Assembly (NCBI GenBank): GCA_964016885.1
Contig: OZ024757.1
Coordinates: forward strand, 27,094,001-27,158,000
Length of the DNA: 64,000 nt
DNA from: Eledone cirrhosa
Lineage: Eukaryota
Reading direction: 5' to 3'
Shown here: positions 1 through 64,000 of the stretch, in pieces
Layout of the letters: every line of letters starts with the position of its first letter
Numbering within the stretch: position 1 is the stretch's first letter
The notes under the pieces: generated by a model
Seen by the model: the letters and a program-made list of their open reading frames with translations, nothing else
The model's database searches: none
What the model was told of the DNA's origin: nothing
Position numbers and translations under genes: made by a program

Positions 1-214
1 ACCCACCAAGGCGCTGTGCATCAATTAAGTTGGCCCACTTAATGTTTTGAAGTTCAAGTTAGTCATTGTGTTTACTGCGGTATATTTTCTTTTATATATT
101 AATTATCAGGAAGATAGGTAAACCCTTATTTGCTGTTGTGATGTTTATATGAAAGATCGTGTGTGTATATATATATAATTGGTGAATCAATAGTAACGAA
201 ACGTTACACACTAA

Positions 215-329
215 TAAAATATAATGTATGTTTATATATATATATATATTTAGACACACGCACACACATATATATACATTTACACACACATATACATACC
301 TACATTGATATATACGTGTGTGCATATGC

Positions 330-366
<37 letters not shown>

Positions 367-504
367 ACACATATATATATATATATACATGTGTATATGT
401 ATACGTGTATATGTATATAAATATATGTGCATATATGTATATATATATGTTTATATGTATATATATGTATATAAACACATATATACATATATATACACAC
501 ACAC

Positions 505-559
<55 letters not shown>

Positions 560-565
560 TGTGTC
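215..565. repeat. (TA)n/(CA)n/(TG)n compound microsatellite, one of many in the window
   Basis: Direct inspection; similar tracts at about 4720, 5100, 6000, 6270, 14320, 31520, 35040 and 61650. Confidence 0.95.
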
Positions 566-1170
566 TAACTAAGCATATATGAAAGATTGTGTTGATATAT
601 ATGTTATGTGTCATGTATCTGAAATTCTGGTTGTCACTCTAACATTCTGGTCCTACATCAGCATCTTTTCCTCTCCGTCCCCACCATAATACTTCTATCT
701 GTCATCATAGCTATAACTCATATTTGTGATAGAGTGTTGTATCCCACCTACTTGCCTGTCCAACCTTTTAACCCTTCTCTTTCGTCAGCTCACCTCCCTG
801 GCTTCTGGGACAGACGGACAGCAACCAAAGCAAATAAACATTAAAAAAACATCACCATCTTCTTCAGATTCCGAATTATTCCATATTTTATTGTGCTAGG
901 AAGGGCATCCAGCTGTAGAAGCCAAGCCAAAATCGGTCCTGTATGAGCATGACATGGTCACCTGACTATGATATTGCTCACAACAAGACATCTCGTCTAA
1001 CCCATGCCAGCATGGAAAAGTAGACGTCAAATGATGATGATGATGATTAATAAAGTAATATTATATTGCTATGTTTATAATATTTCATGTACAAACCATG
1101 TACTAGGTTATCAATATACAGGCATTCCTATGGCCAATCGGCCTTAAACTCTTCTTTTATGGCCTGGAGG

Positions 1171-1393
1171 CACTGCTAGATTCACCATTGTGCTTAGGTG
1201 TGCTTAAGCACAAGGCCTCGTTGGCCGGGGTGAGAGTGGGGTATCTTCCTGTCCCCAAAAATGTTTTCCCTCCTTCAGGATCCAAGTAAGGGGCCTCATA
1301 ACTTAACAAGCTTTTTTACCTCCTTCAGGCCCCAAGTAAGGAGCCTCATAACTTAACTAACATAGGGCCTCATTTGTCCTAAATCTGGTACTG
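1171..1393. mobile_element. Short MITE-like element with imperfect TIRs
   Basis: cactgctagattca ... taaatctggtactg are imperfect inverted ends; an internal ~60-bp duplication is present. Confidence 0.35.
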
Positions 1394-1394
1394 C

Positions 1395-1515
1395 CTGGAG
1401 GACTTTAATAAAAAGATGATGGTTGAGTACTGAGCATTGATGGACTCCTCCTGTACACTCAACTCATCACTGAACTCATTGCCAACTCTCACTTTGCTGA
1501 CGACATCTTTATATA
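1395..1515 (-). mobile_element. RTE LINE RT fragment
   Basis: Minus-strand translation YKDVVSKVRVGNEFSDELSV, typical of the region before the RT GVHQG motif. Confidence 0.55.
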
Positions 1516-3249
1516 TTAGTGTAGTTAATACAAAGCATTGTAAGATATATAATAAAAGGCTGATAAGTTTCAAAAAGCCAGTACAATGTGGTAAAAAAAT
1601 ACAAAGGTCAAATTATGACTAATAAAACAAAACAAAGTTTTACTCATGATATTTCAGGGTTATCACCCTCTTTTCAAATGTGGAGTTGAAACAATTCAAA
1701 ACAAAAATGAACGGTCAATGTGTTCTTCTTTATCAGGCCAGTTAAGGAAAAACACATTAACTTTGTGAAGATTATCAATCTTTATATATAGCTTGCACTT
1801 CTCTCTGTTAAAGTTTTTGACAGGGCTTTGCATGCTGGTCTTCTTCATAAGTTGAGAGGTTATGGTGCTGTTTCATCATCATCATCATCATTATCATTTT
1901 AACGTCTGCTTTCCCTGCTAGCAACAGTTGGACATGTCTACATAGACCTGGTCAGTACTGAAGCAGTGGCCTCTGATCCCCACTGACAGGCCAGTGATCT
2001 GTGTTTTGCTTATGTAATGTCAAACTTTCCACAGACTGCACAGGAAAGGTTACCATGCCTTTGACACAACTGAGGGCCTACCCAATCCCTTGTTTGGCAA
2101 GATTTCTATGACTGGATGTTCTTCCTATCACCCAACCACTTTACAGCATGTACTGGGTGTGTTTATCATGTAAATCACTAACATTAGAGAGGTTGTCATG
2201 TCCTTGACATAACTGAGGGATCCTCCCAACCCTTTGTTTGGTAAGCTTTCTATGGCTGGATGCCCTTCCTATCCTCAACCATTTTACAGTGTGAACTGGG
2301 TGTATTTATTGTGTATGTCACCAAACACATGTCTTTGACACAACTGAAGGGTCCTCCTAACCCTTTCTCTAACAGGCAGGTGTGTTTATCGTGTTCCTTG
2401 GGGCTCTATCTTTGGTCCTATACTGTTCTTAATTTTCATCAATCGTCTTCTCAATGACATATTTTCTCAGCTTCGTATCTCTGCTGATGACAACTTATTT
2501 TATTCTTGTCTTAATGGCAAGTCTAATGTGTTTGATGAAGATGAATTGGCAAGCTGATCTTGAATCTGACCTTTGACCTGTTGTTGAGTAGAGAGAAGTA
2601 GCTTCTTACATCTAATGCATCTAAGACTAAACATCTTACTTTTAATCACCATAGAGAACCATTTTTACCTTCCATTAGCATGGCTGATCATAACTTACAA
2701 GTGAACAACTCTTTAAACCTTCTTGCCTTAACCCTTTACCATTTATATTACTCTATATTTACTATTGTATTTTCACAGTAAAAGCTTTATCTCACATAAT
2801 ATCAAATCTACTAGATTTTGATGTTATTTATTTTGAGAACAATACCTTAACATCAATATGAGCAGCCAGTTAAGGCCAGTTTAAACAGAAAGAGGTAAGA
2901 GAATTCTGGCCAGATATGGCTGGATTACCTTCCTAATGCCAACCTCATTTACAGTGTGTGCTGGATGCTTTATGCTGTGACTTCTACATGACCACTTTAC
3001 GGTATGGGCTGGGTGCTTTTTGTCGCGACACTCCCATAAATATTACTGTTGTGCTCATAATGAAACAGACTCTTGACAGGCATTTCCTCCCAACCTCCGT
3101 CACATTTGACAACAATAGAAAACAAACAAAAAACTAATAAAGAAATAATAATAAAAAAAGCAAAAGCACGTGGGTATAGAGTAGAAAGTGTTGATGATAA
3201 CTGGTCCCGCCCTCAACCACAAAATATGTAAATATATATATATTTGATA

Positions 3250-3730
3250 AAATTAGCAGTTGGAGAAGATGCACTGAAAGTGTGAGAGCCAGGAACAGAA
3301 CAAGCTGGAAGAAGTTTAGAAAGCTGATACCTCTGCTCACATCAAAAGGCTTCTCACTCAGAGTGAAGGGTATGCTGTATGATGCCTGCATGTGAACTGC
3401 AATGCTACATGGCAGTGTAACATGGGCCTTAACTGCAGAAGAGCTGCGAAGGCTGGAGAGAAATGAAGTGAGTGTGCCCCAATGCATGTGTAATGTTAGT
3501 GTACAGGAGCAATGTAGCATGAGTGAACTGAGAGGAAAACTTGGCATGAGAGGAATTGGATGTAATGCGCAAAAGGAGAAGATTGCGTTGGTATGGACAT
3601 GTGATGCGTATGGAGAAAAGCAGCTGCATTGTCCATGCATCCCAGTGGCTGGAACCTGAAGGAAAGGCAGAACCAGGAAGACATGAAATAAGGTAGGGAA
3701 GAGTGACCTTAAGAAACTAAGCTTCACAAC
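3250..3730 (+). mobile_element. RTE-clade LINE ORF 3' fragment (decayed)
   Basis: WKKFRKLIPLLTSKGFSLRVKGMLYDAC..MLHGSVTWAL..LRRLERNE..RWYGHVMR-like motifs with stops and frameshifts. Confidence 0.85.
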
Positions 3731-4143
3731 TATCCCGTTACCTATCTCTCCACCATGACCCCCCCCCTCCCCTCTATCATCCACATCCCCTACACCAGTA
3801 CATTCCCCCTCTCTCCATATCCTAACCAGCTATATACATTGTATATATATATTTATATTACCCACCCTACTACCACAAGTATCAAGTACTCTGGTGAGTA
3901 ATGGTCTAACTGGTTTTTACCACCTCCATTCTGATATATATATATTAATATGTATATATATATATACAGTGTGTATATATATATAGAGATATTTATATAA
4001 ATATTGCGATTCTTTGCTTAAACTTTAATCTGTTATTTTAATAAATATTTGCTCTAGGGTTCTTATATATTTGATATATATTTATCCTTATCGAGCCCTC
4101 TTTGGATTTTAGTCTTCACATTTATTATTATTACTATATATAG

Positions 4144-4333
4144 GGCGGTGGATTGGCAGTATCGGTAGAGGGTCGGACGCCATGCTTTGACGCATAGAGT
4201 TACGGCCCTTGCCATTCTGAGTTCAAATCCTGCCAAGGTTAACTTTGCCTTTCATCCTTACGGGGTCGATAAAATAAAGTACCAGTAATGCACTGGGTAA
4301 TTGCTGGCCTTGTGCCAAAAGTAGAAACAATTA
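4144..4333 (+). mobile_element. tRNA-derived SINE family 1 (reference copy)
   Basis: A/B-box-like head (tggcagtatcggtag; gagttcaaatcc), central tttgcctttcatccttacggggtcgataaaataaagtaccag and tail gccttgtgccaaaagtagaaac; more than 15 copies in the window. Confidence 0.85.
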
Positions 4334-4548
4334 CTATATATAGAACAACGGAGAGACACAAAATAACAAATTAGTCACTGAGGAGGTCACATAATGTGTG
4401 ACTAAAGAACTTTGACAATAAATAAACAACCATTCAGTTATTAAACCAACCAACTGGAAATTTGTAATAAATTGAAGTGAAAACCATTAGGTGCACACGT
4501 TTTTATTGGCAGCGTAACCATCCTAAAGTATAACATTATGTATATATA

Positions 4549-4709
4549 CAGGGTGTCCCCCCAAAATGTATACACATTTATTAGAATGCTGTTGAAGTGT
4601 GTATACATATTTGGGTTACCTTGTATATATATATACAGGGTTTCCCCAAAAATGTATATACGTATTTAGAATGCTTTCGAAGTGTTATACACTTTTGAGG
4701 GACATCCTG
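4549..4709. mobile_element. Two tandem ~75-bp Tc1/mariner-type MITEs (4549-4623, 4636-4709)
   Basis: TA-flanked CAGGGTGTCCC...GGGACATCCTG-type TIRs; a third decayed copy near 4923-5000. Confidence 0.65.
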
Positions 4710-4711
4710 TA

Positions 4712-4821
<110 letters not shown>

Positions 4822-5096
4822 ACGAAGTTTCAATGTAAAATGTTTGTGAAATAAAAATATTTTACAACGAAACTTCATTATATCATACTTAATATATATA
4901 GATACACACACACATACATACACAGTTGATGCCCCCCCCCCCCCAAAAAAAAATGTATACACACTTCAACAGCATCCTAATAAATATGTGTATACATTAT
5001 ATATATATCCGCCGAGGTTAACTTTGCCTTTCATCCTTACGGGGTCGATAAAATAAAGTACCAGTAATACACTGGGCTTGTGCCAAAAGTAGAAAC

Positions 5097-5159
<63 letters not shown>

Positions 5160-5609
5160 GAGAGAGGGGGGAGGCTACACTCTTCTATAGCATCGAGTGC
5201 GCATATTGGTGCCACTTTCTGTAATCAACAAAATTATAACAAAACCCTGCTAAATTAAAGAATGTGTAATTTTCCAGCGTGTTGTATCGTATGGTGAGTG
5301 AGGGCTGTTCTATTTTCATGGAGCTACCTGTGACCATGCCCACTGCAACAGCTCACTCAAATCTTTAACCCTCCTACTACTGTTTTCAATGCTATGATAT
5401 TTTCGCCCCTCCCACAATTCCTTCATGCAGCACCATCAAGCGTAGCCTCTCTCTCTCATTAAAATTGTTTACGTTTTTTTTTACCCTCTCTACGGGCATG
5501 GCTGTTTTGTTAAGAAATGTGCTTAGCTATCACATGGCTTAGGGTCCAGTCCCTCGGACAAGTGCCTTTTAATTAAAGCCTTGTGAAATTTAGTAGATGT
5601 AAACTAAGT

Positions 5610-5649
<40 letters not shown>

Positions 5650-5652
<3 letters not shown>

Positions 5653-5940
5653 AAGAAAAAGAGATGAAATCGAAAATGCAACTGAAGTCTTATTTTTTTT
5701 AAAAATATATATATTTATTTGGTTCCTTTACCGGTTTCGCAGTTCTTCTGCTTTTTAAAAGGTGAGTTGAGATGGAGGGTCTGTGGTTTTTCTCACATCC
5801 CTCCACAGACCTTCCATCTCAACTCACCTTTTGAAAAGCAGAAAAACTGCGAAACCGGTAAAGGAACCAAATAAATATATATATTTTTTAAAAAAATAAG
5901 ACTTCAGTTGCATTTTCGATTTCATCTCTTTTTCTTTATA
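5650..5940. repeat. Foldback palindrome (arms ~137 bp, loop ~16 nt) of a Penelope-like pLTR fragment
   Basis: Arms are reverse complements with about 3 mismatches; contains a hammerhead-like fold followed by AATAAA; flanked by (TA)n. Confidence 0.85.
5827..5864 (+). ncRNA. Minimal hammerhead ribozyme-like motif (U3-A8 variant)
   Basis: CCUU-UUGAAAA-GCAG(AAAAA)CUGC-GAAA-CCGG-UA-AAGG gives helix I, core, helix II, GAAA, palindromic helix III and a GUA triplet. Confidence 0.55.
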
Positions 5941-5995
5941 CTTTCACTCGTGTAGGACACCTCGGTTAATTTTCATTTTGTAAAAAAAACCTCAC

Positions 5996-6040
<45 letters not shown>

Positions 6041-6047
<7 letters not shown>

Positions 6048-6264
6048 TAAAATAACAGATTAAAGTTTAAGCAAAGAATCGTTGCTTTCACCCTTAACGG
6101 GATCTTCTTCAGAAGATCCCGTTAAGGGTGAAAGCAACGATTCTTTGCTTAAACTTTAATCTGTTATTTTAATAAATATTTGCTCTACGGTTCTTATATA
6201 TTTGATATATATATGTATCCTTATCGAACCCTCTTTGTATTTTAGTCTTCAAATTTATTATTAT

Positions 6265-6316
<52 letters not shown>

Positions 6317-6445
6317 ATAATAATAGATTTGAAGACTAAAATCCAAAGAGGGTTCGATAAGGATAAATGAGTTTCAGAAGATCCCGTTAAGGGTGAAAGC
6401 AGCGATTCTTTACTTAAACTTTAATCTGTTATTTTAATAAATATA
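6041..6445. repeat. Compound palindromes of a TA-associated dispersed repeat
   Basis: Perfect ~68-bp arms around a 2-nt loop at 6109-6110; second inversion 6216-6364 centred on (TA)n; same family at 4006-4140, 16160-16210, 31935-32018 and 34445-34500. Confidence 0.85.
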
Positions 6446-6829
6446 TATATATATCGCTCTGATAGATCGACAAGATCCCAGACCTCATTCGTTTGCCAAT
6501 TGGGGCGGACCTCGTCAAATCAGACCAATATGTGTGTGTGTTATTTTCATTCTAACATCTAAACTGTTAAAGTTTAACCGTAGGGTTAAACTATGCGTGT
6601 ATGTGTGTGTTCCTTGCATTAGTGGTCGTACAAATAAAGACCAATAAAATAGGTACCCGACTTGAAAAATAAGTACTAGGGGTCGTTATGATCGACTAAA
6701 TCCCTTCAAGAGGGTGTCACAGCATGACCGCAGTCTAATGACTGAAACCAATAAAGGAATATATTGAAACGCTCAACTCAAGCATCGCCAAACACGTTTT
6801 TTGCATGCAGAGCTGCAAGCTAGCGTCCC

Positions 6830-6952
6830 TGACATATGCGCATCCGCAATCTAATCTCTATCCGTACGTGCTTCCATAGTAAAGAGGGTACCACCTCCAC
6901 CATTAACACTGCATGGGACGTCACATCCGGTGCGATTTGTAACATCAACACA
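6830..6952 (+). promoter_or_regulatory. Probable proximal promoter / 5'UTR with ETS-CRE composite-like motif
   Basis: acgtcacatccgg at 6918-6930 (reverse complement CCGGATGTGACGT); tgcgca palindrome near 6837; locally CpG-richer than surroundings; just upstream of the ATG. Confidence 0.5.
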
Positions 6953-6998
6953 ATGTCATCACTTGGTCTCTTAACCGGACGGCTAGCCCTGGTCACAG
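6953..6998 (+). CDS. HSD17B8: HSD17B8-like exon 1 (MSSLGLLTGRLALVTG)
   Basis: ATG at 6953; phase-1 donor CAG|gtgaag at 6999. Confidence 0.85.
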
Positions 6999-9900
6999 GT
7001 GAAGTTATATTAACCCTCTTAACATCAATTTATATTGAATTTAGTCGCGTTTTATGTCGTGTAAACACAATCTCATCGAACTAAAATATGTTTTTAGATG
7101 TTCGTAAAGTCTTCGATCTCCCTTTTCATATTTTTGTTTGTTTTCCTTTCTTTTTAACCAGAATTTCAGCGTGGTTCTATGAAGCGTATCGGCCTGTGTT
7201 AAAAAGTTCCCAACCATTTAAATTAATAAAATTCCAACATAATTTGATATAAGCACTTATATGTTACAAATACTATCTTAATATTGAAATAATTAATACA
7301 GTTACTGTAACGAAAAACTTTACGACCTTAATATTTATTTTCGCTTAACATTGGACTTTGATCCGGCTATTTGACATTGCTGTGATAACTGTTTTTACCC
7401 TTTCGTTACCATACTTCTAATGAAAGTCACTGCGTATAATGTTCAAATAATTTTGAAAAATAACCAAGGATTTGGAGGGATTTTTTAAAAAATACTTATA
7501 AATATACATAAAAGAAGCACTAAAAACTGGCATATATTTTATAAGTGTTTGGACTCCTGGTGCTTGATGGTGTCGAAGATGCACTGTCGTGAAATATGGA
7601 CAACTTAAACCTGGCGGAGCCCACCCCTATCTTTGGATCTGAACACAGCTAATTTCTTCCAGAAAAGGACAGAGAATTATATATAGAGAGGAACAATTGA
7701 CTATGGTACTGGACTGGTGTTTTTTTACCGATCTTAACGGATGAAAGGCAAAGTTGACCTCAATGGCATTTCAACTCAGAGATGGCAACGAATAGCGCAA
7801 ATCATTCTATCAGAAGTTCTAACAACCCTACAAATTCGCCTCCTAATTATTTCATTATTAAGATACTAACTTAAAATACGGTTCTTAGTTAAAATAATGT
7901 TGGAAGATTTTGATTTAAAATGAGGGTGTTTTTTTTATCTCGTAGAACCCCTGAGGTGGTTTTGCGAGGGTTGGTATTAAAAAGTATTAACGGACTGGTG
8001 CCCCTTACCTAAGATCTCTTAGATGCAACCTCATGGGAGGCTGATTAAACTGATGCAGGTGTGAGCTATAACAACAAATCGTTAACTATCGCTTTAGTAG
8101 TATGTTGTGTGACTTCACCACAGCAACAATGGGAGACGGTGTTAGTTAAAAATACCACCTAACTCTACCTTTTAAATAATCAATGAGAAAATGGTGATTT
8201 CAAGTCGTGTAATCTTTATAAGTTAGGTCACAGCCTAATCTTTCAACTTAATACCGTGTCTAATCTGCAACAACTTTATATTTCTCCTGCTGTCTTTGAT
8301 AAACACGTTTTTATACTTGTCTTCTTAGTAAAGTAATCTTGGATTTTCTTTAAATTGTTGCTGCTGTTGTTGTCGTAGTAGTGGAAGTGGTCTTCTTCTT
8401 CTTCTTCTTCTTCTTCTCAATGTATTACTCTCACACACGTACACATGTGTATGATATACATCATCATCACTGTTTAACTTCCATTTTTCCACGCTAGCAT
8501 GGGTTAGACGAGTTGTCCTGTTGTGAATCAAGTCAGGTCAGATGACAGTGTCTTGCTGACACAGAACTGTTTCTGGTTTGGTTTCTACAGCTGGATGCCC
8601 TTCCTAACACCAAAAGCATTTACAGTGAGTGCTGGGTGCTTTTTGTTGTGTCACCAATATAACCACTTTACGTATATATATTACAGTTATCATTATAATC
8701 ACGCTCAGAGTTGCTGAAGCATGGAACAAACTACCTGCATCAGTTGTTAGCTGCTGGGACACTGCATCCTTTAAAACCTCCATGATTCCTGAAATTCGCC
8801 AACACTACACCTGATACCCCCCTCCATACACACACTTGTATATCATGACTCATACACTGTTCACTTTCATTTGTACATTATTCTATGTACTATACATGCA
8901 GCTTTGAAGAGTTGTAGTGCAACTGAGCACTGTACACAATAATTTCATTATATTATATTATATTATATTATATATACATACTAGCAGAGGTACCCGGCGT
9001 TGCTTGGGTATTAAATAGCAGTTGTGTATAACATTTATGTCAATACTTCAGTGCTGCTTCGAAAACTATACTTTTACAAAATCATCGGCTTTTTCCAAAA
9101 GGGGGTTCCTGCCCCCAGGGGTCCCCTACTCAATATGTGCCAATTCTGAGAGTTCACATTCATCTGTAGGACAAACGTAGCCTATGTGTCAAGTTTTGTG
9201 AAAATCGGTTGCGAACTCCAGAAGTTATGACGTTTTGTTGCATTGCACTGCAGTTCTTCAGTCGACTCCAAGGAAGTGGTTAAAGGGGGTTATCTGCCAG
9301 GAGGCCCTATAATCAATATCTGGAAAAATTAAAGTGCCCATGACCATCCGGAGTATGTCTTAAGTTTGGTGAAAATATTGTAGAAATGCATAAGGTTTAT
9401 GTGCGTGTGGGTGTGTATGTATTTGTGTGTGCGTATGTATGTGTATGTCCATCGGGGCATATGTATGTACTGGCCTAAATCTTCACTATTTACTTTTACA
9501 ATTTTAATAACCTCTGTCATTTTCGTTTTCAATTTTATTTACATCATTTTTAAACTCCGGGGCTGGAAATCATTCTGTTATTTTAAATAGAGTATTAGTC
9601 TAACGACTCCATTTATACCATAAACTTGGTCTTGTCTTTGCATGAAATTGTTCTTCTCGCTCCACATAACAACGTATTATCCTCGCCTTTTTCCCGTTCA
9701 TTGCCAGGGAACGTCTTCACGAACCAAAATATCGTCTTCCTGTTTTCGTTCGGTTGGAACGTTTCTCAAAATATTTACTTCTGTGTTCACAGATTACTCT
9801 CAGTTCAATTTGAATGGGAAATTCCTGTTTCATCGAATTTCTCCGTAACCATGGAAGCTTGTAGCTTGAAAGTCGACCCAACGCCTCCTCGGGTCATTCT

Positions 9901-12900
9901 GCATAACTGTGTAAATTTTTGCTGCCTTCCACCAAGCCGTTTCGACGTTTATCCGACTACACCTACTTACTTAAATATACAACTTCCAATTTATATAGTA
10001 GATATTATGTTTATTGTATACTAGCAGTGGTACCCGGCGTTACACGGGATAAGGTATTTTGGAATGCGGGCTGCCAACAGACCTAATCGTGGAAAAACTG
10101 CATGCCTAGATGAGCTTATTATATGTTTTCATACACACATATCTAGGGCGGGTAAAATTCTCGAGATCCATGGACGAGTTCTCCCCAGCGGTCTCTGTCC
10201 CTCATCATCGCTGCCATGTCCTGCATCTTCAAGAGACCAGTGTCTGTCCTTAGGGCATCAACATATGTCAACCTCTTGCAGTGTGTCCATGCAGGGGCTC
10301 CCACAGGAGCATTGAGTGTAGTGTCAACTCTGGATGTCGGTGAGCATGTCCAGCTAACCTCAGTCTCCTCTGTGTTACTTTTGAGCTGATTTTTATATAT
10401 ATGTGAGTTAGTGTATTTATATAAATACACACACAATGGACTAAAAGTCAGGAAGAGGTCAAGATGTAATGTGATCTGGCTTGTCTAACCTATGCTTGCT
10501 TGGAAAAATGGATGTTAAATGATGATGATGATATCTATCTATCATCTATCTATCTATGATAATTGTAACTCTCATAACATATATTGCATATGTTTTTAAT
10601 TACATAGTCATTGCCCTTCCTTTTTTAAAGTATGAATATTAACTTGAACATATATATATCCATGCCGAGGTAAACATATATGTTTTGTGCTTGTTTAATT
10701 AACTGCAGTGTTGTTCAATTGTAGTCAGGTTGAATTTTAAATAATTTATGTTCTAATTCAGTGAATTTCAATAAGTTTCTCCACTTACTGAAGCAAGCTG
10801 GCGCCATTTCGCTGTCTAGTCATGACTCTGACTGGCACACAAGCACATACACACACACAAACGCACTCTGTTGTCGGTGCCACAGTTACAGCCACATGAC
10901 AATATTCTACATACACTTAGTGATCCTCTCATCACTACCTTCTGCAAGTAGGGTGAAGTCTGTCTTTCACTGATGAGGTTTAATTAACATGAAACATATC
11001 CTGGGTCGTCTCCCCTACTTGTTGAAATAGTTAAAATGAGTGTATCCCTGTGTCGTAAGAAGCGATTAAAAAGGTTAATGTTAAGAAAAACATTTAGCTG
11101 TAACACATTACTTCAAAAATTCCTATCCAACTCATACCAGCATGGAAAAATTGATCCCAAAATGATGATAATGATGATGATTAAGCTATTTCTATTTGGA
11201 TTTTTTTTGTTCACCACATTAACTATCATCATCATCATTATCAATGTTTTACTTCCATTTCTTCCACGCTAGCGTGGGTTAGACAAGTTGTCCTGTCATG
11301 GGCAATGCTAGGTCAGGTGACTATGCTTTGCTCATACAGAACTGATTTGGGCTTGGTCTCTATGGCTAGATGCCCTTCCTAACACCGACTTCATTTACAG
11401 TGAGTACTGGGTGCTTTTTGTCATGACACCTCCATGACCATTTTACAGTGATTACTGGGTACTTTTTGTCATGACACCTCCATGACCATTTTACAGTGAT
11501 TACTGGGTACTTTTTGTCATGATTCCTCCATGACCATTTTACAGTGTGGACTGGGGGCTTTTTGTCATGACACCTACACAACCACTATTGTTTTTCATGC
11601 AGATGTTGTCACTGAGTAATTAGCATCAGTGATTTATTGTTTTAACTCTTAACATTTTGTAGGAATTCAACAGAAAATGTCTAAAAACATGTTTATTTAT
11701 TCAAATATTTATATCTTTATTAGTGGATAAATTTGTAGTAAGTTAAATCTAAGGAACAAAATTTGTTTTCGCTCTTAACATGGTGGATACTTAGATGTAT
11801 TTGTGAGTGAATGATAATAATAATTGTTTCCTTTTTTGGCACAAGTCCAGCAATTACCCCAGTATTCAGCTGGTACTTTATTTTATCAACCTCGTAAAAA
11901 TGAAAGGCAAAGTTAACCGTGGCGGGATTTGTACTCAGACCGCAAAGGGCCGTAACTCTATGCTGCAAAGTATGGCGTCCGACCATCTACCGATTCTGCC
12001 AATCCACTAAATAATAATTGTTCCTACTATAGGCACAAGGCCAGCAATTTGAAGGGGGCGGGGTAAGTCAATTAAATCGACTCCTGTGCATTACTGGTGC
12101 TTTATTTTATCGGTTAACCTCAGCGGGATTTGGACTCAGACCATAAAGGGCCATAACTTTATGCTGCAAAGCATGGTGTCTGACGCTCCACCGATACTGC
12201 CAATAATAATAATTGTTTCTATTTTTGGCACAAGGCCAGCAATTCACCAGTACATTACTGGTACTTTATTTTATCGACCCCGTAAGGATGAAAGGCAAAG
12301 TTAACCTCGGCGGAATTTGAACTCAGATCATAAAGGGACGTAACTCTATGCTTCAAAGCATGGTGTCCGACTCTCTACCGATACTGCCAATAATACATTG
12401 GCACAAGGGGAAGAGGAAAGTCAACCAAATTGGTTCCAGTTAGTTACTTGTACATTATTTTAGCAACTCTGTAAAGATGAAATGCAAAGCGGGATTTGAA
12501 CTCAGAACAAAACATAATGGTTTCTAATTTAAAGCACAAGGCCTGCAATTTGGGAGATGGAGGAGAAATAGATTATGTTGACCTTAGTGTTCAGCTGGTA
12601 CTTTATTTTATCAACCTAGGAAGGATGAAAGCTAAAGTTAACCTCTGTGGGATTTGAACTCAAGAGGTAAAGAGCTGTAACTAAATAGCACGCGGCATTT
12701 CGTTTGATGCTCTACCAGTTCTGCCAATTCATTACCCTATAGTAATAACAATGATAATAATTTCCTTGGTTTCAGACAATAGTATTTACACCTCACCACC
12801 AAAAACTTCTAGATATAAATACATAACATTCTTTCTTGTAATTCTGTTTTTATATCTTTGCATCTCTCACCCTTGTAGACCAGCGTTCATTGTCTACTGA

Positions 12901-13062
12901 TATATATATATATATATATATGTGTGTATGTGTGTGTGTTTATATATATATATGGTAGCAAATGTGTTTGGAATATATATATATATGTATTATAATATAT
13001 AGTAAGCAAGCTAGCAGGCCAAGCAAAATGGAGAGGGGCTTCTGTTGGTATTTTATCAAATT

Positions 13063-13110
<48 letters not shown>

Positions 13111-14400
13111 TGTACATATATGCACATATGCACGCGTGTTTGTGTGTATGTATGTTGTGTGTGCGTATATATATATATATATATATAAATAATAAAAAAA
13201 GTGAGTGCACTGGAAAAACAAACATTCCCTTCGCCACAGTCAATCTCTGGAGATCACTATAGTTTCAGTTTATTAAGGTTGATACTATTTATTCCAGTGC
13301 ACATTGTGATGCAATAAAACAGATAGACACAGGACAAGTTGTTCCTTTTGGCGAATATATATATAATGGACTCTCCTGTCGATTTGATGTATGCGGGTTC
13401 AACAGTCTTTTCAGTTGTTTTATGTTTATACCTCAAATGGCACTTCAATCCAGCTGCTGATTTACACATGAATCCGTATGTATTTGGTGAGGTGACAGGA
13501 TCTCGAACAGAGCAGGCTGGAATGCCTGACCGGACTTTCGTGTTAGATCTTATCTCACGGAGCTGGGCTAAACAAGATTTCTCAAAGTTCTTTTACCTTT
13601 ATGGCAGACAGGTCTCCAGCTTTTACGGTATATATATATAAATAAACATGATATTAAATTACATTTTTGTATGTGTTATTGAGAATATTACAGGAGTCAC
13701 TTAAATGCCTAGAATTTCGTGCTCAGGCACTTAAAAAGCTAGTAATAGAAAAAACAAAATAGGGTTGTTTATATAGCATATGAATGGGAAGTTAAGAAAA
13801 AATATACGATTAATGTCATTGTGTTTTCAGTACATAAATTTGAAGACTTGTTGATATATAATGTGGATGTGAGATGCAGCATCTATCTGTAAATATATGT
13901 ATCTGATAACAGTATCATTATGAATGTGGTGTATATATTAATATATATATATCATCATGATCATCACCGTTTTACGTCCATTCTTCCATGCTAGCATGGG
14001 TTAGACGGGTTGTCCTGTTGTCGGCAGTGTCTAGTCAGCAGACCATGCCTTGCTCATACAGGAACTGATTTTGGCTTGATTTCTACAGCTGGATGCCCTT
14101 CCTAACACTAACCTCATTTACAGTGATTATATATATATAGAGTATATATATATTACAGTGAGCATATATATATATATATAGTGAAAAATGGAACGGGAAC
14201 AAAACAGAGATATATAAAACAGGGTATATATATATATATATATACCCTTCATAATAGTATCCTTATATATGTGTTGTATATTTATGCACAGTAAGATGGA
14301 CACACACACAGACATATATATATGTATGTATATATGTATGTATATATATATGTATATACGTATATATACATATATATATACATACACACATATATATGTG

Positions 14401-14460
<60 letters not shown>

Positions 14461-16204
14461 CATACACACACACACAATATCTTAGGCATCTCTTTACTGT
14501 TTGCTGACGTGGAAGTCCTTGGCACCTCAGTCTTCATATTTTCCTGAAATGTGTTGCCTTGTTCAACATACTCAGCTGTACAGTTCTACATAAGGAGCTT
14601 TATACAAACACCACCTCACTTTCTTTCTTTCCTCTTTCATACACACACACACACACACTCTCATCCCATACCCCCCCCCCCCCCGGCCACCCCCTCTCCA
14701 TATATACATTGTTTCATGTGACTCGGTGTCATAGTAAACAGGGTGAAATTATGTGCTGGAGGAATTGTGTTTTCCTGTTTGCCAATAATCATAAGATTGA
14801 CGGTTTCTACTTTAGGCACAAGGCCAGCAATTTGAAGGGAAGGGGTAAGTCGATCAATTCCACCCCTGTGTATTACTGGTACTTTATTTTAGCGACCCCG
14901 TAAAGATTAAAAGCAAAGCTAACTTTGGCGGGATTTGAACTCAGAATGTAAAGGGTTGTAACTATATGCCACAAAGCATGTTGTCCAATGCTCTACCGAT
15001 ACTGCTAATCAAAATAAGAATAGTAATAGCAGTAATACTGATTTAGGCACAAGGCCAACAATTTTAGGGGGGGGGGGGAAGACAATTAAATTGATCCCCA
15101 GTGCATTACTGGTACTTTATTTTATCGACTCCGTAAGGATGAAAGGCAAAACTAACCTCAACGAGATTTGAAATCAGAATGTAAAGGACTGTAACTATAT
15201 GCCACAAAGCATGGTGTCTGATGCTCCACCGATTCTGATAGTTAAGGTGGACTGAGATAATGAAGAGTAAAATGTATCACCACAGAGACATTGTGAGGTG
15301 AGATAAATCTCTCATGGGACATGACACTAGTTTATCACAGGTAACATTCTCTAGATGATCTGGGGGTATTTATTGACAGGTTAACTGAGGTAATGTATAA
15401 CAAAGTGTACCTCCACAGAGATTTGGACCCATGATCTAAGACTTTCATTACCATATTTTTAATAATAGACACTGTCTGTGGTTTCTGAATAATAATGAAA
15501 ATAGTAAAAAAATTTGTAAGATTTACTCATGTAACTAACTTTCTCGTGATTAACCCTTTAGCATTTACATTACTCTATATTTACTATTGTATTTTCAGGG
15601 CTTTATCTTACATAATTATCTCGCATAATATCGAATCTATGAGATTTTGATATTATTTGTTTTGAGAATGATACCTTAACATAAGTATGAGCAGCCGGTT
15701 ATTGCTAATTTGAACAGAAAGAGGTGAAAGAATTCTGACCGTCTACAGTCGGTTTAAGTGCTAAAACAGATACCCCCTACACACACAAGACAGACACCCC
15801 ACACACAACAGACACCCCACACACACACAATACTGACACCCCCCTACACACACACTTGTGTGTGTAGGGGGTATCTGTGTTGTGTGTGTGTGGGGTGTCT
15901 GTTGTGTGTAGGGAGGTGTCAGTGTTGTGTGTGTGTGGGGTGTCTGTTGTGTGTAGGGGGGTGTCAGTATTGTGTGTGTGTGGGGTGTCTGTTGTGTGTG
16001 GGGTGTCTGTCTTGTGTGTGTAGGGGGTATCTGTTTTAGCACTTAAACCGACTGGAGACGGTCAGAATTCTTTCACCTCTTTCTGTTCAAATTAGCAATA
16101 ACCGGCTGCTCATACTTATGTTAAGGTATCATTCTCAAAACAAATAATATCAAAATCTCCTTATCGAGCCCTCTTCAGATTTTAGTCTTCACATTTATTA
16201 TTAC

Positions 16205-16235
<31 letters not shown>

Positions 16236-19200
16236 ATACATACATATATATGTATGTGTATATATATTTTTTTGATTGATTTTTTGCAGTAACTCAAATA
16301 TCAATCTCCTACTTAAACAAAGTATGTGTATCTTAGCAACTGATCTCCAACAAAAGACTTAATTGATGTGTGAGAGAGAGAGAGAGAGTGAAAGTTTTAT
16401 TGACAGAGAAAGTTGAGCTGATTGATTGAGGTGCTAAAAGTACCTGCAACCTTTTTTACTCTAGACCACCTAAAACTGACTCCCCCCCACCCCACCCCAG
16501 CCTTCCAGGTTCTATGACACAACTGTTTAAAGTGTTCATGTTTATTAGATAAACACTATCTGACACCTATACTATAGTAAGGGCACTGAAAATTGGAATA
16601 TTATCATAGATTCAGTACAACACTCATCTGTTGTGTGTAGGGGGGTGTCTGTGTTGTGTGTGTGTGGGGTGTCTCTTGTCTGTAGGGGGGGGTGTCTGTG
16701 TTGTGTGTAGGGGGTGTCTGTTGTGTGTAGGGGGGTGTCTGTGTTGTGTGTGTGTGGGGTGTCTCTTGTCTGTAGGGGGGGTGTCTGTGTTGTGTGTAGG
16801 GGGGTGTCAGTGTTGTGTGTGTGTGGGGTGTCTGTTGTGTGTAGGGGGGTGTCAGTATTGTGTGTGTGTGGGGTGTCTGTCTTGTGTGTGTAGGGGGTAT
16901 CTGTGTTGTGTGTGTGTGGGGTGTCTGTTGTGTGTAGGGAGGTGTCAGTGTTGTGTGTGTGTGGGGTGTCTGTTGTGTGTAGGGGGGTGTCAGTATTGTG
17001 TGTGTGTGGGGGGTGTCTGTCTTGTGTGTGTAGGGGGTGTCTGTGTTGTGTGTGTGGGGGGGTGTCTGTTGTGTGTAGGGGGGTGTCAGTGTTGTGTGTG
17101 TGTGTGGGGTGTCTGTTGTGTGTAGGGAGGTGTCAGTGTTGTGTGTGTGTGTGGGGTGTCTGTGTTGTGTGTGTGTGGGTTATCTGTGTTGTGTGTGTTG
17201 TGTGTGTGGGTTATCTGTGTTGTGTGTGTGGGGGGTGTCTGTGTTGTGTGTATGTGTGTAGGGGGTGTCTGTGTTGTGTGTGTAGGGGGTGTATGTGTGT
17301 GTGTGGGGGGGGGATCGGTGTTGTGTGTGTGTGTAAACAGTTATGCATGCTCAGCCATAAACAACAAGAACAAACATCACTACAACCACCACCAACAACC
17401 ACACCACCACCATCACTACCACCAACACTGCTACCACCCCTAGCACCATCACTACCATCAACAAAGTCACCATCAACAATAACCACACCACTACCATCAC
17501 ACCACCACCACTACCATCAACACAGTCACCATCAACAACAACCACACCACTACCACCACCACTACCAACACCATCACTACCACCACCACCACCACCACTA
17601 CCATCAACACAGTCACCATCAACAACAACCACACCACCACCACTACCACCACCACTACCATCACCATCACTACCACCCCTACCACCTACAACAATAACAA
17701 TAGTTGGCTGTGAGCTATGTAGGACACATTTAGTTGTAATGTTATTGGCTTTGAAAAGCAGCTTAAACCAGCCGGATCTGGTTTACAGAAGAAATATTGT
17801 GTTATATATTCTTATATCACGATGAGATAATATATTTATTGGGGTTATCTCTCAAAACAGGAAGGAGAAAGGGGAGGGATTAACCCCTGTTAAGAGCTGC
17901 AGTGATGTCTTTTAGTCCAAGAGAGAAGGGCTGTGCTCATGGCTCTTTTCAGGGCATCTGAAAGTCATGGGAGGGTGGAATCTATCTTTATTTAAACTGG
18001 AGATCTGATTCTCAAATGCTTGCAACAGAGTATGGTAAAGACCCCCTTCAGTCATGAAAGACCATGGGATTTGTACCTAGAAAGTTCCCCTCTGAGGCAC
18101 AAGTCCAGGCAAGGTTGTTTGTGGAAGATCAGCTGTTGCCCATGCATACCGGCCTCTCCTCTTCACGCCACCGGTGTTGACCATTCGAAAGGCACTGACC
18201 CATACAGCTTGGCACCAGTGACATAAAATGTCTTGCTCAAGAATACAATGCACTATGTCCAAGAATCGAACTCACAACCTCCTGATTGCAAACCCAATGC
18301 TCTAACACTAAGCCATGCTCCTTCACACAGCAGTCTCTGCTAAGGCCATCAAAAGTTCAGGTGTATTTATCAGAGATGTTTCACTTGATAAGTTGTAGGG
18401 TGATGGAAGTGATTAGAGTGAATTTACACCTTGCACATGAATGTACAACAGAAGTTGGCAATAGGTGTTCACTGTGTGCCTCAGACCTTTTAAAATGTTT
18501 ATATGTAAGATATGATATAATATACATATGGGCTATTGTGGTATTCTCGGTGGGCCTCTGACCTTTTAACCCTTTAGAATTTACATTACTCTATATATAC
18601 TATTATATTTTCACAATAAAGGCTTTATCTTACATAATTATCTCACAAAATGAATAACATTAAAATCTACGAAATTTTGATGTTATTTGTTTTGAGAACA
18701 ATACCTTAATGTAGGTATGAGCAGCCAGTTACAGCCGCTTTGAACAGAAAGAGGTGAGAGAGTTCTGGTCAGATATGGCTGGTTTAAATGCTAAAGGGTT
18801 AAATTGTTTATATGTAAGATATAATAAAATAGACATATGGGCCATTGATGTGTTTTCTGTGGCCTTCTTAAATTGCTTATATGTAAGATACAATATAAAA
18901 TACATAGGCTTCAGACCTTTTCAAATGCATATGACAAAATATACATGTTGGCCATTGATGTGTTCTCACAACAAGAAATGATACTGCTGAAGTAGATCCA
19001 ACCTGGAGATGACACCCCTCCTTGTGGCTCTCTTCCCAGAGCTGAGAGTGCTCTACTGTTGGGTCTATGACCAACAACCTCTCTAGTGATGGTGCCATGA
19101 AAATGCACCCGCTAGACTCTGTAAGGGTGTTTGGTGACAGGAAGAGCACCCCATTGTAGAAACCATGCCTGAAAGGGTTGAGAGGACCCTTTAGTTGTGT

Positions 19201-22200
19201 CAACCTTACAACATCTTTACTTCACAACACCATCTCACATCTTAATACCACAATATCTCAGAACCATCAACCTCACAACTGTTGATATCTAATCTTTATC
19301 TTGCTACTCAGGTGCTGCAAGTGGTATTGGTCGCAGCATATGCCAGGTGTTTGCACGTGAAGGGGCCAAGATTGCAGCTGTCGATATCAATATGGTAGGA
19401 CTAGAGCAGACCCTGAAAACATTGAAGGCTTCTTCTCCAGGTATTTATTGTTGGTGAAACCTTCAACATCATCATCATTGTTATGGCTGTCGTAGTCATC
19501 ACCACCACCATCATCATTATCATCATTACCATCATTATCACCAACACCACCTTCATTATCACCACCATCAACACCACCACCACCACCACCATCATCACCA
19601 CCACCCTCGTCACCATCACCTCCACCACCACCACCATCATCACTACCACCCTCATCACCACCACCCTCGTCACCATCACCTCCACCATCATCACCATCAC
19701 CCCCACCACCACCACCATCATCACTACCACCCTCATCACCACCATCACCCTCTTCACTGTTATCATCACCGTTTAACGTCTATTTTCCACCCTTGTATGG
19801 GTTAGATGAATTATCACATACAGAGGCTGGACTGGTGAGGTATCTACAATTTCACATCCATTTTCTATACTAGCATGGGTTGGACAGGTCACTGTTAACT
19901 GAGCCAGTTCATATTTAGAGTTAACTGCCCTGCTAGATGGGTTACAGGTCCAGATCTGATTGGTTTGTTCCAGTTATGGCATAGTTTCTACAGCTGGAGA
20001 GATCCTGTGATGGAGTAGACTCATCTAACCCATGGGAAAATGGTCGTAAAAATGATGATAATTATGTAATATCACCGATACTATGTGATATTGTTGATAA
20101 ATATCAAAAACAAAATTTGTTTTCCCTCTAACATGGTGGATACCTAAATGTATTTGTGAGGGAATAATAATTGTTTCTACTTTTGGCACAAGGCCAGCAA
20201 TTAACCATTGTATTACTGGTACTTTATTTTATCAACCCTGTAAGGATGAAAGGCAAAGTTAACCTCGGCGGGATTTGAACTGAGACCATAAAGGGCCGTA
20301 ACTCTTTGCTGCAAAGCATGGCGTCCGACCCTCTTAATAATATTATTGTGAACGAGACCTGGGCATTACTGTCAACAGCGATTCGCGTTGGACGAAGCAC
20401 ATCTTTAAAATTGTCAAGAAGGCCAAGAGTGTCTTAGCATCACTCAGCAAGACCTTTGTCAGCCGCTCTCCAGCTATCTATTTAAACGTGTACATAGCTA
20501 TGGTGCGGCCACACTTTGAATTTGCATCACCAGTCTGGAACCCCTATCTTGCTCAGAACATTGACCTCAGGCATCTACCATACTCTGAACACCTTGCTTC
20601 TCTGAGCATGGATACATTGAAGCGCTGATGTCTGGCAACTGACTTGGTAAACACCCACAAAATGATTATCTTGCCAACAACAACCCTGAGCATCTTTTTG
20701 ATTTCCATGTCTCTAACACACGTGGACATGCCTACAAAGTCAGAAAACAGCACAGCTCCCATGACTTTCGGAAACATTATTTCACGCTCAGAGTTGCTGA
20801 AGTATGGAACAAACTACCTGCATCTGTTGTTAGCTGCCGAGACACTGCATCCTTTAAAACCTCCATGCTTCCTGAGATTCGCCAACACTACACCTAATGT
20901 CCCCCTTCCATACACATGCACACATGTATATATCATGACTCATACACTATTCACTTCCCTGACATTTGTATATTACCCTATGTACTATACATGCACCCTT
21001 GAGGAGTTGTAGTGCACCTGAGCACTGTACACAATAATTTCATTATTATTATTAATATTTGGTTTATTTGCAAGCAGACAGCCTCATAAACACCATGTGT
21101 GTTTTCTAGATGACAATGTCATCCTTTTGTTCTAGCGGTAACTGAGAGAAAACAGTTGACAATTGTTTCGGAGTTGTTGCTCCTTATCAAGACTGTATTT
21201 TTATTGTTGCTACCTGCTGGAACTGCTGAGAATACATACTATTCTCAAATGTATACATTGGTTGATTAGCCTAATTTGCATACTGAGCGATTTTACTGCC
21301 AGCTTATAATTACATCATCAGATATCTTTTTGCCTATACAGGTAAAATTCTGTTATAACGAATACTTCAGAAAAACAAAATTTTTTTCAATCACTGAGGT
21401 AATAACAACGAAATGCTCGATGTGTTTCAGTTGATCTCGTTATAAAGAATTTTTCGTTTCAATGAATTTTTTTTCATACGCCATGAATTTCGTTATTGTG
21501 GAATTTCACTGTATATAATTCTACTTGTAGGGGACCACCATGCATTCCCAACTGATATCTCCCTGCCTAAGTCAGTGACACAGATGGTGGAGCATGTGAC
21601 CACACAGTTCCAACAAACACCATCCATAGCTGTTAACAGTGCTGGCATTATCCGCGACAATCTCCTTCTACGCACTACTGATGAAGAATTTGATAAAGTC
21701 ATTAATGTCAACTTAAAGGTTTGTTTCTTGGTATCTTCTGTGGTTATTGTGGAAGTAGAGTTTATGTTATTGTGGAAGTAGAGTTTGTGTTATTGTGGAA
21801 ATAGAAGTTGTGTTATTGTGGAAGTAGAGTTTGTGTTATTGTGGAAATAGAGTTTGTGTTATTTTAGAAATAGAGTTTGTGTTATTGTGGAAGTAGAGTT
21901 TGTGTTATTTTGGAAGTAGAGTTTATGTTATTGTGGAAATAGGGTTTGTGTTATTGTGGAAGCAGAGTTTGTGTTATTGTGGAAGTAGAGTTTGTGTTAT
22001 TGTGGAAGTAGAGTTTGTGTTATTGTGGAAGTAGAGTTTGTGTTATTTTGGAAGTAGAGTTTGTGTTATTGTGGAAGTAGAGTTTGTGTTATTGTGGAAG
22101 TAGAGGTTGTGTTATTGTGGAAATAGAGTTTGTGTTATTGTGGAAGTAGAGTTTGTGTTATTGTGGAAGTAGAGTTTGTGTTATTGTGGAAGTAGAGTTT

Positions 22201-25200
22201 GTGTTATTGTGGAAGCAGAGTTTGTGTTATTGTGGAAGTAGAGGTTGTGTTATTGTGGAAATAGAGTTTGTGTTATTGTGGAAGTAGAGTTTGTGTTATT
22301 GTGGAAGTAGAGGTTGTGTTATTGTGGAAGCAGAGTTTGTGTTATTGTGGAAGTAGAGGTTGTGTTATTGTGGAAATAGAGTTTGTGTTATTGTGGAAGT
22401 AGAGTTTGTGTTATTGTGGAAATAGAGTTTGTGTTATTGTGGAAGTAGAGGTTGTGTTATTTTGGAAGTAGAGTTTGTGTTATTGTGGAAGTAGAGTTTG
22501 TGTTATTGTGGAAGTAGAGTTTATGTTATTGTGGAAGTAGAGTTTGTGTTATTGTGGAAATAGAGTTTGTGTTATTGTGGAAGTAGAGTTTGTGTTATTG
22601 TGGAAGTAGAGTTTATGTTATTGTGGAAGTAGCGGTTGTGTTATTGTGGAAGTATAGTTTGTGTTATTGTGGAAATAGAGTTTGTGTTATTGTGGAAGTA
22701 GAGTTTGTGTTATTGTGGAAGTAGAGTTTGTGTTATTGTGGAAGTAGAGTTTATGTTATTGTGGAAGTAGAGTATGTGTTATTGTGGAAGTAGAGTTTGT
22801 GTTATTGTGGAAGTAGAGTTTGTGTTATTGTGGAAGTAGAGTTTATGTTATTGTGGAAGTAGAGTTTATGTTATTGTGGAAGTAGAGTTTGTGTTATTGT
22901 GGAAATAGAGTTTGTGTTATTGTGGAAGTAGAGTTTGTGTTATTGTGGAAGTAGAGTTTATGTTATTGTGGAAGTAGCGGTTGTGTTATTGTGGAAGTAG
23001 AGTTTGTGTTATTGTGGAAATAGAGTTTGTGTTATTGTGGAAGTAGAGTTTGTGTTATTGTGGAAGTAGAGGTTGTGTTATTGTGGAAGTAGAGTTTGTG
23101 TTATTGTGGAAATAGGGTTTGTGTTATTGTGGAAGTAGAGTTTGTGTTATTGTGGAAGTAGAGTTTATGTTATTGTGGAAGTAGAGTTTGTGTTATTGTG
23201 GAAGTAGAGTTTGTGTTATTGTGGAAGTAGAGTTTGTGTTATTGTGGAAATAGGGTTTGTGTTATTGTGGAAGTAGAGTTTGTGTTATTGTGGAAGTAGG
23301 GTTTATGTTATTGTGGAAGTAGAGTTTGTGTTATTGTGGAAATAGAGTTTGTGTTATTGTGGAAATAGGGTGGCTTATTGTGGAAACTGTATGTGATATT
23401 GAGAAAGTAGAGAGTGTTATTGTAAAAGTACTGAGGAGTAACAACTGTTGTGATAGAGCATAATGTAGTGATGTGGTGTTTGGTCTCATAGTAGTGAGTG
23501 GTGTAGTGTGTGGTAGATAGTAGTGAGTGGTGTAGTGTTTGGTCTATAGTAGTGTGTGGTCTTGTAGTAGTGAGTGGTGTAGTGTAGTGTTTGGTCTATA
23601 GTAGTGTGTGGTATATAGTTGTGAGTGGTGTAGTGTTTGGTCTATAGTAGTGTGTGGTCTCATAGTAGTGAGTAGTGTAGTGTTTGGTCTATAGTAGTGT
23701 GTCGTCTCGTAGTAGTGTGTGGTATATAGTAGTGAGTGGTGTAGTGTTTCGTCTATCGTAGTGTGTGGTCTTGTAGTAGTGAGTGGTCTCATAGTAGTGA
23801 GTGATGTGGTGGAAGTAGTAAGTCCCACCATGTCTTATGCAGAAGTAGTGTATGATGAAGCTTCTATTGCTGGTGTATTTATTGCCTAGAATTCCTGTCA
23901 ACTTTTTATAGATGTTTTATATGTAGAAACCTGATGAGATTGGAAGATTTTTACTGTAGTTGTGATTTAAAAACTATGATATTATTGTATCTGTTGACAG
24001 GGTACATATCTCGTAATGAAGGCTGTGGCTACACTAATGATAAATAAGCAGATTGAGTGTGGGTCCATCATCAATCTTGCAAGTATTGTTGGAAAGGTAA
24101 GGAAAATAGTAGGATTGATCTCCACTTTATCCACTGGCTGGATACAGCTGGTTTAAAGGCTAAAGAGTTAACCTTGTGGGTGCTATAGCAATCTTCATAT
24201 TCATTTGTGGGGTCCTTCTTGAGGCAATCAATGTTCCATGGCAGAATGTCCTTTTTGATGCTTAACCCTTTCAGTTGCTTCTTTAGACCAGGAATATGGT
24301 CTACCTATTCTAGAAACTGGGGTGACAGCAATTATAGCTTCAATATTGGTCAGACAATTAAAATTTGATATGCAGTAATGTTTTAATAATTTAGTATTAT
24401 TAGTGGTTGAAGGTGTGTGGCCTTGTAGTTAGAGTATTGGACTCACAATCATACTGTTGTAGATTCAATTCTTCGACTGAGTGGTGTGTTGTGTTCTCGA
24501 GCAAACACTTTATTTCATGTTGCTTTTCATGATAGAGTGAATCCCTTCCTTTCATTAAAACACCCCCAAAAACTTCCTATGAGTTGTAACATTGTTTTTT
24601 GTTTGTTTTACATTATTTGTAGTATTAGTAAAATTGTTATATATTTTGTATGTGACTGTAGTGTGGCAACATCGGACAGTGCAATTATGCAGCATCAAAA
24701 GCTGGAGTTGAAGGATTAAGTAAATCTGCTGCAAAAGAACTTTCCAGGTAAATTCTGTTCCTATATCTCAACATAACTTCCCAGGTAAATTCTGTTCCTA
24801 TATCTCAACATAACTTCCCAGGTAAATTCTGTTCCTATATCTCACCATAACTTTCCAGGTAAATTCTGTTCCTATATCTCAACATAACTTTCCAGGTAAA
24901 TTCTGTTCCTATATCCCAACATAACTTTCCAGGTAAATTCTGTTCCTATATCTCACCATAACTTTCCAGGTAAATTCTGTTCCTATATCTCACCATAACT
25001 TCCCAGGTAAATTCTGTTCCTATATCTCACCATAACTTTCCAGGTAAATTCTGTTCCTATATCTCACCATAACTTCCCAGGTAAATTCTGTTCCTATATC
25101 TCAACATAACTTTCCAGATAAATTCTGTTCCTATATCTCACCATAACTTTCCAGGTAAATTCTGTTCCTATATCTCAACATAACTTCCCAGGTAAATTCT

Positions 25201-27307
25201 GTTCCTATATCTCAACATAACTTTCCAGGTAAATTCTGTTCCTATATCTCAACATAACTTTCCAGGTAAATTCTGTTCCTATATCTCAACATAACTTTCC
25301 AGGTAAATTCTGTTCCTATATCTCAACATAACTTCCCAGGTAAATTCTGTTCCTATATCTCAACATAACTTTCCAGGTAAATTCTGTTCCTATATCTCAA
25401 CATAACTTTCCAGGTAAATTCTGTTCCTATATCTCAACATAACTTTCCAGGTAAATTCTGTTCCTATATCTCAACATAACTTCCCAGGTAAATTCTGTTC
25501 CTATATCTCAACATAACTTTCCAGATAAATTCTGTTCCTATATCCCAACATAACTTCCCAGGTAAATTCTGTTCCTATATCTCAACATAACTTTCCAGGT
25601 AAATTCTGTTCCTATATCTCAACATAACTTTCCAGATAAATTCTGTTCCTATATCTCAACATAACTTTCCAGGTAAATTCTGTTCCTATATCTCACCATA
25701 ACTTTCCAGGTAAATTCTGTTCCTATATCCCAACATAACTTTCCAGGTAAATTCTGTTCCTATATCTCACCATAACTTTCCAGGTAAATTCTGTTCCTAT
25801 ATCTCAACATAACTTCCCAGGTAAATTCTGTTCCTATATCTCAACATAACTTTCCAGGTAAATTCTGTTCCTATATCTCACCATAACTTTCCAGGTAAAT
25901 TCTGTTCCTATATCTCAACATAACTTTCCAGGTAAATTCTGTTCCTATATCTCAACATAACTTTCCAGGTAAATTCTGTTCCTATATCCCAACATAACTT
26001 TCCAGGTAAATTCTGTTCCTATATCTCAACATAACTTTCCAGGTAAATTCTGTTCCTATATCTCACCATAACTTTCCAGGTAAATTCTGTTCCTATATCT
26101 CAACATAACTTTCCAGGTAAATTCTGTTCCTATATCTCAACATAACTTTCCAGGTAAATTCTGTTCCTATATCTCAACATAACTTTCCAGGTAAATTCTG
26201 TTCCTATATCCCATGACTTTCAGAAACATTTTTTCACACTTAGAGTTGCTGAAGCATGGAACAAGCTACCAATATCGGTTTTTAGCTGTTTGGACACTGC
26301 ATTCATCAAAACTTCCATGCTTCCTGAAATAAGACAACACTACACCTGATATTTCCCCTCCATAAACACTCACGCATGTATCTGTGTGTATATCATGACT
26401 CATACATTTTATATGCTATACATGCACCTTTGATGAGTTGTAGTGCACTTGAGCACTGTACACACTAATTTTCATTATTATTATTATATCTCAATATAAA
26501 GGCAGTGGATTGGCAGTATCTGCAGAGGATCGGACGATGTGTTTTGCAGCATAGAGTTATGGCCCTTTATGATCTGAATTCAAATTGCGTCGAGGTTAAC
26601 TTTGCCTTTCATCCTTACGGGGTCGATAAAATAAAGTACCAGTAATGCACTGAGATAATTGCTGGCCTTGTGCCAAAAGTAGAAACAATTATATCTCAAT
26701 ATAAGGCGGTGGATTGACAGAATCGGTAGAGCGTCAGACACCCTGCTTCTTGGCATAGAGTCACGGCCCTTTACATTCTGAGTTCGAATCCCGCCAAGGT
26801 TAGCTTTGCCTTTCATCCTTACGGGGTCGATGAAATAAAGTAGCAGTAATGCACTGGGGTCGATATAATCGACTTTCCCCTTCCCCCAAATTACTGGCCT
26901 TGTGCCTATAGTAGAAATAATTGTTATATCTCAATATAAATTTTAGGTAAATTTTGTTTCCATATTTTAACCTTTTAATACTGGAAGAGGAAATAAAGAA
27001 AGGCGATGTACAAGACAAGTTTTTACTCATCGCTGTATTTGACAGCGTTGAGCTGTTTTAACGGCTATAATAGCGATGAAATTTCTCATTTTTTATGTAA
27101 TATGACATGTAGTTAATGTTGAATTTAATTACTGTCATGTTTGTTACAGGTTCAATATCCGTGTCAACTCCGTCTTGCCAGGATTTATTGCTACACCCAT
27201 GACAGGTACAGTTCCAGAGACATTTCTACAGAATCTCGTCAAACAAATTCCACTACGACGACTTGGAACTCCTGAAGGTTTGTGATAGTTATTCTGTACA
27301 TATATGC

Positions 27308-27346
<39 letters not shown>

Positions 27347-30300
27347 TGTGTGCATACGTACACACACGTGCACTTACATACAAACGCACATGCATAATTG
27401 CTTTATCCTACCTACATAGAGAGAGAGAGAGATCTCATTGATATATGTGATGTATCTGTGTAGGCTCACTTACATGTGATATCTCAGTTATCTCACTCAC
27501 ATATATGTGTGTAGTATCACATATATGTGTGTAGTATCATATCCAAGTTATCTATTTAAAGCTGTATTTGTATTCGCATCATCAGTCTGGAACCCCTATC
27601 TTGCTCAGAACATTGACCTCCTGGAAACTGTTCAGAGACGTGCAACCAAGAAAATACCCTCCATCAGGCATCTACCATACTCTGAACGCCTTGCTTCCCT
27701 GGGCATGGATACATTGAAGCTCCGACGTCTGGCAATGGACTTGGTAAACACCCACAAAATTATTAACCATCTTGCCAACAACAACCCTGAGTACCTTTTT
27801 GATTTCCATGTGTCTAACACACGTGGACATGCCTACAAAGTCAGAAAACAGCACAGCTCCCATGACTTTCGGAAACATTTTTTCACACGCAGAGTTGCTG
27901 AAGCATGGAACAAACTCCCTGCATCAGTTATTAGCTGTCGGGACACTGCATCCTTTAAAACCTCCATGGAACAAACTACCTGCATCAGTTGTTAGCTGTT
28001 GGGACACTGCATCCTTTTAAAACCTCCATGGAACAAACTCCCTGCATCAGTTGTTAGCTGTCGAGACACTGCATCATTTAAAACCTCCATGGAACAAACT
28101 ACCTGCATCGGTTGTTAGCTGTCGAGACACTGCATCCTTTAAAACCTCCATGGAACAAACTACTTGCATCGGTTGTTAGCTGTCGAGACACTGCATCCTT
28201 TAACACCTCCATGGAACAAACTACCTGCATCAGTTGTTAGCTGTCGAGACACTGCATCCTTTAAAACCTCCATGGAACAAACTACCTGCATCGGTTGTTA
28301 GCTGCCGAGACACTGCATCCTTTAAAACCTCCATGGAACAAACTACCTGCATCAGTTGTTAGCTGCCGAGACACTGCATCCTTTAACACCTCCATGGAAC
28401 AAACTACCTGCATCGGTTGTTAGCTGTCGAGACACTGCATCCTTTAAAACCTCCATGGAACAAACTACCTGCATCAGTTGTTAGCTGCCGAGACACTGCA
28501 TCCTTTAACACCTCCATGCTTCCTGAGATTCGCCAACTCTGCACCTAATATTCCCCCTCCATACACACGGACATATGTATTTCATGACTCATACATTGTT
28601 CAGTTTCCTGACATTTGAACATTATTCTATGTACTATACATGCACTCACACACCTGTGTAGTCTCACTCATATGTAATATATATGTGTAGTTTTACTCAT
28701 ATGTAATATATATCTGTGTAGTCTTACTCGGATATATCTCTATTATGCCACTCATGTCAGCTGTCTATTCTGTGTAATTTCACTCACCTGTGTAACTAGT
28801 ACACCACACAAACAACTTTCTCCTTAGTTCTGCAGCCCCTCCCTGGCAGGCTTCATACACCTCATGGGGTCCTTTTTTAGTAACCTTTCACAACATACAG
28901 AAATATGGTATAGTTGTCATCATCACTATTTAACATTCATTTTTCCATGCTAGCATGGGTTAGATATGTTGTCCTGTTGTGAGACAAACCAGATCAGATT
29001 ACTGTGTCTTTCTCACACAGAACTGTTTCTGGCTTGGTTTATATGGCTGGGTACTCTTCCTAATGCCCAGAACATTTATAGTGTGGACTGGGCACTTTTT
29101 GTTGTGTCACCAACACAACCACTTTACAGTGTGTATTGGGTGCTTTTTATTGTGGCACTAAAGCGACCACATTACAGTGTGGGCTGGGCACTTTTTGTCA
29201 TGTTAGCAACAATGCTACTTGACAGTGTTGGCTTGGCATTTTTGTCATGTCATCAACAAGGTCACTTTCTTTAGCGGTGTAACTATAGTAACCTGGATAC
29301 ATATTGCAAAGCTAATTATATGATATACATCCCATTCAACTATAAACCACCTCTATAGATATTCAACTATTTCTTTATTTTCTTTTGTATTTTATTTTAT
29401 AATTTCAGATGTTGCTGAAGTCTGTTTATTTTTAGCTTCTAAACGCAGTGCATATATAACTGGGGCTTCTATAGAGGTTACAGGTTAGTTTATATTATAA
29501 TTGTTATAGACACATCATCATTTCACATCCATTTATGGTTTCACCGATTACTGGTCCAATTAGTGGTCATAGATTTTCTCCATTGTAATTATGTATTGTG
29601 ATAGGAAAATATGTATTATAATGTATGTATGGACCTGTAACTCTTGATGGAGTAGTAGGGGCGCCACATTAACATATGGCATATTTAAAAATCTGGCAGA
29701 GGTCCACTGCTATAGATATGATGATAGATCTATTGGAAAGTGGCTGTAAACATTTCCTAATATATTGTAATATAGGCAGCAAATTGGCAAAGTTGTTAAA
29801 GTGTTGGATAAGTGTTTGGTTTGTGCTCTCTACGAGTTAAAATCCCACTGAGGACAACTTTGTCTTTCATCTTTTCAAGGTTGATAAAAAAAGTACCACT
29901 CCAGTTCCAGTTACAGACTATGTAAGAGGGATCTATTGTAGCCCTGTATTACTAGGTACAGACTATGTAAGAGGGAGCTATTGTAGCCCTGTATTACTAG
30001 GTACAGACTATGTAAGAGGGATCTATTGTAGCCCTGTATTACTAGGTACAGATTATGTAAGAGGGATCTATTGTAGCCCTGTATTACTAGGTACAGACTA
30101 TGTAAGAGGGATCTATTGTAGCCCTGTATTACTAGGTACAGACTATGTAATAGGGAGCTATTGTAGCCCTGTATTACTAGGTACAGACTATGTAAGAGGG
30201 AGCTATTGTAGCCCTGTATTACTAGGTACAGACTATGTAAGAGGGAGCTATTGTAGCCCTGTATTACTAGGTACAGACTATGTAAGAGGGAACTATTGTA

Positions 30301-30819
30301 GCCCTGTATTACTAGGTACAGATTATGTAAGAGGGAACTATTGTAGCCCTGTATTACTAGGTACAGACTATGTAAGAGGGAGCTATTGTAGCCCTGTATT
30401 ACTAGGTACAGACTATGTAAGAGGGAGCTATTGTAGCCCTGTATTACTAGGTACAGACTATGTAAGAGGGAACTATTGTAGCCCTGTATTACTAGGTACA
30501 GATTATGTAAGAGGGAACTATTGTAGCCCTGTATTACTAGGTACAGATTATGTAAGAGGGAACTATTGTAGCCCTATATTACTAGGCACAGATTATGTAA
30601 GAGGAAGCTATTGTAGCCCTGTATTACTAGGTACAGACTATGTAAGAGGGAACTATTGTAGCCCTATATTACTAGGTACAGATTATGTAAGAGGGAACTA
30701 TTGTAGCCCTGTATTACTGGGTAATCATTTCTGTCACACTACACTTGCCTACAATATATTTTCTACACAGTGTTTAATTAAACATTTTTTTGCCTTTATT
30801 AGGTGGACTCAATTTCTAA
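6953..30819 (+). CDS. HSD17B8: Spliced gene (8 coding exons, 254 aa): classical SDR, 17-beta-hydroxysteroid dehydrogenase type 8 / (3R)-3-hydroxyacyl-CoA dehydrogenase-like
   Basis: Exons 6953-6998, 19312-19440, 21531-21718, 24001-24096, 24662-24747, 27150-27277, 29409-29483 and 30803-30819 join in frame (765 nt) with GT-AG introns. The protein has TGAASGIG (Rossmann), an Asp after beta2 (AAVDIN, NAD preference), VNSAGI, catalytic Ser and YAASK, IRVNSVLPGFIATPMT and a C-terminal YITGASIEVTGGL as in HSD17B8. Orthology is by motif recognition, not search. Confidence 0.88.
8701..8955 (+). mobile_element. CR1/L2-type LINE 3' end
   Basis: RVAEAWNKLPASVV C-terminus, 3'UTR and (ATT)-like tail; homologous to 20352-21052. 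Confidence 0.8.
8979..10050 (+). mobile_element. Non-autonomous Helitron/Helentron-like element(s)
   Basis: Terminus actagcag.ggtacccggcgtt..cggg occurs twice (8979, 10020); internal aagttt..tgaaaatcggt motif; tatagtagat end near 10003. Confidence 0.45.
10143..10390 (-). mobile_element. RTE LINE 3' fragment (same family as 32035-33072)
   Basis: Near-identical to 32035-32280; TYVDALRTDTGL..MAAMMRDRDRW. Confidence 0.85.
11393..11578. repeat. 48-bp tandem repeat (~4 copies) within a LINE/SINE tail
   Basis: Unit ttttacagtgattactgggtactttttgtcatgacacctccatgacca. Confidence 0.8.
11822..12730 (-). mobile_element. Head-to-tail cluster of about 5 family-1 SINEs
   Basis: Repeated ggcacaaggccagcaatt...gaaaggcaaagttaacc...ctctaccgat units. 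Confidence 0.85.
14802..15240 (-). mobile_element. Two tandem family-1 SINEs
   Basis: Same diagnostic motifs as 4144-4333, reverse orientation. Confidence 0.8.
15641..16159. repeat. Intronic foldback palindrome (arms ~210 bp)
   Basis: gagattttga... mirrored by ...caaaatctc; one mismatch seen in the non-repetitive part of the arms; ORFs 15758+ and 15761- have identical N-termini. Confidence 0.92.
16628..17335. repeat. GT-rich degenerate minisatellite
   Basis: Recurring gtgtctgt(g)ttgtgtgtaggggg units. Confidence 0.9.
17355..17700. repeat. (CAC/CAT/CAA)n trinucleotide repeat
   Basis: Direct inspection; a similar tract at 19465-19770. Confidence 0.9.
18000..18322 (-). mobile_element. tRNA-derived SINE family 2
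   Basis: tgtcttgctcaagaatacaatgc...ctctaacactaagccatgctcctt head; related copies at 24410, 39760, 41390, 47490 and 63600. Confidence 0.65.
18570..18798. mobile_element. piggyBac-type MITE with TTAA TSD
   Basis: ttaa|CCCTTTAGAATTT...AAATGCTAAAGGG|ttaa; other copies at 2730, 15554 and 57167-57297. Confidence 0.85.
19312..19440 (+). CDS. HSD17B8: HSD17B8-like exon 2 (GAASGIGRSICQVFAREGAKIAAVDIN...)
   Basis: Acceptor ctcag|, donor CAG|gtattt; completes the TGxxxGIG motif. Confidence 0.92.
20170..20333 (-). mobile_element. Family-1 SINE
   Basis: Diagnostic central motif. Confidence 0.8.
20352..21052 (+). mobile_element. CR1/L2-type LINE 3' fragment
   Basis: ERDLGITVNSDSRWTKHI..YIAMVRPHFEFASPVWNPYLAQNID motifs, 3'UTR and (ATT)n tail. 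Confidence 0.85.
21153..21195 (-). ncRNA. Minimal hammerhead ribozyme-like motif (U3-A8 variant), antisense in intron 2
   Basis: Minus strand reads CAGUC-UUGAUAA-GGAG(CAACAA)CUCC-GAAA-CAAUUG-UC-AACUG, with a palindromic helix III and GUC triplet. Confidence 0.55.
21531..21718 (+). CDS. HSD17B8: HSD17B8-like exon 3 (...AVNSAGIIRDNLLL...VINVNLK)
   Basis: Acceptor ttgtag|, donor AAG|gtttgt; NSAG motif. Confidence 0.92.
21743..23386. repeat. 23-bp minisatellite (~71 copies), intron 3
   Basis: Unit gttattgtggaagtagagtttgt. Confidence 0.97.
23470..23820. repeat. Degenerate TAG/GTG-rich tandem repeat
   Basis: Recurring tagtagtgagtggtgtagtgtttggtc. Confidence 0.8.
24001..24096 (+). CDS. HSD17B8: HSD17B8-like exon 4 (GTYLVMKAVA...GSIINLASIVGK)
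   Basis: Acceptor tgacag|, donor AAG|gtaagg; contains the catalytic Ser. Confidence 0.92.
24662..24747 (+). CDS. HSD17B8: HSD17B8-like exon 5 (CGNIGQCNYAASKAGVEGLSKSAAKELS)
   Basis: Acceptor ctgtag|, donor CAG|gtaaat; YxxxK active-site motif. Confidence 0.93.
24738..26211 (+). repeat. 37-bp minisatellite (~40 copies) made from the exon5/intron5 junction
   Basis: Unit aactttccag|gtaaattctgttcctatatctcaacat; the first unit overlaps the real donor. Confidence 0.97.
26212..26485 (+). mobile_element. CR1/L2-type LINE 3' end
   Basis: catgactttcagaaacatttt... homologous to 27860 onward; (ATT)n tail. Confidence 0.85.
26500..26922 (+). mobile_element. Two tandem family-1 SINEs separated and flanked by tatatctcaatataa
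   Basis: SINEs at 26500-26690 and 26704-26922; the 15-mer recurs at about 26484, 26690 and 26925. Confidence 0.85.
27150..27277 (+). CDS. HSD17B8: HSD17B8-like exon 6 (FNIRVNSVLPGFIATPMT...RRLGTPE)
   Basis: Acceptor ttacag|, donor AAG|gtttgt; frame consistent. Confidence 0.93.
27545..28645 (+). mobile_element. CR1/L2-type LINE 3' fragment with an internal 61-bp tandem expansion
   Basis: VWNPYLAQNIDLLETVQRRATKKIP..YSERLASLGMDTLKLRRL..RVAEAWNKLP; ~10 units of 61 bp at 27904-28518. Confidence 0.9.
29409..29483 (+). CDS. HSD17B8: HSD17B8-like exon 7 (DVAEVCLFLASKRSAYITGASIEVT)
   Basis: Acceptor tttcag|, donor CAG|gttagt. Confidence 0.92.
29912..30722. repeat. 45-bp minisatellite (~18 copies), intron 7
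   Basis: Unit gtacagactatgtaagagggagctattgtagccctgtattactag. Confidence 0.97.
30803..30819 (+). CDS. HSD17B8: HSD17B8-like exon 8 (GGLNF-stop)
   Basis: Polypyrimidine tract plus ttag|, then GT GGA CTC AAT TTC TAA, completing the family's VTGGL ending. Confidence 0.8.
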
Positions 30820-31521
30820 AGCAAGTGATTCCTGATTCAACCTGAAAATAATTAATACCTTTGATCATAAATTAGCTGTGACTCACAATCACCTTATGAT
30901 TAACCAAATCTACCAAGTCTAAGAATTCATATCAAAGCTGGAAATATATCCTTTATTTTTTAATTGTTTTTATTTCAGATTTTGTTTTTACTGCCAAAAG
31001 GCAATTATAATATATATATAAATATATATATATATACACACACACAAACACATTGGCTTGTGTATCCCAGTTCTTAGAACAGGTACACCATATACCTGCA
31101 TGTTGTAAGGGGCAACTGAAAGGGCTTCTAGTTTAAAACATTGCCTCAGAAAATCCTGTCTAACCCATGCCAACATTGAAAAGTGGATGTAAAGACGATG
31201 ATGATTCTTGTTGCCAACCCATGCTTTTCAGTTTTGGTAAAGATTCACTGACATAATTAGTTTTTGGATGTGTGGAGATGCGTATACATACATACACATA
31301 CCTAGAAACCGTGGGCTTCCTTACAGTTTCCGTCTACCAAATTCACTCACAAGGCATTAGTTGGCCCAGCACTATAAAAGAATGACTTTTGCCCAACATG
31401 TCACACATTGGGACCATACAGGAAACCTAATGTTTGATATATATATATATATATACATATAATTTAAAAAGATATATATATATATAGAGAGAGAGAGGAG
31501 CGTAATTGATACCTTAACATA

Positions 31522-31581
<60 letters not shown>

Positions 31582-31802
31582 CTACTGTACAATTCTTCCA
31601 TTTTGAATAAATTATTTTGAACTAAGTATGTATATATCTTTTTACATTCAGGATTTCTGTATGTATATATATGTATGTATATGTAGAAATCTAGCCAGAA
31701 ACAGTTCTATATGAGCAGGGCATGGTCACCTGACCCAACTTGCCTCAAATGGGACAGCCTGTCTAACCCATGCTAGCATGGAAAGTGGACGTTAAACGAT
31801 GA

Positions 31803-31858
<56 letters not shown>

Positions 31859-32034
31859 GTATGTATGTATTTATATATATATATCTGTATGTATTTATAT
31901 ATACCTATATATCTGTATGTATTTATATATATCTCTAGGATTCTTATATATTTGATATATATTTATCCTTATCGAGCCCTCTTTGGATTTTAGTCTTCAC
32001 ACTTATTATTATTACTATATATATATCAGTATAT

Positions 32035-33072
32035 CTAGGGCTGGTAAAATTCCCGAGATCGATGGACAAGTTCTCTCCAGCGGTCTCTGTCCCTCATTAT
32101 TGCTGCCATGTCCTGCGTCTCCAACAGACCAGTGTCTGTCCTTAGGGCATCAACATACTTCCTCTTCCAGTGTGTCCATGTAGGGGCTCCACAGGAGCAC
32201 TGAGTGCAATGTCAACTCTGGATGTCGGTGAGCATATCCAGCTAACCTCAGTCTCCTCTGTGTCACTTTTGAGCTGACTTTTGGGAGGCTCCCATACAGC
32301 TCTGAGTTTTTCATCTTTAGTGTATACTGATTAATGTTAAGAGCCATCCTCAGCATTCTCGTGTAGCACCCATCCACCATCTGAGAGAGTTTCTTGGTCA
32401 GTGTCCAAGTCTCAGACCCGTACAGCAGCACAGACTCCACTTCAGCAATGAAGAGGCGGATTTTCAGGTCTTTACGAAGGTCCGAGTTCCACACCGATCT
32501 CAAGCTGTGGCATGCCACCCAGGCTTTGCTCTTCCTCTCAACCACATCATCTTCCATATTCCCAATCTTTGCTCCCAAATACAGGAAGTCCTCAACCAAT
32601 TCTAGCAGCTTCCCACCTACATTAGTAATCCCCTCTGGCTTCTCAACATTCTCTACCAGATATTTTGTTTTAGTCTCATTCATTCTCAGCCCCACACTCA
32701 TCGACACAGTCTCAACCTCCTGCATCAAATCCTTCACTGATTCTGTGGACCGTCACTGCCTAATGAAGATCTTACAGGCTTATGGAATCCTCAAGAAGAT
32801 AGTGGACCTGATATCACTGCTCTACACCAACACCAAAGCACAAGTCATTACACCTAATGGGATGACAGAGTTCTTTGAGATACTGGGTGGAGTGCTCCAG
32901 GGAGATACATTGGCTCCCTACCTTTTTATCATCGTAGTGGACTATTGTATGCGCCTTGCACTGGAGAAACACCAGGACTCTGGCTTTACTGTAGCACCGG
33001 CTCAGAGCAGGAGAGTTAAGGTGAAAAAGATATTGGATGCTGAATTTGCCGACGACATAGTTTTGGTGACAA
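32035..33072 (-). mobile_element. 5'-truncated, 5'-inverted RTE LINE insertion with 16-bp TSD
   Basis: Minus-strand RT C-terminus at 32035-32737 (VGLRMNETKTK..FLYLG..LLYGSETW); plus-strand RT core at 32738-33072 (GVLQGDTLAPYLF..FADDIVL); TSD atatatatcagtatat at 32019-32034 and 33073-33088. Confidence 0.9.
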
Positions 33073-33389
33073 ATATATATCAGTATATATGTGTGTGTAT
33101 ATGTATCTGTATGTATTTATATTTTTAAGCAATACATCATGTTTACAACACAATCCAAATTATTAGAGGTATCCATCAGAGTGGACTCGTATGGTAATTG
33201 AGGGAAATACCATTAGACTGTGTACATGCCACATATAGTAATAGATAACAACTGTCACAACTAAAAACAAAGGAGGCAAGAAATCTACATAAATACTTAC
33301 ATATTGATGGCACCACAACCTCCCTACTGTTGATAATCTTCACAATAAATGTACCAAGTACACATTTGATGAGCATATAATATGTATAT

Positions 33390-34178
33390 CATCATCGTTT
33401 AATATTTATCTTCCACGCTAGATGGGAATTGTCCCACTTGAGGCAAGATTGGTCGGGAGACCGTGTCTCGCTCATATAGGACTGTATCCGGCAGGTTTTC
33501 TACGGCTGGATGCCCTTCCTAACACATTTACAGTGTGGACTGGGAGCCTTTTTACCCTGTCTCCTACACGACTACTTTACAGCGGTATAAGCTCTCTGAA
33601 CTTTTTCCATCCCGTTCTGATTATGGCTACTGTACTTTCAGAACACCCTCCACCACTGCTGATATTGTCACCCAGGTAACGGAAAATGTCCACTATTTCT
33701 ATAGAACCATCTGGGCAATAGAAGGAGCTGGTATCCTGTGGACACTTCCTACTTATTGCACCTGAGCTTCGGTCACATATAAAGTCTACGTTCTTAGATA
33801 GTTTACCTGTGATCCCACTACATCTTTTATGTACCCATACTTTGCATTTGGGACATAAAATGGAATTTCTGCCTACTCCTTTCCTACACACTGAACATGG
33901 CCATTTCCCTGAGGGCACATGTGCCCTATTTTCCTTTCTACAAACTAGAACTTTAGTCTTAGACATGTTAACTTTAAGGCCTTTTGATTCTAGGCCATGC
34001 TTCCATGTTTGGAATTTCTTCTCTAGTTCAGCCATTGATTCAGCTCTGAGCGTTAGATCATCTGCGTATAGGAGTTCCCATGGGCAGCCGGTCTTGAACT
34101 CCTCTGTTATAGCCTGAAGGGCAATAATAAATAGGAGGGGGCTAAGGACAGTGCCTTGATGAACACCAACTTTTACAC

Positions 34179-34180
<2 letters not shown>
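33390..34180 (-). mobile_element. RTE LINE fragment: RT with Cys/His (PHD-like) insert plus 3' tail
   Basis: GVHQGTVLSPLLF..LLYADDL..CSVCRKGVGRNSILCPKCKVWVHKRCSG..FRYLGD; (GAT)n-tailed 3' end. Confidence 0.9.
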
Positions 34181-34215
<35 letters not shown>

Positions 34216-35035
34216 ACAGAGGACAGGAAATAACAAGGCCTCAAAATAAAGAAACTGGGTTATTTCTCAGACTACAAACTTCAATTTTTAATCAATGGAA
34301 TGAAAATCAGAAAGAATACTCATTATAAAACAGGGTTAAAATATTGTATTTCTAATTGTTATATTCTATAGTGCCATATTATGATGATGTGTGTATATAT
34401 CTCTATATATACACACATATCATCATAATATATATATATATAGAAATAATAAATGTGAAGACTAAAATCCGAAGAGGGCTTGATGAGGATTATATATCAA
34501 AATATATGAATATATCTATATTCATGAATATGTTTATATATGTCTATATATCCACCTTTTTCTCCTTATGACCAAAATTGAGAACTGATGTAGCCATCCA
34601 TCTATATATACAGAACACAACAAAGATGAATATAAATATCAGTTTAATTAACCCTGACCCTCCCCCCCCAAAAAAAAAGACATCTCACCCATTCGTCTTC
34701 CAGTGTCTTTAATGGAAATCGAATGGCATATATATATATATGCAGGTAAGAATACTTTATTATGTCATTACATCCTTCCTCAGACAGGCTGCTGACATCC
34801 GAAGACACCTGAGGTCTGTGCAGTAACCGTGTGGAGAGGAAGTGGCCAGACAAAATCCAGTATTTGTGACTGAAGAGACTAAGTTGGAGGTGAATAACAT
34901 ATCACAATGTGGTGTCCCAGATGAATGATTTAAGATAAAATTAGAAAAAAATGTGTTTTTAATTCCATTTTTAAATATCTTTTGTCGTTTCCAACCTCCT
35001 AGACATTCTTGTTTGAGTCACTCTCTTAAACGCAC

Positions 35036-35088
<53 letters not shown>

Positions 35089-35295
35089 CAGCTGGAGCTC
35101 AGCACACTACAGACTACTGGTTTAGTTTGGATCTAGCGCTGTCGAAACGGCCGGAGCTCACCTGCCCATATATGGACTGTACCCCTTGATAAGTTCAGCT
35201 AAGTCCCTACCATCCTAATACTACTGGTTTAGTTCAGATCTAGCTCTTGAAACACCTGGAGCTCAGCCGTCGGAGTACTAACTCTTTTCCAATAT

Positions 35296-35985
35296 CATCA
35301 TCATCGTTTAACGTCCATCTTCCACGCTTGCATGGGTTTGGACGGGAGTTTTCCCACTTGAGGCAAGATTGGTTGTCCTGGCGGGTTTTCTACGGCTGGA
35401 TGCCCTTCCTAACACCAACCATGTTTACAGTGTGGGGCTGGGAGGTTTTTACCGTCTTGCCTACACGGCCACATTACAGCGTGGACTGTGTGTTTTTTTG
35501 TCGTGACACCTACACGACCTCATTTGTTTCGGACTGGATGGTGTGGTACCAACATAACTTCACATTTAAGGGGGTGGTGGGACGGGGGTGTATTTTGTTA
35601 GGGGTGCCTACTGACTAGGTTTCATTTTGTACTTAGGCAAGGCGGGTCTTCTGTATAACTGTGTAGCGCCAAAGATCTCGGTACAGTGACATTGTCTTGG
35701 AGAGGTGGAAGTGTGTGAGGTCGGAATTTATCAAGTCGTCTCAGGTTTTTCTGGGTCTGCCTACTCCGTGGCTACCGTCTATTTTTATCGCCCTGCACTT
35801 TTTTATACAGCTGTCATCTTTCATGCGTATCACGTGACCGTACCAACGTAGTCTTCTCTCGAATAAACAACATGTGATCCCTCTTATTCCTAATTTCTCC
35901 TTTAGTTCATTTATGCTTTGCCGTTCACGTATATTACTATTACACATCCAGCGGAGCATGCAAGCTTCGTTTCTCTCCAGTCTGC
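35296..35985 (-). mobile_element. RTE LINE 3' end
   Basis: MLRWMCN..RRLRWYGHVIRM..GRPRKT followed by the (GAT)n-tailed 3'UTR. Confidence 0.85.
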
Positions 35986-36003
35986 GATATATATATATAT
36001 ATA

Positions 36004-36392
36004 TGAGGGCAATTGCAAAAGTAAGGTCTCCTTCCGATATTGCAACTTTTCCATTAAAATCCTGTGGATGGTGCTTTGGGAAACCTCAGGAATCAAAATG
36101 CAGAGAGCATCCAGAGTGATCCACAGATCTTTACGTATGTTTTCCTCGGAAGGAGACATTATTTTGGGATTGCCCTCGTATATAATAACTGTGCGAAATT
36201 CGCACTTGGCGGTAGCATTCAACGGGATCTCCATTCTCAACGGTTGCCAAGCCAAGATTGAGTATCCCAGTGAAGCACGCGCATGCTTGTTTGGGAGTGA
36301 AGGAAGCACCAATCACAACAGTGTTGCCAACAGCTGTACGAACAGTTTCTCTGCGTCCCCATCGCTTTGGAGACCTTTTGGGATTACCCTCG
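36004..36392 (-). mobile_element. Internally deleted mariner element
   Basis: TA-flanked TIR-like ends gagggcaattgcaaaag / ttttgggattaccctcg; transposase remnants CEFRTVI and VSQSTIHRILMEKLQYRK; an extra internal TIR at 36161-36181. Confidence 0.75.
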
Positions 36393-36465
36393 TATATATA
36401 TATATATATATGTATGTCAGGTCGCTTTTCAGCGCTACTGGTAACACATGCATGTAACCCAGTAC

Positions 36466-39400
36466 AACCTGTGCATGATCAGGTCGTCGGCGATTAAACC
36501 ATCAACCCCACCAAGCTTGCTTGGTTAGGAGGGTGACTTTGGACACCCTGCGGTATGAAAAACAAAACCTGTCAAAGGGCAGAGGAACTCAGATGAGTAA
36601 ACGACCATCCATTAGTGTTGTTTTTTGTTTATCTAGAGACTCCTAGTCTTCATTAAGACATCTCTCTAGGAGAGGCTCTTTCTGGTATAAAACCTGCCAC
36701 TTTGTTTGCATCCAATGATGTAGACCAGTTCTTCTTTTTGGATAAATGCATTCGATGTTCAGAGAGTGGGATTGGCCCCATGCAAAGCCTTTCCTTACTT
36801 AAAAAAGCTTCAAGCACAGGCATTGATTGATATGTGACATATTTTGCGATGCATGGTATTGCTGGTCATAGGCAAGTCCCGAGCAGGATTAAAAGCCAGA
36901 TCTGTGACACTCATGCTTAAGTATCAAGCTATGGCATTACTCAAAATAGAGTTGCAACTATCATATATATATGTATGTAATATATATATATCACACCTAA
37001 TTGCAGCAGTACAATCATACATTGCTATGAGGGCAAAGATGATGCTTTAGAAAAGATCAACTATGGAGGAATAAAACTAATGGTCCAAGTTATGAAAGTA
37101 ATAGTTATAGTACAGCTATAGTAAACTTAGTAAAGGGTCAGAAGGACTCTCCTGCTGTATCTAACATATGACAACCTCATTAGTGCTGTAACATAGCTAT
37201 GTTTGTTAGAATATGTTATAGCATGGCCTGGCTTTTTAGATTGTGCTGCAGCATGACCAAACTTGTTGTATGGTGATAATTTAGCGTAGGTAGGCTTTTT
37301 AGGTTGTGCTGTAGCATGGCCTGTCTATTTTTGCTGTGCCGCAGCATCGTTGGGCTGTTTAGATGGTGCTGTAGCACGGCCAGGATACTTGGAACATGAA
37401 TTCCTAAAATTTCGCGCATGCGCATTCAACTCCATCCAACCCAAGAAGAAAAGCAAATGGCCGACAGTTTGTAGAACTTTTCAAGCTCTACAAAAACGTG
37501 GTTTTCAAAGGGCATCCCTCCAAATAAAGGGTCAGAAGGACTCCCCTGCTGTATCTAAGACATGATAACCTCATTAGTGCTGGTGTCCTGATAAAAATGC
37601 ACTTCGTAATAGTGCTGTAGCATGGCCAGGTTTGTTAGAATATGTTGTAGCATGGCCTGGCTTTTTAGATTGTGCTGCAGCATGGCCTGGCTTTTTAGAT
37701 TGTGCTGCAGCATGGCGATGATGTAGCATAGCCAGGCTTTTTAGATTGTGCTGCAGCATGGCCTGGCTTTTGAGATTGTGCTGCAGCATGGCCTGGCTTT
37801 TTAGATGGTGCTGCAGCACGGCTAGGATACTTGGAACACGAATTCCTAAAATTTCGCGCATGCGCATTCAACTTCATCCAACCCAAGAAGAAAAGCAAAT
37901 GGCCGTCAGTGTGTAGAACTTTTCAAGCTCTACAAAAACGCTTGCTAAATGGTTTAAAAAAAAAAGAGACAATTGCAGTTTTCTGAAAGGTAACGTAGAT
38001 TTTTATATTACGAGATATTTTGGTAAATCTTTCCTTCTTAGTTCCCTCCATTATCAACCATTTTAACAGTAGTCTTTCTCTTCTTACCGTATTTCTAATG
38101 AAATACACAGACCACGTGTTCCAATTCATGTTGAAAATAAACAATAAAATGTAGGAATTTAATAATAAAATTCAACATGTTTTTTTTTTTATTCACAAAA
38201 AAAAAATCTAGTGTAGTTTTTTTTTAAACTCTTCCTAGTTTTCCCTGTAGCAGCTCTGTTGTCTTTAACAAATATTTCTATGTATTTGAAAGGTTCCTTC
38301 CAGATCGAGATCAAAGACCGTAAATTGTTGATTCAATTCTTCAGCAGTGCTAAATATTTTCTGAAACTGTTATAAATTCATTTTGTATTCTGTGGCAGAT
38401 TCTACGAGAGTGTCTTCTATGAAGTTTTCTCAGGTGTTTTAACGATAGAGTCCACAGCCCAATTACCAAATTCCCGCCCACATATTCCTATGGCAGCAGA
38501 CTCTTCAAACACTTCTTCCAGCGGATCCAAGAGTTATTTTCCACCCTGATAAAATGTGTGCCATAAATATATATATTTATTGGTCTTAGATAATTGTTGC
38601 TAAAGTGTTATAAATTAATTTCAGTTTTTAAAGCACTTTAACCCTCGTTATGTTCGTTCTACGGGAGTGCTTCACAAATGACGTTTGTCAGGTGTTTTAA
38701 CAAGAGGGTCCGCAGTCTGATTATTCACCAACACTACTCCGCCACATTCACCAACATCTATATATATATACATTTAAACTGGTCTTAAATAAACCTGTGG
38801 GTCAGGCCATTATAACGTGGAATCTTAGTTTATGTATTCTGGGCAAACATTTTGTTCTTTGTTCTCTTCATAATATCGTCATTAGCGGTAAGTGGGTCCG
38901 ATTCCTAGACTTGGTTGTGTATTGAGTTCTTGAGAAAAGATTTTATTTCACGTTATTCCAGTTGAACCTCTGGGCATCTATAGAACACAACAAAGATGAA
39001 TATAAATATTAGTTTAATTACCCCCCCCCCCCCCAAAAAAAAGACTTCTGACAGACTTTAGATATCAACCATTTGAAAAGCCTTTTTCATTCGTCACCAA
39101 CCCTCATGGTACCGTATTTCTAATGGAATACACAGCCCTTGCGCCTCGATTAATAATGAAAATTTTGAAGCAATTTAATAATGCATTTTTTTATATATAG
39201 GCCAGCAATTATGGCGGTGGTCGATTAAATTGACCCAGTGCGTGACTGGTACTTTATTTTATCGACCCCGTAAGGATGGAAGGCAAAGTTAACCTTGGCT
39301 GGATCTGAACTCAGAATGTAAAGGGCTGTAACTATCGTTAACTTGTGTATAGGTCACTTAATCTAATGGAGATCGCCTTTGTGGAAAACCTCTGCTATTG

Positions 39401-40748
39401 TCTTTAGTACTTTGGTCCTATTCCACCCAGTTACTCAGAGATATTTCATGAGATTGTAGGCAGATATTTATACCAACCTTTGACCTGCAATCCTACTTTT
39501 TAAAGAACTCTCTCTCAGTACGCCTGTCCTTCTCGTAATCATAGCTGAAGTATTGATCAGTATTAATATCGATTAACTTTTCACCACGTGAGTTCAATTC
39601 TCAATCATTAGGTGAGAGAGTGACGTCTTGGGTGCCATTTATCATAAGCACCAGTTAACCCATGTCCTGTGGGTGAAATTTGGTGAACTGGAACTGTCTG
39701 GAAGCTTGTGAGTTTTAATTTAAAGAGTCAGTCTTGTCACACTCCGTGCCAAACTTCAGTTTTTCTTCCCATAGTGGTGACAGTGTTGGACTTACGTTCA
39801 TAATGTGATGAGTTCAATTCCTGGATCGTGTTGTGTTTTGAGCAATACATTTCATTTCACGTGGCTCCAGTATACTTAGCTGAACATGAGTACCAGCAGT
39901 ATCTTAGGGGAGAGGGTAACCCTGCCATAGAATGGCGTCCTACTCATGGGAAGTCTCGTATTTTCAGTTGATTAACGCCAAGCAGACTAATAGACACCGG
40001 CTTAATGACAACCATCCTGCTCCGTAAGGGTAGACCCCTCGGTTAGGATGTCAAACGTTGGGACGTCTGCCCCTCATGTGATTGAGTGTTTGGGGCCGGA
40101 GACTTCCGATGTTCTTGGCCCCACGCACGGCTATCGGAGCGGAGTTAACTACCCACAAATGTGGTGCAGTAGTTGTTTCAGTAAGTCTCCCTAGCTCTGG
40201 AACCAGGAGACAGACTGACCCTGAAGTTTCATTTATGGTGGGGGCATGTAGAATATATTTACTTAAGCACTATTGTTATATTATTAAAAAATGAAAAACC
40301 TGTGTTTGTTTTTTATTCACAAAATTAATGTTGAAATTAAACAATAAAATGTAGGGATTTATTAATAAAATTCAACATGCTTCCTTTTTATTCACAGAAA
40401 ACATAGTTTTCCCTGCAACAGCTCTGTTGTCTTTAACAAATCTTTCAAGATTGAGATGAAAGACCGTAAATTGTTGATTCAATTCTTCAGCAGTGTTAAA
40501 TATTTTCTGACACTAATCACCATTTAACATTGTTAGTTAGTCGGCGATTGTCTTGTGGCCTTAAACCCCCAAAGTATGTGGAGGTTCTCTGGTTTGTCGC
40601 GAGCCCAGAAGCTTATCTCGTAAAATGACAGAGTACAAGACTCCAATGCAGGGTTAAAGCCTGTCTCAAGCCAGGAGACTCATTAAGCTTATCCTGGTTT
40701 CGTCCCTTAAAGTGACAGAGTACAAGATGCCAGTCCATCACAAGGTTA
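36466..40748 (+). repeat. Left arm of a large inverted duplication
   Basis: 36466-37050, 37500-38170 and 39195-40748 are reverse complements of 51350-51941, 50530-51300 and 48724-50335; ORFs 40082+ and 49165- are nearly identical. Confidence 0.92.
37615..37830. repeat. 30-bp degenerate tandem repeat (also 37216-37380, 50870-51190, 53875-54260)
   Basis: Unit ~ccaggccatgctgcagcacaatctaaaaag. Confidence 0.85.
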
Positions 40749-42224
40749 TTTCGCCATCATTAAGTCCCAGGTTCGATCACATCCCATTTGAAACTGGGTA
40801 TATAGAAGTCTGTCATCTGTAATTCAAATGGCCAGGCTTATACCGCTGAATCTCCTTCAGGATTACGTATGTTCGTAATTATAGTTTTACTTCTAGTGCT
40901 GTAGCATGGCCATGATACATGGAACATGCGCACTGGGTTTCTGAATCTCGCGCTTGCGCATTCAACTCCGTCCAAAACAAGAAAAAAAAATGGCCGTCAG
41001 TTTGTAGAATGTTACAAGCTTTACAGAATCTCTTGCTAAATGGTTTAACAATGGACAGTAACAGCTTTCTGAAAGGTAACGTAGATTTTTATATTATGTA
41101 TGGTCTACTATTTACCTAGTTGTTCTCTTGTTAACGTATTCTTAATTAAATATACACTCATCTTTTTCAATACATTGCGAATATAATAAAATTTAATTTA
41201 TATTTTTTGTCAATAAATATGTATCTAGTATAGTTTAAAAATTGTTCCTTGGGTAGTTCCTTTGTCTTTATCAAATCCTTCTGTCAACTATTTCTCCCCA
41301 TCAACATCTAACACTTAGCAATCGAACGTGGTGGTTTCGATTGTTGACTTTTCCAAAAGTTGCCCACCTCTTGCAATCTTTCCGAGGTACAGATCGTGTT
41401 GTGTTCTTGAGAAAAACACTTCATTCCACGTTGCTCCAGTAGTATCATGGGGTTTCGTACTTCCAGTTGATTAACGCCAAGCAGACTGTAATAGACACCT
41501 GGTTAATAGACTTCTTAATCATCCAAGAACAGTGTTGATTATTTTGTCAGACACTGAACCATTTTTACTTGCTGGTAATAAATATATACACACTAGTTCC
41601 ACTCTGAGGAGGCGAGAGACGTGGCCAGTCGATCTATGTTTGCCCTTTTTGATGGTCTCGATTAAGTTCATTCCTATCTGCTGTCGAATACAGGTGTGTT
41701 GCTCTTCCTCTTATGATTTGCTCCATTGCCCCTCACGGTGGTCTTGGACGGACCGTGCCTCAATGTGCCGGCCCAGAATAGTCCCACTTCGATTGGGAAC
41801 TAGAAGGACTTTTCCAAAAGTTGCCCACCTCTTGCAATCTTTACACACAATAAGTCTCTCCCATTTGACTTTGTCGATGGGGGTAAATCTTATCTTCTTG
41901 CTCCTCAGAACGTACATAAACGAAATTCAGCACATGGAGTTATACATTACACATACATATAAATATCTTTTATTGTTGTTTCGATAATGAACATCAATAA
42001 TAAATAAGAACTTCATAAAATAGAATTCAATGTGTTTTTATTGACAAAAATGTATTTAAATACACGAGAAATATTGTTTAATTCTTCTCTTATGTTCTTT
42101 ATAGATATGTCCAGCCACACAAGTGTTCTGTATGAACTAAGTCTGTAATAAAACAATTTTATCATATACTTTATTGTGTTATTTATTTATTCCTGGAATG
42201 AAGGTAAAACCTATTTTAAACAGC

Positions 42225-43100
42225 CGCATCAAGGTTTCGAATCCAACAGTCGCTCCAAAAATGGTTGTCCAATAAACAATGTAGACGGTGTCTTCAATGG
42301 TTCTATTTTCAGGAAAGAAAAAGAAAAGGAATTTAAAGAAAGAACCATCAGGGGTTCGAATCTAATAGTAAGTACCACCAAGGGAATAAAAGTAAGTATC
42401 AATAAAGAATGTCAACAATGTGGAAAGTATCATTGACGGTTCGAATCCAACAGTCGTCTAAGAATCTAATTAACCATCAAGGGTTCTAAGTAACAAAAAT
42501 GTAATAAGAACCCTGAAGTATGTAAAGAAAGTATCTCAGGTTCGAATCCAACTGTCTTCCAAGAATGTAGTAACCATCGTGGGTTCTAAGAATGTAAAGA
42601 ATGTAGTAAGAAGTATCATCCAGGGTTAGAATGTAATAAGAACCTTGAAGTATGTAAAGAAAGTATCAAGGGTTCGAATCTTAGTCAAGAATGTAGCAAG
42701 AAGTATCAAGGATTAGAATCTTATAATGTAGGAAGAAGTATCTAAGGTTCTAATCCACTGTCTTCCAAGAATGTAAGTGAAATTGTGGGTTCTAAGAATC
42801 TAAACAGTCTCTTTATATAGAAACTAAGTTAAGAAGGTTCTAATCCACTGTCTTCCAAGAATGTAAGTGAAATTGTGGGTTTTAAGAATGTAAACCGTCT
42901 CTTTATATAGAAACTAAGTTAAGAAGGTTCTAATCCAGTGTCTTCCAAGAATGTAATTAACCCTCAAGGTTCTAAGAAACTATGTTAAGAAGGTTCAAAT
43001 CAAACTGTCTTCCAAAAATGTAATTAACCCTCAAGGGTTCTAAGAAACTATGTTAAGAAGGTTCGAATCCAACTGTCTTCCAAGAATGTAATTAACATCT
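42225..43100 (+). repeat. Degenerate tandem array containing about 10 GGTTC(G/T)AATC motifs
   Basis: Motifs at about 42234, 42353, 42438, 42539, 42671, 42746, 42836, 42926, 42992 and 43060. Confidence 0.8.
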
Positions 43101-43534
43101 AAGGTTTTCTTCTAATATGAGCCTTGTAATATGTAAATGAAACTTCAAAAGTGTAATTAAGATTCTCTCTAATATATTTCTAAGAAAAAATTTCTTCTAA
43201 TATGCAAATGAGCAAATTAGATATGTAAATGAAGCTTCAAGAATCCAATTAAGATTCTCTCTAGATATTAAGATTCTTTCTAATATGTAAATGAACTTCA
43301 AACTCATTTGCATATTATTGAAATTTTGAAAAAGAATTCTTCACGGTGGTCAGGGACGGGCCTTGCATCTATGTGCCGGCCCCGAATAGTCCCAGGCCTA
43401 TGCAATCGTACGCCACTACGAATCGAACGCCAGACAGGGGGACTGGTAGAACGAGACGCAGTTCGCACGCCACCGCGAAGGCCGCAATTCTACTGAGTTA
43501 AATAGTGGTACTTATGCCTACTTTGGAAATATTT

Positions 43535-46335
43535 TGATCAAAAAAAAATTAATATATGCAAACGGAACAAAGGGAAGTAATTCTGGATTCAAATATTTTT
43601 TTCATAAGACAATTATTAATGCATTGGTGGTGCTGCGAAGACGGGGTTTTCGATGTCTGCCAACGGATTGTTTAGGGAGTTTAATTATGGGGGTTTATCG
43701 AAGTTCGATGGTGACCCTTTCTACAATTCAGGACCCTTTGATGTCTACAAGATGTTGCGATAGAGACGCAAGTTAGACGTGAGAGGGTAGCCAGCTTTGT
43801 TTACAGTCGAGCGATAGCCATAGAAGATTATACAGGTTAGACGTGAGAGGGTAGCCAGCTTTGTTTACAGTCGAGCGATAGCCATAGAAGATTATACAGG
43901 TTAGACATGTCTTTTAACCGCTTTTTTGGCGACCGTACATGCCTTTGGCCCTCTAAGCGAGCGTTAGCCACAGAGACGATCTTACAAGCCAGAGAGGACA
44001 TTGAGCCTTTGAGAGGGGAGGACATTTAACTTGAGTGTTCTCAGTCCTAGAAGGACACTGAGGTGTGGATACACACAACACTTCCACTGAAATATGTACT
44101 GCTTTTACAGTCACCAAAGAAGGCAGGAACTGACATATGTACAGTCACCCAATGATCCATAAGAGAAGAACAAGACAGTCACCATCGGTTTTCGATTGAC
44201 AACCATAACTACACCCCGTAACAATACACATATATCACCAGCAACATATTAACAATTTTGTAATGAAAAATATATATTCACACCTGAATTACTTCCATTT
44301 ATGCCGTTTACATATATTATTTTGGCAACAAATAATTAAAAATATAGATACAAATGTGACTAATACGTACCTTGATGGACTCCAGGTTTAAGGGTGTGGC
44401 CACAGGGAAGGGGTAAAGTGTGCCATTGGAGGGACAGCTACCACAATATACTGTATATCAGGGACGTTAAAAGACAGACCCATCTAGAGTTATAACTATA
44501 GACCGTATGGAAGGCTAGCTATTACAATATACTGTATAACAGGAACGTTAAAAGACAGGCACATCCTTACATTAGATGTAATTGTGGGCTGTAAGTATAG
44601 ACAGACCCAACATTATATTAGATGTAACAGTGGGCCGTGTGGAGGGACAGCTACCGCAATATACTGTATATCAGGGACGTTAAAAGACAGGTCCACCTTT
44701 TTATAAGCAGCAACTATGGGTCGTATGGAGTGAGAGACAGACACAACATTATATTAGATGTAATTACCGCAATGTAGTATATCTAGGACGTTAAAAGACA
44801 GACGCATCCTTATATTAGATGTAATTGTGGGTTGTCTAAGAATGTAGTAACCATCAAGGGTTCTAAGTATCAAGAATGTAAAGCAAGTATCTAAGGTTCG
44901 GATTCAACTGTCTTCCAAGAATCTAATTAACCATCAGGGGTTCTAAGTATCAAAAATGTTGATTATAAAAAAATTAATATATGCAAACGGAACAAAGGGA
45001 AGTAATTCTGGACTCAAATATTTTTTTCATGAGACAATTATTAATGCATTGGTGGTGCTGTGAAAAAGGGGGTTTTCGATGTTTGCCAACGGATTGTTTA
45101 GGGAGTTTAATTATGGGGGTTTATCGAAGTTCGATGGTGACCCTTTCTACAATTCAAAATGTTGCGATAGAGACGCAAGTTAGACATGTCTTTCAACCGC
45201 GAGAAGGTAGCCAGTTTTGTTTACAGTTGAGCGATAGCCATAGAAGGTTAGACATGTCTTTTAACCGCTTTTTTGGCGACCTTATGTACATGCCTTTGGC
45301 CCTCTAAGCGAGCGTTAGCCATAGAGACGATCTTACAAGCCAGAGAGGACATTTAACTTGACTGTTCTCAGTCCTAGAAGGAAACTGAGGTGTGATACAC
45401 ACAACACTTCCACTGAAATATGTACTGCTTTTACAGTCACCAAAGGAGGCAGGAACTGACATATGTACAGTCACCAAATGATCCACAAGAGAAGAACAAG
45501 ACAGTCACCATCGGTTTTCGATTGACAACCATAACTACACCCCGTATATAATAATACACATATATCACCAGCAACACATTAACAATTTTGTAATGAAAAA
45601 TATATATTCACACCTGAATTACTTCCATTTATGCCGTTTACATATATTATTTTGTCAACAAATAATTAAAAATATAGATACAAATGTGACTAATACGGAG
45701 CTTGATGGACTCCAGGTTTAAGGGTGTGACCACAGGGAAGGGGTAAAGTGTGCCATTGACAGATGTTACGAGACAGGCCTAACCTTTTATAAGCTGCCGT
45801 ATGGAGGGACAGCTATCACAATATACTGTATATCAGGGGCATTAAAATACAGACCTATTGTTATATTACATGTAACTGTGAGCCGTGTGTGGGGACAGCT
45901 AACACTGTATATCAGGGACGTTAAAAGACAGGCCCATCTTTAGATATAACTATAGACTGTATGGAGGGGTAGCTATTACATTATACTGTATATCAGGGAC
46001 GTTATAAGACAGGTCTCCTTATATTCGATGTCTGTATATCAGGGACGTTATAAGACAGGTCCACCTTTTTATAAGCTGCAACTATGGGCCATATGGAGTG
46101 AGAGACAGACACAACATTATATTATATGTAATTACCACAATGCACTGTATATCTAGGACGTTAAAAGACAGACACATCCTTATATTAGATGTAATTGTGG
46201 GTTGTCTAAGAATGTAAAGCAAGTATCTAAGGTTCGAATTCAACTGTCTTCCAAGAATCTAATTAACCATCAAGGGTTCTAAGTATCAAAAATGTAATAA
46301 GAACCTTCAAGTATGTAAAGAAAGTATCTGAGGTT
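43535..46335 (+). repeat. ~1.4-kb tandem duplication (2 copies; third partial copy at 47900-48610)
   Basis: aaaaattaatatatgcaaacggaacaaaggg starts both copies (about 43543 and 44968); shared downstream blocks. Confidence 0.9.
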
Positions 46336-47179
46336 GTATGGATAGACAGACAGACCTAACATTATAGCAGATGTAACTGTGGGCCGTTATATATATACAC
46401 CTCGATATCTCATCAGATATGCACATTTATGTGTGCAAAAGCGCCGCATGTAACTTTAATTACACACTTACCTAACATATGGCGGCGATCGAGTAATTGA
46501 ACTGTAGACTCTAGCGGTAAAATAGCCGAAAAAGCCTAATAGGGGACACACCCTAGATGCAGAGTACAATCATGACAGGGGCCCGGCTTTGCCTCGATAT
46601 CTTATCAGATATGCGAGTTTATGTGCACATTCGCTGGTAACAGTAATTACGGACTTACCTAACATATATGTGTGTAGTTGGCGGGGATCGGGTAAGTGGG
46701 CTGTACACCCGATAAAACCTCATAGGAGACACCCGTATTATAACAGAGCTGCTACAGGGAAAACTAGGAAGAGTATAAAAAAAAACTACACAAGATATAT
46801 TTTTTGTGAATAAAAAGAAACATGTTGAATTTTAGTATTAAATCCCTACATTTTATTTATTTTCAACACTGGAAGCCTTAGTCCCACTCCTAGATGCAGG
46901 GATCTCGTCGTTTGATTTGATCTGGGGACAATATCGTTCGGCACACCCTGAATGACGAAGCAGCCTTCTCTAGGGACAGTGCTGCTTGCTCCATATGGAG
47001 AGGGGTCTAGAAAAGTTGTGCTAAACCACAGTATACTGTATATCAGGGACGTTAAAAGGCAGGCCCATTCTTTTATCTCAGAGAAAGTCTTGCTGAGTAT
47101 CACTTCGGAGGTATTCCTCCGGATCGTCTCCCACACCACCCAGTTGGCAAACCGTGGTCAACGGGCATCTTTTCACACG

Positions 47180-47400
47180 GCCGAAAATCATCAAAGAATA
47201 AAAAGTAAACACCCACCTTCAATGGACCAAAAATCACATGCTGGAACCTCAGGACCTTGCTAGACAGTCAACCAGAGTATGTCAATCTGTTCTAATTCCA
47301 CACCAACTGTCAACACTGAATGTTGATATCGCTGGTCTCAGTGAGGTCCACTTCCCAGAGGAAGGCCGCCTACAAGACCATGGTAGAGACACCCGCCTAC
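47180..47400 (+). mobile_element. RTE LINE 5' region / AP-endonuclease N-terminus fragment
   Basis: CWNLRTLLDS..LNVDIAGLSEVHFPEEGRL resembles the RTE EN start. Confidence 0.65.
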
Positions 47401-47741
47401 ATGGAGTTTGGAAATAATTTGTAATAAATAAAATCATTAATGTATTTATATATCGACTTTTTCGTCAAATCGGACCGAGGAAACAATGTTTCCATTGGTC
47501 TTTCCAATTGCTAGTACTATCTATCGGTCGCAACTCCAGGTAGAAGACTCAGACTCAGAAGCTCCTGCGACGCATGATGAAATCATAATGTTCCATAGAA
47601 GGAGCAACGTGAAATAAAGTGTCTTGCCCGAGGACATAATGCACCTCACGATTGTGAATCCAATTCTCTAACCACTCAGCCACGCGCCTTCACATATACT
47701 ATGTATAAATAATATATAAAGGAAATTATTGTGGACTTTGT

Positions 47742-47850
47742 AGTCACGTGTGTTAGACAAATGGAATTCAAAAAGGTGCTCAGGGTTGTTGTTAACAAGA
47801 TGGTTAATAATTTTATGGGTGTTTACCAAGTCAGTTGCCAGATGTCGGGG
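47742..47850 (-). mobile_element. CR1/L2-type LINE fragment
   Basis: LATDLVNTHKIINHLVNNNPEHLFEF, matching the 27507 ORF. Confidence 0.8.
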
Positions 47851-48723
47851 CATATATTTTTTATTTTACTATATTTATATTGACACATAAACCGCTTTGT
47901 TTACCCTCCAGCCATCTTTGGTTACAAACGAGCGATAGCCATAGAAGATTATACAGGTTAGACATGTCTTTTAACCGTTTTTTGGGCGACCTTATGTACA
48001 TACACTACATGTCATTGGCCACAGAGATCTTACAAGCCAGAGAAGACATTGAGCATTCGAGAGGGGAGGACATTTAACTCGGGTGTTCTCAATCCTGGAA
48101 GGAGACTGAGGTGTGACACACACAACCCTGAAATATGTACAGTCACCAAAGGAGGCAGGAACTGACATATGTACAGTCACCCAATGATTCACAAGAGTCA
48201 CCATCGGTTTTCGATTGACAACCATAACTACACCCCGTAACAATACACATACATCACTAGCAACACATTAACAATTTTCTAATGAAAAATATATTCACAC
48301 CTGAATTACTTCCATTTATGCCGTTTACATATAATTAAAAATATAGATACAAATGTAAGTAATACGTACCTTGATGGACTCCAGGTTTAAGGGTGTGGCT
48401 ATAGAAGAGGGGACGGTAAAGTGTGCCATTGACACATGACCCCAATTCTTGGGATGTTAAGAGACAGGCCTAACTTTTATAAGCTGCTACTGTGGGCCGT
48501 ATGGAGCGAGAGACAGACCCAAACTTAGATGTAACAACTGCCGTATAGAGGGACAGCTACCACAATATACTCTATATCTGGGACGTTAAAAGACAGACCT
48601 ACCCATAGATATGTGAGCTGTATATACAGAGGAAGAAAGTGACCGAAAGCTGAAATGAATTTACAATTGTTTTTACGGTCAGTATAATACAGTTGGAAAT
48701 GAGTACCAGCAATAAGTGGGGGG

Positions 48724-51700
48724 TTAACCCTGTGATGGACTGGCATCCTGTACTCTGTCACTTTAAGGGACGAAACCAGGATAAGCTTAATGAGTCTCCT
48801 GGCTTGAGAGACTTTAACCCTACATTGGACTGGCATCATCTCCAGAGGGGGCTTTTGTACTCTGTCATTTTACGAGATAAGCTTCTGGGCTCGCGACAGA
48901 CCAGAGAACCTCCACATACTTTGGGGGTTTAAGGCCACAAGACAATCGCCGACTAACTAACAATGTTAAATGGTGATTAGTGTCAGAAAATATTTAACAC
49001 TGCTGAAGAATTGAATCAACAATTTACGGTCTTTCATCTCAATCTTGAAAAATTTGCTTTCTTTGAAAAAAAAGAGAAGCATGTTGAATTTTATTAATAA
49101 ATCCCTACATTTTATTGTTTAATTTCAACATTAATTTTGTGAATAAAAAACAAACACAGGTTTTTCATTTTTTAATAATATAACAATAGTGCTTAAGTAA
49201 ATATATTCTACATGCCCCCACCATAAGTGAAACTTCAGGGTCAGTCTGTCTCCTGGTTCCAGAGCTAGGGAAACTTACTGAAACAACTACTGCACCACAT
49301 TTGTGGGTAGTTAACTCCGCTCCGATAGCCGTGCGTGGGGCCAAGAACATCGGAAGTCTCCGGCCCCAAACACTCAATCACACAAGGGGCAGCGAAGCCT
49401 TGGCTGGTCAAAGGACACACAATGTTGTCAATTGAGAAAACGTCCCAACGTATGACATCCTAACCGAGGGGCCTACCCTTACGGAGCAGGATGGTTGTCA
49501 TTAAGCCGGTGTCTATTAGTCTGCTTGGCGTTAATCAACTGAAAATACGAGACTTCCCATGAGTAGGACGCCATTCTATGGCAGGGTTACCCCCTACCCC
49601 AAGATACTGCTGGTACTCATTTTCAGCTAAGTATACTGGATCCACGTGAAATGAAATGTTTTGCTCAAGAACACAACACGATCCAGGAATTGAACTCATC
49701 ACATTATGAACGTAAGTCCAACACTGTCACCACTATGGGAAGAAAAACTGAAGTTTGACACGGAGTGTGACAAGACTGACTCTTTAAATTAAAACTCACA
49801 GGCTTCCAGAAAGTTCCAGTCCACCAAATTTCACCCACAGGACATGGGTCAACTGGTGCTTATGATAAATGACACCCAAGACGTCACTCTCTCACCTAAT
49901 TATTGAGAATTGAACTCACGTGGTGAAAAGTTAATCGATATTAATACTGATCAATACTTCAGCTATGATTACGAGAAGGACAGGAGTACTGAGAGAAAAA
50001 GTTCTTTAAAAGGTAGGATTGCAGGTCAAAGTTCCCACCCCACAGGCTGGTATAAATATCTGCCTACAATCTCATGAAATATCTCTGAGTAACTGGGTGG
50101 AATAGGACCAAAGTACTAAAGACAATAGCAGAGGTTTTCCACAAAGGCGATCTCCATTAGATTGTGACCTATACACAAGTTAACGATAGTTACAGAACTT
50201 TACATTCTGAGTTCAAATTCAGCCAAGGTTAACTTTGCCATACCATCCTTACGGGGTCGATAAAATAAAGTACCAGTCATGCACTGGGTCAATTTAATCG
50301 ACCCCGCCATAATTGCTGCCCTTGTGCCTATATAAAAAACCCATTATGGATTGGTAGTATCGGTAGAGGGTCGGACGCCATGCATTGCAACAAAGAGTTA
50401 CGGCCCTTTATGGTCTGAGTTCAAATCCCGCCAGGGTTAACTTTCCCTTTCATCCTTACGGGGTCAGTAAAATAAAGTACCAGTAATGCACTGGAATAAT
50501 TGCTGGCCTTGTGCCAAAAGTAGAAATAATTATTAAATCCCAACATTTTATTGTTTATTTTCAACATGAATTGGAACACGTGGTCTGTGTATTTCATTAG
50601 AAATACGGTAAGAAGAGAAAGACTGCTGTTAAAATGGTTGATAATGAAGGGAACTAAGAAGGAAAGATTTACCAAAATATCACATAATATAAAAAAATCT
50701 ACGTTACCTTTCAGAAAACTGCAATTGTTTCTTTTTAAACCATTTAGCAAGCGTTTTTGTAGAGCTTGAAAAGCTCTACAAACTGACGGCAATTTACTTT
50801 TCTTCTTGGGTTGGAAGGAGTTGAATGCGCATGCGCGAAATTTAGGAATCCATGTTCCAAGTGTCCTAGCCGTGCTACAGCACCATCTAAAAAGTGAGGC
50901 CATGCTACGGCACAGCAAAAACAGACAGACCATGCTGCAGCACCATTTAAAAAGCCAGGCCATGCTGTAGCACAATCTAAAAAGCCTGGCTACACTACAT
51001 CATCACCATACAACAAGCCAGGCCATGCTGCAGCACAATCTAAAAAGCCAGGCCATGCTACGATAAATTCTAACAAACCTGGCCATGCTACAGCACCATC
51101 TAACAAACCAGGGCATGCTACAGCACCATCTAAAAAACCAGGCCATGCTACAACATATTCTAACAAACCTGGCCATGCTACAGCACTATTACTGAGTGCA
51201 TTTTTATCAGGACACCAGCACTAATGAGGTTATCATGTCTTAGATACAGCAGGAGAGTCCTTTTGACCCTTTATTTGGAGGGATGCCCTTATGAAAACGA
51301 CTTAATTAAGTTTACTATAGCTGTGCTATAACTATTACTTTCATAACTTGGTCCATCTTTGCCCTCGTAGCAATGTATGATTGTACTGTTGCAATTAGGT
51401 GTGATATATATTACATACATATATATATGATAGTTGCAACTCTATTTTGAGTAATGCCATAGCTTGATACTTAAGCATGAGTATCACAGATCTGGCTTTT
51501 AATCCTGCTCGGGACTTGCCTATGACCAGCAATACCATGCATCGCAAAATATGTCACATATCAAGCGATGCCTGTGCTTGAAGCTTTTTTAAGTAAGGAA
51601 AGGCTTTGCATGGGGCCAATCCCACTCTCTGAACATTGAATGCATTTATCTAAAAAGAAGAACTGGTCTACATCATTGGATGCAAACAAAGTGGCAGGTT

Positions 51701-51941
51701 TTATACCAGAAAGAGCCTCTCCTAGAGAGATGTCTTAATGAAGACTAGGAGTCTCTAGATCCACAAAAAAACCCCCCAAAAAACAACAACACTAATGGAT
51801 GGTCGTTTACTCTTCTAAGTTACTCTGCTCTTTGACGGGTTTTGTTTTCCATATAGCAAGGTGTCCAAAATCAACCTCCTCCCGAAGCAAGCTTGGTGGG
51901 GCTGCCCGTTTAATCGCCGACAACCTGATCATGCACAGGTT
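48724..51941 (-). repeat. Right arm (copy A) of the large inverted duplication
   Basis: Reverse complement of the left arm with scattered substitutions and indels. Confidence 0.92.
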
Positions 51942-52014
51942 ATAGTCCAACACTGTCACATTAAAAAGTAGGATTCCACGTCAAAGAACTCACCCCACAT
52001 GCTGGAGTGAGAGG

Positions 52015-54265
52015 GTTGGTAGAAATATCTGTCTCCAATCTCATGAAATATCTCTGAGTAACTGGGTGGAATAAGACCAAAGTACTAAAGACAATAGCAG
52101 AGGTTTTCCACAAAGGCGATCACCATCTAGATTAAGTGACCTACACACAAGTTAACGATAGTTAAATCCAGGCGAGGTTAGCTTTGTCTTCCATCCTTAG
52201 GCGTCGATAAAATAAGCACCAGTAATGTACTGGGGTTGATTTAATCGACTTCCCCCACCGAATTGTTGACCTTGTGTCTAAAGTAGAAATCATTATTAAA
52301 TTCCTTCAAAATTTTCATTATTTTCCAATATTAATCGAGGCGTATGGGCTGTGTATTCCATTAGAAATACGGTACCACTAAGGTCGGTGTCCGATAAGAA
52401 AGCTGCTCAAATGGTTGATATCTAAAGTCTGTTCCAAGCCCGGAGGTTCAATAGGCCGGTGCTTGCCTCGGTTATGGCGTGAAACATCTAAGAATAAAAG
52501 ACTATCCTTGGACAGGATGTCAGTTCATCACAGATTTAAACCCCCAGCTAGAGCTGGAGTAATGTGAAATAAAATCTTTTCTCAAGAACACAACACTAAA
52601 CCCAGTTACCTCTAATGACGATATTATGAAGGGAACAACAAACAAAATGTTTACCCAGAATACATCAACATAAACTAAGAGTCCACGTTATAATGGCCTG
52701 ACCCACCGGGTTATTTAAGACCAGTTTATATATAGAAGCGCCTGTCGTTCAAGAGGGTTCCAATGAGGTCTGTGAGTGCCAGGTCTTTTGTCAGCTACAA
52801 GATCTTTTTCAGGAGGAAACGACGGTTCAAAGTGTCAATGCGGCCGGCAGATCAACAAAGACGGCTCCTGTTACCAGTCCTTTCTGAAAACCATCTTCAA
52901 TGTGCTGAGTGAGATTCAGGAGTTGGCTTGTTGTGGATTTGCCAGGTCGGAATCCAACTTGTTGGGGGATTATGGCTGGTTCAACAACTGGGGCCAACCT
53001 GCTGAGGATCGGGTGGCATAGCAGGGAGATTGGGCGGAAACTCTTTGCATGCACTGGATCTTTACCCGGTTTGAGAAGAGCAATAATCCTGGTTTTTCTC
53101 CAGATCTTTGGGATGTTTCTTGTCAGCATGCAGTTGTTCATCAGCTCAAGGATCCATTTCCGTGTCAGAGCTCCAAAGTACTTGATCTCCTCTGTGAAAA
53201 TATTATCTAGGCCGATGGCTTTACCAGTCTTAAGGGCATTGATGCTGATATTGAGCTCTTCAAGCGAGAACGGCTTCGTCAGTCTGGTTTGGGAGTACTG
53301 AAGTCGGTCTACCTTTGGTCTTGGCTGTTTGGTGGTGGATTTCCCATTGAGCAACAGCTGATATGCACTGCTGAAGAATTGAATCAACAATTTACGGTCT
53401 TTCACCTCAATCTTGAAGGAAGCTTTCAAATACACAGAAATATTTGCTAAAGACAACAGAGCTGCTACAGGGAAAACTAGGAAGAGTTTTAAAAAAAAAC
53501 TACACTAGATAACATTTTTTGTGATTAAAATAGAAACATGTTGAATTTTATTATTAAATCCATACATTTTATTGTTTATTTTCAACATGAATTGCAACAC
53601 GTGGTCTGTGTATTTCATTAGAAATACGGTAAGAGAAAGACTGCTGTTAAAATGGTTGATAATGAAGGGAACTAAGAAGGAAAGATTTACCAACATATCT
53701 CATAATATAAAAATCTACGTCACCTTTCAGAAAACTGCAATTGTCTCTTTTTTAAACCATTTAGCAAGCGTTTTTGTAGAGCTTGAAAAGTTCTACAAAT
53801 TGACGGTCATTTGCTTTTCTTCTTGGGTTGGATGCGCAAGCAGGACATTTTAGGAATCCATGTTCCAAGTATCCTGGCCGTGCTACAGCACCATCTAAAC
53901 AGCCAGACCATGCTGCAGCACAGCAAAAACCGACAGGTCATGCTACAGCACCATTTAAAAAGCCAGACCATGCTGCAGCACAATCTAAAAAACCTGGCTA
54001 CGCTACATCATCACCATACAACAAGCCAGGCAGGCCATGTTGCAGCACAATCTAAAAAGCCAGGCCATGCTACGATATATTCTAACAAACCTGGCCATGT
54101 TACAGCACCATCTAACAAGCCAGGGCATGCTACAACACCATCTAACAAGCCAGGGCATGCTACAGCACCATCTAAAAAACCAGGCCATGCTACAACATAT
54201 TCTAACAAACCAGGCCATGCTACGATATATTCTAACAAACCTGGCCATGTTACAGCACCATTACT
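52015..54265 (-). repeat. Second inverted copy (copy B) of about 37600-39480
   Basis: Blocks 52020-52163, 52290-52430, 52560-52730 and 53365-54265 match the left arm in reverse; ORF 53572+ resembles 37923- and 50551+. Confidence 0.85.
52740..53365 (-). mobile_element. Ingi/Vingi-like (I-group) LINE RT N-terminal fragment
   Basis: PFSLEEL..LKTGKAIGLDNI..PKIWRKTRIIALLKPGKDP..SFRPISLL..QVGFRPGKSTTSQ..GAVFVDL; clade assignment tentative. Confidence 0.8.
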
Positions 54266-54329
54266 GAGAAGTGGATGTATGCTGTGTACAAGAGGTGAGT
54301 CTCAATGTGACTTCTCATGAACAAACTTT

Positions 54330-54780
54330 ACTGGGTAGGAAATGATGTTGGACTAGGCATCCTACTAGCTGAGAAATGGATAGAAGTAGTTAGAATAAGT
54401 GACAGAATTATCAAGCTTAGAATCATCATCGTTTAATGCCCATGCTAGCATGTAGGAAACAGAATGGTGACAATTACATCTACCTATGCAACATTGGCAG
54501 GACTGAATAAAGAACAGGTTCTATGAGGAACTTTTACAGACAACCTCAGGCTCTGATGAAAGAGAGCTCATCATCCTGGCAGGTGACTTGGAGCCAAGAT
54601 AAACAGACTGTAAGAAATGTTAAGGTCTTCCCTAGGGAAAAATGTGCTGCCCAACACAAGTTGCATCAGAATAGACATGTTGAAAAACACAGAAACAGAG
54701 AGTTTGTAAGCTAAAGGACCTTTTGGTTAAATATAGATTTAGAAAGGCCTTATAGGATGCATTTGATGAAAGGGGATTAG
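54330..54780 (+). mobile_element. Highly decayed RTE endonuclease-region fragments
   Basis: Remnants such as VVRISDRIIKLR, LIILAGD and NVKVFPREKCAAQHKL. Confidence 0.5.
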
Positions 54781-55064
54781 AAATATATTATTTACCAACT
54801 TAGATAATAATAAAAATACTCTAAATTCTATTTCATATGACCGTGATATACAACACCACGTGGAGGTGTGCCAGGAGCTAAACAAAACTATCGTTTAAAT
54901 AATTATTGCTGACATTGTGGAGGGAAATAAACATAAAACTGTTCAATATAAAATAAAGCTTTACTTTACCTGTGTAAAATAGACCGCATTGATTTTAAAT
55001 GAGTGATGTAGAGAGCAGTAAACAAAATGTATGTTTACGTACAAGAGGACGCATGTGTGCGAAA

Positions 55065-55880
55065 CACGTTTATATAGCTTGATATGTATGTCTATAAAAA
55101 GGAAAGGTTTCTTCCTGTATAGAGAAGATTGTAAAACATATTTTTGTCTCAAGAATATCTGCGAGTGTTTAGATTGTATTTCAAAAAGCCTTATATACAC
55201 TTATCTACAGAATAAGGTTTATAGAGAGATGACAGAATGTATTTGTATGCGTGTAGATATATTTCTGAGCATGTGGGTTAGTTTAGAAGAGGTAACTGTG
55301 TACCTTTGCGCGTGTGTACATATATATAGACAGAAAGCGGTCTAGTTACGATGCCTAAGGTTTAGTTTAGAAGAAAATGTATATAGTGAAGAACGTTTAT
55401 ATATAATGAGATGGCTTAGAAAGTATCTATATAGAGAGATGTATGTAATGTCTAAATGACTTAGTAAGTGTGTATATTTTTTTAGTTTAAAAGAAAGCAT
55501 GAGGGTTATTGAAAGTGTGTATATAATAAAATGTATAGAGAGAAGGTTTAGATACTATACAGCAAAGAAAACATTACATCCCTCTTTACACGAAGAAAAC
55601 AATATCCAGAGTGATTTTCTTTCAAAACCAGAAGACAACCGAAAAGAAAAGAGAAGAGTTTCATAAAGGGGAAGTGACTCTAAATTAAAGGGAGGTAATT
55701 CTAATCAAATTTACTAACGAGGTACTAACTTCGCGAGGTCCGGGACGCAGGCCAGACAAGTAGCCAGCCTGCGAAATAGTCCCAGCTGCATAAGCCACGA
55801 AGACCTTGTAACAATTCGAACTTCAGACACATAGAATGGTCACGCCGTACATAAGTAGACGACGAAGTCGGGACCGCTAT
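55065..55880 (+). repeat. Dispersed direct repeat, partner at 57695-58172
   Basis: Shared acacgtttatatagcttgatatg...gagaagattgtaaaac and atggtcacgcc.tacataagtag blocks. Confidence 0.75.
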
Positions 55881-56164
55881 ATATATATATAGAGAGAGAG
55901 AGAAACGGAACGAAAGCGAGATAACACGACATATTCCGAGTGTTACCTCACTGTCATTCCGTTTCTATATATATATAAATATAACAGGGTATATAGCCAT
56001 TGAAGAAGAACTAGTATTTTGTAGATATATTCGAATAGAAGGGGGTCGACTTGTGAATATTTTCACCAACATCAAATTCTACGTAAATAAGGTTTCTCAG
56101 ACACATGATAGGCAGGAGGGTTCCCTTATATTTGAGTATATTAACCGAGAAACTCCTAGTATTT

Positions 56165-56400
56165 TGTACATCTATTCTTCTTGCTCAACTGGGCCAGCGA
56201 TCTCAAAGCATCGTCATGGGTAGAGCCGACCAGCTCCTTTGCATCCTCCGGAGATCTTCCATGATGTTATCCAGCCGTGTGGGGCCTGCAGCCACTGCGT
56301 CAAACAAGAGTAAGGGCCTGGTAGGATGATCTGGCGGAAAACATGTCCGTACCAGTGCATGAGGTGGGCTGATATGCACGCAGCACTTTGAAGCTGTCAA
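56165..56400 (-). mobile_element. RTE-like LINE 3' ORF fragment
   Basis: Frameshifted WYGHVF-R-PPDHPTR..LDNIMEDLRRM. Confidence 0.6.
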
Positions 56401-57166
56401 TCCTCTTTGTGAGGGGCCACGTTTCTACTCAATATAGGAGTATGGAGAGGACAGAGCGGAGACTTCAAGTTTTCTCTACTTATTGCTATCAAAGTGGATT
56501 AGCCACCCACAGGAGTGACCCTCACAAATTAGAATAACTGTTTCTATCCATCTCCCTCACTATCTTCTGGGGTAACGCTGGTGGGGAGTGTTCTCTCACA
56601 TTGTACAGGCTTGTATCACTGGGGCAGTGGTGATATATACCACATTCCGTTTCTATATATATCTTGGTTGTTCATCGTAAACGATGATGACATCTTTTTT
56701 ATTTTAGTTCCCGTCTGCCGTGGGCACGAAGGTGGCTGTGGAGGCCGATCCTCGACTTGCAGGTCCGGGGAAGAAACCCGAGTCGCTTGGGGCAGCTGTT
56801 GATGCATTTCTCCTTTCACGGGCCTCAGTGACTTCTGCCCGTCTTTTCTCTTCAAAAGGGTCTTCGGCGCATGGGACTCGAGTTAATTTGGGGTGATTCC
56901 AGTGTTGTTGATACTGGACTTCACACAGTCTGTGAACCTCTTAGAGGCCTGCTCCGCTTTCGTTTCTCCGAACCGAGTTCCCCATACATCAAAATATAGA
57001 AACGGAAAGAAAGCGAGATAACGCGATATATTCCGAGTGTTACCTCTCTCTCATTCCGTTTCTACATATATATTAATTTCGAAACTACTAGTATTTTGTA
57101 CATATATACAGAACAATTAATATGTAAGTAAATATACTTACTTCAAGATGGTAACATATATGTTAA

Positions 57167-57297
57167 CCCTTTAGCATTCAAACCGGCTACTCATACTGAT
57201 GTTAATGTATTGTTCTCATAGATTCCATACTATGGGAGGTAAAGATTTTACCATGAAAATACAATAGTATATATAGAGCAATGCAAATGCTAAAGGG
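57167..57297. mobile_element. Short piggyBac-type MITE with TTAA TSD
   Basis: ttaa|ccctttagcatt...aatgctaaaggg|ttaa. Confidence 0.8.
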
Positions 57298-58759
57298 TTA
57301 ATATATTGTCTGCTCAATAAGAAATCCGTTACATTTGAAGGTTTTAGGTATCTCAACACCTCAAAAAAAGACATGAGTACTAGAATTAACTTAACCTGAA
57401 CAGTTGTAAACAAAATGGATGAGCAGGGACTCCTACTGGTTGGTGTTAAGGTATGCAGAAAAGGTTTTCATGATGATTTCCTTTGAATGAAACACTTCGA
57501 GTCCTGTAGAAGCCATTTCTATATAAAATTTGTTATATATACTCTACCAATGCTTTGAGTACCTTAATTACTCTGGTTACCCCCCGATTGAACCTGGGAC
57601 CCATATATATATATAGGGTGTTTCAAAACGAATAATCTGATTTCAAAAGGCTACACACACATATGTATATATATATTTTAATTTATTTCTATTTACACGT
57701 TTATATAGCTTGATATGCATGTCTTTAAAAAAAAAAGTTTTCTTCCTGTATAGAGAAGATTGTAAAACGTAAGAAATATGGCTGATCTACAGAATAAGGT
57801 GAACAGAGAGATAACAGAATGTATCTATGAGAGAAGCTTGAGTTATATTTCTTAGAATGTATGCATAGTGTCAAGATGGTTTAGTCTACTTTAGTTTCTT
57901 AGAAGAGTTAACAATGTATCTTTATGTGTGTGTACATATATGGAGAGAAAACAGTTTAGTTATGATGTCTCGTTTTTTTTATTTTAAATGGAGCTGAGGT
58001 TTATTTTATTAGAAGAAAATCTGTGTCTCTAAAATTCTCCCTGTATATATATGATGATGTTAGCAATGTTTAGAATGAATTTACAACCAACAAAGCCACG
58101 CACAATGATTCGATCTTCAGATATATAAAATGGTCACGCCATACATAAGTAGGCGATGAAATCCAAACCGCTATGCGAAGCAGCAATACTACTAAGTAAA
58201 TTAGTCATACTTATAATTAAAATTTTAATATATATATATACAGAACAATTAATATGTAAGTAAATATATTACTATCGATTTCCTTGTTAAGTGTCCCCGA
58301 GTACAAGGCTTTCCTTGGATAGGATGCCAGTCTATCACAGGATTAACTCCCTAGCTAAAGAGTGTACCGGAGCAACGTGAAATAATGTGTTGTTCTTTTA
58401 AAGGACACTTGGTGTATCTAGCCCAGTTCCTCTCCAGGCTTGAATATATCAGATTTCTTCCAGAGAAATAATCGTCCCCAGTACTAGACTGGTACTTTTT
58501 TTTTTTATCGACCTCAAATAGATGAAAGACAAAGCTGAACTGAGATAGAGCTGGATTGAAGACTGCAAAGATCCTACAAGCAAACCATGCCTTTAAACTG
58601 TTTCTTTCACCCTATGACCCCTTAGTGGCTTGGCAGGCCATAGATCCTATGAGGAATATATGCCCTTGAAATGAGGAGATAGCAATGAACAGTTCACCTG
58701 TGTGTTCTTGCTATTGAAAAGTGATTAAGGGAGGCACTTGCCTCTCCTACCAAATATTC

Positions 58760-59100
58760 TTATGCCCTGTCTGTAGTCAGCAGGAGATTCACAATTAATG
58801 GACAACCACACACAAATATGTTTATAAAAACTCTGCTTAGCCTCGGCCTTAAAGTTCTTTTGAAGCACACATTCTGGGCAAAATGTTTTCCAGGCAGAGT
58901 TCATAGTCTTGGAAGACACTTACACTAAGGCTTTGACTATGAGGCTTATGCAATTTAAAATGTTGAAGTGGTTCTTTCAGAAGCCTCTTATGGTTAAGTG
59001 AGTGTCAGTGGTCACTTCAAAGCACGTGTGAAACATTGCCTTCATCTAAAATTTCTTAACATTTGAAATGACTTGCTGGTTCATGAGCTGAACTATTTTG
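58760..59100 (-). mobile_element. pogo/Tigger-like transposase remnant
   Basis: QLMNQQVISN..CFEVTTDTHLT..NHFNILNCISLIVKA..SSKTMNSAWK with stop codons. Confidence 0.7.
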
Positions 59101-59998
59101 AAAGTTCCTATCAAACAATTTAAAACCTCCTTTAAATGTACAGAGGGCTCCATGGAAGTAATCAATAGTTTCTGTTGCCTAGGTGAGCAAATTAGAGGTT
59201 TGAAAATTTAAATACACATGAAAAATAAATGCACAAACACACACACATATGTATATATATATATATTGTGAATGAATAATAAAGAAGTCAGATATGTGTA
59301 AAATTAGATTCATATACTTTATTTTGATACAGTAGTATTGCGACATCCAGACTACGTGTCTTGCATTCGAATTGGAAGGATGTATGCTGCACTGGCTGCT
59401 GGGAAGTTTCCTTCAAGCCGGCCATTTGTTGCCAGCATGGTGGTACCAGACCACACCACATGAGTGATCATGTTTTATTTCATTTTTTTTTCTGTGATAT
59501 TCTTTATACTAGTCTATTATTAAAGGTCGTTTGTGGGGATTTTCATGTTCACTTATTCATAATTGAGTTATCTAATGAAGGATGACAAATGTGACATGAC
59601 GAAGAATGAAACCTATCCAGAATTAAAGTTTAAAATATTCATTTTATTAAGGCTAAAATGAATATACATATGTCATGAAGGATGACATTATGAAGATTTA
59701 AAAATCTGATGAAGACTGAACCCTATTTAGAATCACTACCATCTTTATGTATTGAGGCAAATACTTAAACATAGTTAAAATATCATATTTAAAGAGCCTT
59801 TCCTTATTGGTTGACAAAATTTGGCCACCATTGGGTTGCTAATTTCAGTGGTCAAATACAGTGGCCATAAATGTGTGTATATGAAATATAGTTACACACA
59901 AAAGATTGTGTGATTTATAAAGACATGTCCACACATTGTATAACATTCTGAGTACTTCATATGTTCAACTGAACAAGTACACCCTTGGATTTACTAAG

Positions 59999-60030
<32 letters not shown>

Positions 60031-60640
60031 CTGTATTTGGTTGATAGCTGAGTAAACATCGAAACTCCAGAGTAAGACTTACTATTGTGCCTTCATAAAG
60101 TATATATATATCAGACCTGTCAGCTCTCCCTGTCCTAAGGGGAGAGCTCCCACCAACTTTGGAGTGGATGAGAGATGTCTTCTCTTATGAAAATGGGCAT
60201 AGCTTTCATTGTGTAAAATCTCGCACTTTTTTTTGTGGTTTCAGTTTTTAGAGGTTGGAAGGTTTGTGTATGTGTGTATAAATATATATATACATATATA
60301 AATGTATATATATATATATATGTGTATACAAATACACCACTTCGTAAATCTAACTGTTTACTTTATATATATATAGAGAGAGAGACAGAGTAAACAGTTT
60401 GTATACACATATTTATATGTGTATATAAAATATAGACATTAATATAAACAGGTATATAATTTTTGAAATTGACGGTTTAATGCATTAACTTTTACATACA
60501 TTCCTGCTGTAGCAGAATTTTCTTAACATGGCTGTTATTTCAATTACAATTGTTGTTATATCTACTCCTTTCAATGATGCCTACATTTCTAATACTTCAT
60601 GTAAACCTCACAAGCAGCCAGTATATAACATCATTATTAA

Positions 60641-60788
60641 GGCAGTGGATTGACAGTATCAGTAGAGGTTCGAACGACATGCAGTGCAGCATAGAGTTAC
60701 GGCCTATCATGCTTACGGGGTCAATAAAATAAAGTACCAGTAATATATTGGGATAATTCCTGGCCTTGAGCCGAAAGTAGAAACAATC
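60641..60788 (+). mobile_element. Family-1 SINE, internally deleted
   Basis: Head and tail motifs present, B-box region missing. Confidence 0.75.
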
Positions 60789-61319
60789 ATTATTATTCAC
60801 TCACAAATACATCTAAGTATCCACCATATTAAGTGCAAAAACAAATTTTGTTAGAAACAATTATTATTATATATATATAACATAACTGCAACATAATCTA
60901 TATAAATGTTGAACACAAGAGGCCATGTTCTGTGTAATATTGGGAAACAATTTAACAAAATATTTTAATTTGTTTTTCAACAACTGAAAGGAAGAACTGT
61001 GGAGTGAGAATAAAGACAATAAAATTATGAAAACTCATTTAATATAATAGTATTTGTGTGAAGGAAAACATACATTGGCGTTTTATATATTTATGAATAC
61101 ATACACACATATATATAGATTGGTAGTTACCAGTTTACACTAGTATGACCAAGTTCAGCTCAGCTCAGTACTTGATACTTGGGAAAGAAGAATGTATGTA
61201 TTGTAAATAGATAATGCCCGATGGCTGAGCTCCTGCTACTTCAATGGCAACACATTGTCGGACATTAAGTATTTTTAATATATATATATATACATACATA
61301 CACATATATAGTACATATG

Positions 61320-61368
<49 letters not shown>

Positions 61369-61699
61369 CAAACTGAAAAGGAAAATCATTTATAATTAAT
61401 ACACAGGATATCTTTGGCATAATTTAAACTGTGTTTATTTATATATATATATATATATAAACATGCATCAATCTCCAGAAAGTATCCAGTAATCTTCATT
61501 GAGCTGTTAAAGGGAGCTACACAATAATATTTCTTTTGCCTTGACAAATAAACTGAAAATATATCAAACCATGTTCATATTCTTCTCCTTTTGCCTCAGG
61601 TAATGTTAAAGAAGTAATTGGGAGTGTGTATGCGTGTATTATGTATGTATATATATATATATATATATATACATACATATATATACATATATATATATG

Positions 61700-61732
<33 letters not shown>

Positions 61733-62800
61733 GCATATGTGTGTATGTATATACATACATGAATGTATATATATATATATATATTTACATACTCTAAATA
61801 ACGACCATTTCATAATATACTGAGTAAAATCATGGGTTTTAAAATTAAAAAAAGTCTTTTTTTCTGTGAAAAATACCTATAAAAACTTCATTCTAAATTT
61901 TGTAACATTCAATTGTAAGCAATCTGCAAGTCATTGAAAATATTCAGCAGAAATGGCATCAAAATAGACCTAAATTTGTCCCAACATTTATATAGCCTGC
62001 TTTCTTTTTTTTTTTTTTTTTTACAAACCCCTCTTTTTTTTAAAATTTATTTTCTAAAATTTTGCTTAAAAAGATAACTTTATATAATTTTTCTTTCTGT
62101 CCATAATTATATTAAAATATTTCTTCTCTTTACAAACAGTTGCTTTGAACCCTTCCCTCCCACAACATTGCTGCAAGCAAGGTTAATACTTGGTTGGTTC
62201 CAGAGGAAATAAATGGTAAATATATAGATACATACAAATGTATATATATATATATATTTACACACACATACGTATATATTTCTACACACAAACATATATA
62301 TGTATATCTATATACATATATTGTGATTTGCGTGAAGCTACTCTTGGTATTGTGATTTCGTCAAATTAATGTATGTATATATATGTATATTTATATGTAT
62401 ATATGCATATATTCATTTATATATGTATATATTCATATATACATGTATATATTCTTATATGTATATGTTGATTTAGTTGCCAATGACCCGACCATGTAAC
62501 AGGTTGTACTGGGTTACATGATACCAGTAGCACTAACGAGCGACCTGACATATATATATATATATATATTTTTATTTTCAGAAACACAGTAACATCATGA
62601 GAGGAAACACAGAAACCATTGGAGTAAAATAAAAAAAAAAGAAGCTGCTCTCTCAAGTTGTTATACTTTGTCTTCTTCTCTCACTCTGTTTCTTTCTTTC
62701 ATCCATTGTCTCCTTGTTAAACAATGCCTGACATCTTTCTGTGACAGTCTTGCGTCAGTTGTTGCTCCCAAGTCTTGGTGAAAGTTGAAAGGAATGTTAA

Positions 62801-63039
62801 CCCTTCTGATACCAACCCCTAATTCTACAATTCAATGCTGTTTCTTATCATATATTTATATTTATCAAAAAACGTTCCATAATAATTGTATACAAGAAAC
62901 TTTAAGTTAAGCTCCAACCACCAGGTAAATATTCAGAAAAATAATTAAATTACTAAATCTTTTGAAATTCTTGATTATTTTCAAAATTATCTGAGTACCA
63001 TAGGCAGTGTCTTTCATCGGAAATATGGTAACAAAATGG
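62801..63039. mobile_element. Second piggyBac-type MITE family
   Basis: ttaa|cccttctgatacca...tggtaacaaaatgg|ttaa; a reverse relative at about 7398-7985 is interrupted by a SINE. Confidence 0.55.
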
Positions 63040-63539
63040 TTAAAATATTTATGTTTATCTAAATAAACCTTCCCCTATAATTTCTTGCAATAACCAAACA
63101 TTAGATATATATCCTAAGAATATCAGTTATGTTACTAAATCCCTCCAGCTTCTTCATTATTTGAAAAAATAATGTCTTTCATTAGAAATAATCCAGCAAT
63201 GCAGTAGTACAAGATAATTAACAGACCCATTAAAAAAGTCAATGTACAATTTACTTTTGTAAATAGGTACTATGGTAATGTACAATTCACTATTATAGAT
63301 AGGTTCTATGGTAAGGTACCATCCACTGTAAATATGTACTATGGCACAATGTGGTTCTCTGTTGTAATAGGTACTATGGTAAGGTATGGTTCACTTACCA
63401 TAGTCTTTACTGAGGATCCACCCACTGCTGTAGTCACAGAACATCTACCACAGTCCTCATGTATATACACAAATATTATCACAGAATATTTCATATTGTA
63501 ATTTACTTTTTCTTTGTCAATTCTCACCCTCCACCTCGT

Positions 63540-63772
63540 ATCGCTCTGATCGATCGACAAGATCCCAGACCTCATCAAATCGAACCAAGAAAACTTTTGT
63601 TTCCATTGATCTTTCCATTGCTAATACTATCTATCGGTCGCAAATCCAGGCAGAAGGAGCAACGTGAAAAAAAGTGTCTTGTTCAAGGACACAATGCATC
63701 ACCTGGTCTGAGAATTAAACTTACAGCCTCACGATTGTGAATCCAACTCTCTAACTACTAAGCCACGCTCCT
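63540..63772 (-). mobile_element. SINE family 2 copy
   Basis: Homologous to 47490-47690; part also matches 6453-6490. Confidence 0.7.
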
Positions 63773-64000
63773 TCACTATAATACCTCCCACTCTTATACA
63801 ATCCTCACCTCCTACTATATAAACCCCCACCACAATATCCTCCTCGTCATCACTCATGTTTTGTTGTTGTGGCACAAAGAAGTTTTTGTAAATTACTCAC
63901 TTTCCTATCCTACCACCACATCCTCCCCCTATGCCATCATATCCACCTCTTCACCAGTCATGTATTCTTGATATACTACAGTGTATTTTCATTAATTATT

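Follow-up and report, generated by a model that had tools for sequence, protein, structure and literature searches.

Two hammerhead motifs with U3-A8 cores lie in decayed repeats of a 64,000-nucleotide stretch of Eledone cirrhosa DNA, which was analysed over its whole length and is called the window here. It is probable that both were left by two Penelope-related element families whose sources likely carried U3-A8 already, and that both window copies are likely inert. The core itself is not new, having been published in 2011 and 2014, and the novelty implied by an earlier sequence-only reading of this DNA has to be given up. Perreault et al. (2011, PMC3088659) describe U3-A8 covariation for several natural hammerheads, such cores are reported to be active in vitro, and U4C is known from a viroid; about 1,300 U3-A8 hammerheads occur in Schistosoma Penelope elements (Cervera and De la Pena, 2014, PMC4209133).

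Detection of the motifs

At both sites three helices surround core positions 3-9, with G12-A13-A14, A15.1-U16.1 and H17 in place, the 3-8 pair is Watson-Crick by sequence (U3-A8), and helix III is present only as a palindrome. A strict hammerhead descriptor that left positions 3 and 8 free matched the window exactly twice, at sites 1 and 2, and found nothing in 800 shuffles (400 global and 400 local dinucleotide shuffles). The motifs and their UUGANAA cores are present as the sequence-only reading had described them. With a relaxed descriptor the window yielded three sites, the additional one being an inverted twin of site 1; shuffled sequences averaged 0.045 sites, and of 200 shuffles nine contained one site and none contained two. 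Since both descriptors were composed after the sites were known, these chance figures are somewhat too favourable. Canonical C3-G8 hammerheads were not found in the window, and neither was, with the strict descriptor, any single-change core with full anatomy. Two copies of a further hammerhead-like layout, at 6110-6160 and 6376-6425, did not satisfy the relaxed descriptor and were left out of the count.

The expectation that standard searches would miss these sites was borne out. The Rfam hammerhead covariance models (clan CL00010) matched neither site at E up to 10, yet a C3-G8 look-alike used as a control (L019) matched HH9 at E=2e-7, below the gathering score; over the whole window, no hammerhead was among the matches listed (150 of 168 rows). 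Are the two motifs related to each other? BLAST found no similarity between the two loci, in line with their description as unrelated, but their helices II are one swapped pair apart and remote kinship is therefore possible. A search for relatives sharing the helix II pattern covered 30 of 64 parts of the metagenome contigs, with 117 loci, and viral contigs, with 27 loci; among 105 distinct matches, the full folds comprised seven C3-G8 and one C3-A8, with no U3-A8 or U3-G8 in the contigs scanned.

Site 1

5827..5864 (+ strand): site 1, a minimal type I hammerhead motif with core UUGAAAA and palindromic helix III
5725..5762 (- strand): inverted twin of site 1, core at 5758 reading UUAAAAA, with U3 and A8 retained and G5A
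5649..5940 (no strand): inverted repeat with site 1 and its twin; arms 5649-5786 and 5803-5940, 138 bp

Helix I has 4 bp (CCUU at 5827-5830 with AAGG at 5861-5864) and leads into the core at 5831-5837, where U3 is 5831 and A8 is 5836. Helix II is also 4 bp long (GCAG/CUGC, with a 5-nt loop) and is followed by GAAA, the CCGG palindrome of helix III and U16.1-A17 at 5859-5860; the predicted cut falls after A17, at 5860. The arms of the inverted repeat differ at 4 of 138 positions and both contain U3 and A8, while (CA)n/(TA)n microsatellites adjoin the repeat. The twin, which the earlier account had missed, is predicted to be dead because of G5A. Inverted, 5'-truncated copies are a typical outcome of insertion by Penelope-like elements (PLEs), and the layout of this repeat appears to resemble them.

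Site 1 shows all of the short helix I, G10.1-C11.1 pair and short palindromic helix III of PLE minimal hammerheads; at site 2 the pair and the palindrome are present and helix I is long. The extra nucleotide between A9 and 10.1 with an enlarged helix II is absent at both sites. That nucleotide is present in most PLE minimal hammerheads, not all (Cervera and De la Pena, 2014, PMC4209133), and a few published PLE examples lack it likewise. A close comparison is with the U3-A8 minimal hammerheads of the Schistosoma mansoni element Cercyon, which have type I topology, short helix I and palindromic helix III, as here, and whose rows in Fig. S3 open with UUGAUAA and UUGAAAA, the cores of sites 2 and 1 (PMC4209133). 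These are mostly single dispersed copies, with some opposite-strand pairs 100-700 bp apart (PMC4209133). In contrast to Cercyon, neither site has the extra nucleotide, helix II is only 4 bp, the palindromes are longer, no Penelope ORF was seen nearby and the host belongs to another group.

Could site 1 have arisen by chance as the fold of an AT-rich palindrome, with no relation to hammerheads? Its helices of just 4 bp, its folding z-score of -1.0, the lack of an Rfam match and a family that lies outside the sample would all allow this. It is nevertheless highly improbable, given that the strict descriptor found no such site in 800 shuffles, that the identical core heptamer is published for Cercyon and that the inverted arrangement fits PLE insertions.

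Site 2

21152..21196 (- strand): site 2, a type I hammerhead motif with core UUGAUAA, 6-bp helix I and palindromic helix III
21129..21223 (- strand): outer extension of helix I, 21223-21209 with 21142-21129, past an internal loop
21062..21305 (no strand): fragment of the multi-copy repeat family bearing site 2; the family continues past both ends of the copy
21531..21719 (+ strand): internal exon of a short-chain dehydrogenase gene, context outside the motif

The core occupies 21190-21184 (U3 at 21190, A8 at 21185). Helix II (4 bp, GGAG/CUCC) closes a 6-nt loop that starts CAA and ends in A, and is followed by GAAA, the palindromic helix III CAAUUG and U16.1-C17 at 21159-21158, with the predicted cut after C17, at 21158. 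Helix I runs from 21196 to 21152 with UAC before it, U1.7 is unpaired at 21151, and the C-A mismatch next to the core noted previously was found at 2.1/1.1. By sequence comparison with L019 and HH9, site 2 has the canonical type I periphery, with a 6-bp helix I, a 4-bp helix II and the elements of a putative loop II/helix I contact, whereas site 1 has neither the 6-bp helix I nor the tertiary-contact elements. The description of both motifs as minimal accordingly holds for site 1 and fails for site 2, on account of the 6-bp helix I, the 6-nt loop II, U1.7 and the outer helix.

Canonical metazoan type I hammerheads (Schistosoma type, Hammerhead_HH9 RF02275, non-LTR retrozymes; PMC7229834) likewise combine UAC and a 6-bp helix I with a 4-bp helix II, a 6-nt loop II of the form CAA...A, unpaired U1.7, an outer helix I and a palindromic helix III. 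Both L019, with its C3-G8 core, and Rfam HH9 share the periphery of UAC, 6-bp helix I and 6-nt loop II. Site 2 differs from this class in its U3-A8 core, in the U4C subset of its family and in going unmatched by Rfam.

About 330 nt separate site 2 from the dehydrogenase exon downstream of it; site 2 is antisense to that exon and likely sits in an intron of the gene. One or both copies might be active and serve the host, perhaps by cutting intronic or antisense dehydrogenase RNA: the core of site 2 is intact apart from the 3-8 swap, it adjoins an exon, and canonical type I hammerheads are known from introns (HH9). The chance of this is very slight, as site 2 runs antisense to the gene, lacks the pair adjoining the cut site and is without a partner copy in the window, and a read-through transcript is predicted to bury site 1 in a 138-bp hairpin. 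Tandem repeats of about 300 bp and expression as small circular RNA are marks of the class of canonical type I hammerheads and non-LTR retrozymes; the site 2 repeat is present once in the window, and its family unit exceeds the 277-base query, so that tandem joints are not visible.

Origin of the U3-A8 pair

Family variants were sampled for site 2 alone (824, 872 and 444 contigs and 374 reads aligned at 80% or more; samples X1, X2, X5 and X6, the first two being a single sample). All shares are depth-weighted, unphased and reference-biased, and variant rows are the best-supported 40 of 136 under a ranking rule that we infer, the smallest best-run share among the 40 being 0.28. No row with C3 or G8 is among these 40, and all three loose-end consensus strings over the core (18, 15 and 15 records) retain U3 and A8, so that U3-A8 appears to be the majority state in this family, the sole one sampled. 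Since, in addition, both arms at site 1 keep U3 and A8, the pair was likely inherited from source elements rather than produced by decay of individual copies. The earlier interpretation as covariation, not decay, thus stands as regards inheritance, but does not extend to true covariation, in which a single family would have separately phased lineages with C3-G8 and with U3-A8.

Alternatively, two ordinary A+T-ward transitions in a parent copy may have degraded a C3-G8 core whose canonical masters lie elsewhere in the genome. Both changes are indeed transitions, C to U and G to A, the surrounding repeats are AT-rich and decaying, the site 1 twin shows added core decay (G5A), and the family evidence covers the best-supported rows of site 2 only. 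Such decay is improbable all the same, because it would have to produce the same double change at two dissimilar loci and in both site 1 arms, while the strict descriptor found no fully formed motif in the window with just one of the changes, and C3 and G8 are absent from the family rows and strings just described.

Inheritance of U3-A8 from the sources, the preferred reading, sits beside probable decay elsewhere in the site 2 copy. Position 1.1 is G in 0.58, 0.59, 0.53 and 0.74 of the family signal (X1, X2, X5, X6), restoring C2.1-G1.1, and the C-A mismatch is therefore likely CpG decay. The helix I pair 21193/21155 shows matching shifts from G-C towards A-U, G to A at 0.44, 0.43, 0.34 and 0.54 and C to U at 0.54, 0.49, 0.56 and 0.43 in the same samples, and mismatches of the outer helix are mended by common family variants at 21141 (0.57-0.82) and 21133 (0.56-0.69).

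Proposed mechanism and activity

In the RNA of the source elements, U3-A8 would stand in for C3-G8 as the Watson-Crick pair of the active core, and two neighbouring copies would join through their palindromic helix III to give a double hammerhead. A dimer model is published for hammerheads with short palindromic helix III; here the intermolecular helix III duplexes are predicted at -8.3 and -6.4 kcal/mol, and in a cofold of two copies the intermolecular helix III forms. The double hammerhead would cut after N17, trimming element RNA from a longer transcript. Site 1 would represent the minimal form and site 2 the canonical form, in which a putative loop II/helix I tertiary contact, suggested by U1.7 and the last A of loop II, may help to tolerate core changes. 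PLE minimal hammerheads lie in the pseudo-LTR of elements with an RT and GIY-YIG ORF (PMC4209133). Near either site no Penelope RT or GIY-YIG remnant was seen (motif scan, with only scattered chance-like matches; Pfam on 5 ORFs), and we therefore infer the element class, Penelope or retrozyme.

The suggestion that the window copies themselves may be active is opposed by the predictions. At site 1, U3 is predicted to pair with A17 and the motif to lie buried in the hairpin; at site 2 the lost pair adjoins the cut site. ViennaRNA favours a paired core, with free-core probabilities of 0.02 (site 1) and 0.0003 (site 2), or 0.007 for site 2 with the family base at 1.1.

It is also conceivable, though unlikely, that U3-A8 is a family state of ribozymes that were dead or negligible already in the source elements and spread passively. 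A PLE hammerhead was dispensable in vitro, since mutants left insertion by purified PLE protein unchanged (PMC11167929), and spread is therefore no proof of cleavage. PLE minimal hammerheads are also poor cleavers in vitro, U4C reaches 0.28-0.43 of the aligned signal in the site 2 family, and the U3-A17 pairing at site 1 is an analogue of the inhibitory C3-G17 trap. Against this, the variants that preserve pairing across helix I and across its outer extension suggest that the fold was under selection, U3-A8 cores were active in vitro according to Perreault et al., and tertiary-stabilised hammerheads tolerate G17-type traps.

Implications

The 3-8 pair and its natural U-A swap being established, no open question is settled by these motifs. 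U3-A8 together with C4 in a single core was not found in the literature searched, and the sole candidate for a new core combination is the subset of the site 2 family with U4C. Work by Lunse et al. in 2017 (dimeric PLE hammerheads) and by Przybilski and Hammann in 2007 may describe these variants already. There is some small chance that the family of site 2 represents an animal retroelement of high copy number, with a canonical, tertiary-stabilised type I hammerhead that is active with both U3-A8 and U4C (UCGAUAA), a whole class overlooked by CUGANGA descriptors and Rfam models. With these motifs the known U3-A8 hammerheads would gain two families, of which one is built canonically and not minimally; as Rfam misses such families, counts of animal hammerheads based on CUGANGA descriptors are likely underestimates.

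Two hammerhead motifs with a U3-A8 core

Two hammerhead-like folds had been proposed in the window by the sequence-only reading, and both are recovered when their anatomy is re-read:

5827-5864 (+): site 1, hammerhead motif
5827-5830 with 5861-5864 (+): site 1 helix I, 4 bp
Rest of site 1 (+): core UUGAAAA; G-C-closed 4-bp helix II; GAAA; palindromic CCGG; U16.1-A17
21152-21196 (-): site 2, hammerhead motif
21190-21184 (-): site 2 core, UUGAUAA
Other parts of site 2 (-): 4-bp helix II with a 6-nt loop; GAAA; palindromic CAAUUG; U16.1-C17

A strict descriptor that leaves positions 3 and 8 free matches the whole window only at sites 1 and 2, with no match in 800 shuffles, while a relaxed descriptor gives three matches, including one twin, against an average of 0.045 per shuffle; both were drawn up with the two sites already known. 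No canonical core with full anatomy is found by descriptor search in the 64-kb window.

Judged from sequence, sites 1 and 2 are hammerhead motifs whose U3-A8 core, in place of the canonical C3-G8, is already published, so that its supposed novelty falls away. Covarying changes of C3 and G8 to U3 and A8 are on record for several natural hammerheads, with earlier in vitro activity cited (Perreault, 2011, PMC3088659). About 1,300 such motifs are described in Schistosoma, recognised once the descriptor was seen to miss them, and rows of Fig. S3 in the same paper start with the same two cores as our sites (Cervera and De la Pena, 2014, PMC4209133). Low activity is reported for them, and that required multimers or an extended helix III (PMC4209133); the dimer model is covered in a review (PMC6765202). 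One Penelope-like element (PLE) hammerhead is reported to require protein, to be restored in part by a 3-8 swap, and to be dispensable for in vitro insertion (PMC11167929). Among the titles listed on octopus and ribozymes, none concerns such motifs.

The site 1 inverted repeat

An inverted repeat with arms at 5649-5786 and 5803-5940 carries site 1 in its right arm; the two arms, 138 bp each, show 4 differences. The left arm contains an inverted twin (5718-5767, -), absent from the sequence-only reading, with G5A and with U3 and A8 retained; U3-A8 therefore predates the arm duplication. Typical of PLE insertions is a 5'-truncated copy in inverted orientation next to the pseudo-LTR (bioRxiv 2021.04.23.441226), and Schistosoma has hammerhead pairs on opposite strands, 100-700 bp apart (PMC4209133).

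Read-through RNA is predicted to form a long hairpin, with a hammerhead-compatible fold probability of ~2e-43. In the minimum-energy fold of the isolated motif U3 pairs with A17, an analogue of the C3-G17 pair described as inhibitory in hammerheads (PMC3884650). Two site 1 copies are predicted to cofold via the palindrome (-22.5 versus -15.0 kcal/mol). On these models the site 1 copy is likely inert.

Nearby, an abundant repeat (6040-6444) shows palindromic arrangements, with partial copies at 4007-4142, 16158-16251, 31911-32037 and 34394-34510. Its start has a hammerhead-like layout (6110-6160 and 6376-6425, +) with core CAGAAGA, a long helix III and a helix II closed by a U-U pair; both copies fail the relaxed descriptor on their own and are not counted as hammerheads. 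A 10-mer on the other strand of the repeat also occurs at the U4C core of the site 2 family, which may be coincidence.

Site 2 and its family

Site 2 is not the minimal hammerhead it was taken for: helix I has 6 bp, loop II has 6 nt, and U1.7 is present, as is a predicted outer helix (folding z -3.05). UAC precedes helix I, and loop II starts with CAA and ends with A. This fits the canonical animal type I hammerhead, with a 6-bp helix I, 4-bp helix II and palindromic helix III (PMC4209133), and the sequence has the apparent counterparts of the U1.7 and last loop II A described as contacting each other in full-length hammerheads (PMC11875169). The C-A mismatch noted earlier beside the core is indeed the first pair of helix I.

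Four public runs (X1, X2, X5 and X6; three samples, X1 and X2 being one; two organism labels) were compared with 21062-21338 at 80% likeness, placing 824, 872 and 444 contigs and 374 reads. Depth spans 21062 to ~21305 and the common sequence continues past both ends; the site 2 region is one partial copy from a multi-copy family. Variant shares, which are depth-weighted, unphased and reference-biased and come from the best 40 of 136 variant rows, give position 1.1 as G in 0.58, 0.59, 0.53 and 0.74 (X1, X2, X5, X6), so that the mismatch is a minority state, likely due to CpG decay. Within helix I, 21193 changes from G to A (0.44, 0.43, 0.34, 0.54) and 21155 from C to U (0.54, 0.49, 0.56, 0.43; same order), unphased shifts that match what a G-C to A-U swap would give. 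At outer-helix positions 21141 and 21133 the variant base, with a share of 0.56-0.82, pairs better; loop II is variable, and helix II has no entries among these best 40 rows.

Neither a C3 nor a G8 variant occurs among the best 40 of 136 rows and, the smallest best-run share there being 0.28, each would lie below ~0.28. All three loose-end consensus strings over the core, aligned by eye, retain U3 and A8 (18, 15 and 15 records; agreement 0.63-0.66). Given the weighting, phasing and bias of the shares, this is support rather than proof for U3-A8 as the family state, and it does not amount to covariation at 3-8 in the strict sense.

At U4 (window 21189), C makes up 0.29, 0.30, 0.43 and 0.28 of the signal (26, 26 and 19 contigs; 11 of 40 reads), giving the core UCGAUAA, and the X1 loose-end consensus is U3-C4-G5-A6-U7-A8-A9. 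Because C4-G5 is a CpG, some U4 copies, perhaps site 2 itself, may have arisen by decay from a C4 master. U4C on its own is known from a viroid hammerhead (PMC3088659); the literature searched yielded no joint U3-C4-A8 core, the Perreault 2011 supplement alignments lying outside that search. If anything here is new, it would be the combination of a canonical build with a U4C subset at site 2, and that is improbable.

The site 2 copy is antisense to a neighbouring dehydrogenase exon and has no partner copy in the 64-kb window:

21531-21719, ~24690 and ~27170 (+): short-chain dehydrogenase exons of a spliced gene (Pfam adh_short)

Folding models, which leave out tertiary energy, predict a mispaired core, with a free-core probability of 0.0003, rising to 0.007 when 1.1 carries the family base.

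The dehydrogenase introns carry 23-bp and 37-bp tandem arrays (~21740-23500 and 24700-26300), and 21339-21511 holds a short element with imperfect terminal inverted repeats, presumably resembling a Tigger-type MITE. The window is AT-rich and repeat-rich animal DNA, with microsatellites and LINE fragments, and its repeats may resemble those of cephalopod genomes. It also contains a long inverted duplication in pieces (36463-40665 and 48828-53980, 80-98% identity) and a perfect 212-bp inverted repeat (15641-16159) with 95 nt between its arms.

Relatives and origin

L019, a metagenome contig locus, combines the periphery seen at site 2 with a C3-G8 core and matches Rfam HH9 (E=2e-7). Its canonical type I hammerhead (273-344, -) is separated by ~250 nt from telomere-type CTAACC repeats, which occupy the edge of the available stretch. 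L019 is possibly a telomere-associated PLE. The carrier of site 2 could be either a Penelope pseudo-LTR or a non-LTR retrozyme; retrozymes are described in PMC7229834, and a 2026 preprint derives the non-LTR ones from Penelope pseudo-LTR carriers.

Several results count against our reading of the two sites: the 105 distinct matches to the pattern among public contigs include no U3-A8 relative, Rfam has no match at either site, a motif scan finds no Penelope ORF remnant near them, and both lack the extra nucleotide after A9. The earlier interpretation holds in part: the U3-A8 core was likely inherited from the source elements, and the two copies in the window are likely inert.

Follow-up and report, generated by a model that had tools for sequence, protein, structure and literature searches.

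A 37-bp minisatellite spanning the exon 5 splice donor of HSD17B8 in Eledone cirrhosa, a probable by-product of tandem-repeat expansion

The window analysed here, a stretch of 64,000 nucleotides from Eledone cirrhosa (assembly GCA_964016885.1, contig OZ024757.1, positions 27,094,001 to 27,158,000, forward strand), contains a coding exon whose 5' splice site is followed in the intron by several dozen copies of itself, and the question raised by this locus is whether such an array regulates the splicing of its host gene or is simply carried by it. On the present analysis the array is likely to be the result of tandem-repeat expansion that the gene tolerates, the first donor probably being used almost always, and an interpretation as a regulatory device is mostly not supported. 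The donor-spanning layout has already been published for human and lancelet genes, and the array described here is a further member of that class.

The host gene is taken, from its alignments and motifs, to be HSD17B8, a classical SDR. The gene and its exons, numbered from the first letter of the window, are as follows.

6953..30819, + strand: HSD17B8 gene model ((3R)-3-hydroxyacyl-CoA dehydrogenase / 17-beta-HSD8, SDR family)
6953-6998, 19312-19440, 21531-21718, 24001-24096, + strand: coding exons 1-4 of the gene model
24662-24747, 27150-27277, 29409-29483, 30803-30819, + strand: coding exons 5-8 of the gene model
24662..24747, + strand: exon 5, 86 nt, with YAASK at residue 162 and a phase 2 end inside Arg182
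27150..27277, + strand: exon 6, the single acceptor for 37 putative competing donors, 959 nt from the last donor

The model contains eight exons encoding 254 aa in an open frame, with GT-AG at 7/7 introns and no stop or frameshift, and is full length against three octopod orthologs (200/254 residues, 79 %, identical to Octopus bimaculoides XP_014782299, 189/254 to O. sinensis and 188/254 to Argonauta). The best protein matches of the gene carry the name HSD17B8, the adh_short profile was matched in 5/5 exons scanned, and the SDR motifs TGxxxGIG, NxAG and YxxxK were located at residues 15, 94 and 162. The last of these, the catalytic motif of SDRs, is encoded by exon 5, called the catalytic exon in an earlier, sequence-only reading of this DNA.

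The array begins inside exon 5 and takes in its donor, with the junction written here as a slash.

24738..26210, + strand: 37-bp minisatellite, 39 full units and a 30-nt partial unit
24745..24753, + strand: authentic 5' splice site CAG/GTAAAT, within unit 1, matching the consensus at 8/9 positions, junction placed by protein alignment

The array was called by TRF at 24738-26210 with a period of 37, 39.8 copies, 96 % matches and no indels, in agreement with the amplification of about 40-fold claimed in the earlier reading. Positions 1-10 of the unit correspond to the final 10 nt of exon 5 (24738-24747) and positions 11-37 to intron 5, unit 1 occupying 24738-24774, and the string CCAG/GTAAAT, correctly described before as part of the unit, was counted 37 times, as the real donor and 36 intact extra copies. 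At the 40 donor positions GT is kept in 37 and replaced by AT in exactly three, where about three had been estimated, namely in units 11, 22 and 25 (G position at 25118, 25525 and 25636). Variation is confined to 4/37 columns (unit positions 6, 11, 31 and 34), units differ pairwise by 2.9 % on average, and eight unit types occur intermingled, with no indels; 9/39 units are altered at the base that corresponds to codon Ser181 and three have a dead donor. The variant order was searched for higher-order blocks, taken as words of 3-9 units that recur without overlap and contain more than two unit types, and none were found. Elsewhere in the window the 37-bp unit was not found, just matches of 12-15 nt (E 0.2-0.8), and with no second copy in the window a dispersed element was ruled out; coding potential was also rejected, a stop occurring within 111 nt in every frame on both strands. 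The array lengthens intron 5 from 0.94 kb to 2402 nt (2.4 kb). Its units are arranged head to tail and lie in the 10-100 bp size range, the first unit crosses the exon boundary, further copies of the donor follow in the intron and the host gene is intact, all of which characterise a donor-spanning minisatellite.

Support for the array in the animal was sought in contigs of three runs from one sample, probably the source sample. Words of the unit had a depth of 112-494 in 3/3 runs against 7-11 on the unique flank, which gives neither a copy number nor an independent replicate and fits a real multi-copy array. Upstream intron 4 was covered continuously in 3/3 runs, without the exon 4-5 joint, and neither the array nor 24668-24733 was spanned by any of the contigs listed, a gap which carries no inference. 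An assembly artefact, in which the animal would carry a far shorter array or none, is extremely improbable: the single sample and the lack of a bridging contig among those listed would leave room for it, but the unit depth in all three runs, the interspersion of eight unit types without indels and the clean junction of the array 3' edge with a LINE fragment speak against it.

Reading through donor 1 gives TCC AGG TAA, and because this in-frame TAA (24749-24751) sits inside unit 1, every later donor would give a stop at codon 183. Donors 2 to 5, each modelled, gave an identical 182-aa product ending in ELSR before the stop, consistent with the immediate premature stop that had been predicted for any downstream donor. 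Under the mammalian NMD rule a PTC has to precede the last junction by more than 50-55 nt. The predicted PTC precedes it by 236 nt for donor 2 and by 236 nt or more for later donors, the distance expected of AS-NMD isoforms by this mammalian rule. The 182-aa form was found in 0/4 members of the Octopus ortholog cluster, a weak test for an NMD target. As an observation that runs against a neutral view, the copied donor is strong (8/9), and retention of 1-3 units would bring exon 5 to 123-197 nt, a normal exon size. Masking of downstream donors by RNA structure was considered and rejected, 24662-24900 (exon 5 and about four units) folding worse than its shuffles (z +2.5; 199/200 shuffles equally or more stable).

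Donor choice of this kind has been studied in human genes. The F7 IVS7 VNTR has a 37-bp unit in 5-9 copies, and in 50 constructs tested in 2006 by Borensztajn et al. the most upstream donor was used exclusively (available portion of PMC1557585); the earlier reading was therefore right to describe the HSD17B8 array as a natural test among identical competitors, while that test had already been performed on human F7. Both arrays have a boundary-spanning first unit, identical intronic donors and one downstream acceptor, and the common unit length of 37 bp is a coincidence. They differ, as far as that portion describes F7, in copies (5-9 with 4 exonic nt per unit in F7, 40 with 10 exonic nt per unit in HSD17B8) and in frame, F7 pseudo-sites being partly in frame whereas later HSD17B8 donors would all meet the stop at once; donor use in F7 was determined by experiment and the HSD17B8 array is known from genomic sequence alone. 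The same source includes CBS, 6-16, LMNB2 and PDGF, in which an exon end and its donor are likewise repeated, in 10-26 copies, with the first donor dominant: LMNB2 and PDGF use the first donor only, and CBS and 6-16 use two more copies as well. With 40 units the HSD17B8 array exceeds all five cases in the available portion of PMC1557585 (5-26 units), and nearby copies are used in 3/6 of the human cases compared (CBS, 6-16 and ABCA7), two further observations running against a neutral view. The CBS VNTR is reportedly, by the title of a paper on it, tied to reduced activity. It has a 31-bp unit and appears as c.1444_1467+7(16_21) in the accessible text of PMC2630376.

In the 25-bp VNTR of ABCA7 intron 18 (De Roeck et al. 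2018, excerpts of PMC5954066), splicing from the second donor leaves one unit in the transcript and leads to a PTC and NMD. Expression, exon 19 skipping and disease are all associated with VNTR length, which had no effect on NMD. This VNTR also takes in the donor of its exon, and the ABCA7 isoform is of the kind that the sequence-only reading predicted here, although the ABCA7 unit begins at the GT and the HSD17B8 unit includes 10 exonic nt. The amphioxus 'mirage' minisatellites of Adh3 and the globins BflGb6 and BflGb9 (PMC3087553, in part) are invertebrate tandem duplications of an exon-intron boundary in which, as here, many but not all units keep the splice signals; they belong to another phylum, and concerted evolution, normal splicing and length instability have been demonstrated for them. 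The available part of PMC10078293 contains nothing on duplicated donors, a search of the octopus and cephalopod repeat literature found nothing on this array, and a degenerate pattern of the exon 5 end and donor had 0 matches in metagenome contigs, a result uninformative on other octopods.

A plausible origin is offered by the 3' edge of the array, which is adjoined by a retrotransposon fragment.

26211..26480, + strand: LINE-type retrotransposon 3' end, 5'-truncated

This fragment is 75-86 % identical to copies at 20757-21048, 27858-27968 and 8699-8951, and the copy at 27570-27968 matches 24 proteins, 15 of which (15/24) carry the RT domain PF00078. The fragment next to the array opens with 13 nt similar to the unit junction. 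When about 20,000 random 13-mers from the window were compared with this junction in register, just 0.1-0.2 % fitted it as well as the opening 13 nt of an independent LINE copy, in a test that was picked after the junction had been seen and that has no power to separate seeding from later LINE insertion or deletion via the same microhomology. This microhomology is likely, from the sequence at the junction, to have been the seed of the first duplication. The origin of mirage minisatellites is called unclear in the accessible part of PMC3087553, where a LINE-edge microhomology seed, as proposed for HSD17B8, is not mentioned, and the array edge suggests a plausible origin for this repeat class. 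A short microhomology shared by the exon end with a LINE fragment lying about 35 nt further on would have seeded a duplication by slippage or unequal exchange, after which array turnover, blind to the donor, would have amplified and homogenised the units to their mean difference of 2.9 %. Exon definition and 5'-to-3' scanning would then commit splicing to the most upstream donor, as in F7, and any slight leakage towards donors 2 or 3 would produce a PTC and be removed by NMD, as a cost and not as control. The use of the first donor in HSD17B8 is inferred here by borrowing from mammals and amphioxus.

A different outcome would follow if longer alleles diverted more HSD17B8 pre-mRNA to NMD or exon 5 skipping and lowered the enzyme. 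This is consistent with the PTC at codon 183 predicted for every later donor at 236 nt or more before the last junction, with the two pseudo-sites used in CBS and 6-16 and the rise of F7 exon skipping as the first usable donor moves further away (both in the available portion of PMC1557585), and with ABCA7, where one-unit retention leads to a PTC and NMD and longer VNTRs reduce expression (excerpts of PMC5954066). The compared cases, however, use just the nearest one or two copies, so that a leak would be independent of total array length, and ABCA7 VNTR length was without effect on NMD in the same excerpts. The dead donors are neither enriched nor patterned in their placing and look random, since the chance that one of the four variable columns lands on the GT is 0.21 and the absence of AT units from units 2-10 has P = 0.44, hence they are not placed near the exon; no sign of selection on the donor was seen in these two values. 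An effect of array length on dosage is judged unlikely, and the copy-number NMD rheostat raised in the sequence-only reading finds no support here.

The unit AGs might instead act as acceptors that regenerate GTAAAT and are then re-spliced, a ratchet that would give normal mRNA if entered from exon 5 and exon 5 skipping if entered from exon 4. The pyrimidine run before CAG/GT on which this idea was based is present: the minimal recursive motif Y5+N0-4+YAG/GT (PMC10156609, in part) occurs in 37/37 GT units and at just 7 further + strand sites in the window, each unit AG is preceded at 34 nt by a TNA, and recursive splicing is described, in the accessible part of that paper, across varied intron sizes and at distal exon ends, less frequently in shorter introns. 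The five pyrimidines beside CAG are, however, the coding sequence CTT TCC (Leu180-Ser181), and the units have this geometry because copying any C-AG/GT exon end yields it. The un-duplicated exon 2 donor fits the same motif without any array, and an unrelated array in intron 7 also holds 16 YAG/GTR sites, with just four consecutive pyrimidines. By crude counts at -20..-5, made without a trained model, the five units scored have 5-6 T and 5-6 A, compared with 8-11 T and 2-5 A for the seven real acceptors of the gene, and are not as strong as ordinary acceptors. Known ratchet points share YAG/GT and five upstream pyrimidines with the units, but in the available text of PMC6110457 and PMC10156609 they are mostly single and conserved, and functional ones are very strong acceptors of the longest introns (PMC6110457), whereas 37 exon-end copies lie here in an intron of 2.4 kb (0.94 kb without the array). 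A ratchet array is highly unlikely. The most elaborate combination of these ideas, a length-variable dial on HSD17B8 in which each unit would be both a decoy donor and a zero-length recursive site, exon 4 would bypass the catalytic exon, longer alleles would cause more NMD and GT>AT units would tune this down, is likewise very unlikely.

The HSD17B8 array is at present a long and clear-cut case, from a cephalopod, of an oddity already known, and a possible test bed for whether F7-type 5'-to-3' donor scanning extends to a mollusc gene in which 36 identical donors compete. The array is moreover predicted to be a mutational liability, because 9/39 units are altered at the Ser181 base and three have a dead donor, and gene conversion from these into unit 1 would damage HSD17B8. 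If length-dependent NMD were true the array would amount to a splicing switch that is tunable in nature; ABCA7, the nearest case put to the test, is without a length effect on NMD in the excerpts of PMC5954066.

Tandem repeats are abundant around the locus, TRF arrays making up 32 % of the gene span and 17 % of the window. Unrelated arrays occupy introns 3, 6 and 7 (23 bp x 71, 61 bp x 10 and 45 bp x 18), and the 61-bp array of intron 6 consists of a segment of the LINE that also adjoins the 37-bp array, flanked by a short direct repeat. The chance that an array hits a given donor was roughly estimated, from three arrays of one gene and a background taken from this window alone, at about 0.2-0.5 %, or about 2-8 % for any of the 14 splice sites of the gene, and at such a rate per donor many such cases per genome would be expected.

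HSD17B8, in whose intron 5 the 37-bp array lies, encodes a protein that shares 79 % identity with its Octopus bimaculoides counterpart and 74 % with those of O. sinensis and Argonauta hians, which makes the source an octopod distinct from these three; all five exons scanned (5/5) matched Pfam adh_short. The features concerned, on the forward strand of the window, are:

6953-30819, HSD17B8, eight coding exons and seven GT-AG introns with an open 254-aa frame (exon model)
21743-23368, intron 3 array, 23 bp x 71, homogeneous, unrelated to the 37-bp array, beginning 25 nt past the exon 3 donor
24662-24747, exon 5, with YAASK at residue 162
24738-26210, 37-bp array (TRF: period 37, 39.8 copies, 96 % matches, no indels)
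27904-28518, intron 6 array, 61 bp x 10, homogeneous, unrelated to the 37-bp array
29912-30723, intron 7 array, 45 bp x 18, homogeneous, unrelated to the 37-bp array

The 37-bp array comprises 39 complete units plus an incomplete one of 30 nt, with unit 1 formed by the final 10 nt of exon 5 and 27 nt of intron. The donor context CCAG/GTAAAT (slash, splice junction) occurs 37 times and its AT form three times (units 11, 22 and 25), confirming the roughly 40-fold amplification of exon end and donor noted in the sequence-only reading. Mean pairwise difference among units is 2.9 %, and variation is confined to four columns, at unit positions 6 (9/39 units), 11 (3), 31 (4) and 34 (10). Word depth in contigs from three runs of one sample, probably the window's own source, was 112-494 on the unit versus 7-11 on unique flank; these figures give no copy number, and the contrast agrees with a true multi-copy array. 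An assembly artefact is very unlikely. Unit position 6 corresponds in unit 1 (window 24743) to the first base of codon Ser181, which is conserved in octopod orthologs, and gene conversion of its variant into unit 1 would alter the protein.

Exon 5, whose YAASK we take to be the catalytic SDR motif, ends within Arg182, and the ortholog alignment is gap-free at this junction. Read-through past donor 1, the authentic splice site, gives TCC AGG TAA, and modelled use of donors 2-5 (copies in later units) yielded a 182-aa product each time, as did internal micro-exons of 1-3 units, so that the premature stop proposed earlier for any downstream donor was upheld. In the predicted donor 2 isoform, 236 nt separate the stop from the last junction downstream of it, which would make this isoform an NMD substrate under the mammalian rule.

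Repeats of this layout are known elsewhere. The human F7 IVS7 37-bp VNTR has a first unit spanning the exon 7 boundary, and PMC1557585 describes 50 F7 constructs in which pseudo-sites were functional yet unused and the most upstream site was chosen; the same paper lists LMNB2 and PDGF, in which only the first donor is used, and CBS and 6-16, in which two additional sites are used. In ABCA7, according to parts of PMC5954066, a 25-bp VNTR includes the exon 18 donor, and one retained unit leads to a premature stop and NMD. Amphioxus "mirages" are an invertebrate form, with splicing reported undisturbed in PMC3087553. The F7 and HSD17B8 arrays share a first unit lying across the exon-intron boundary and, by coincidence, a unit length of 37 bp. 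The CBS VNTR was reportedly linked to reduced activity in a 2001 paper. A brief literature search found no published cephalopod case, a weak negative. By the three features assessed here the HSD17B8 array is a donor-spanning minisatellite of the F7/CBS type, and by analogy it would work like those repeats in its donor use; it is not classed as a recursive site or AS-NMD switch. The earlier interpretation was partly supported.

The strongest point of that interpretation was a recursive-splice geometry in each unit. The minimal motif used in PMC10156609, Y5+N0-4+YAG/GT, occurs in 37/37 GT units and at seven further + strand sites in the window. That paper describes recursive splicing in introns of varied size, where in small ones it is a stochastic minor route, and also at the distal ends of exons, which by analogy counts against a non-recursive reading. 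However, the pyrimidines before the unit CAG are codons Leu180 and Ser181, the un-arrayed exon 2 donor fits the same motif, five units scored carry 5-6 T at -20..-5 versus 8-11 in seven real acceptors, and the unrelated 45-bp array supplies 16 YAG/GTR sites in intron 7 with a four-pyrimidine run. In flies, ratchet points have strong acceptors, are conserved and sit within the longest introns (PMC6110457), whereas intron 5 measures 2402 nt, or 939 nt minus the array. A functional recursive array is very unlikely; use of a unit AG from donor 1 is predicted to give normal mRNA, and use from exon 4 to leave exon 5 out with a frameshift. The exon 2 donor (window 19430-19442) fits Y5+YAG/GT, as "distal exonic" recursive sites do, and O. 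bimaculoides has an annotated 211-aa isoform X2 without exactly exon 2 (43 aa).

Neutral expansion with a dominant first donor is the most probable explanation, in which any leak to the following one or two donors would be small and removed by NMD; donor use, NMD and length variation of the array are all what we infer. TRF arrays make up 32 % of the gene span and 17 % of the window. By rough estimates built on the intron 3, 6 and 7 arrays only, the chance of a unit covering a given donor is about 0.5 % (gene's rate) or 0.2 % (window's rate), and any of the gene's 14 splice sites about 8 % or 2.5 %; many donor-spanning arrays per genome therefore need no selection. Variants across the array showed no purge of nearby decoy donors and no patterned ladder of AT units, the chance that one of the four variable columns falls on GT being 0.21 and that none of the three AT units falls in units 2-10 being 0.44. 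A length-dependent dosage effect is unlikely: longer ABCA7 alleles have lower expression, but VNTR length had no effect on NMD (both in parts of PMC5954066). Concealment of decoy donors by RNA structure was ruled out because the fold of the region is less stable than those of shuffled sequences (z +2.5).

The array ends exactly where a 5'-truncated dispersed repeat starts (26211), other copies of which lie within the window at 75-86 % identity. This repeat is the 3' end of a LINE, since its copy at 27570-27968 has 24 protein matches, of which 15 carry a reverse transcriptase domain. In a post hoc test using an independent LINE copy at 20759, the LINE's first 13 nt resembled the in-register unit junction more closely than did 99.8-99.9 % of ~20,000 random window 13-mers. 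This microhomology, ~35 nt behind the exon 5 end, probably seeded the first duplication; an insertion or deletion that used it later would leave an identical picture. The intron 6 array derives from a segment of this LINE with a short direct repeat at its bounds, and so points to a similar origin.

The intron 3 array and repeats at 23467-23803 occupy most of that intron and produce strong G-over-C skew. The 45-bp unit of intron 7 also holds a second donor-like GTAAGA, and one + strand frame through that array runs for 334 codons without a stop (29841-30845), probably a chance effect since 45 is a multiple of 3. Frames resembling, by eye, reverse-transcriptase retrotransposon fragments lie at 32150-33128, 33577-34266, 35741-36085 and 52827-53504, and mariner-type transposase remnants broken by an AT microsatellite at 35911-36478. 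A 30-bp repeat family occurs in both orientations at three sites (37608-37822, 50869-51186 and 53876-54261).

Follow-up and report, generated by a model that had tools for sequence, protein, structure and literature searches.

Is the 18-kb palindromic locus that lies in intergenic DNA about 5.6 kb downstream of the octopod HSD17B8 gene a giant mobile element, or was it put together on the spot by the copying of local DNA? The locus is contained in a stretch of 64,000 nucleotides from the Eledone cirrhosa contig OZ024757.1, hereafter the window, for which a sequence-only reading had proposed a giant foldback element with its own cargo or a palindromic amplicon. The neighboring gene was located by tblastn with the Argonauta hians protein P0001:

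6953..30819, plus strand, HSD17B8-like short-chain dehydrogenase gene

Its coding exons lie at about 6953, 19296, 21530, 23998, 24662, 27148 and 29408, and the last exon is likely 30803-30819, the best among eight candidates, which reads GGLNF*. The locus had been described as poor in (TA)n compared with its flanks. None of the 35 runs of at least 16 bp in the window falls inside it, 6 of the 85 runs of at least 10 bp do, and it holds four clusters as compared with 5-7 in 12 of 19 equal-sized flank windows and 8-15 in the other seven; the depletion is therefore real for long runs and modest otherwise.

Self-BLAST and block alignment resolved the locus into three copies of one 4.3-kb unit, L in the plus and A and B in the minus orientation, with a spacer between L and A:

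36463..40748, plus strand, left arm L (unit a-b-c-d)
40749..48724, no strand, core (spacer), a non-coding mosaic of duplications according to self-comparison and ORF/Pfam search
48725..51944, minus strand, arm A, with an extra SINE at 50348-50528
51945..54268, minus strand, copy B, a truncated tandem copy of the unit in A

The proposed mirroring of a 4.3-kb left arm by A was borne out: L 36463-38166 pairs with A 51944-50529 and L 39178-40748 with A 50347-48725, both inverted, at a divergence of 2.7-5% in most blocks. The gap in A, previously placed at about 38170-39190, corresponds to L 38167-39177, and much of it is indeed kept in B (about 38167-38350 and 38755-39177), with 38351-38754 gone; the LINE fragment reported from B and missing from L stands where the latter piece would be. 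B was correctly seen as a partial mirror of L, but its limits had to be moved, the start from 52015 to about 51945 and the end to 54268. It consists, in order, of a piece of d, a 270-bp deletion, d1, c3, the reverse transcriptase (RT) fragment, c1 and b. Likewise, the five copies of a recurrent module in both orientations were recovered with refined coordinates, although the one in the core covers only 127 bp and not about 200 bp. The segments of the arms and the module copies, the latter from self-comparison, are:

36463..37134, plus strand, segment a, high-copy repeat debris (read depth, self-BLAST)
37135..37497, plus strand, L1, direct local copy of b, 88.6% identical to b (self-alignment)
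37498..38166, plus strand, segment b, low copy (read depth)
38167..39177, plus strand, segment c, missing in A and, for 38351-38754, in B as well
39178..40748, plus strand, segment d, which carries SINE pieces and a single copy of the module and differs from A by 2.7-3.2%
52739..53364, minus strand, internal LINE RT fragment in place of 404 bp of c (RVT_1 match)
38123-38368, plus strand, module copy
40323-40514, plus strand, module copy
46742-46868, minus strand, module copy in the core, 91% identical to 38129-38260
48979-49136, minus strand, module copy
53365-53593, minus strand, module copy

Debris of high-copy repeats, together with segment b, makes up the arms in patchwork fashion. The repeat in segment a, which we take to be LINE-like, reaches site depths of 31045 at 36800 and 18306 at 37084 (run X1) and extends to the left of 36463, with a match to 62466-62569, so that arm L has no clean terminus. 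L1 was inserted about 25 bp upstream of b, with a 5-bp microhomology (TAAAG) at its start. Segment b itself is a 30-bp minisatellite followed by a promoter-like stretch (a GCGCATGCGC palindrome, AAATGGCCG and an AAG|GTAAC donor-like site), whose motifs are presumably those of NRF1 and YY1. Each arm carries a single 30-bp array of 110-390 bp. The deletion in A joined the ends of b and c, which are anciently paralogous to each other (about 71%). The RT fragment matched RVT_1 at E 0.0033, short of the Pfam cut-off of E<=0.001, and neither a poly(A) tract nor a target site duplication (TSD) was seen around it. SINE-like sequence extends for about 60 bp past the inner breakpoint in A, not in L. A junction of two inverted SINEs at this breakpoint was considered and discarded, as the A side matches (0 of 2000 shuffles) and the L side does not (p 0.42-0.45).

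The core is built in a similarly composite manner, and most of it is poor in common repeats:

40830..41509, plus strand, C, old direct paralogue of the arm, about 15% from b (self-alignment)
42230..43300, plus strand, degenerate array of 35-, 68- and 90-bp-scale units with GGTTC(G/T)AATCC words, no frame kept
43339..43400, plus strand, CpG-rich motif with a paralogue at 41731-41792 (E 4e-8)
43527..46295, plus strand, tandem pair T1 43527-44959 and T2 44952-46295, 95.6% identical (self-alignment)
47462..47851, no strand, common SINE and LINE-tail fragments (self-comparison, read depth)
47910..48610, plus strand, T3, third partial T copy, about 92% (self-alignment)

In C, 40830-41313 matches 37730-38317 and 41391-41509 matches 39823-40008, and a single 30-mer stands where b has its array, which may have grown from such a single unit. 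T1 and T2 each carry an older foldback with arms of about 200 bp (43546-43745 vs 44144-44323). The CpG-rich motif bears a weak likeness to 55733-55851 and 58148-58214 (E 0.1-0.4), and the core motif had no exact match in metagenome and viral contigs. A tRNA gene search found none, and the GGTTCGAATCC words are therefore not intact tRNAs. The core may already be classified in the curated O. vulgaris repeat library of PMC13282606.

Could these copies be the remains of genes? If a duplicated gene 5' end or lncRNA had decayed here as a tandem cluster, b, L1, C, A and B would represent its promoter with a non-coding first exon, and the core the downstream introns and exons of a small family; this would account for the occurrence of GCGCATGCGC, AAATGGCCG and AAG|GT(A/G)AC in this order in b-type copies, and it agrees with a CpG o/e near 1 at 43001-44000 and a site depth of 142-224 for C (X1). 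However, the motifs are not present in all copies, the palindrome being changed in C and lost in B, every frame is broken by indels, the transcription factor assignments are putative, and no protein relative was found for the b-frame peptide, for ORF 42152-42433 or for the ORFs searched against Pfam, so that we regard this explanation as quite improbable. A coding reading of the b-frame peptide was given up after a search of longer proteins only, in which none of 25 candidates was related at E<=0.1. ORF 42152-42433 was likewise rejected as a gene: nothing was found at 0.9 or more in Atlas, and its two phmmer matches were both highly repetitive proteins, one with a C2 domain from an amoeba and the other an unnamed repeat protein, and tblastn gave no match on the window.

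Depth was taken from contigs of the public runs X1 and X2, which represent one sample. Background contigs are at a depth of 11.8-18.8, and three core contigs at 106.9 (189 bp, 0 differences, X1), 64.9 and 48.4 (variant forms, X2), or about 3-8 times background, with the proviso that the rows are the best supported and thus biased upward and that summed depth is no copy number. The genome therefore likely contains related copies of the core, probably a few, at other places, and the core is likely multi-copy; a further core contig (46452-46666) is at a depth of only 24. The inner arm segment d is also raised in X1 (143-357 at 40300 and 40513; 185 at 49746), as expected for a family bearing terminal inverted repeats (TIRs), and the high-copy repeat bins of the arms reach 9,000-1,700,000. 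Segment b (bin 37380-38044) is at 52-61, about four times the background of 12-19. Such a depth is accounted for by the four local copies alone and speaks against an 18-kb mobile form.

The same contigs speak to the possibility of an assembly artefact, in which haplotypes or chimeric reads would have been joined in inverted order. The L-core and core-A junctions are both unbridged among the 24 contig pieces listed (237,395 further pieces). However, the arms are 2.7-5% apart and differ by kb-scale indels, contigs specific to A (50744-51026), to L (38341-38835) and to the A-B junction match with 0-1 differences, and the outer edge of L is bridged in X4, a run with no library record. The A-B junction is spanned by contig 51790-52030 in both X1 and X2, at background depth. 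An artefact is thus extremely improbable, in agreement with the earlier view that the arms are no assembly echo. The junctions inspected show 0-5 bp of microhomology or 1-2 inserted bases, which by itself identifies no pathway.

We then consider the mobile readings. In the search for TSDs, the longest matches were of 0-4 bp for three pairs of outer ends and of 5 bp for the core, and 36 of 300 random pairs gave at least 5 bp, although old TSDs can decay. No Pfam domain was found at E<=0.001 in the 150 longest of the 165 ORFs of 48 aa or more, so that the earlier statement that no transposase or outer TSD was identified stands. Helitrons end at the 3' side in a GC-rich hairpin followed by CTRR; a strict scan for this combination, which decayed ends would escape, found three sites in the window and none in 36-58 kb. 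It also did not bear out a suspected Helitron-end likeness at 55855-55880, for which no literature support was found. Penelope-like elements and retrozymes carry a hammerhead core in repeated pseudo-LTRs, and here there were two loose hammerhead matches only, both in the RT fragment. An Rfam scan of 35000-60000 gave two matches, both to one (TA)n run outside the locus, and none within it.

If the entire 18 kb were a single giant foldback transposon, with TIRs of 4.3 kb and a cargo of 8 kb, this would explain the long inverted arms, the single internal tandem array per arm and the non-coding middle. Flush termini are, however, absent: the outer ends lie within a high-copy repeat that continues to the left of L, A is joined directly to B at its outer end, and 20 of the outermost 158 sites of the arms differ (12.7%), as compared with 13 of 469 (2.8%) just inside (p 1e-5). 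The b copies are local only, and the arms contain SINE and LINE debris of mixed ages. With neither TSD nor transposase found, this half of the original proposal is very improbable. A smaller form is unlikely, in which a non-autonomous low-copy element of foldback/Mutator or Helitron type would consist of d-core-d (about 10-11 kb) and would have duplicated the host flanks in inverted orientation by aberrant transposition. Core and d are both at raised depth (X1/X2), common repeats are scarce in most of the core, and the modular arrays and the older internal foldback of T1/T2 recall modular foldbacks such as Tetris (PMC4079207). On the other hand, L/A identity continues from d through b to a with no step at a candidate terminus, the 5-bp match at the core is within the null, the perfect hairpin with CTRR is absent in 36-58 kb, and C, an a-d-like direct paralogue, was already in place long ago.

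The arms resemble segmental duplications: they are >1 kb, >90% identical, inverted around a spacer and composed of ordinary genomic DNA with embedded interspersed repeats. Besides the two a blocks, L and A differ at 32/653 sites in b, 10/311 in d1 and 32/1203 in d2, L and B at 33/311 in c3, T1 and T2 at 53/1196, and C and b at 29/187. Block divergences thus span 2.7% to 15%, suggesting ages from about 4 to 24 My, dates that rest on a borrowed rate. The difference between b and the rest reaches p 0.03 only. Three-way sites among L, A and B favor L=A in d1 (8:2:0) and are near star-like in b (13:9:8), and a tree of the five b-type copies recovered no branching order. The patchy divergence and the d1 sites fit arm-to-arm conversion; a second copying event fits equally.

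We favor the hypothesis, which we hold to be probable, that the locus is a palindromic segmental duplication, which arose when template switching or microhomology-mediated break repair copied local DNA around a core from what is likely a small low-copy repeat family. The amplicon half of the original proposal is in this sense retained, with arms recovered by both alignment methods and the A-B junction bridged. Since the arms would have been copied locally by replication or repair errors around a likely multi-copy core, the locus is likely a duplication hotspot of an ordinary kind, rather than a giant jumping gene. Several rounds of serial template switching or break repair within a low-copy repeat cluster were likely involved. 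At the borrowed rate, the split between the 4.3-kb unit and C would date to about 24 My ago, that of L, A and B (star-like in b) to about 7-9 My ago and the T1/T2 duplication to about 6 My ago, followed at about 4 My ago by a second copying of inner a and d or by their conversion between L and A. Every copy added would likely have offered a homologous partner to the switch, deletion or arm-to-arm conversion that came next. Function need not be invoked for the locus.

It is rather unlikely that the core is an unclassified transposase-free low-copy octopod unit of 8-10 kb that moves or duplicates and seeds an inverted duplication of its flanks at each site, either as an invertebrate counterpart of the primate core duplicons or as a very large foldback still building its TIRs from host DNA. 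If other core copies were dispersed, each in its own inverted duplication, the locus would gain in importance, as it would then indicate a sequence by which the formation of palindromes is driven in the genomes of cephalopods. On the favored reading, the locus is a well-preserved small example of the reshuffling of octopod intergenic DNA by repeated local copying, and a caution that long inverted arms need not be TIRs. A narrow literature search for inverted duplications or palindromes in octopus gave no octopus paper among the matches listed, which is no proof of absence.

Known systems share some of these features. The foldback transposons FB, Galileo and Tetris (PMC4079207) likewise have long inverted repeats, an internal tandem array and a non-coding middle, but Tetris has a TSD of 8-10 bp, whereas the octopod locus has neither a TSD nor a conserved outer flanking domain, its arms are host repeat debris and the outer arm has no second copy. 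With ODIRA, FoSTeS, MMBIR and DUP-TRP/INV-DUP (PMC10766186) the locus shares local inverted copies, eroded palindromic arms and junctions with little or no homology. However, its order is +,-,- rather than direct-inverted-direct, its spacer is 8 kb and not 40-80 bp, and its events are spread over millions of years. In the human Y palindrome P8 (PMC6790999), a spacer of kb scale is likewise enclosed by two inverted arms, with secondary deletions and duplications, microhomology junctions and, perhaps in common with the octopod locus, arm-to-arm conversion; the octopod arms are ten times smaller, 95-97% rather than near-identical, and without a gene, and the locus differs further by its third copy in tandem and by a spacer that is likely multi-copy. 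The primate core duplicon LCR16a (PMC7419210) operates at a scale of 100 kb rather than kb, and core duplicons hold a transcribed, fast-evolving gene family, whereas the octopod core shows no coding signal; yet both have a core that is likely multi-copy, mosaic flanking duplications and SINE pieces at some junctions.

Self-BLAST and block alignments bore out the arm map of the sequence-only reading for the palindrome at 36463-54268, which comprises three copies of one ~4.3-kb unit and a core:

36463-40748, plus strand: left arm (L), divisible into segments a, b, c and d
40749-48724: core, a mosaic of an older partial arm copy (C), a degenerate array, a CpG-rich motif pair and a module copy
within the core: tandem pair T1/T2 (95.6%) and T3 (92%)
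within T: older foldback with 200-bp arms
48725-51944, minus strand: inverted arm (A), with a, b and d
51945-54268, minus strand: third copy (B), directly behind A, with a piece of d, d1, two parts of c, and b

In place of c (38167-39177), A carries an extra SINE, and in B a 626-bp RT fragment stands where 404 bp of c would be. Adjoining A on the same strand with partial contents, B is a tandem copy of the unit in A, truncated, and not a nested outer arm. All five copies of the recurring ~200-bp module were recovered. The reported poverty in (TA)n held for long runs, none of 35 lying inside the palindrome, but was only modest when clusters were counted. The sequence in which b and c end has two dispersed old copies (~70%), at 7385-7541 and 62943-63041, and part of the module neighborhood would thus stem from an old interspersed repeat. 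At 34606-34688 lies a direct copy (83% identical) of 38976-39052, a stretch that is largely missing from B; the likeness possibly reflects an insertion templated by the left flank. To the right of the palindrome, 54990-58260 holds another old direct duplication (55064-55369 versus 57695-57981; 55814-55880 also matches 58108-58174), the CpG-rich part of which weakly resembles core motif 43339-43515 (E 0.1-0.4).

Contigs of public sequencing runs were compared with the window at a likeness of 90, X1 and X2 representing one sample and X4 a second. An A-specific contig (50744-51026), a contig bridging the A|B junction (51790-52030) and right-flank contigs were identified in X1/X2, with 0-1 differences and depths of 11.8-18.8. 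In X4, the outer edge of L was bridged (36425-36715) and the L-only sequence 38341-38835 was covered with 0 differences. Restriction-site starts of RAD reads from a second study fall in the B array (126 and 49 molecules). For the two junctions of the core, L|core and core|A, there was no bridging piece among the 24 listed (237,395 more exist), which neither supports nor refutes them. The A-specific, A|B-bridging, L-edge and L-only contigs uphold the earlier argument against an assembly echo, and an assembly error is extremely improbable. At 37166-37218, a contig of X1 and X2 (depth 9-12) has six differences from L1, an older partial arm copy, two of them in the state found in b and A; X4 shows none. 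Either a divergent allele or a further copy of the L1 type may account for this contig.

Between L and A, differences amount to 20/158 in outer a, 13/469 in inner a, 32/653 in b, 10/311 in d1 and 32/1203 in d2. By three-way sites, the pattern among L, A and B is almost star-like in b (13:9:8), and in d1 L pairs with A (8:2:0). L1 matches b at 88.6%, and C is a direct repeat of b together with parts of c and d, at ~15% divergence. With a rate of JC 0.09 per 25 My, as implied by PMC13282606, the splits of arm blocks and older copies would fall very roughly at ~4, 7-9, 10-15 and 24 My. Segment a belongs to a repeat of very high copy number, with a site depth of 31045 at 36800; this repeat runs on to the left of L (match to 62466-62569), and d contains pieces of common SINEs. 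The bin depth of b (52-61) is about what four local copies would yield and therefore indicates no dispersed family of whole arms. The arms read as host-like DNA of mixed age. Directly left of L, 35914-36400 is a deleted remnant with an internal inverted repeat and very high depth, which we take to be Tc1/mariner-like (no Pfam match).

L1 starts at a 5-bp microhomology, 1-2 bases are inserted at the A|B junction and at the 270-bp deletion in B, T1 and T2 join at short imperfect homology, and the 1-kb deletion in A joined two sites that are old paralogues. Neither poly(A) nor a TSD accompanies the RT fragment in B. At the inner breakpoint, SINE-like sequence runs on for ~60 bp on the A side and not on the L side, so that the inner end of L would have been remodeled later, or A copied to L there. 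Junctions with little homology or inserted bases are the usual residue of repair or replication errors (NHEJ, MMEJ, MMBIR, template switching) as summarized in PMC10766186; the junction type here would fit such errors and names no single pathway. The sequence-only reading had proposed a giant foldback-type element or a palindromic amplicon. The foldback tests run, for flush ends and TSDs, gave neither (compare Tetris, PMC4079207), and it is very improbable that the whole 18 kb is a single foldback.

We consider a serial scheme probable, in which an old direct duplication gave the unit and C, an inverted copy plus a tandem extra gave A and B, and a and d were copied again or converted arm to arm. 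Deletions and templated fill-ins would have intervened between rounds, every round drawing on homology left by the previous one. The order of copying is what we infer, the copy map, divergences, junction letters and relative depths being read directly.

None of 150 ORFs (the longest of 165 with at least 48 aa) matched a Pfam family at E<=0.001, Rfam and tRNA searches gave no match in the core, and matches in protein-relative searches on arm and core readings were spurious or absent. The core is thus non-coding by every test applied. That the locus is a decayed cluster of 5' gene ends, a reading compatible with serial duplication, is distinctly unlikely. Strong acceptor-like (42104) and donor-like (42204) sites lie downstream of the donor-like site of C (41075); no evidence of splicing at these sites was found.

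A 189-bp contig identical to 43590-43778 reaches a depth of 106.9 in X1, ~8x background, with two related copies in the window, and variant contigs of X2 at 42016-42256 (depth 64.9) and 47073-47354 (48.4) each have one. X1 site depths were ~50 to 290 at most core positions listed, with 28 at 48244 and 964 and 3121 at two sites; these are the best-supported rows, and summed depth does not equal copy number. Although one core contig, at depth 24 only, runs counter to a multi-copy reading, the core is likely not single-copy. The depth of inner arm d is raised too. No TSD above chance was found at any end pair tested, and a mobile core with d serving as its TIRs is unlikely.

The window consists of AT-rich DNA of an animal. 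One exon, at 21530-21720, matches adh_short (Pfam), its sole relative among the matches listed being an HSD17B8-like protein of Argonauta hians (72% identity). With this protein, tblastn mapped seven coding exons between 6953 and 29485; the last exon is short, and the best of its 8 candidates lies at 30803-30819. By these results, the source organism is likely an octopod and the palindrome is intergenic, ~5.6 kb past the stop codon. The introns of the gene hold four homogeneous minisatellites (21743-23368, 24738-26210, 27904-28518 and 29912-30723; units of 23, 37, 61 and 45 bp; matches of 94-96%), three of which begin at or near an exon end. Short near-perfect hairpins occur at 5649-5940 (292-bp self-inverted stretch, 93%) and 15641-16159 (212-bp inverted arms, 99.5%, 95-bp spacer).

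The palindrome is real, was described well in the sequence-only reading and is likely an ordinary kind of rearrangement, and the remaining point of interest is which low-copy family the core belongs to. Its sequence has the features of a segmental duplication. In the way it works, it is comparable to spacer-bearing palindromic segmental duplications (PMC6790999) and to inverted CNVs that have eroded (PMC10766186). The likeness drawn to primate core duplicons (PMC7419210) stops short of a gene family and dispersed placement, and is limited to a likely multi-copy core amid mosaic duplications.
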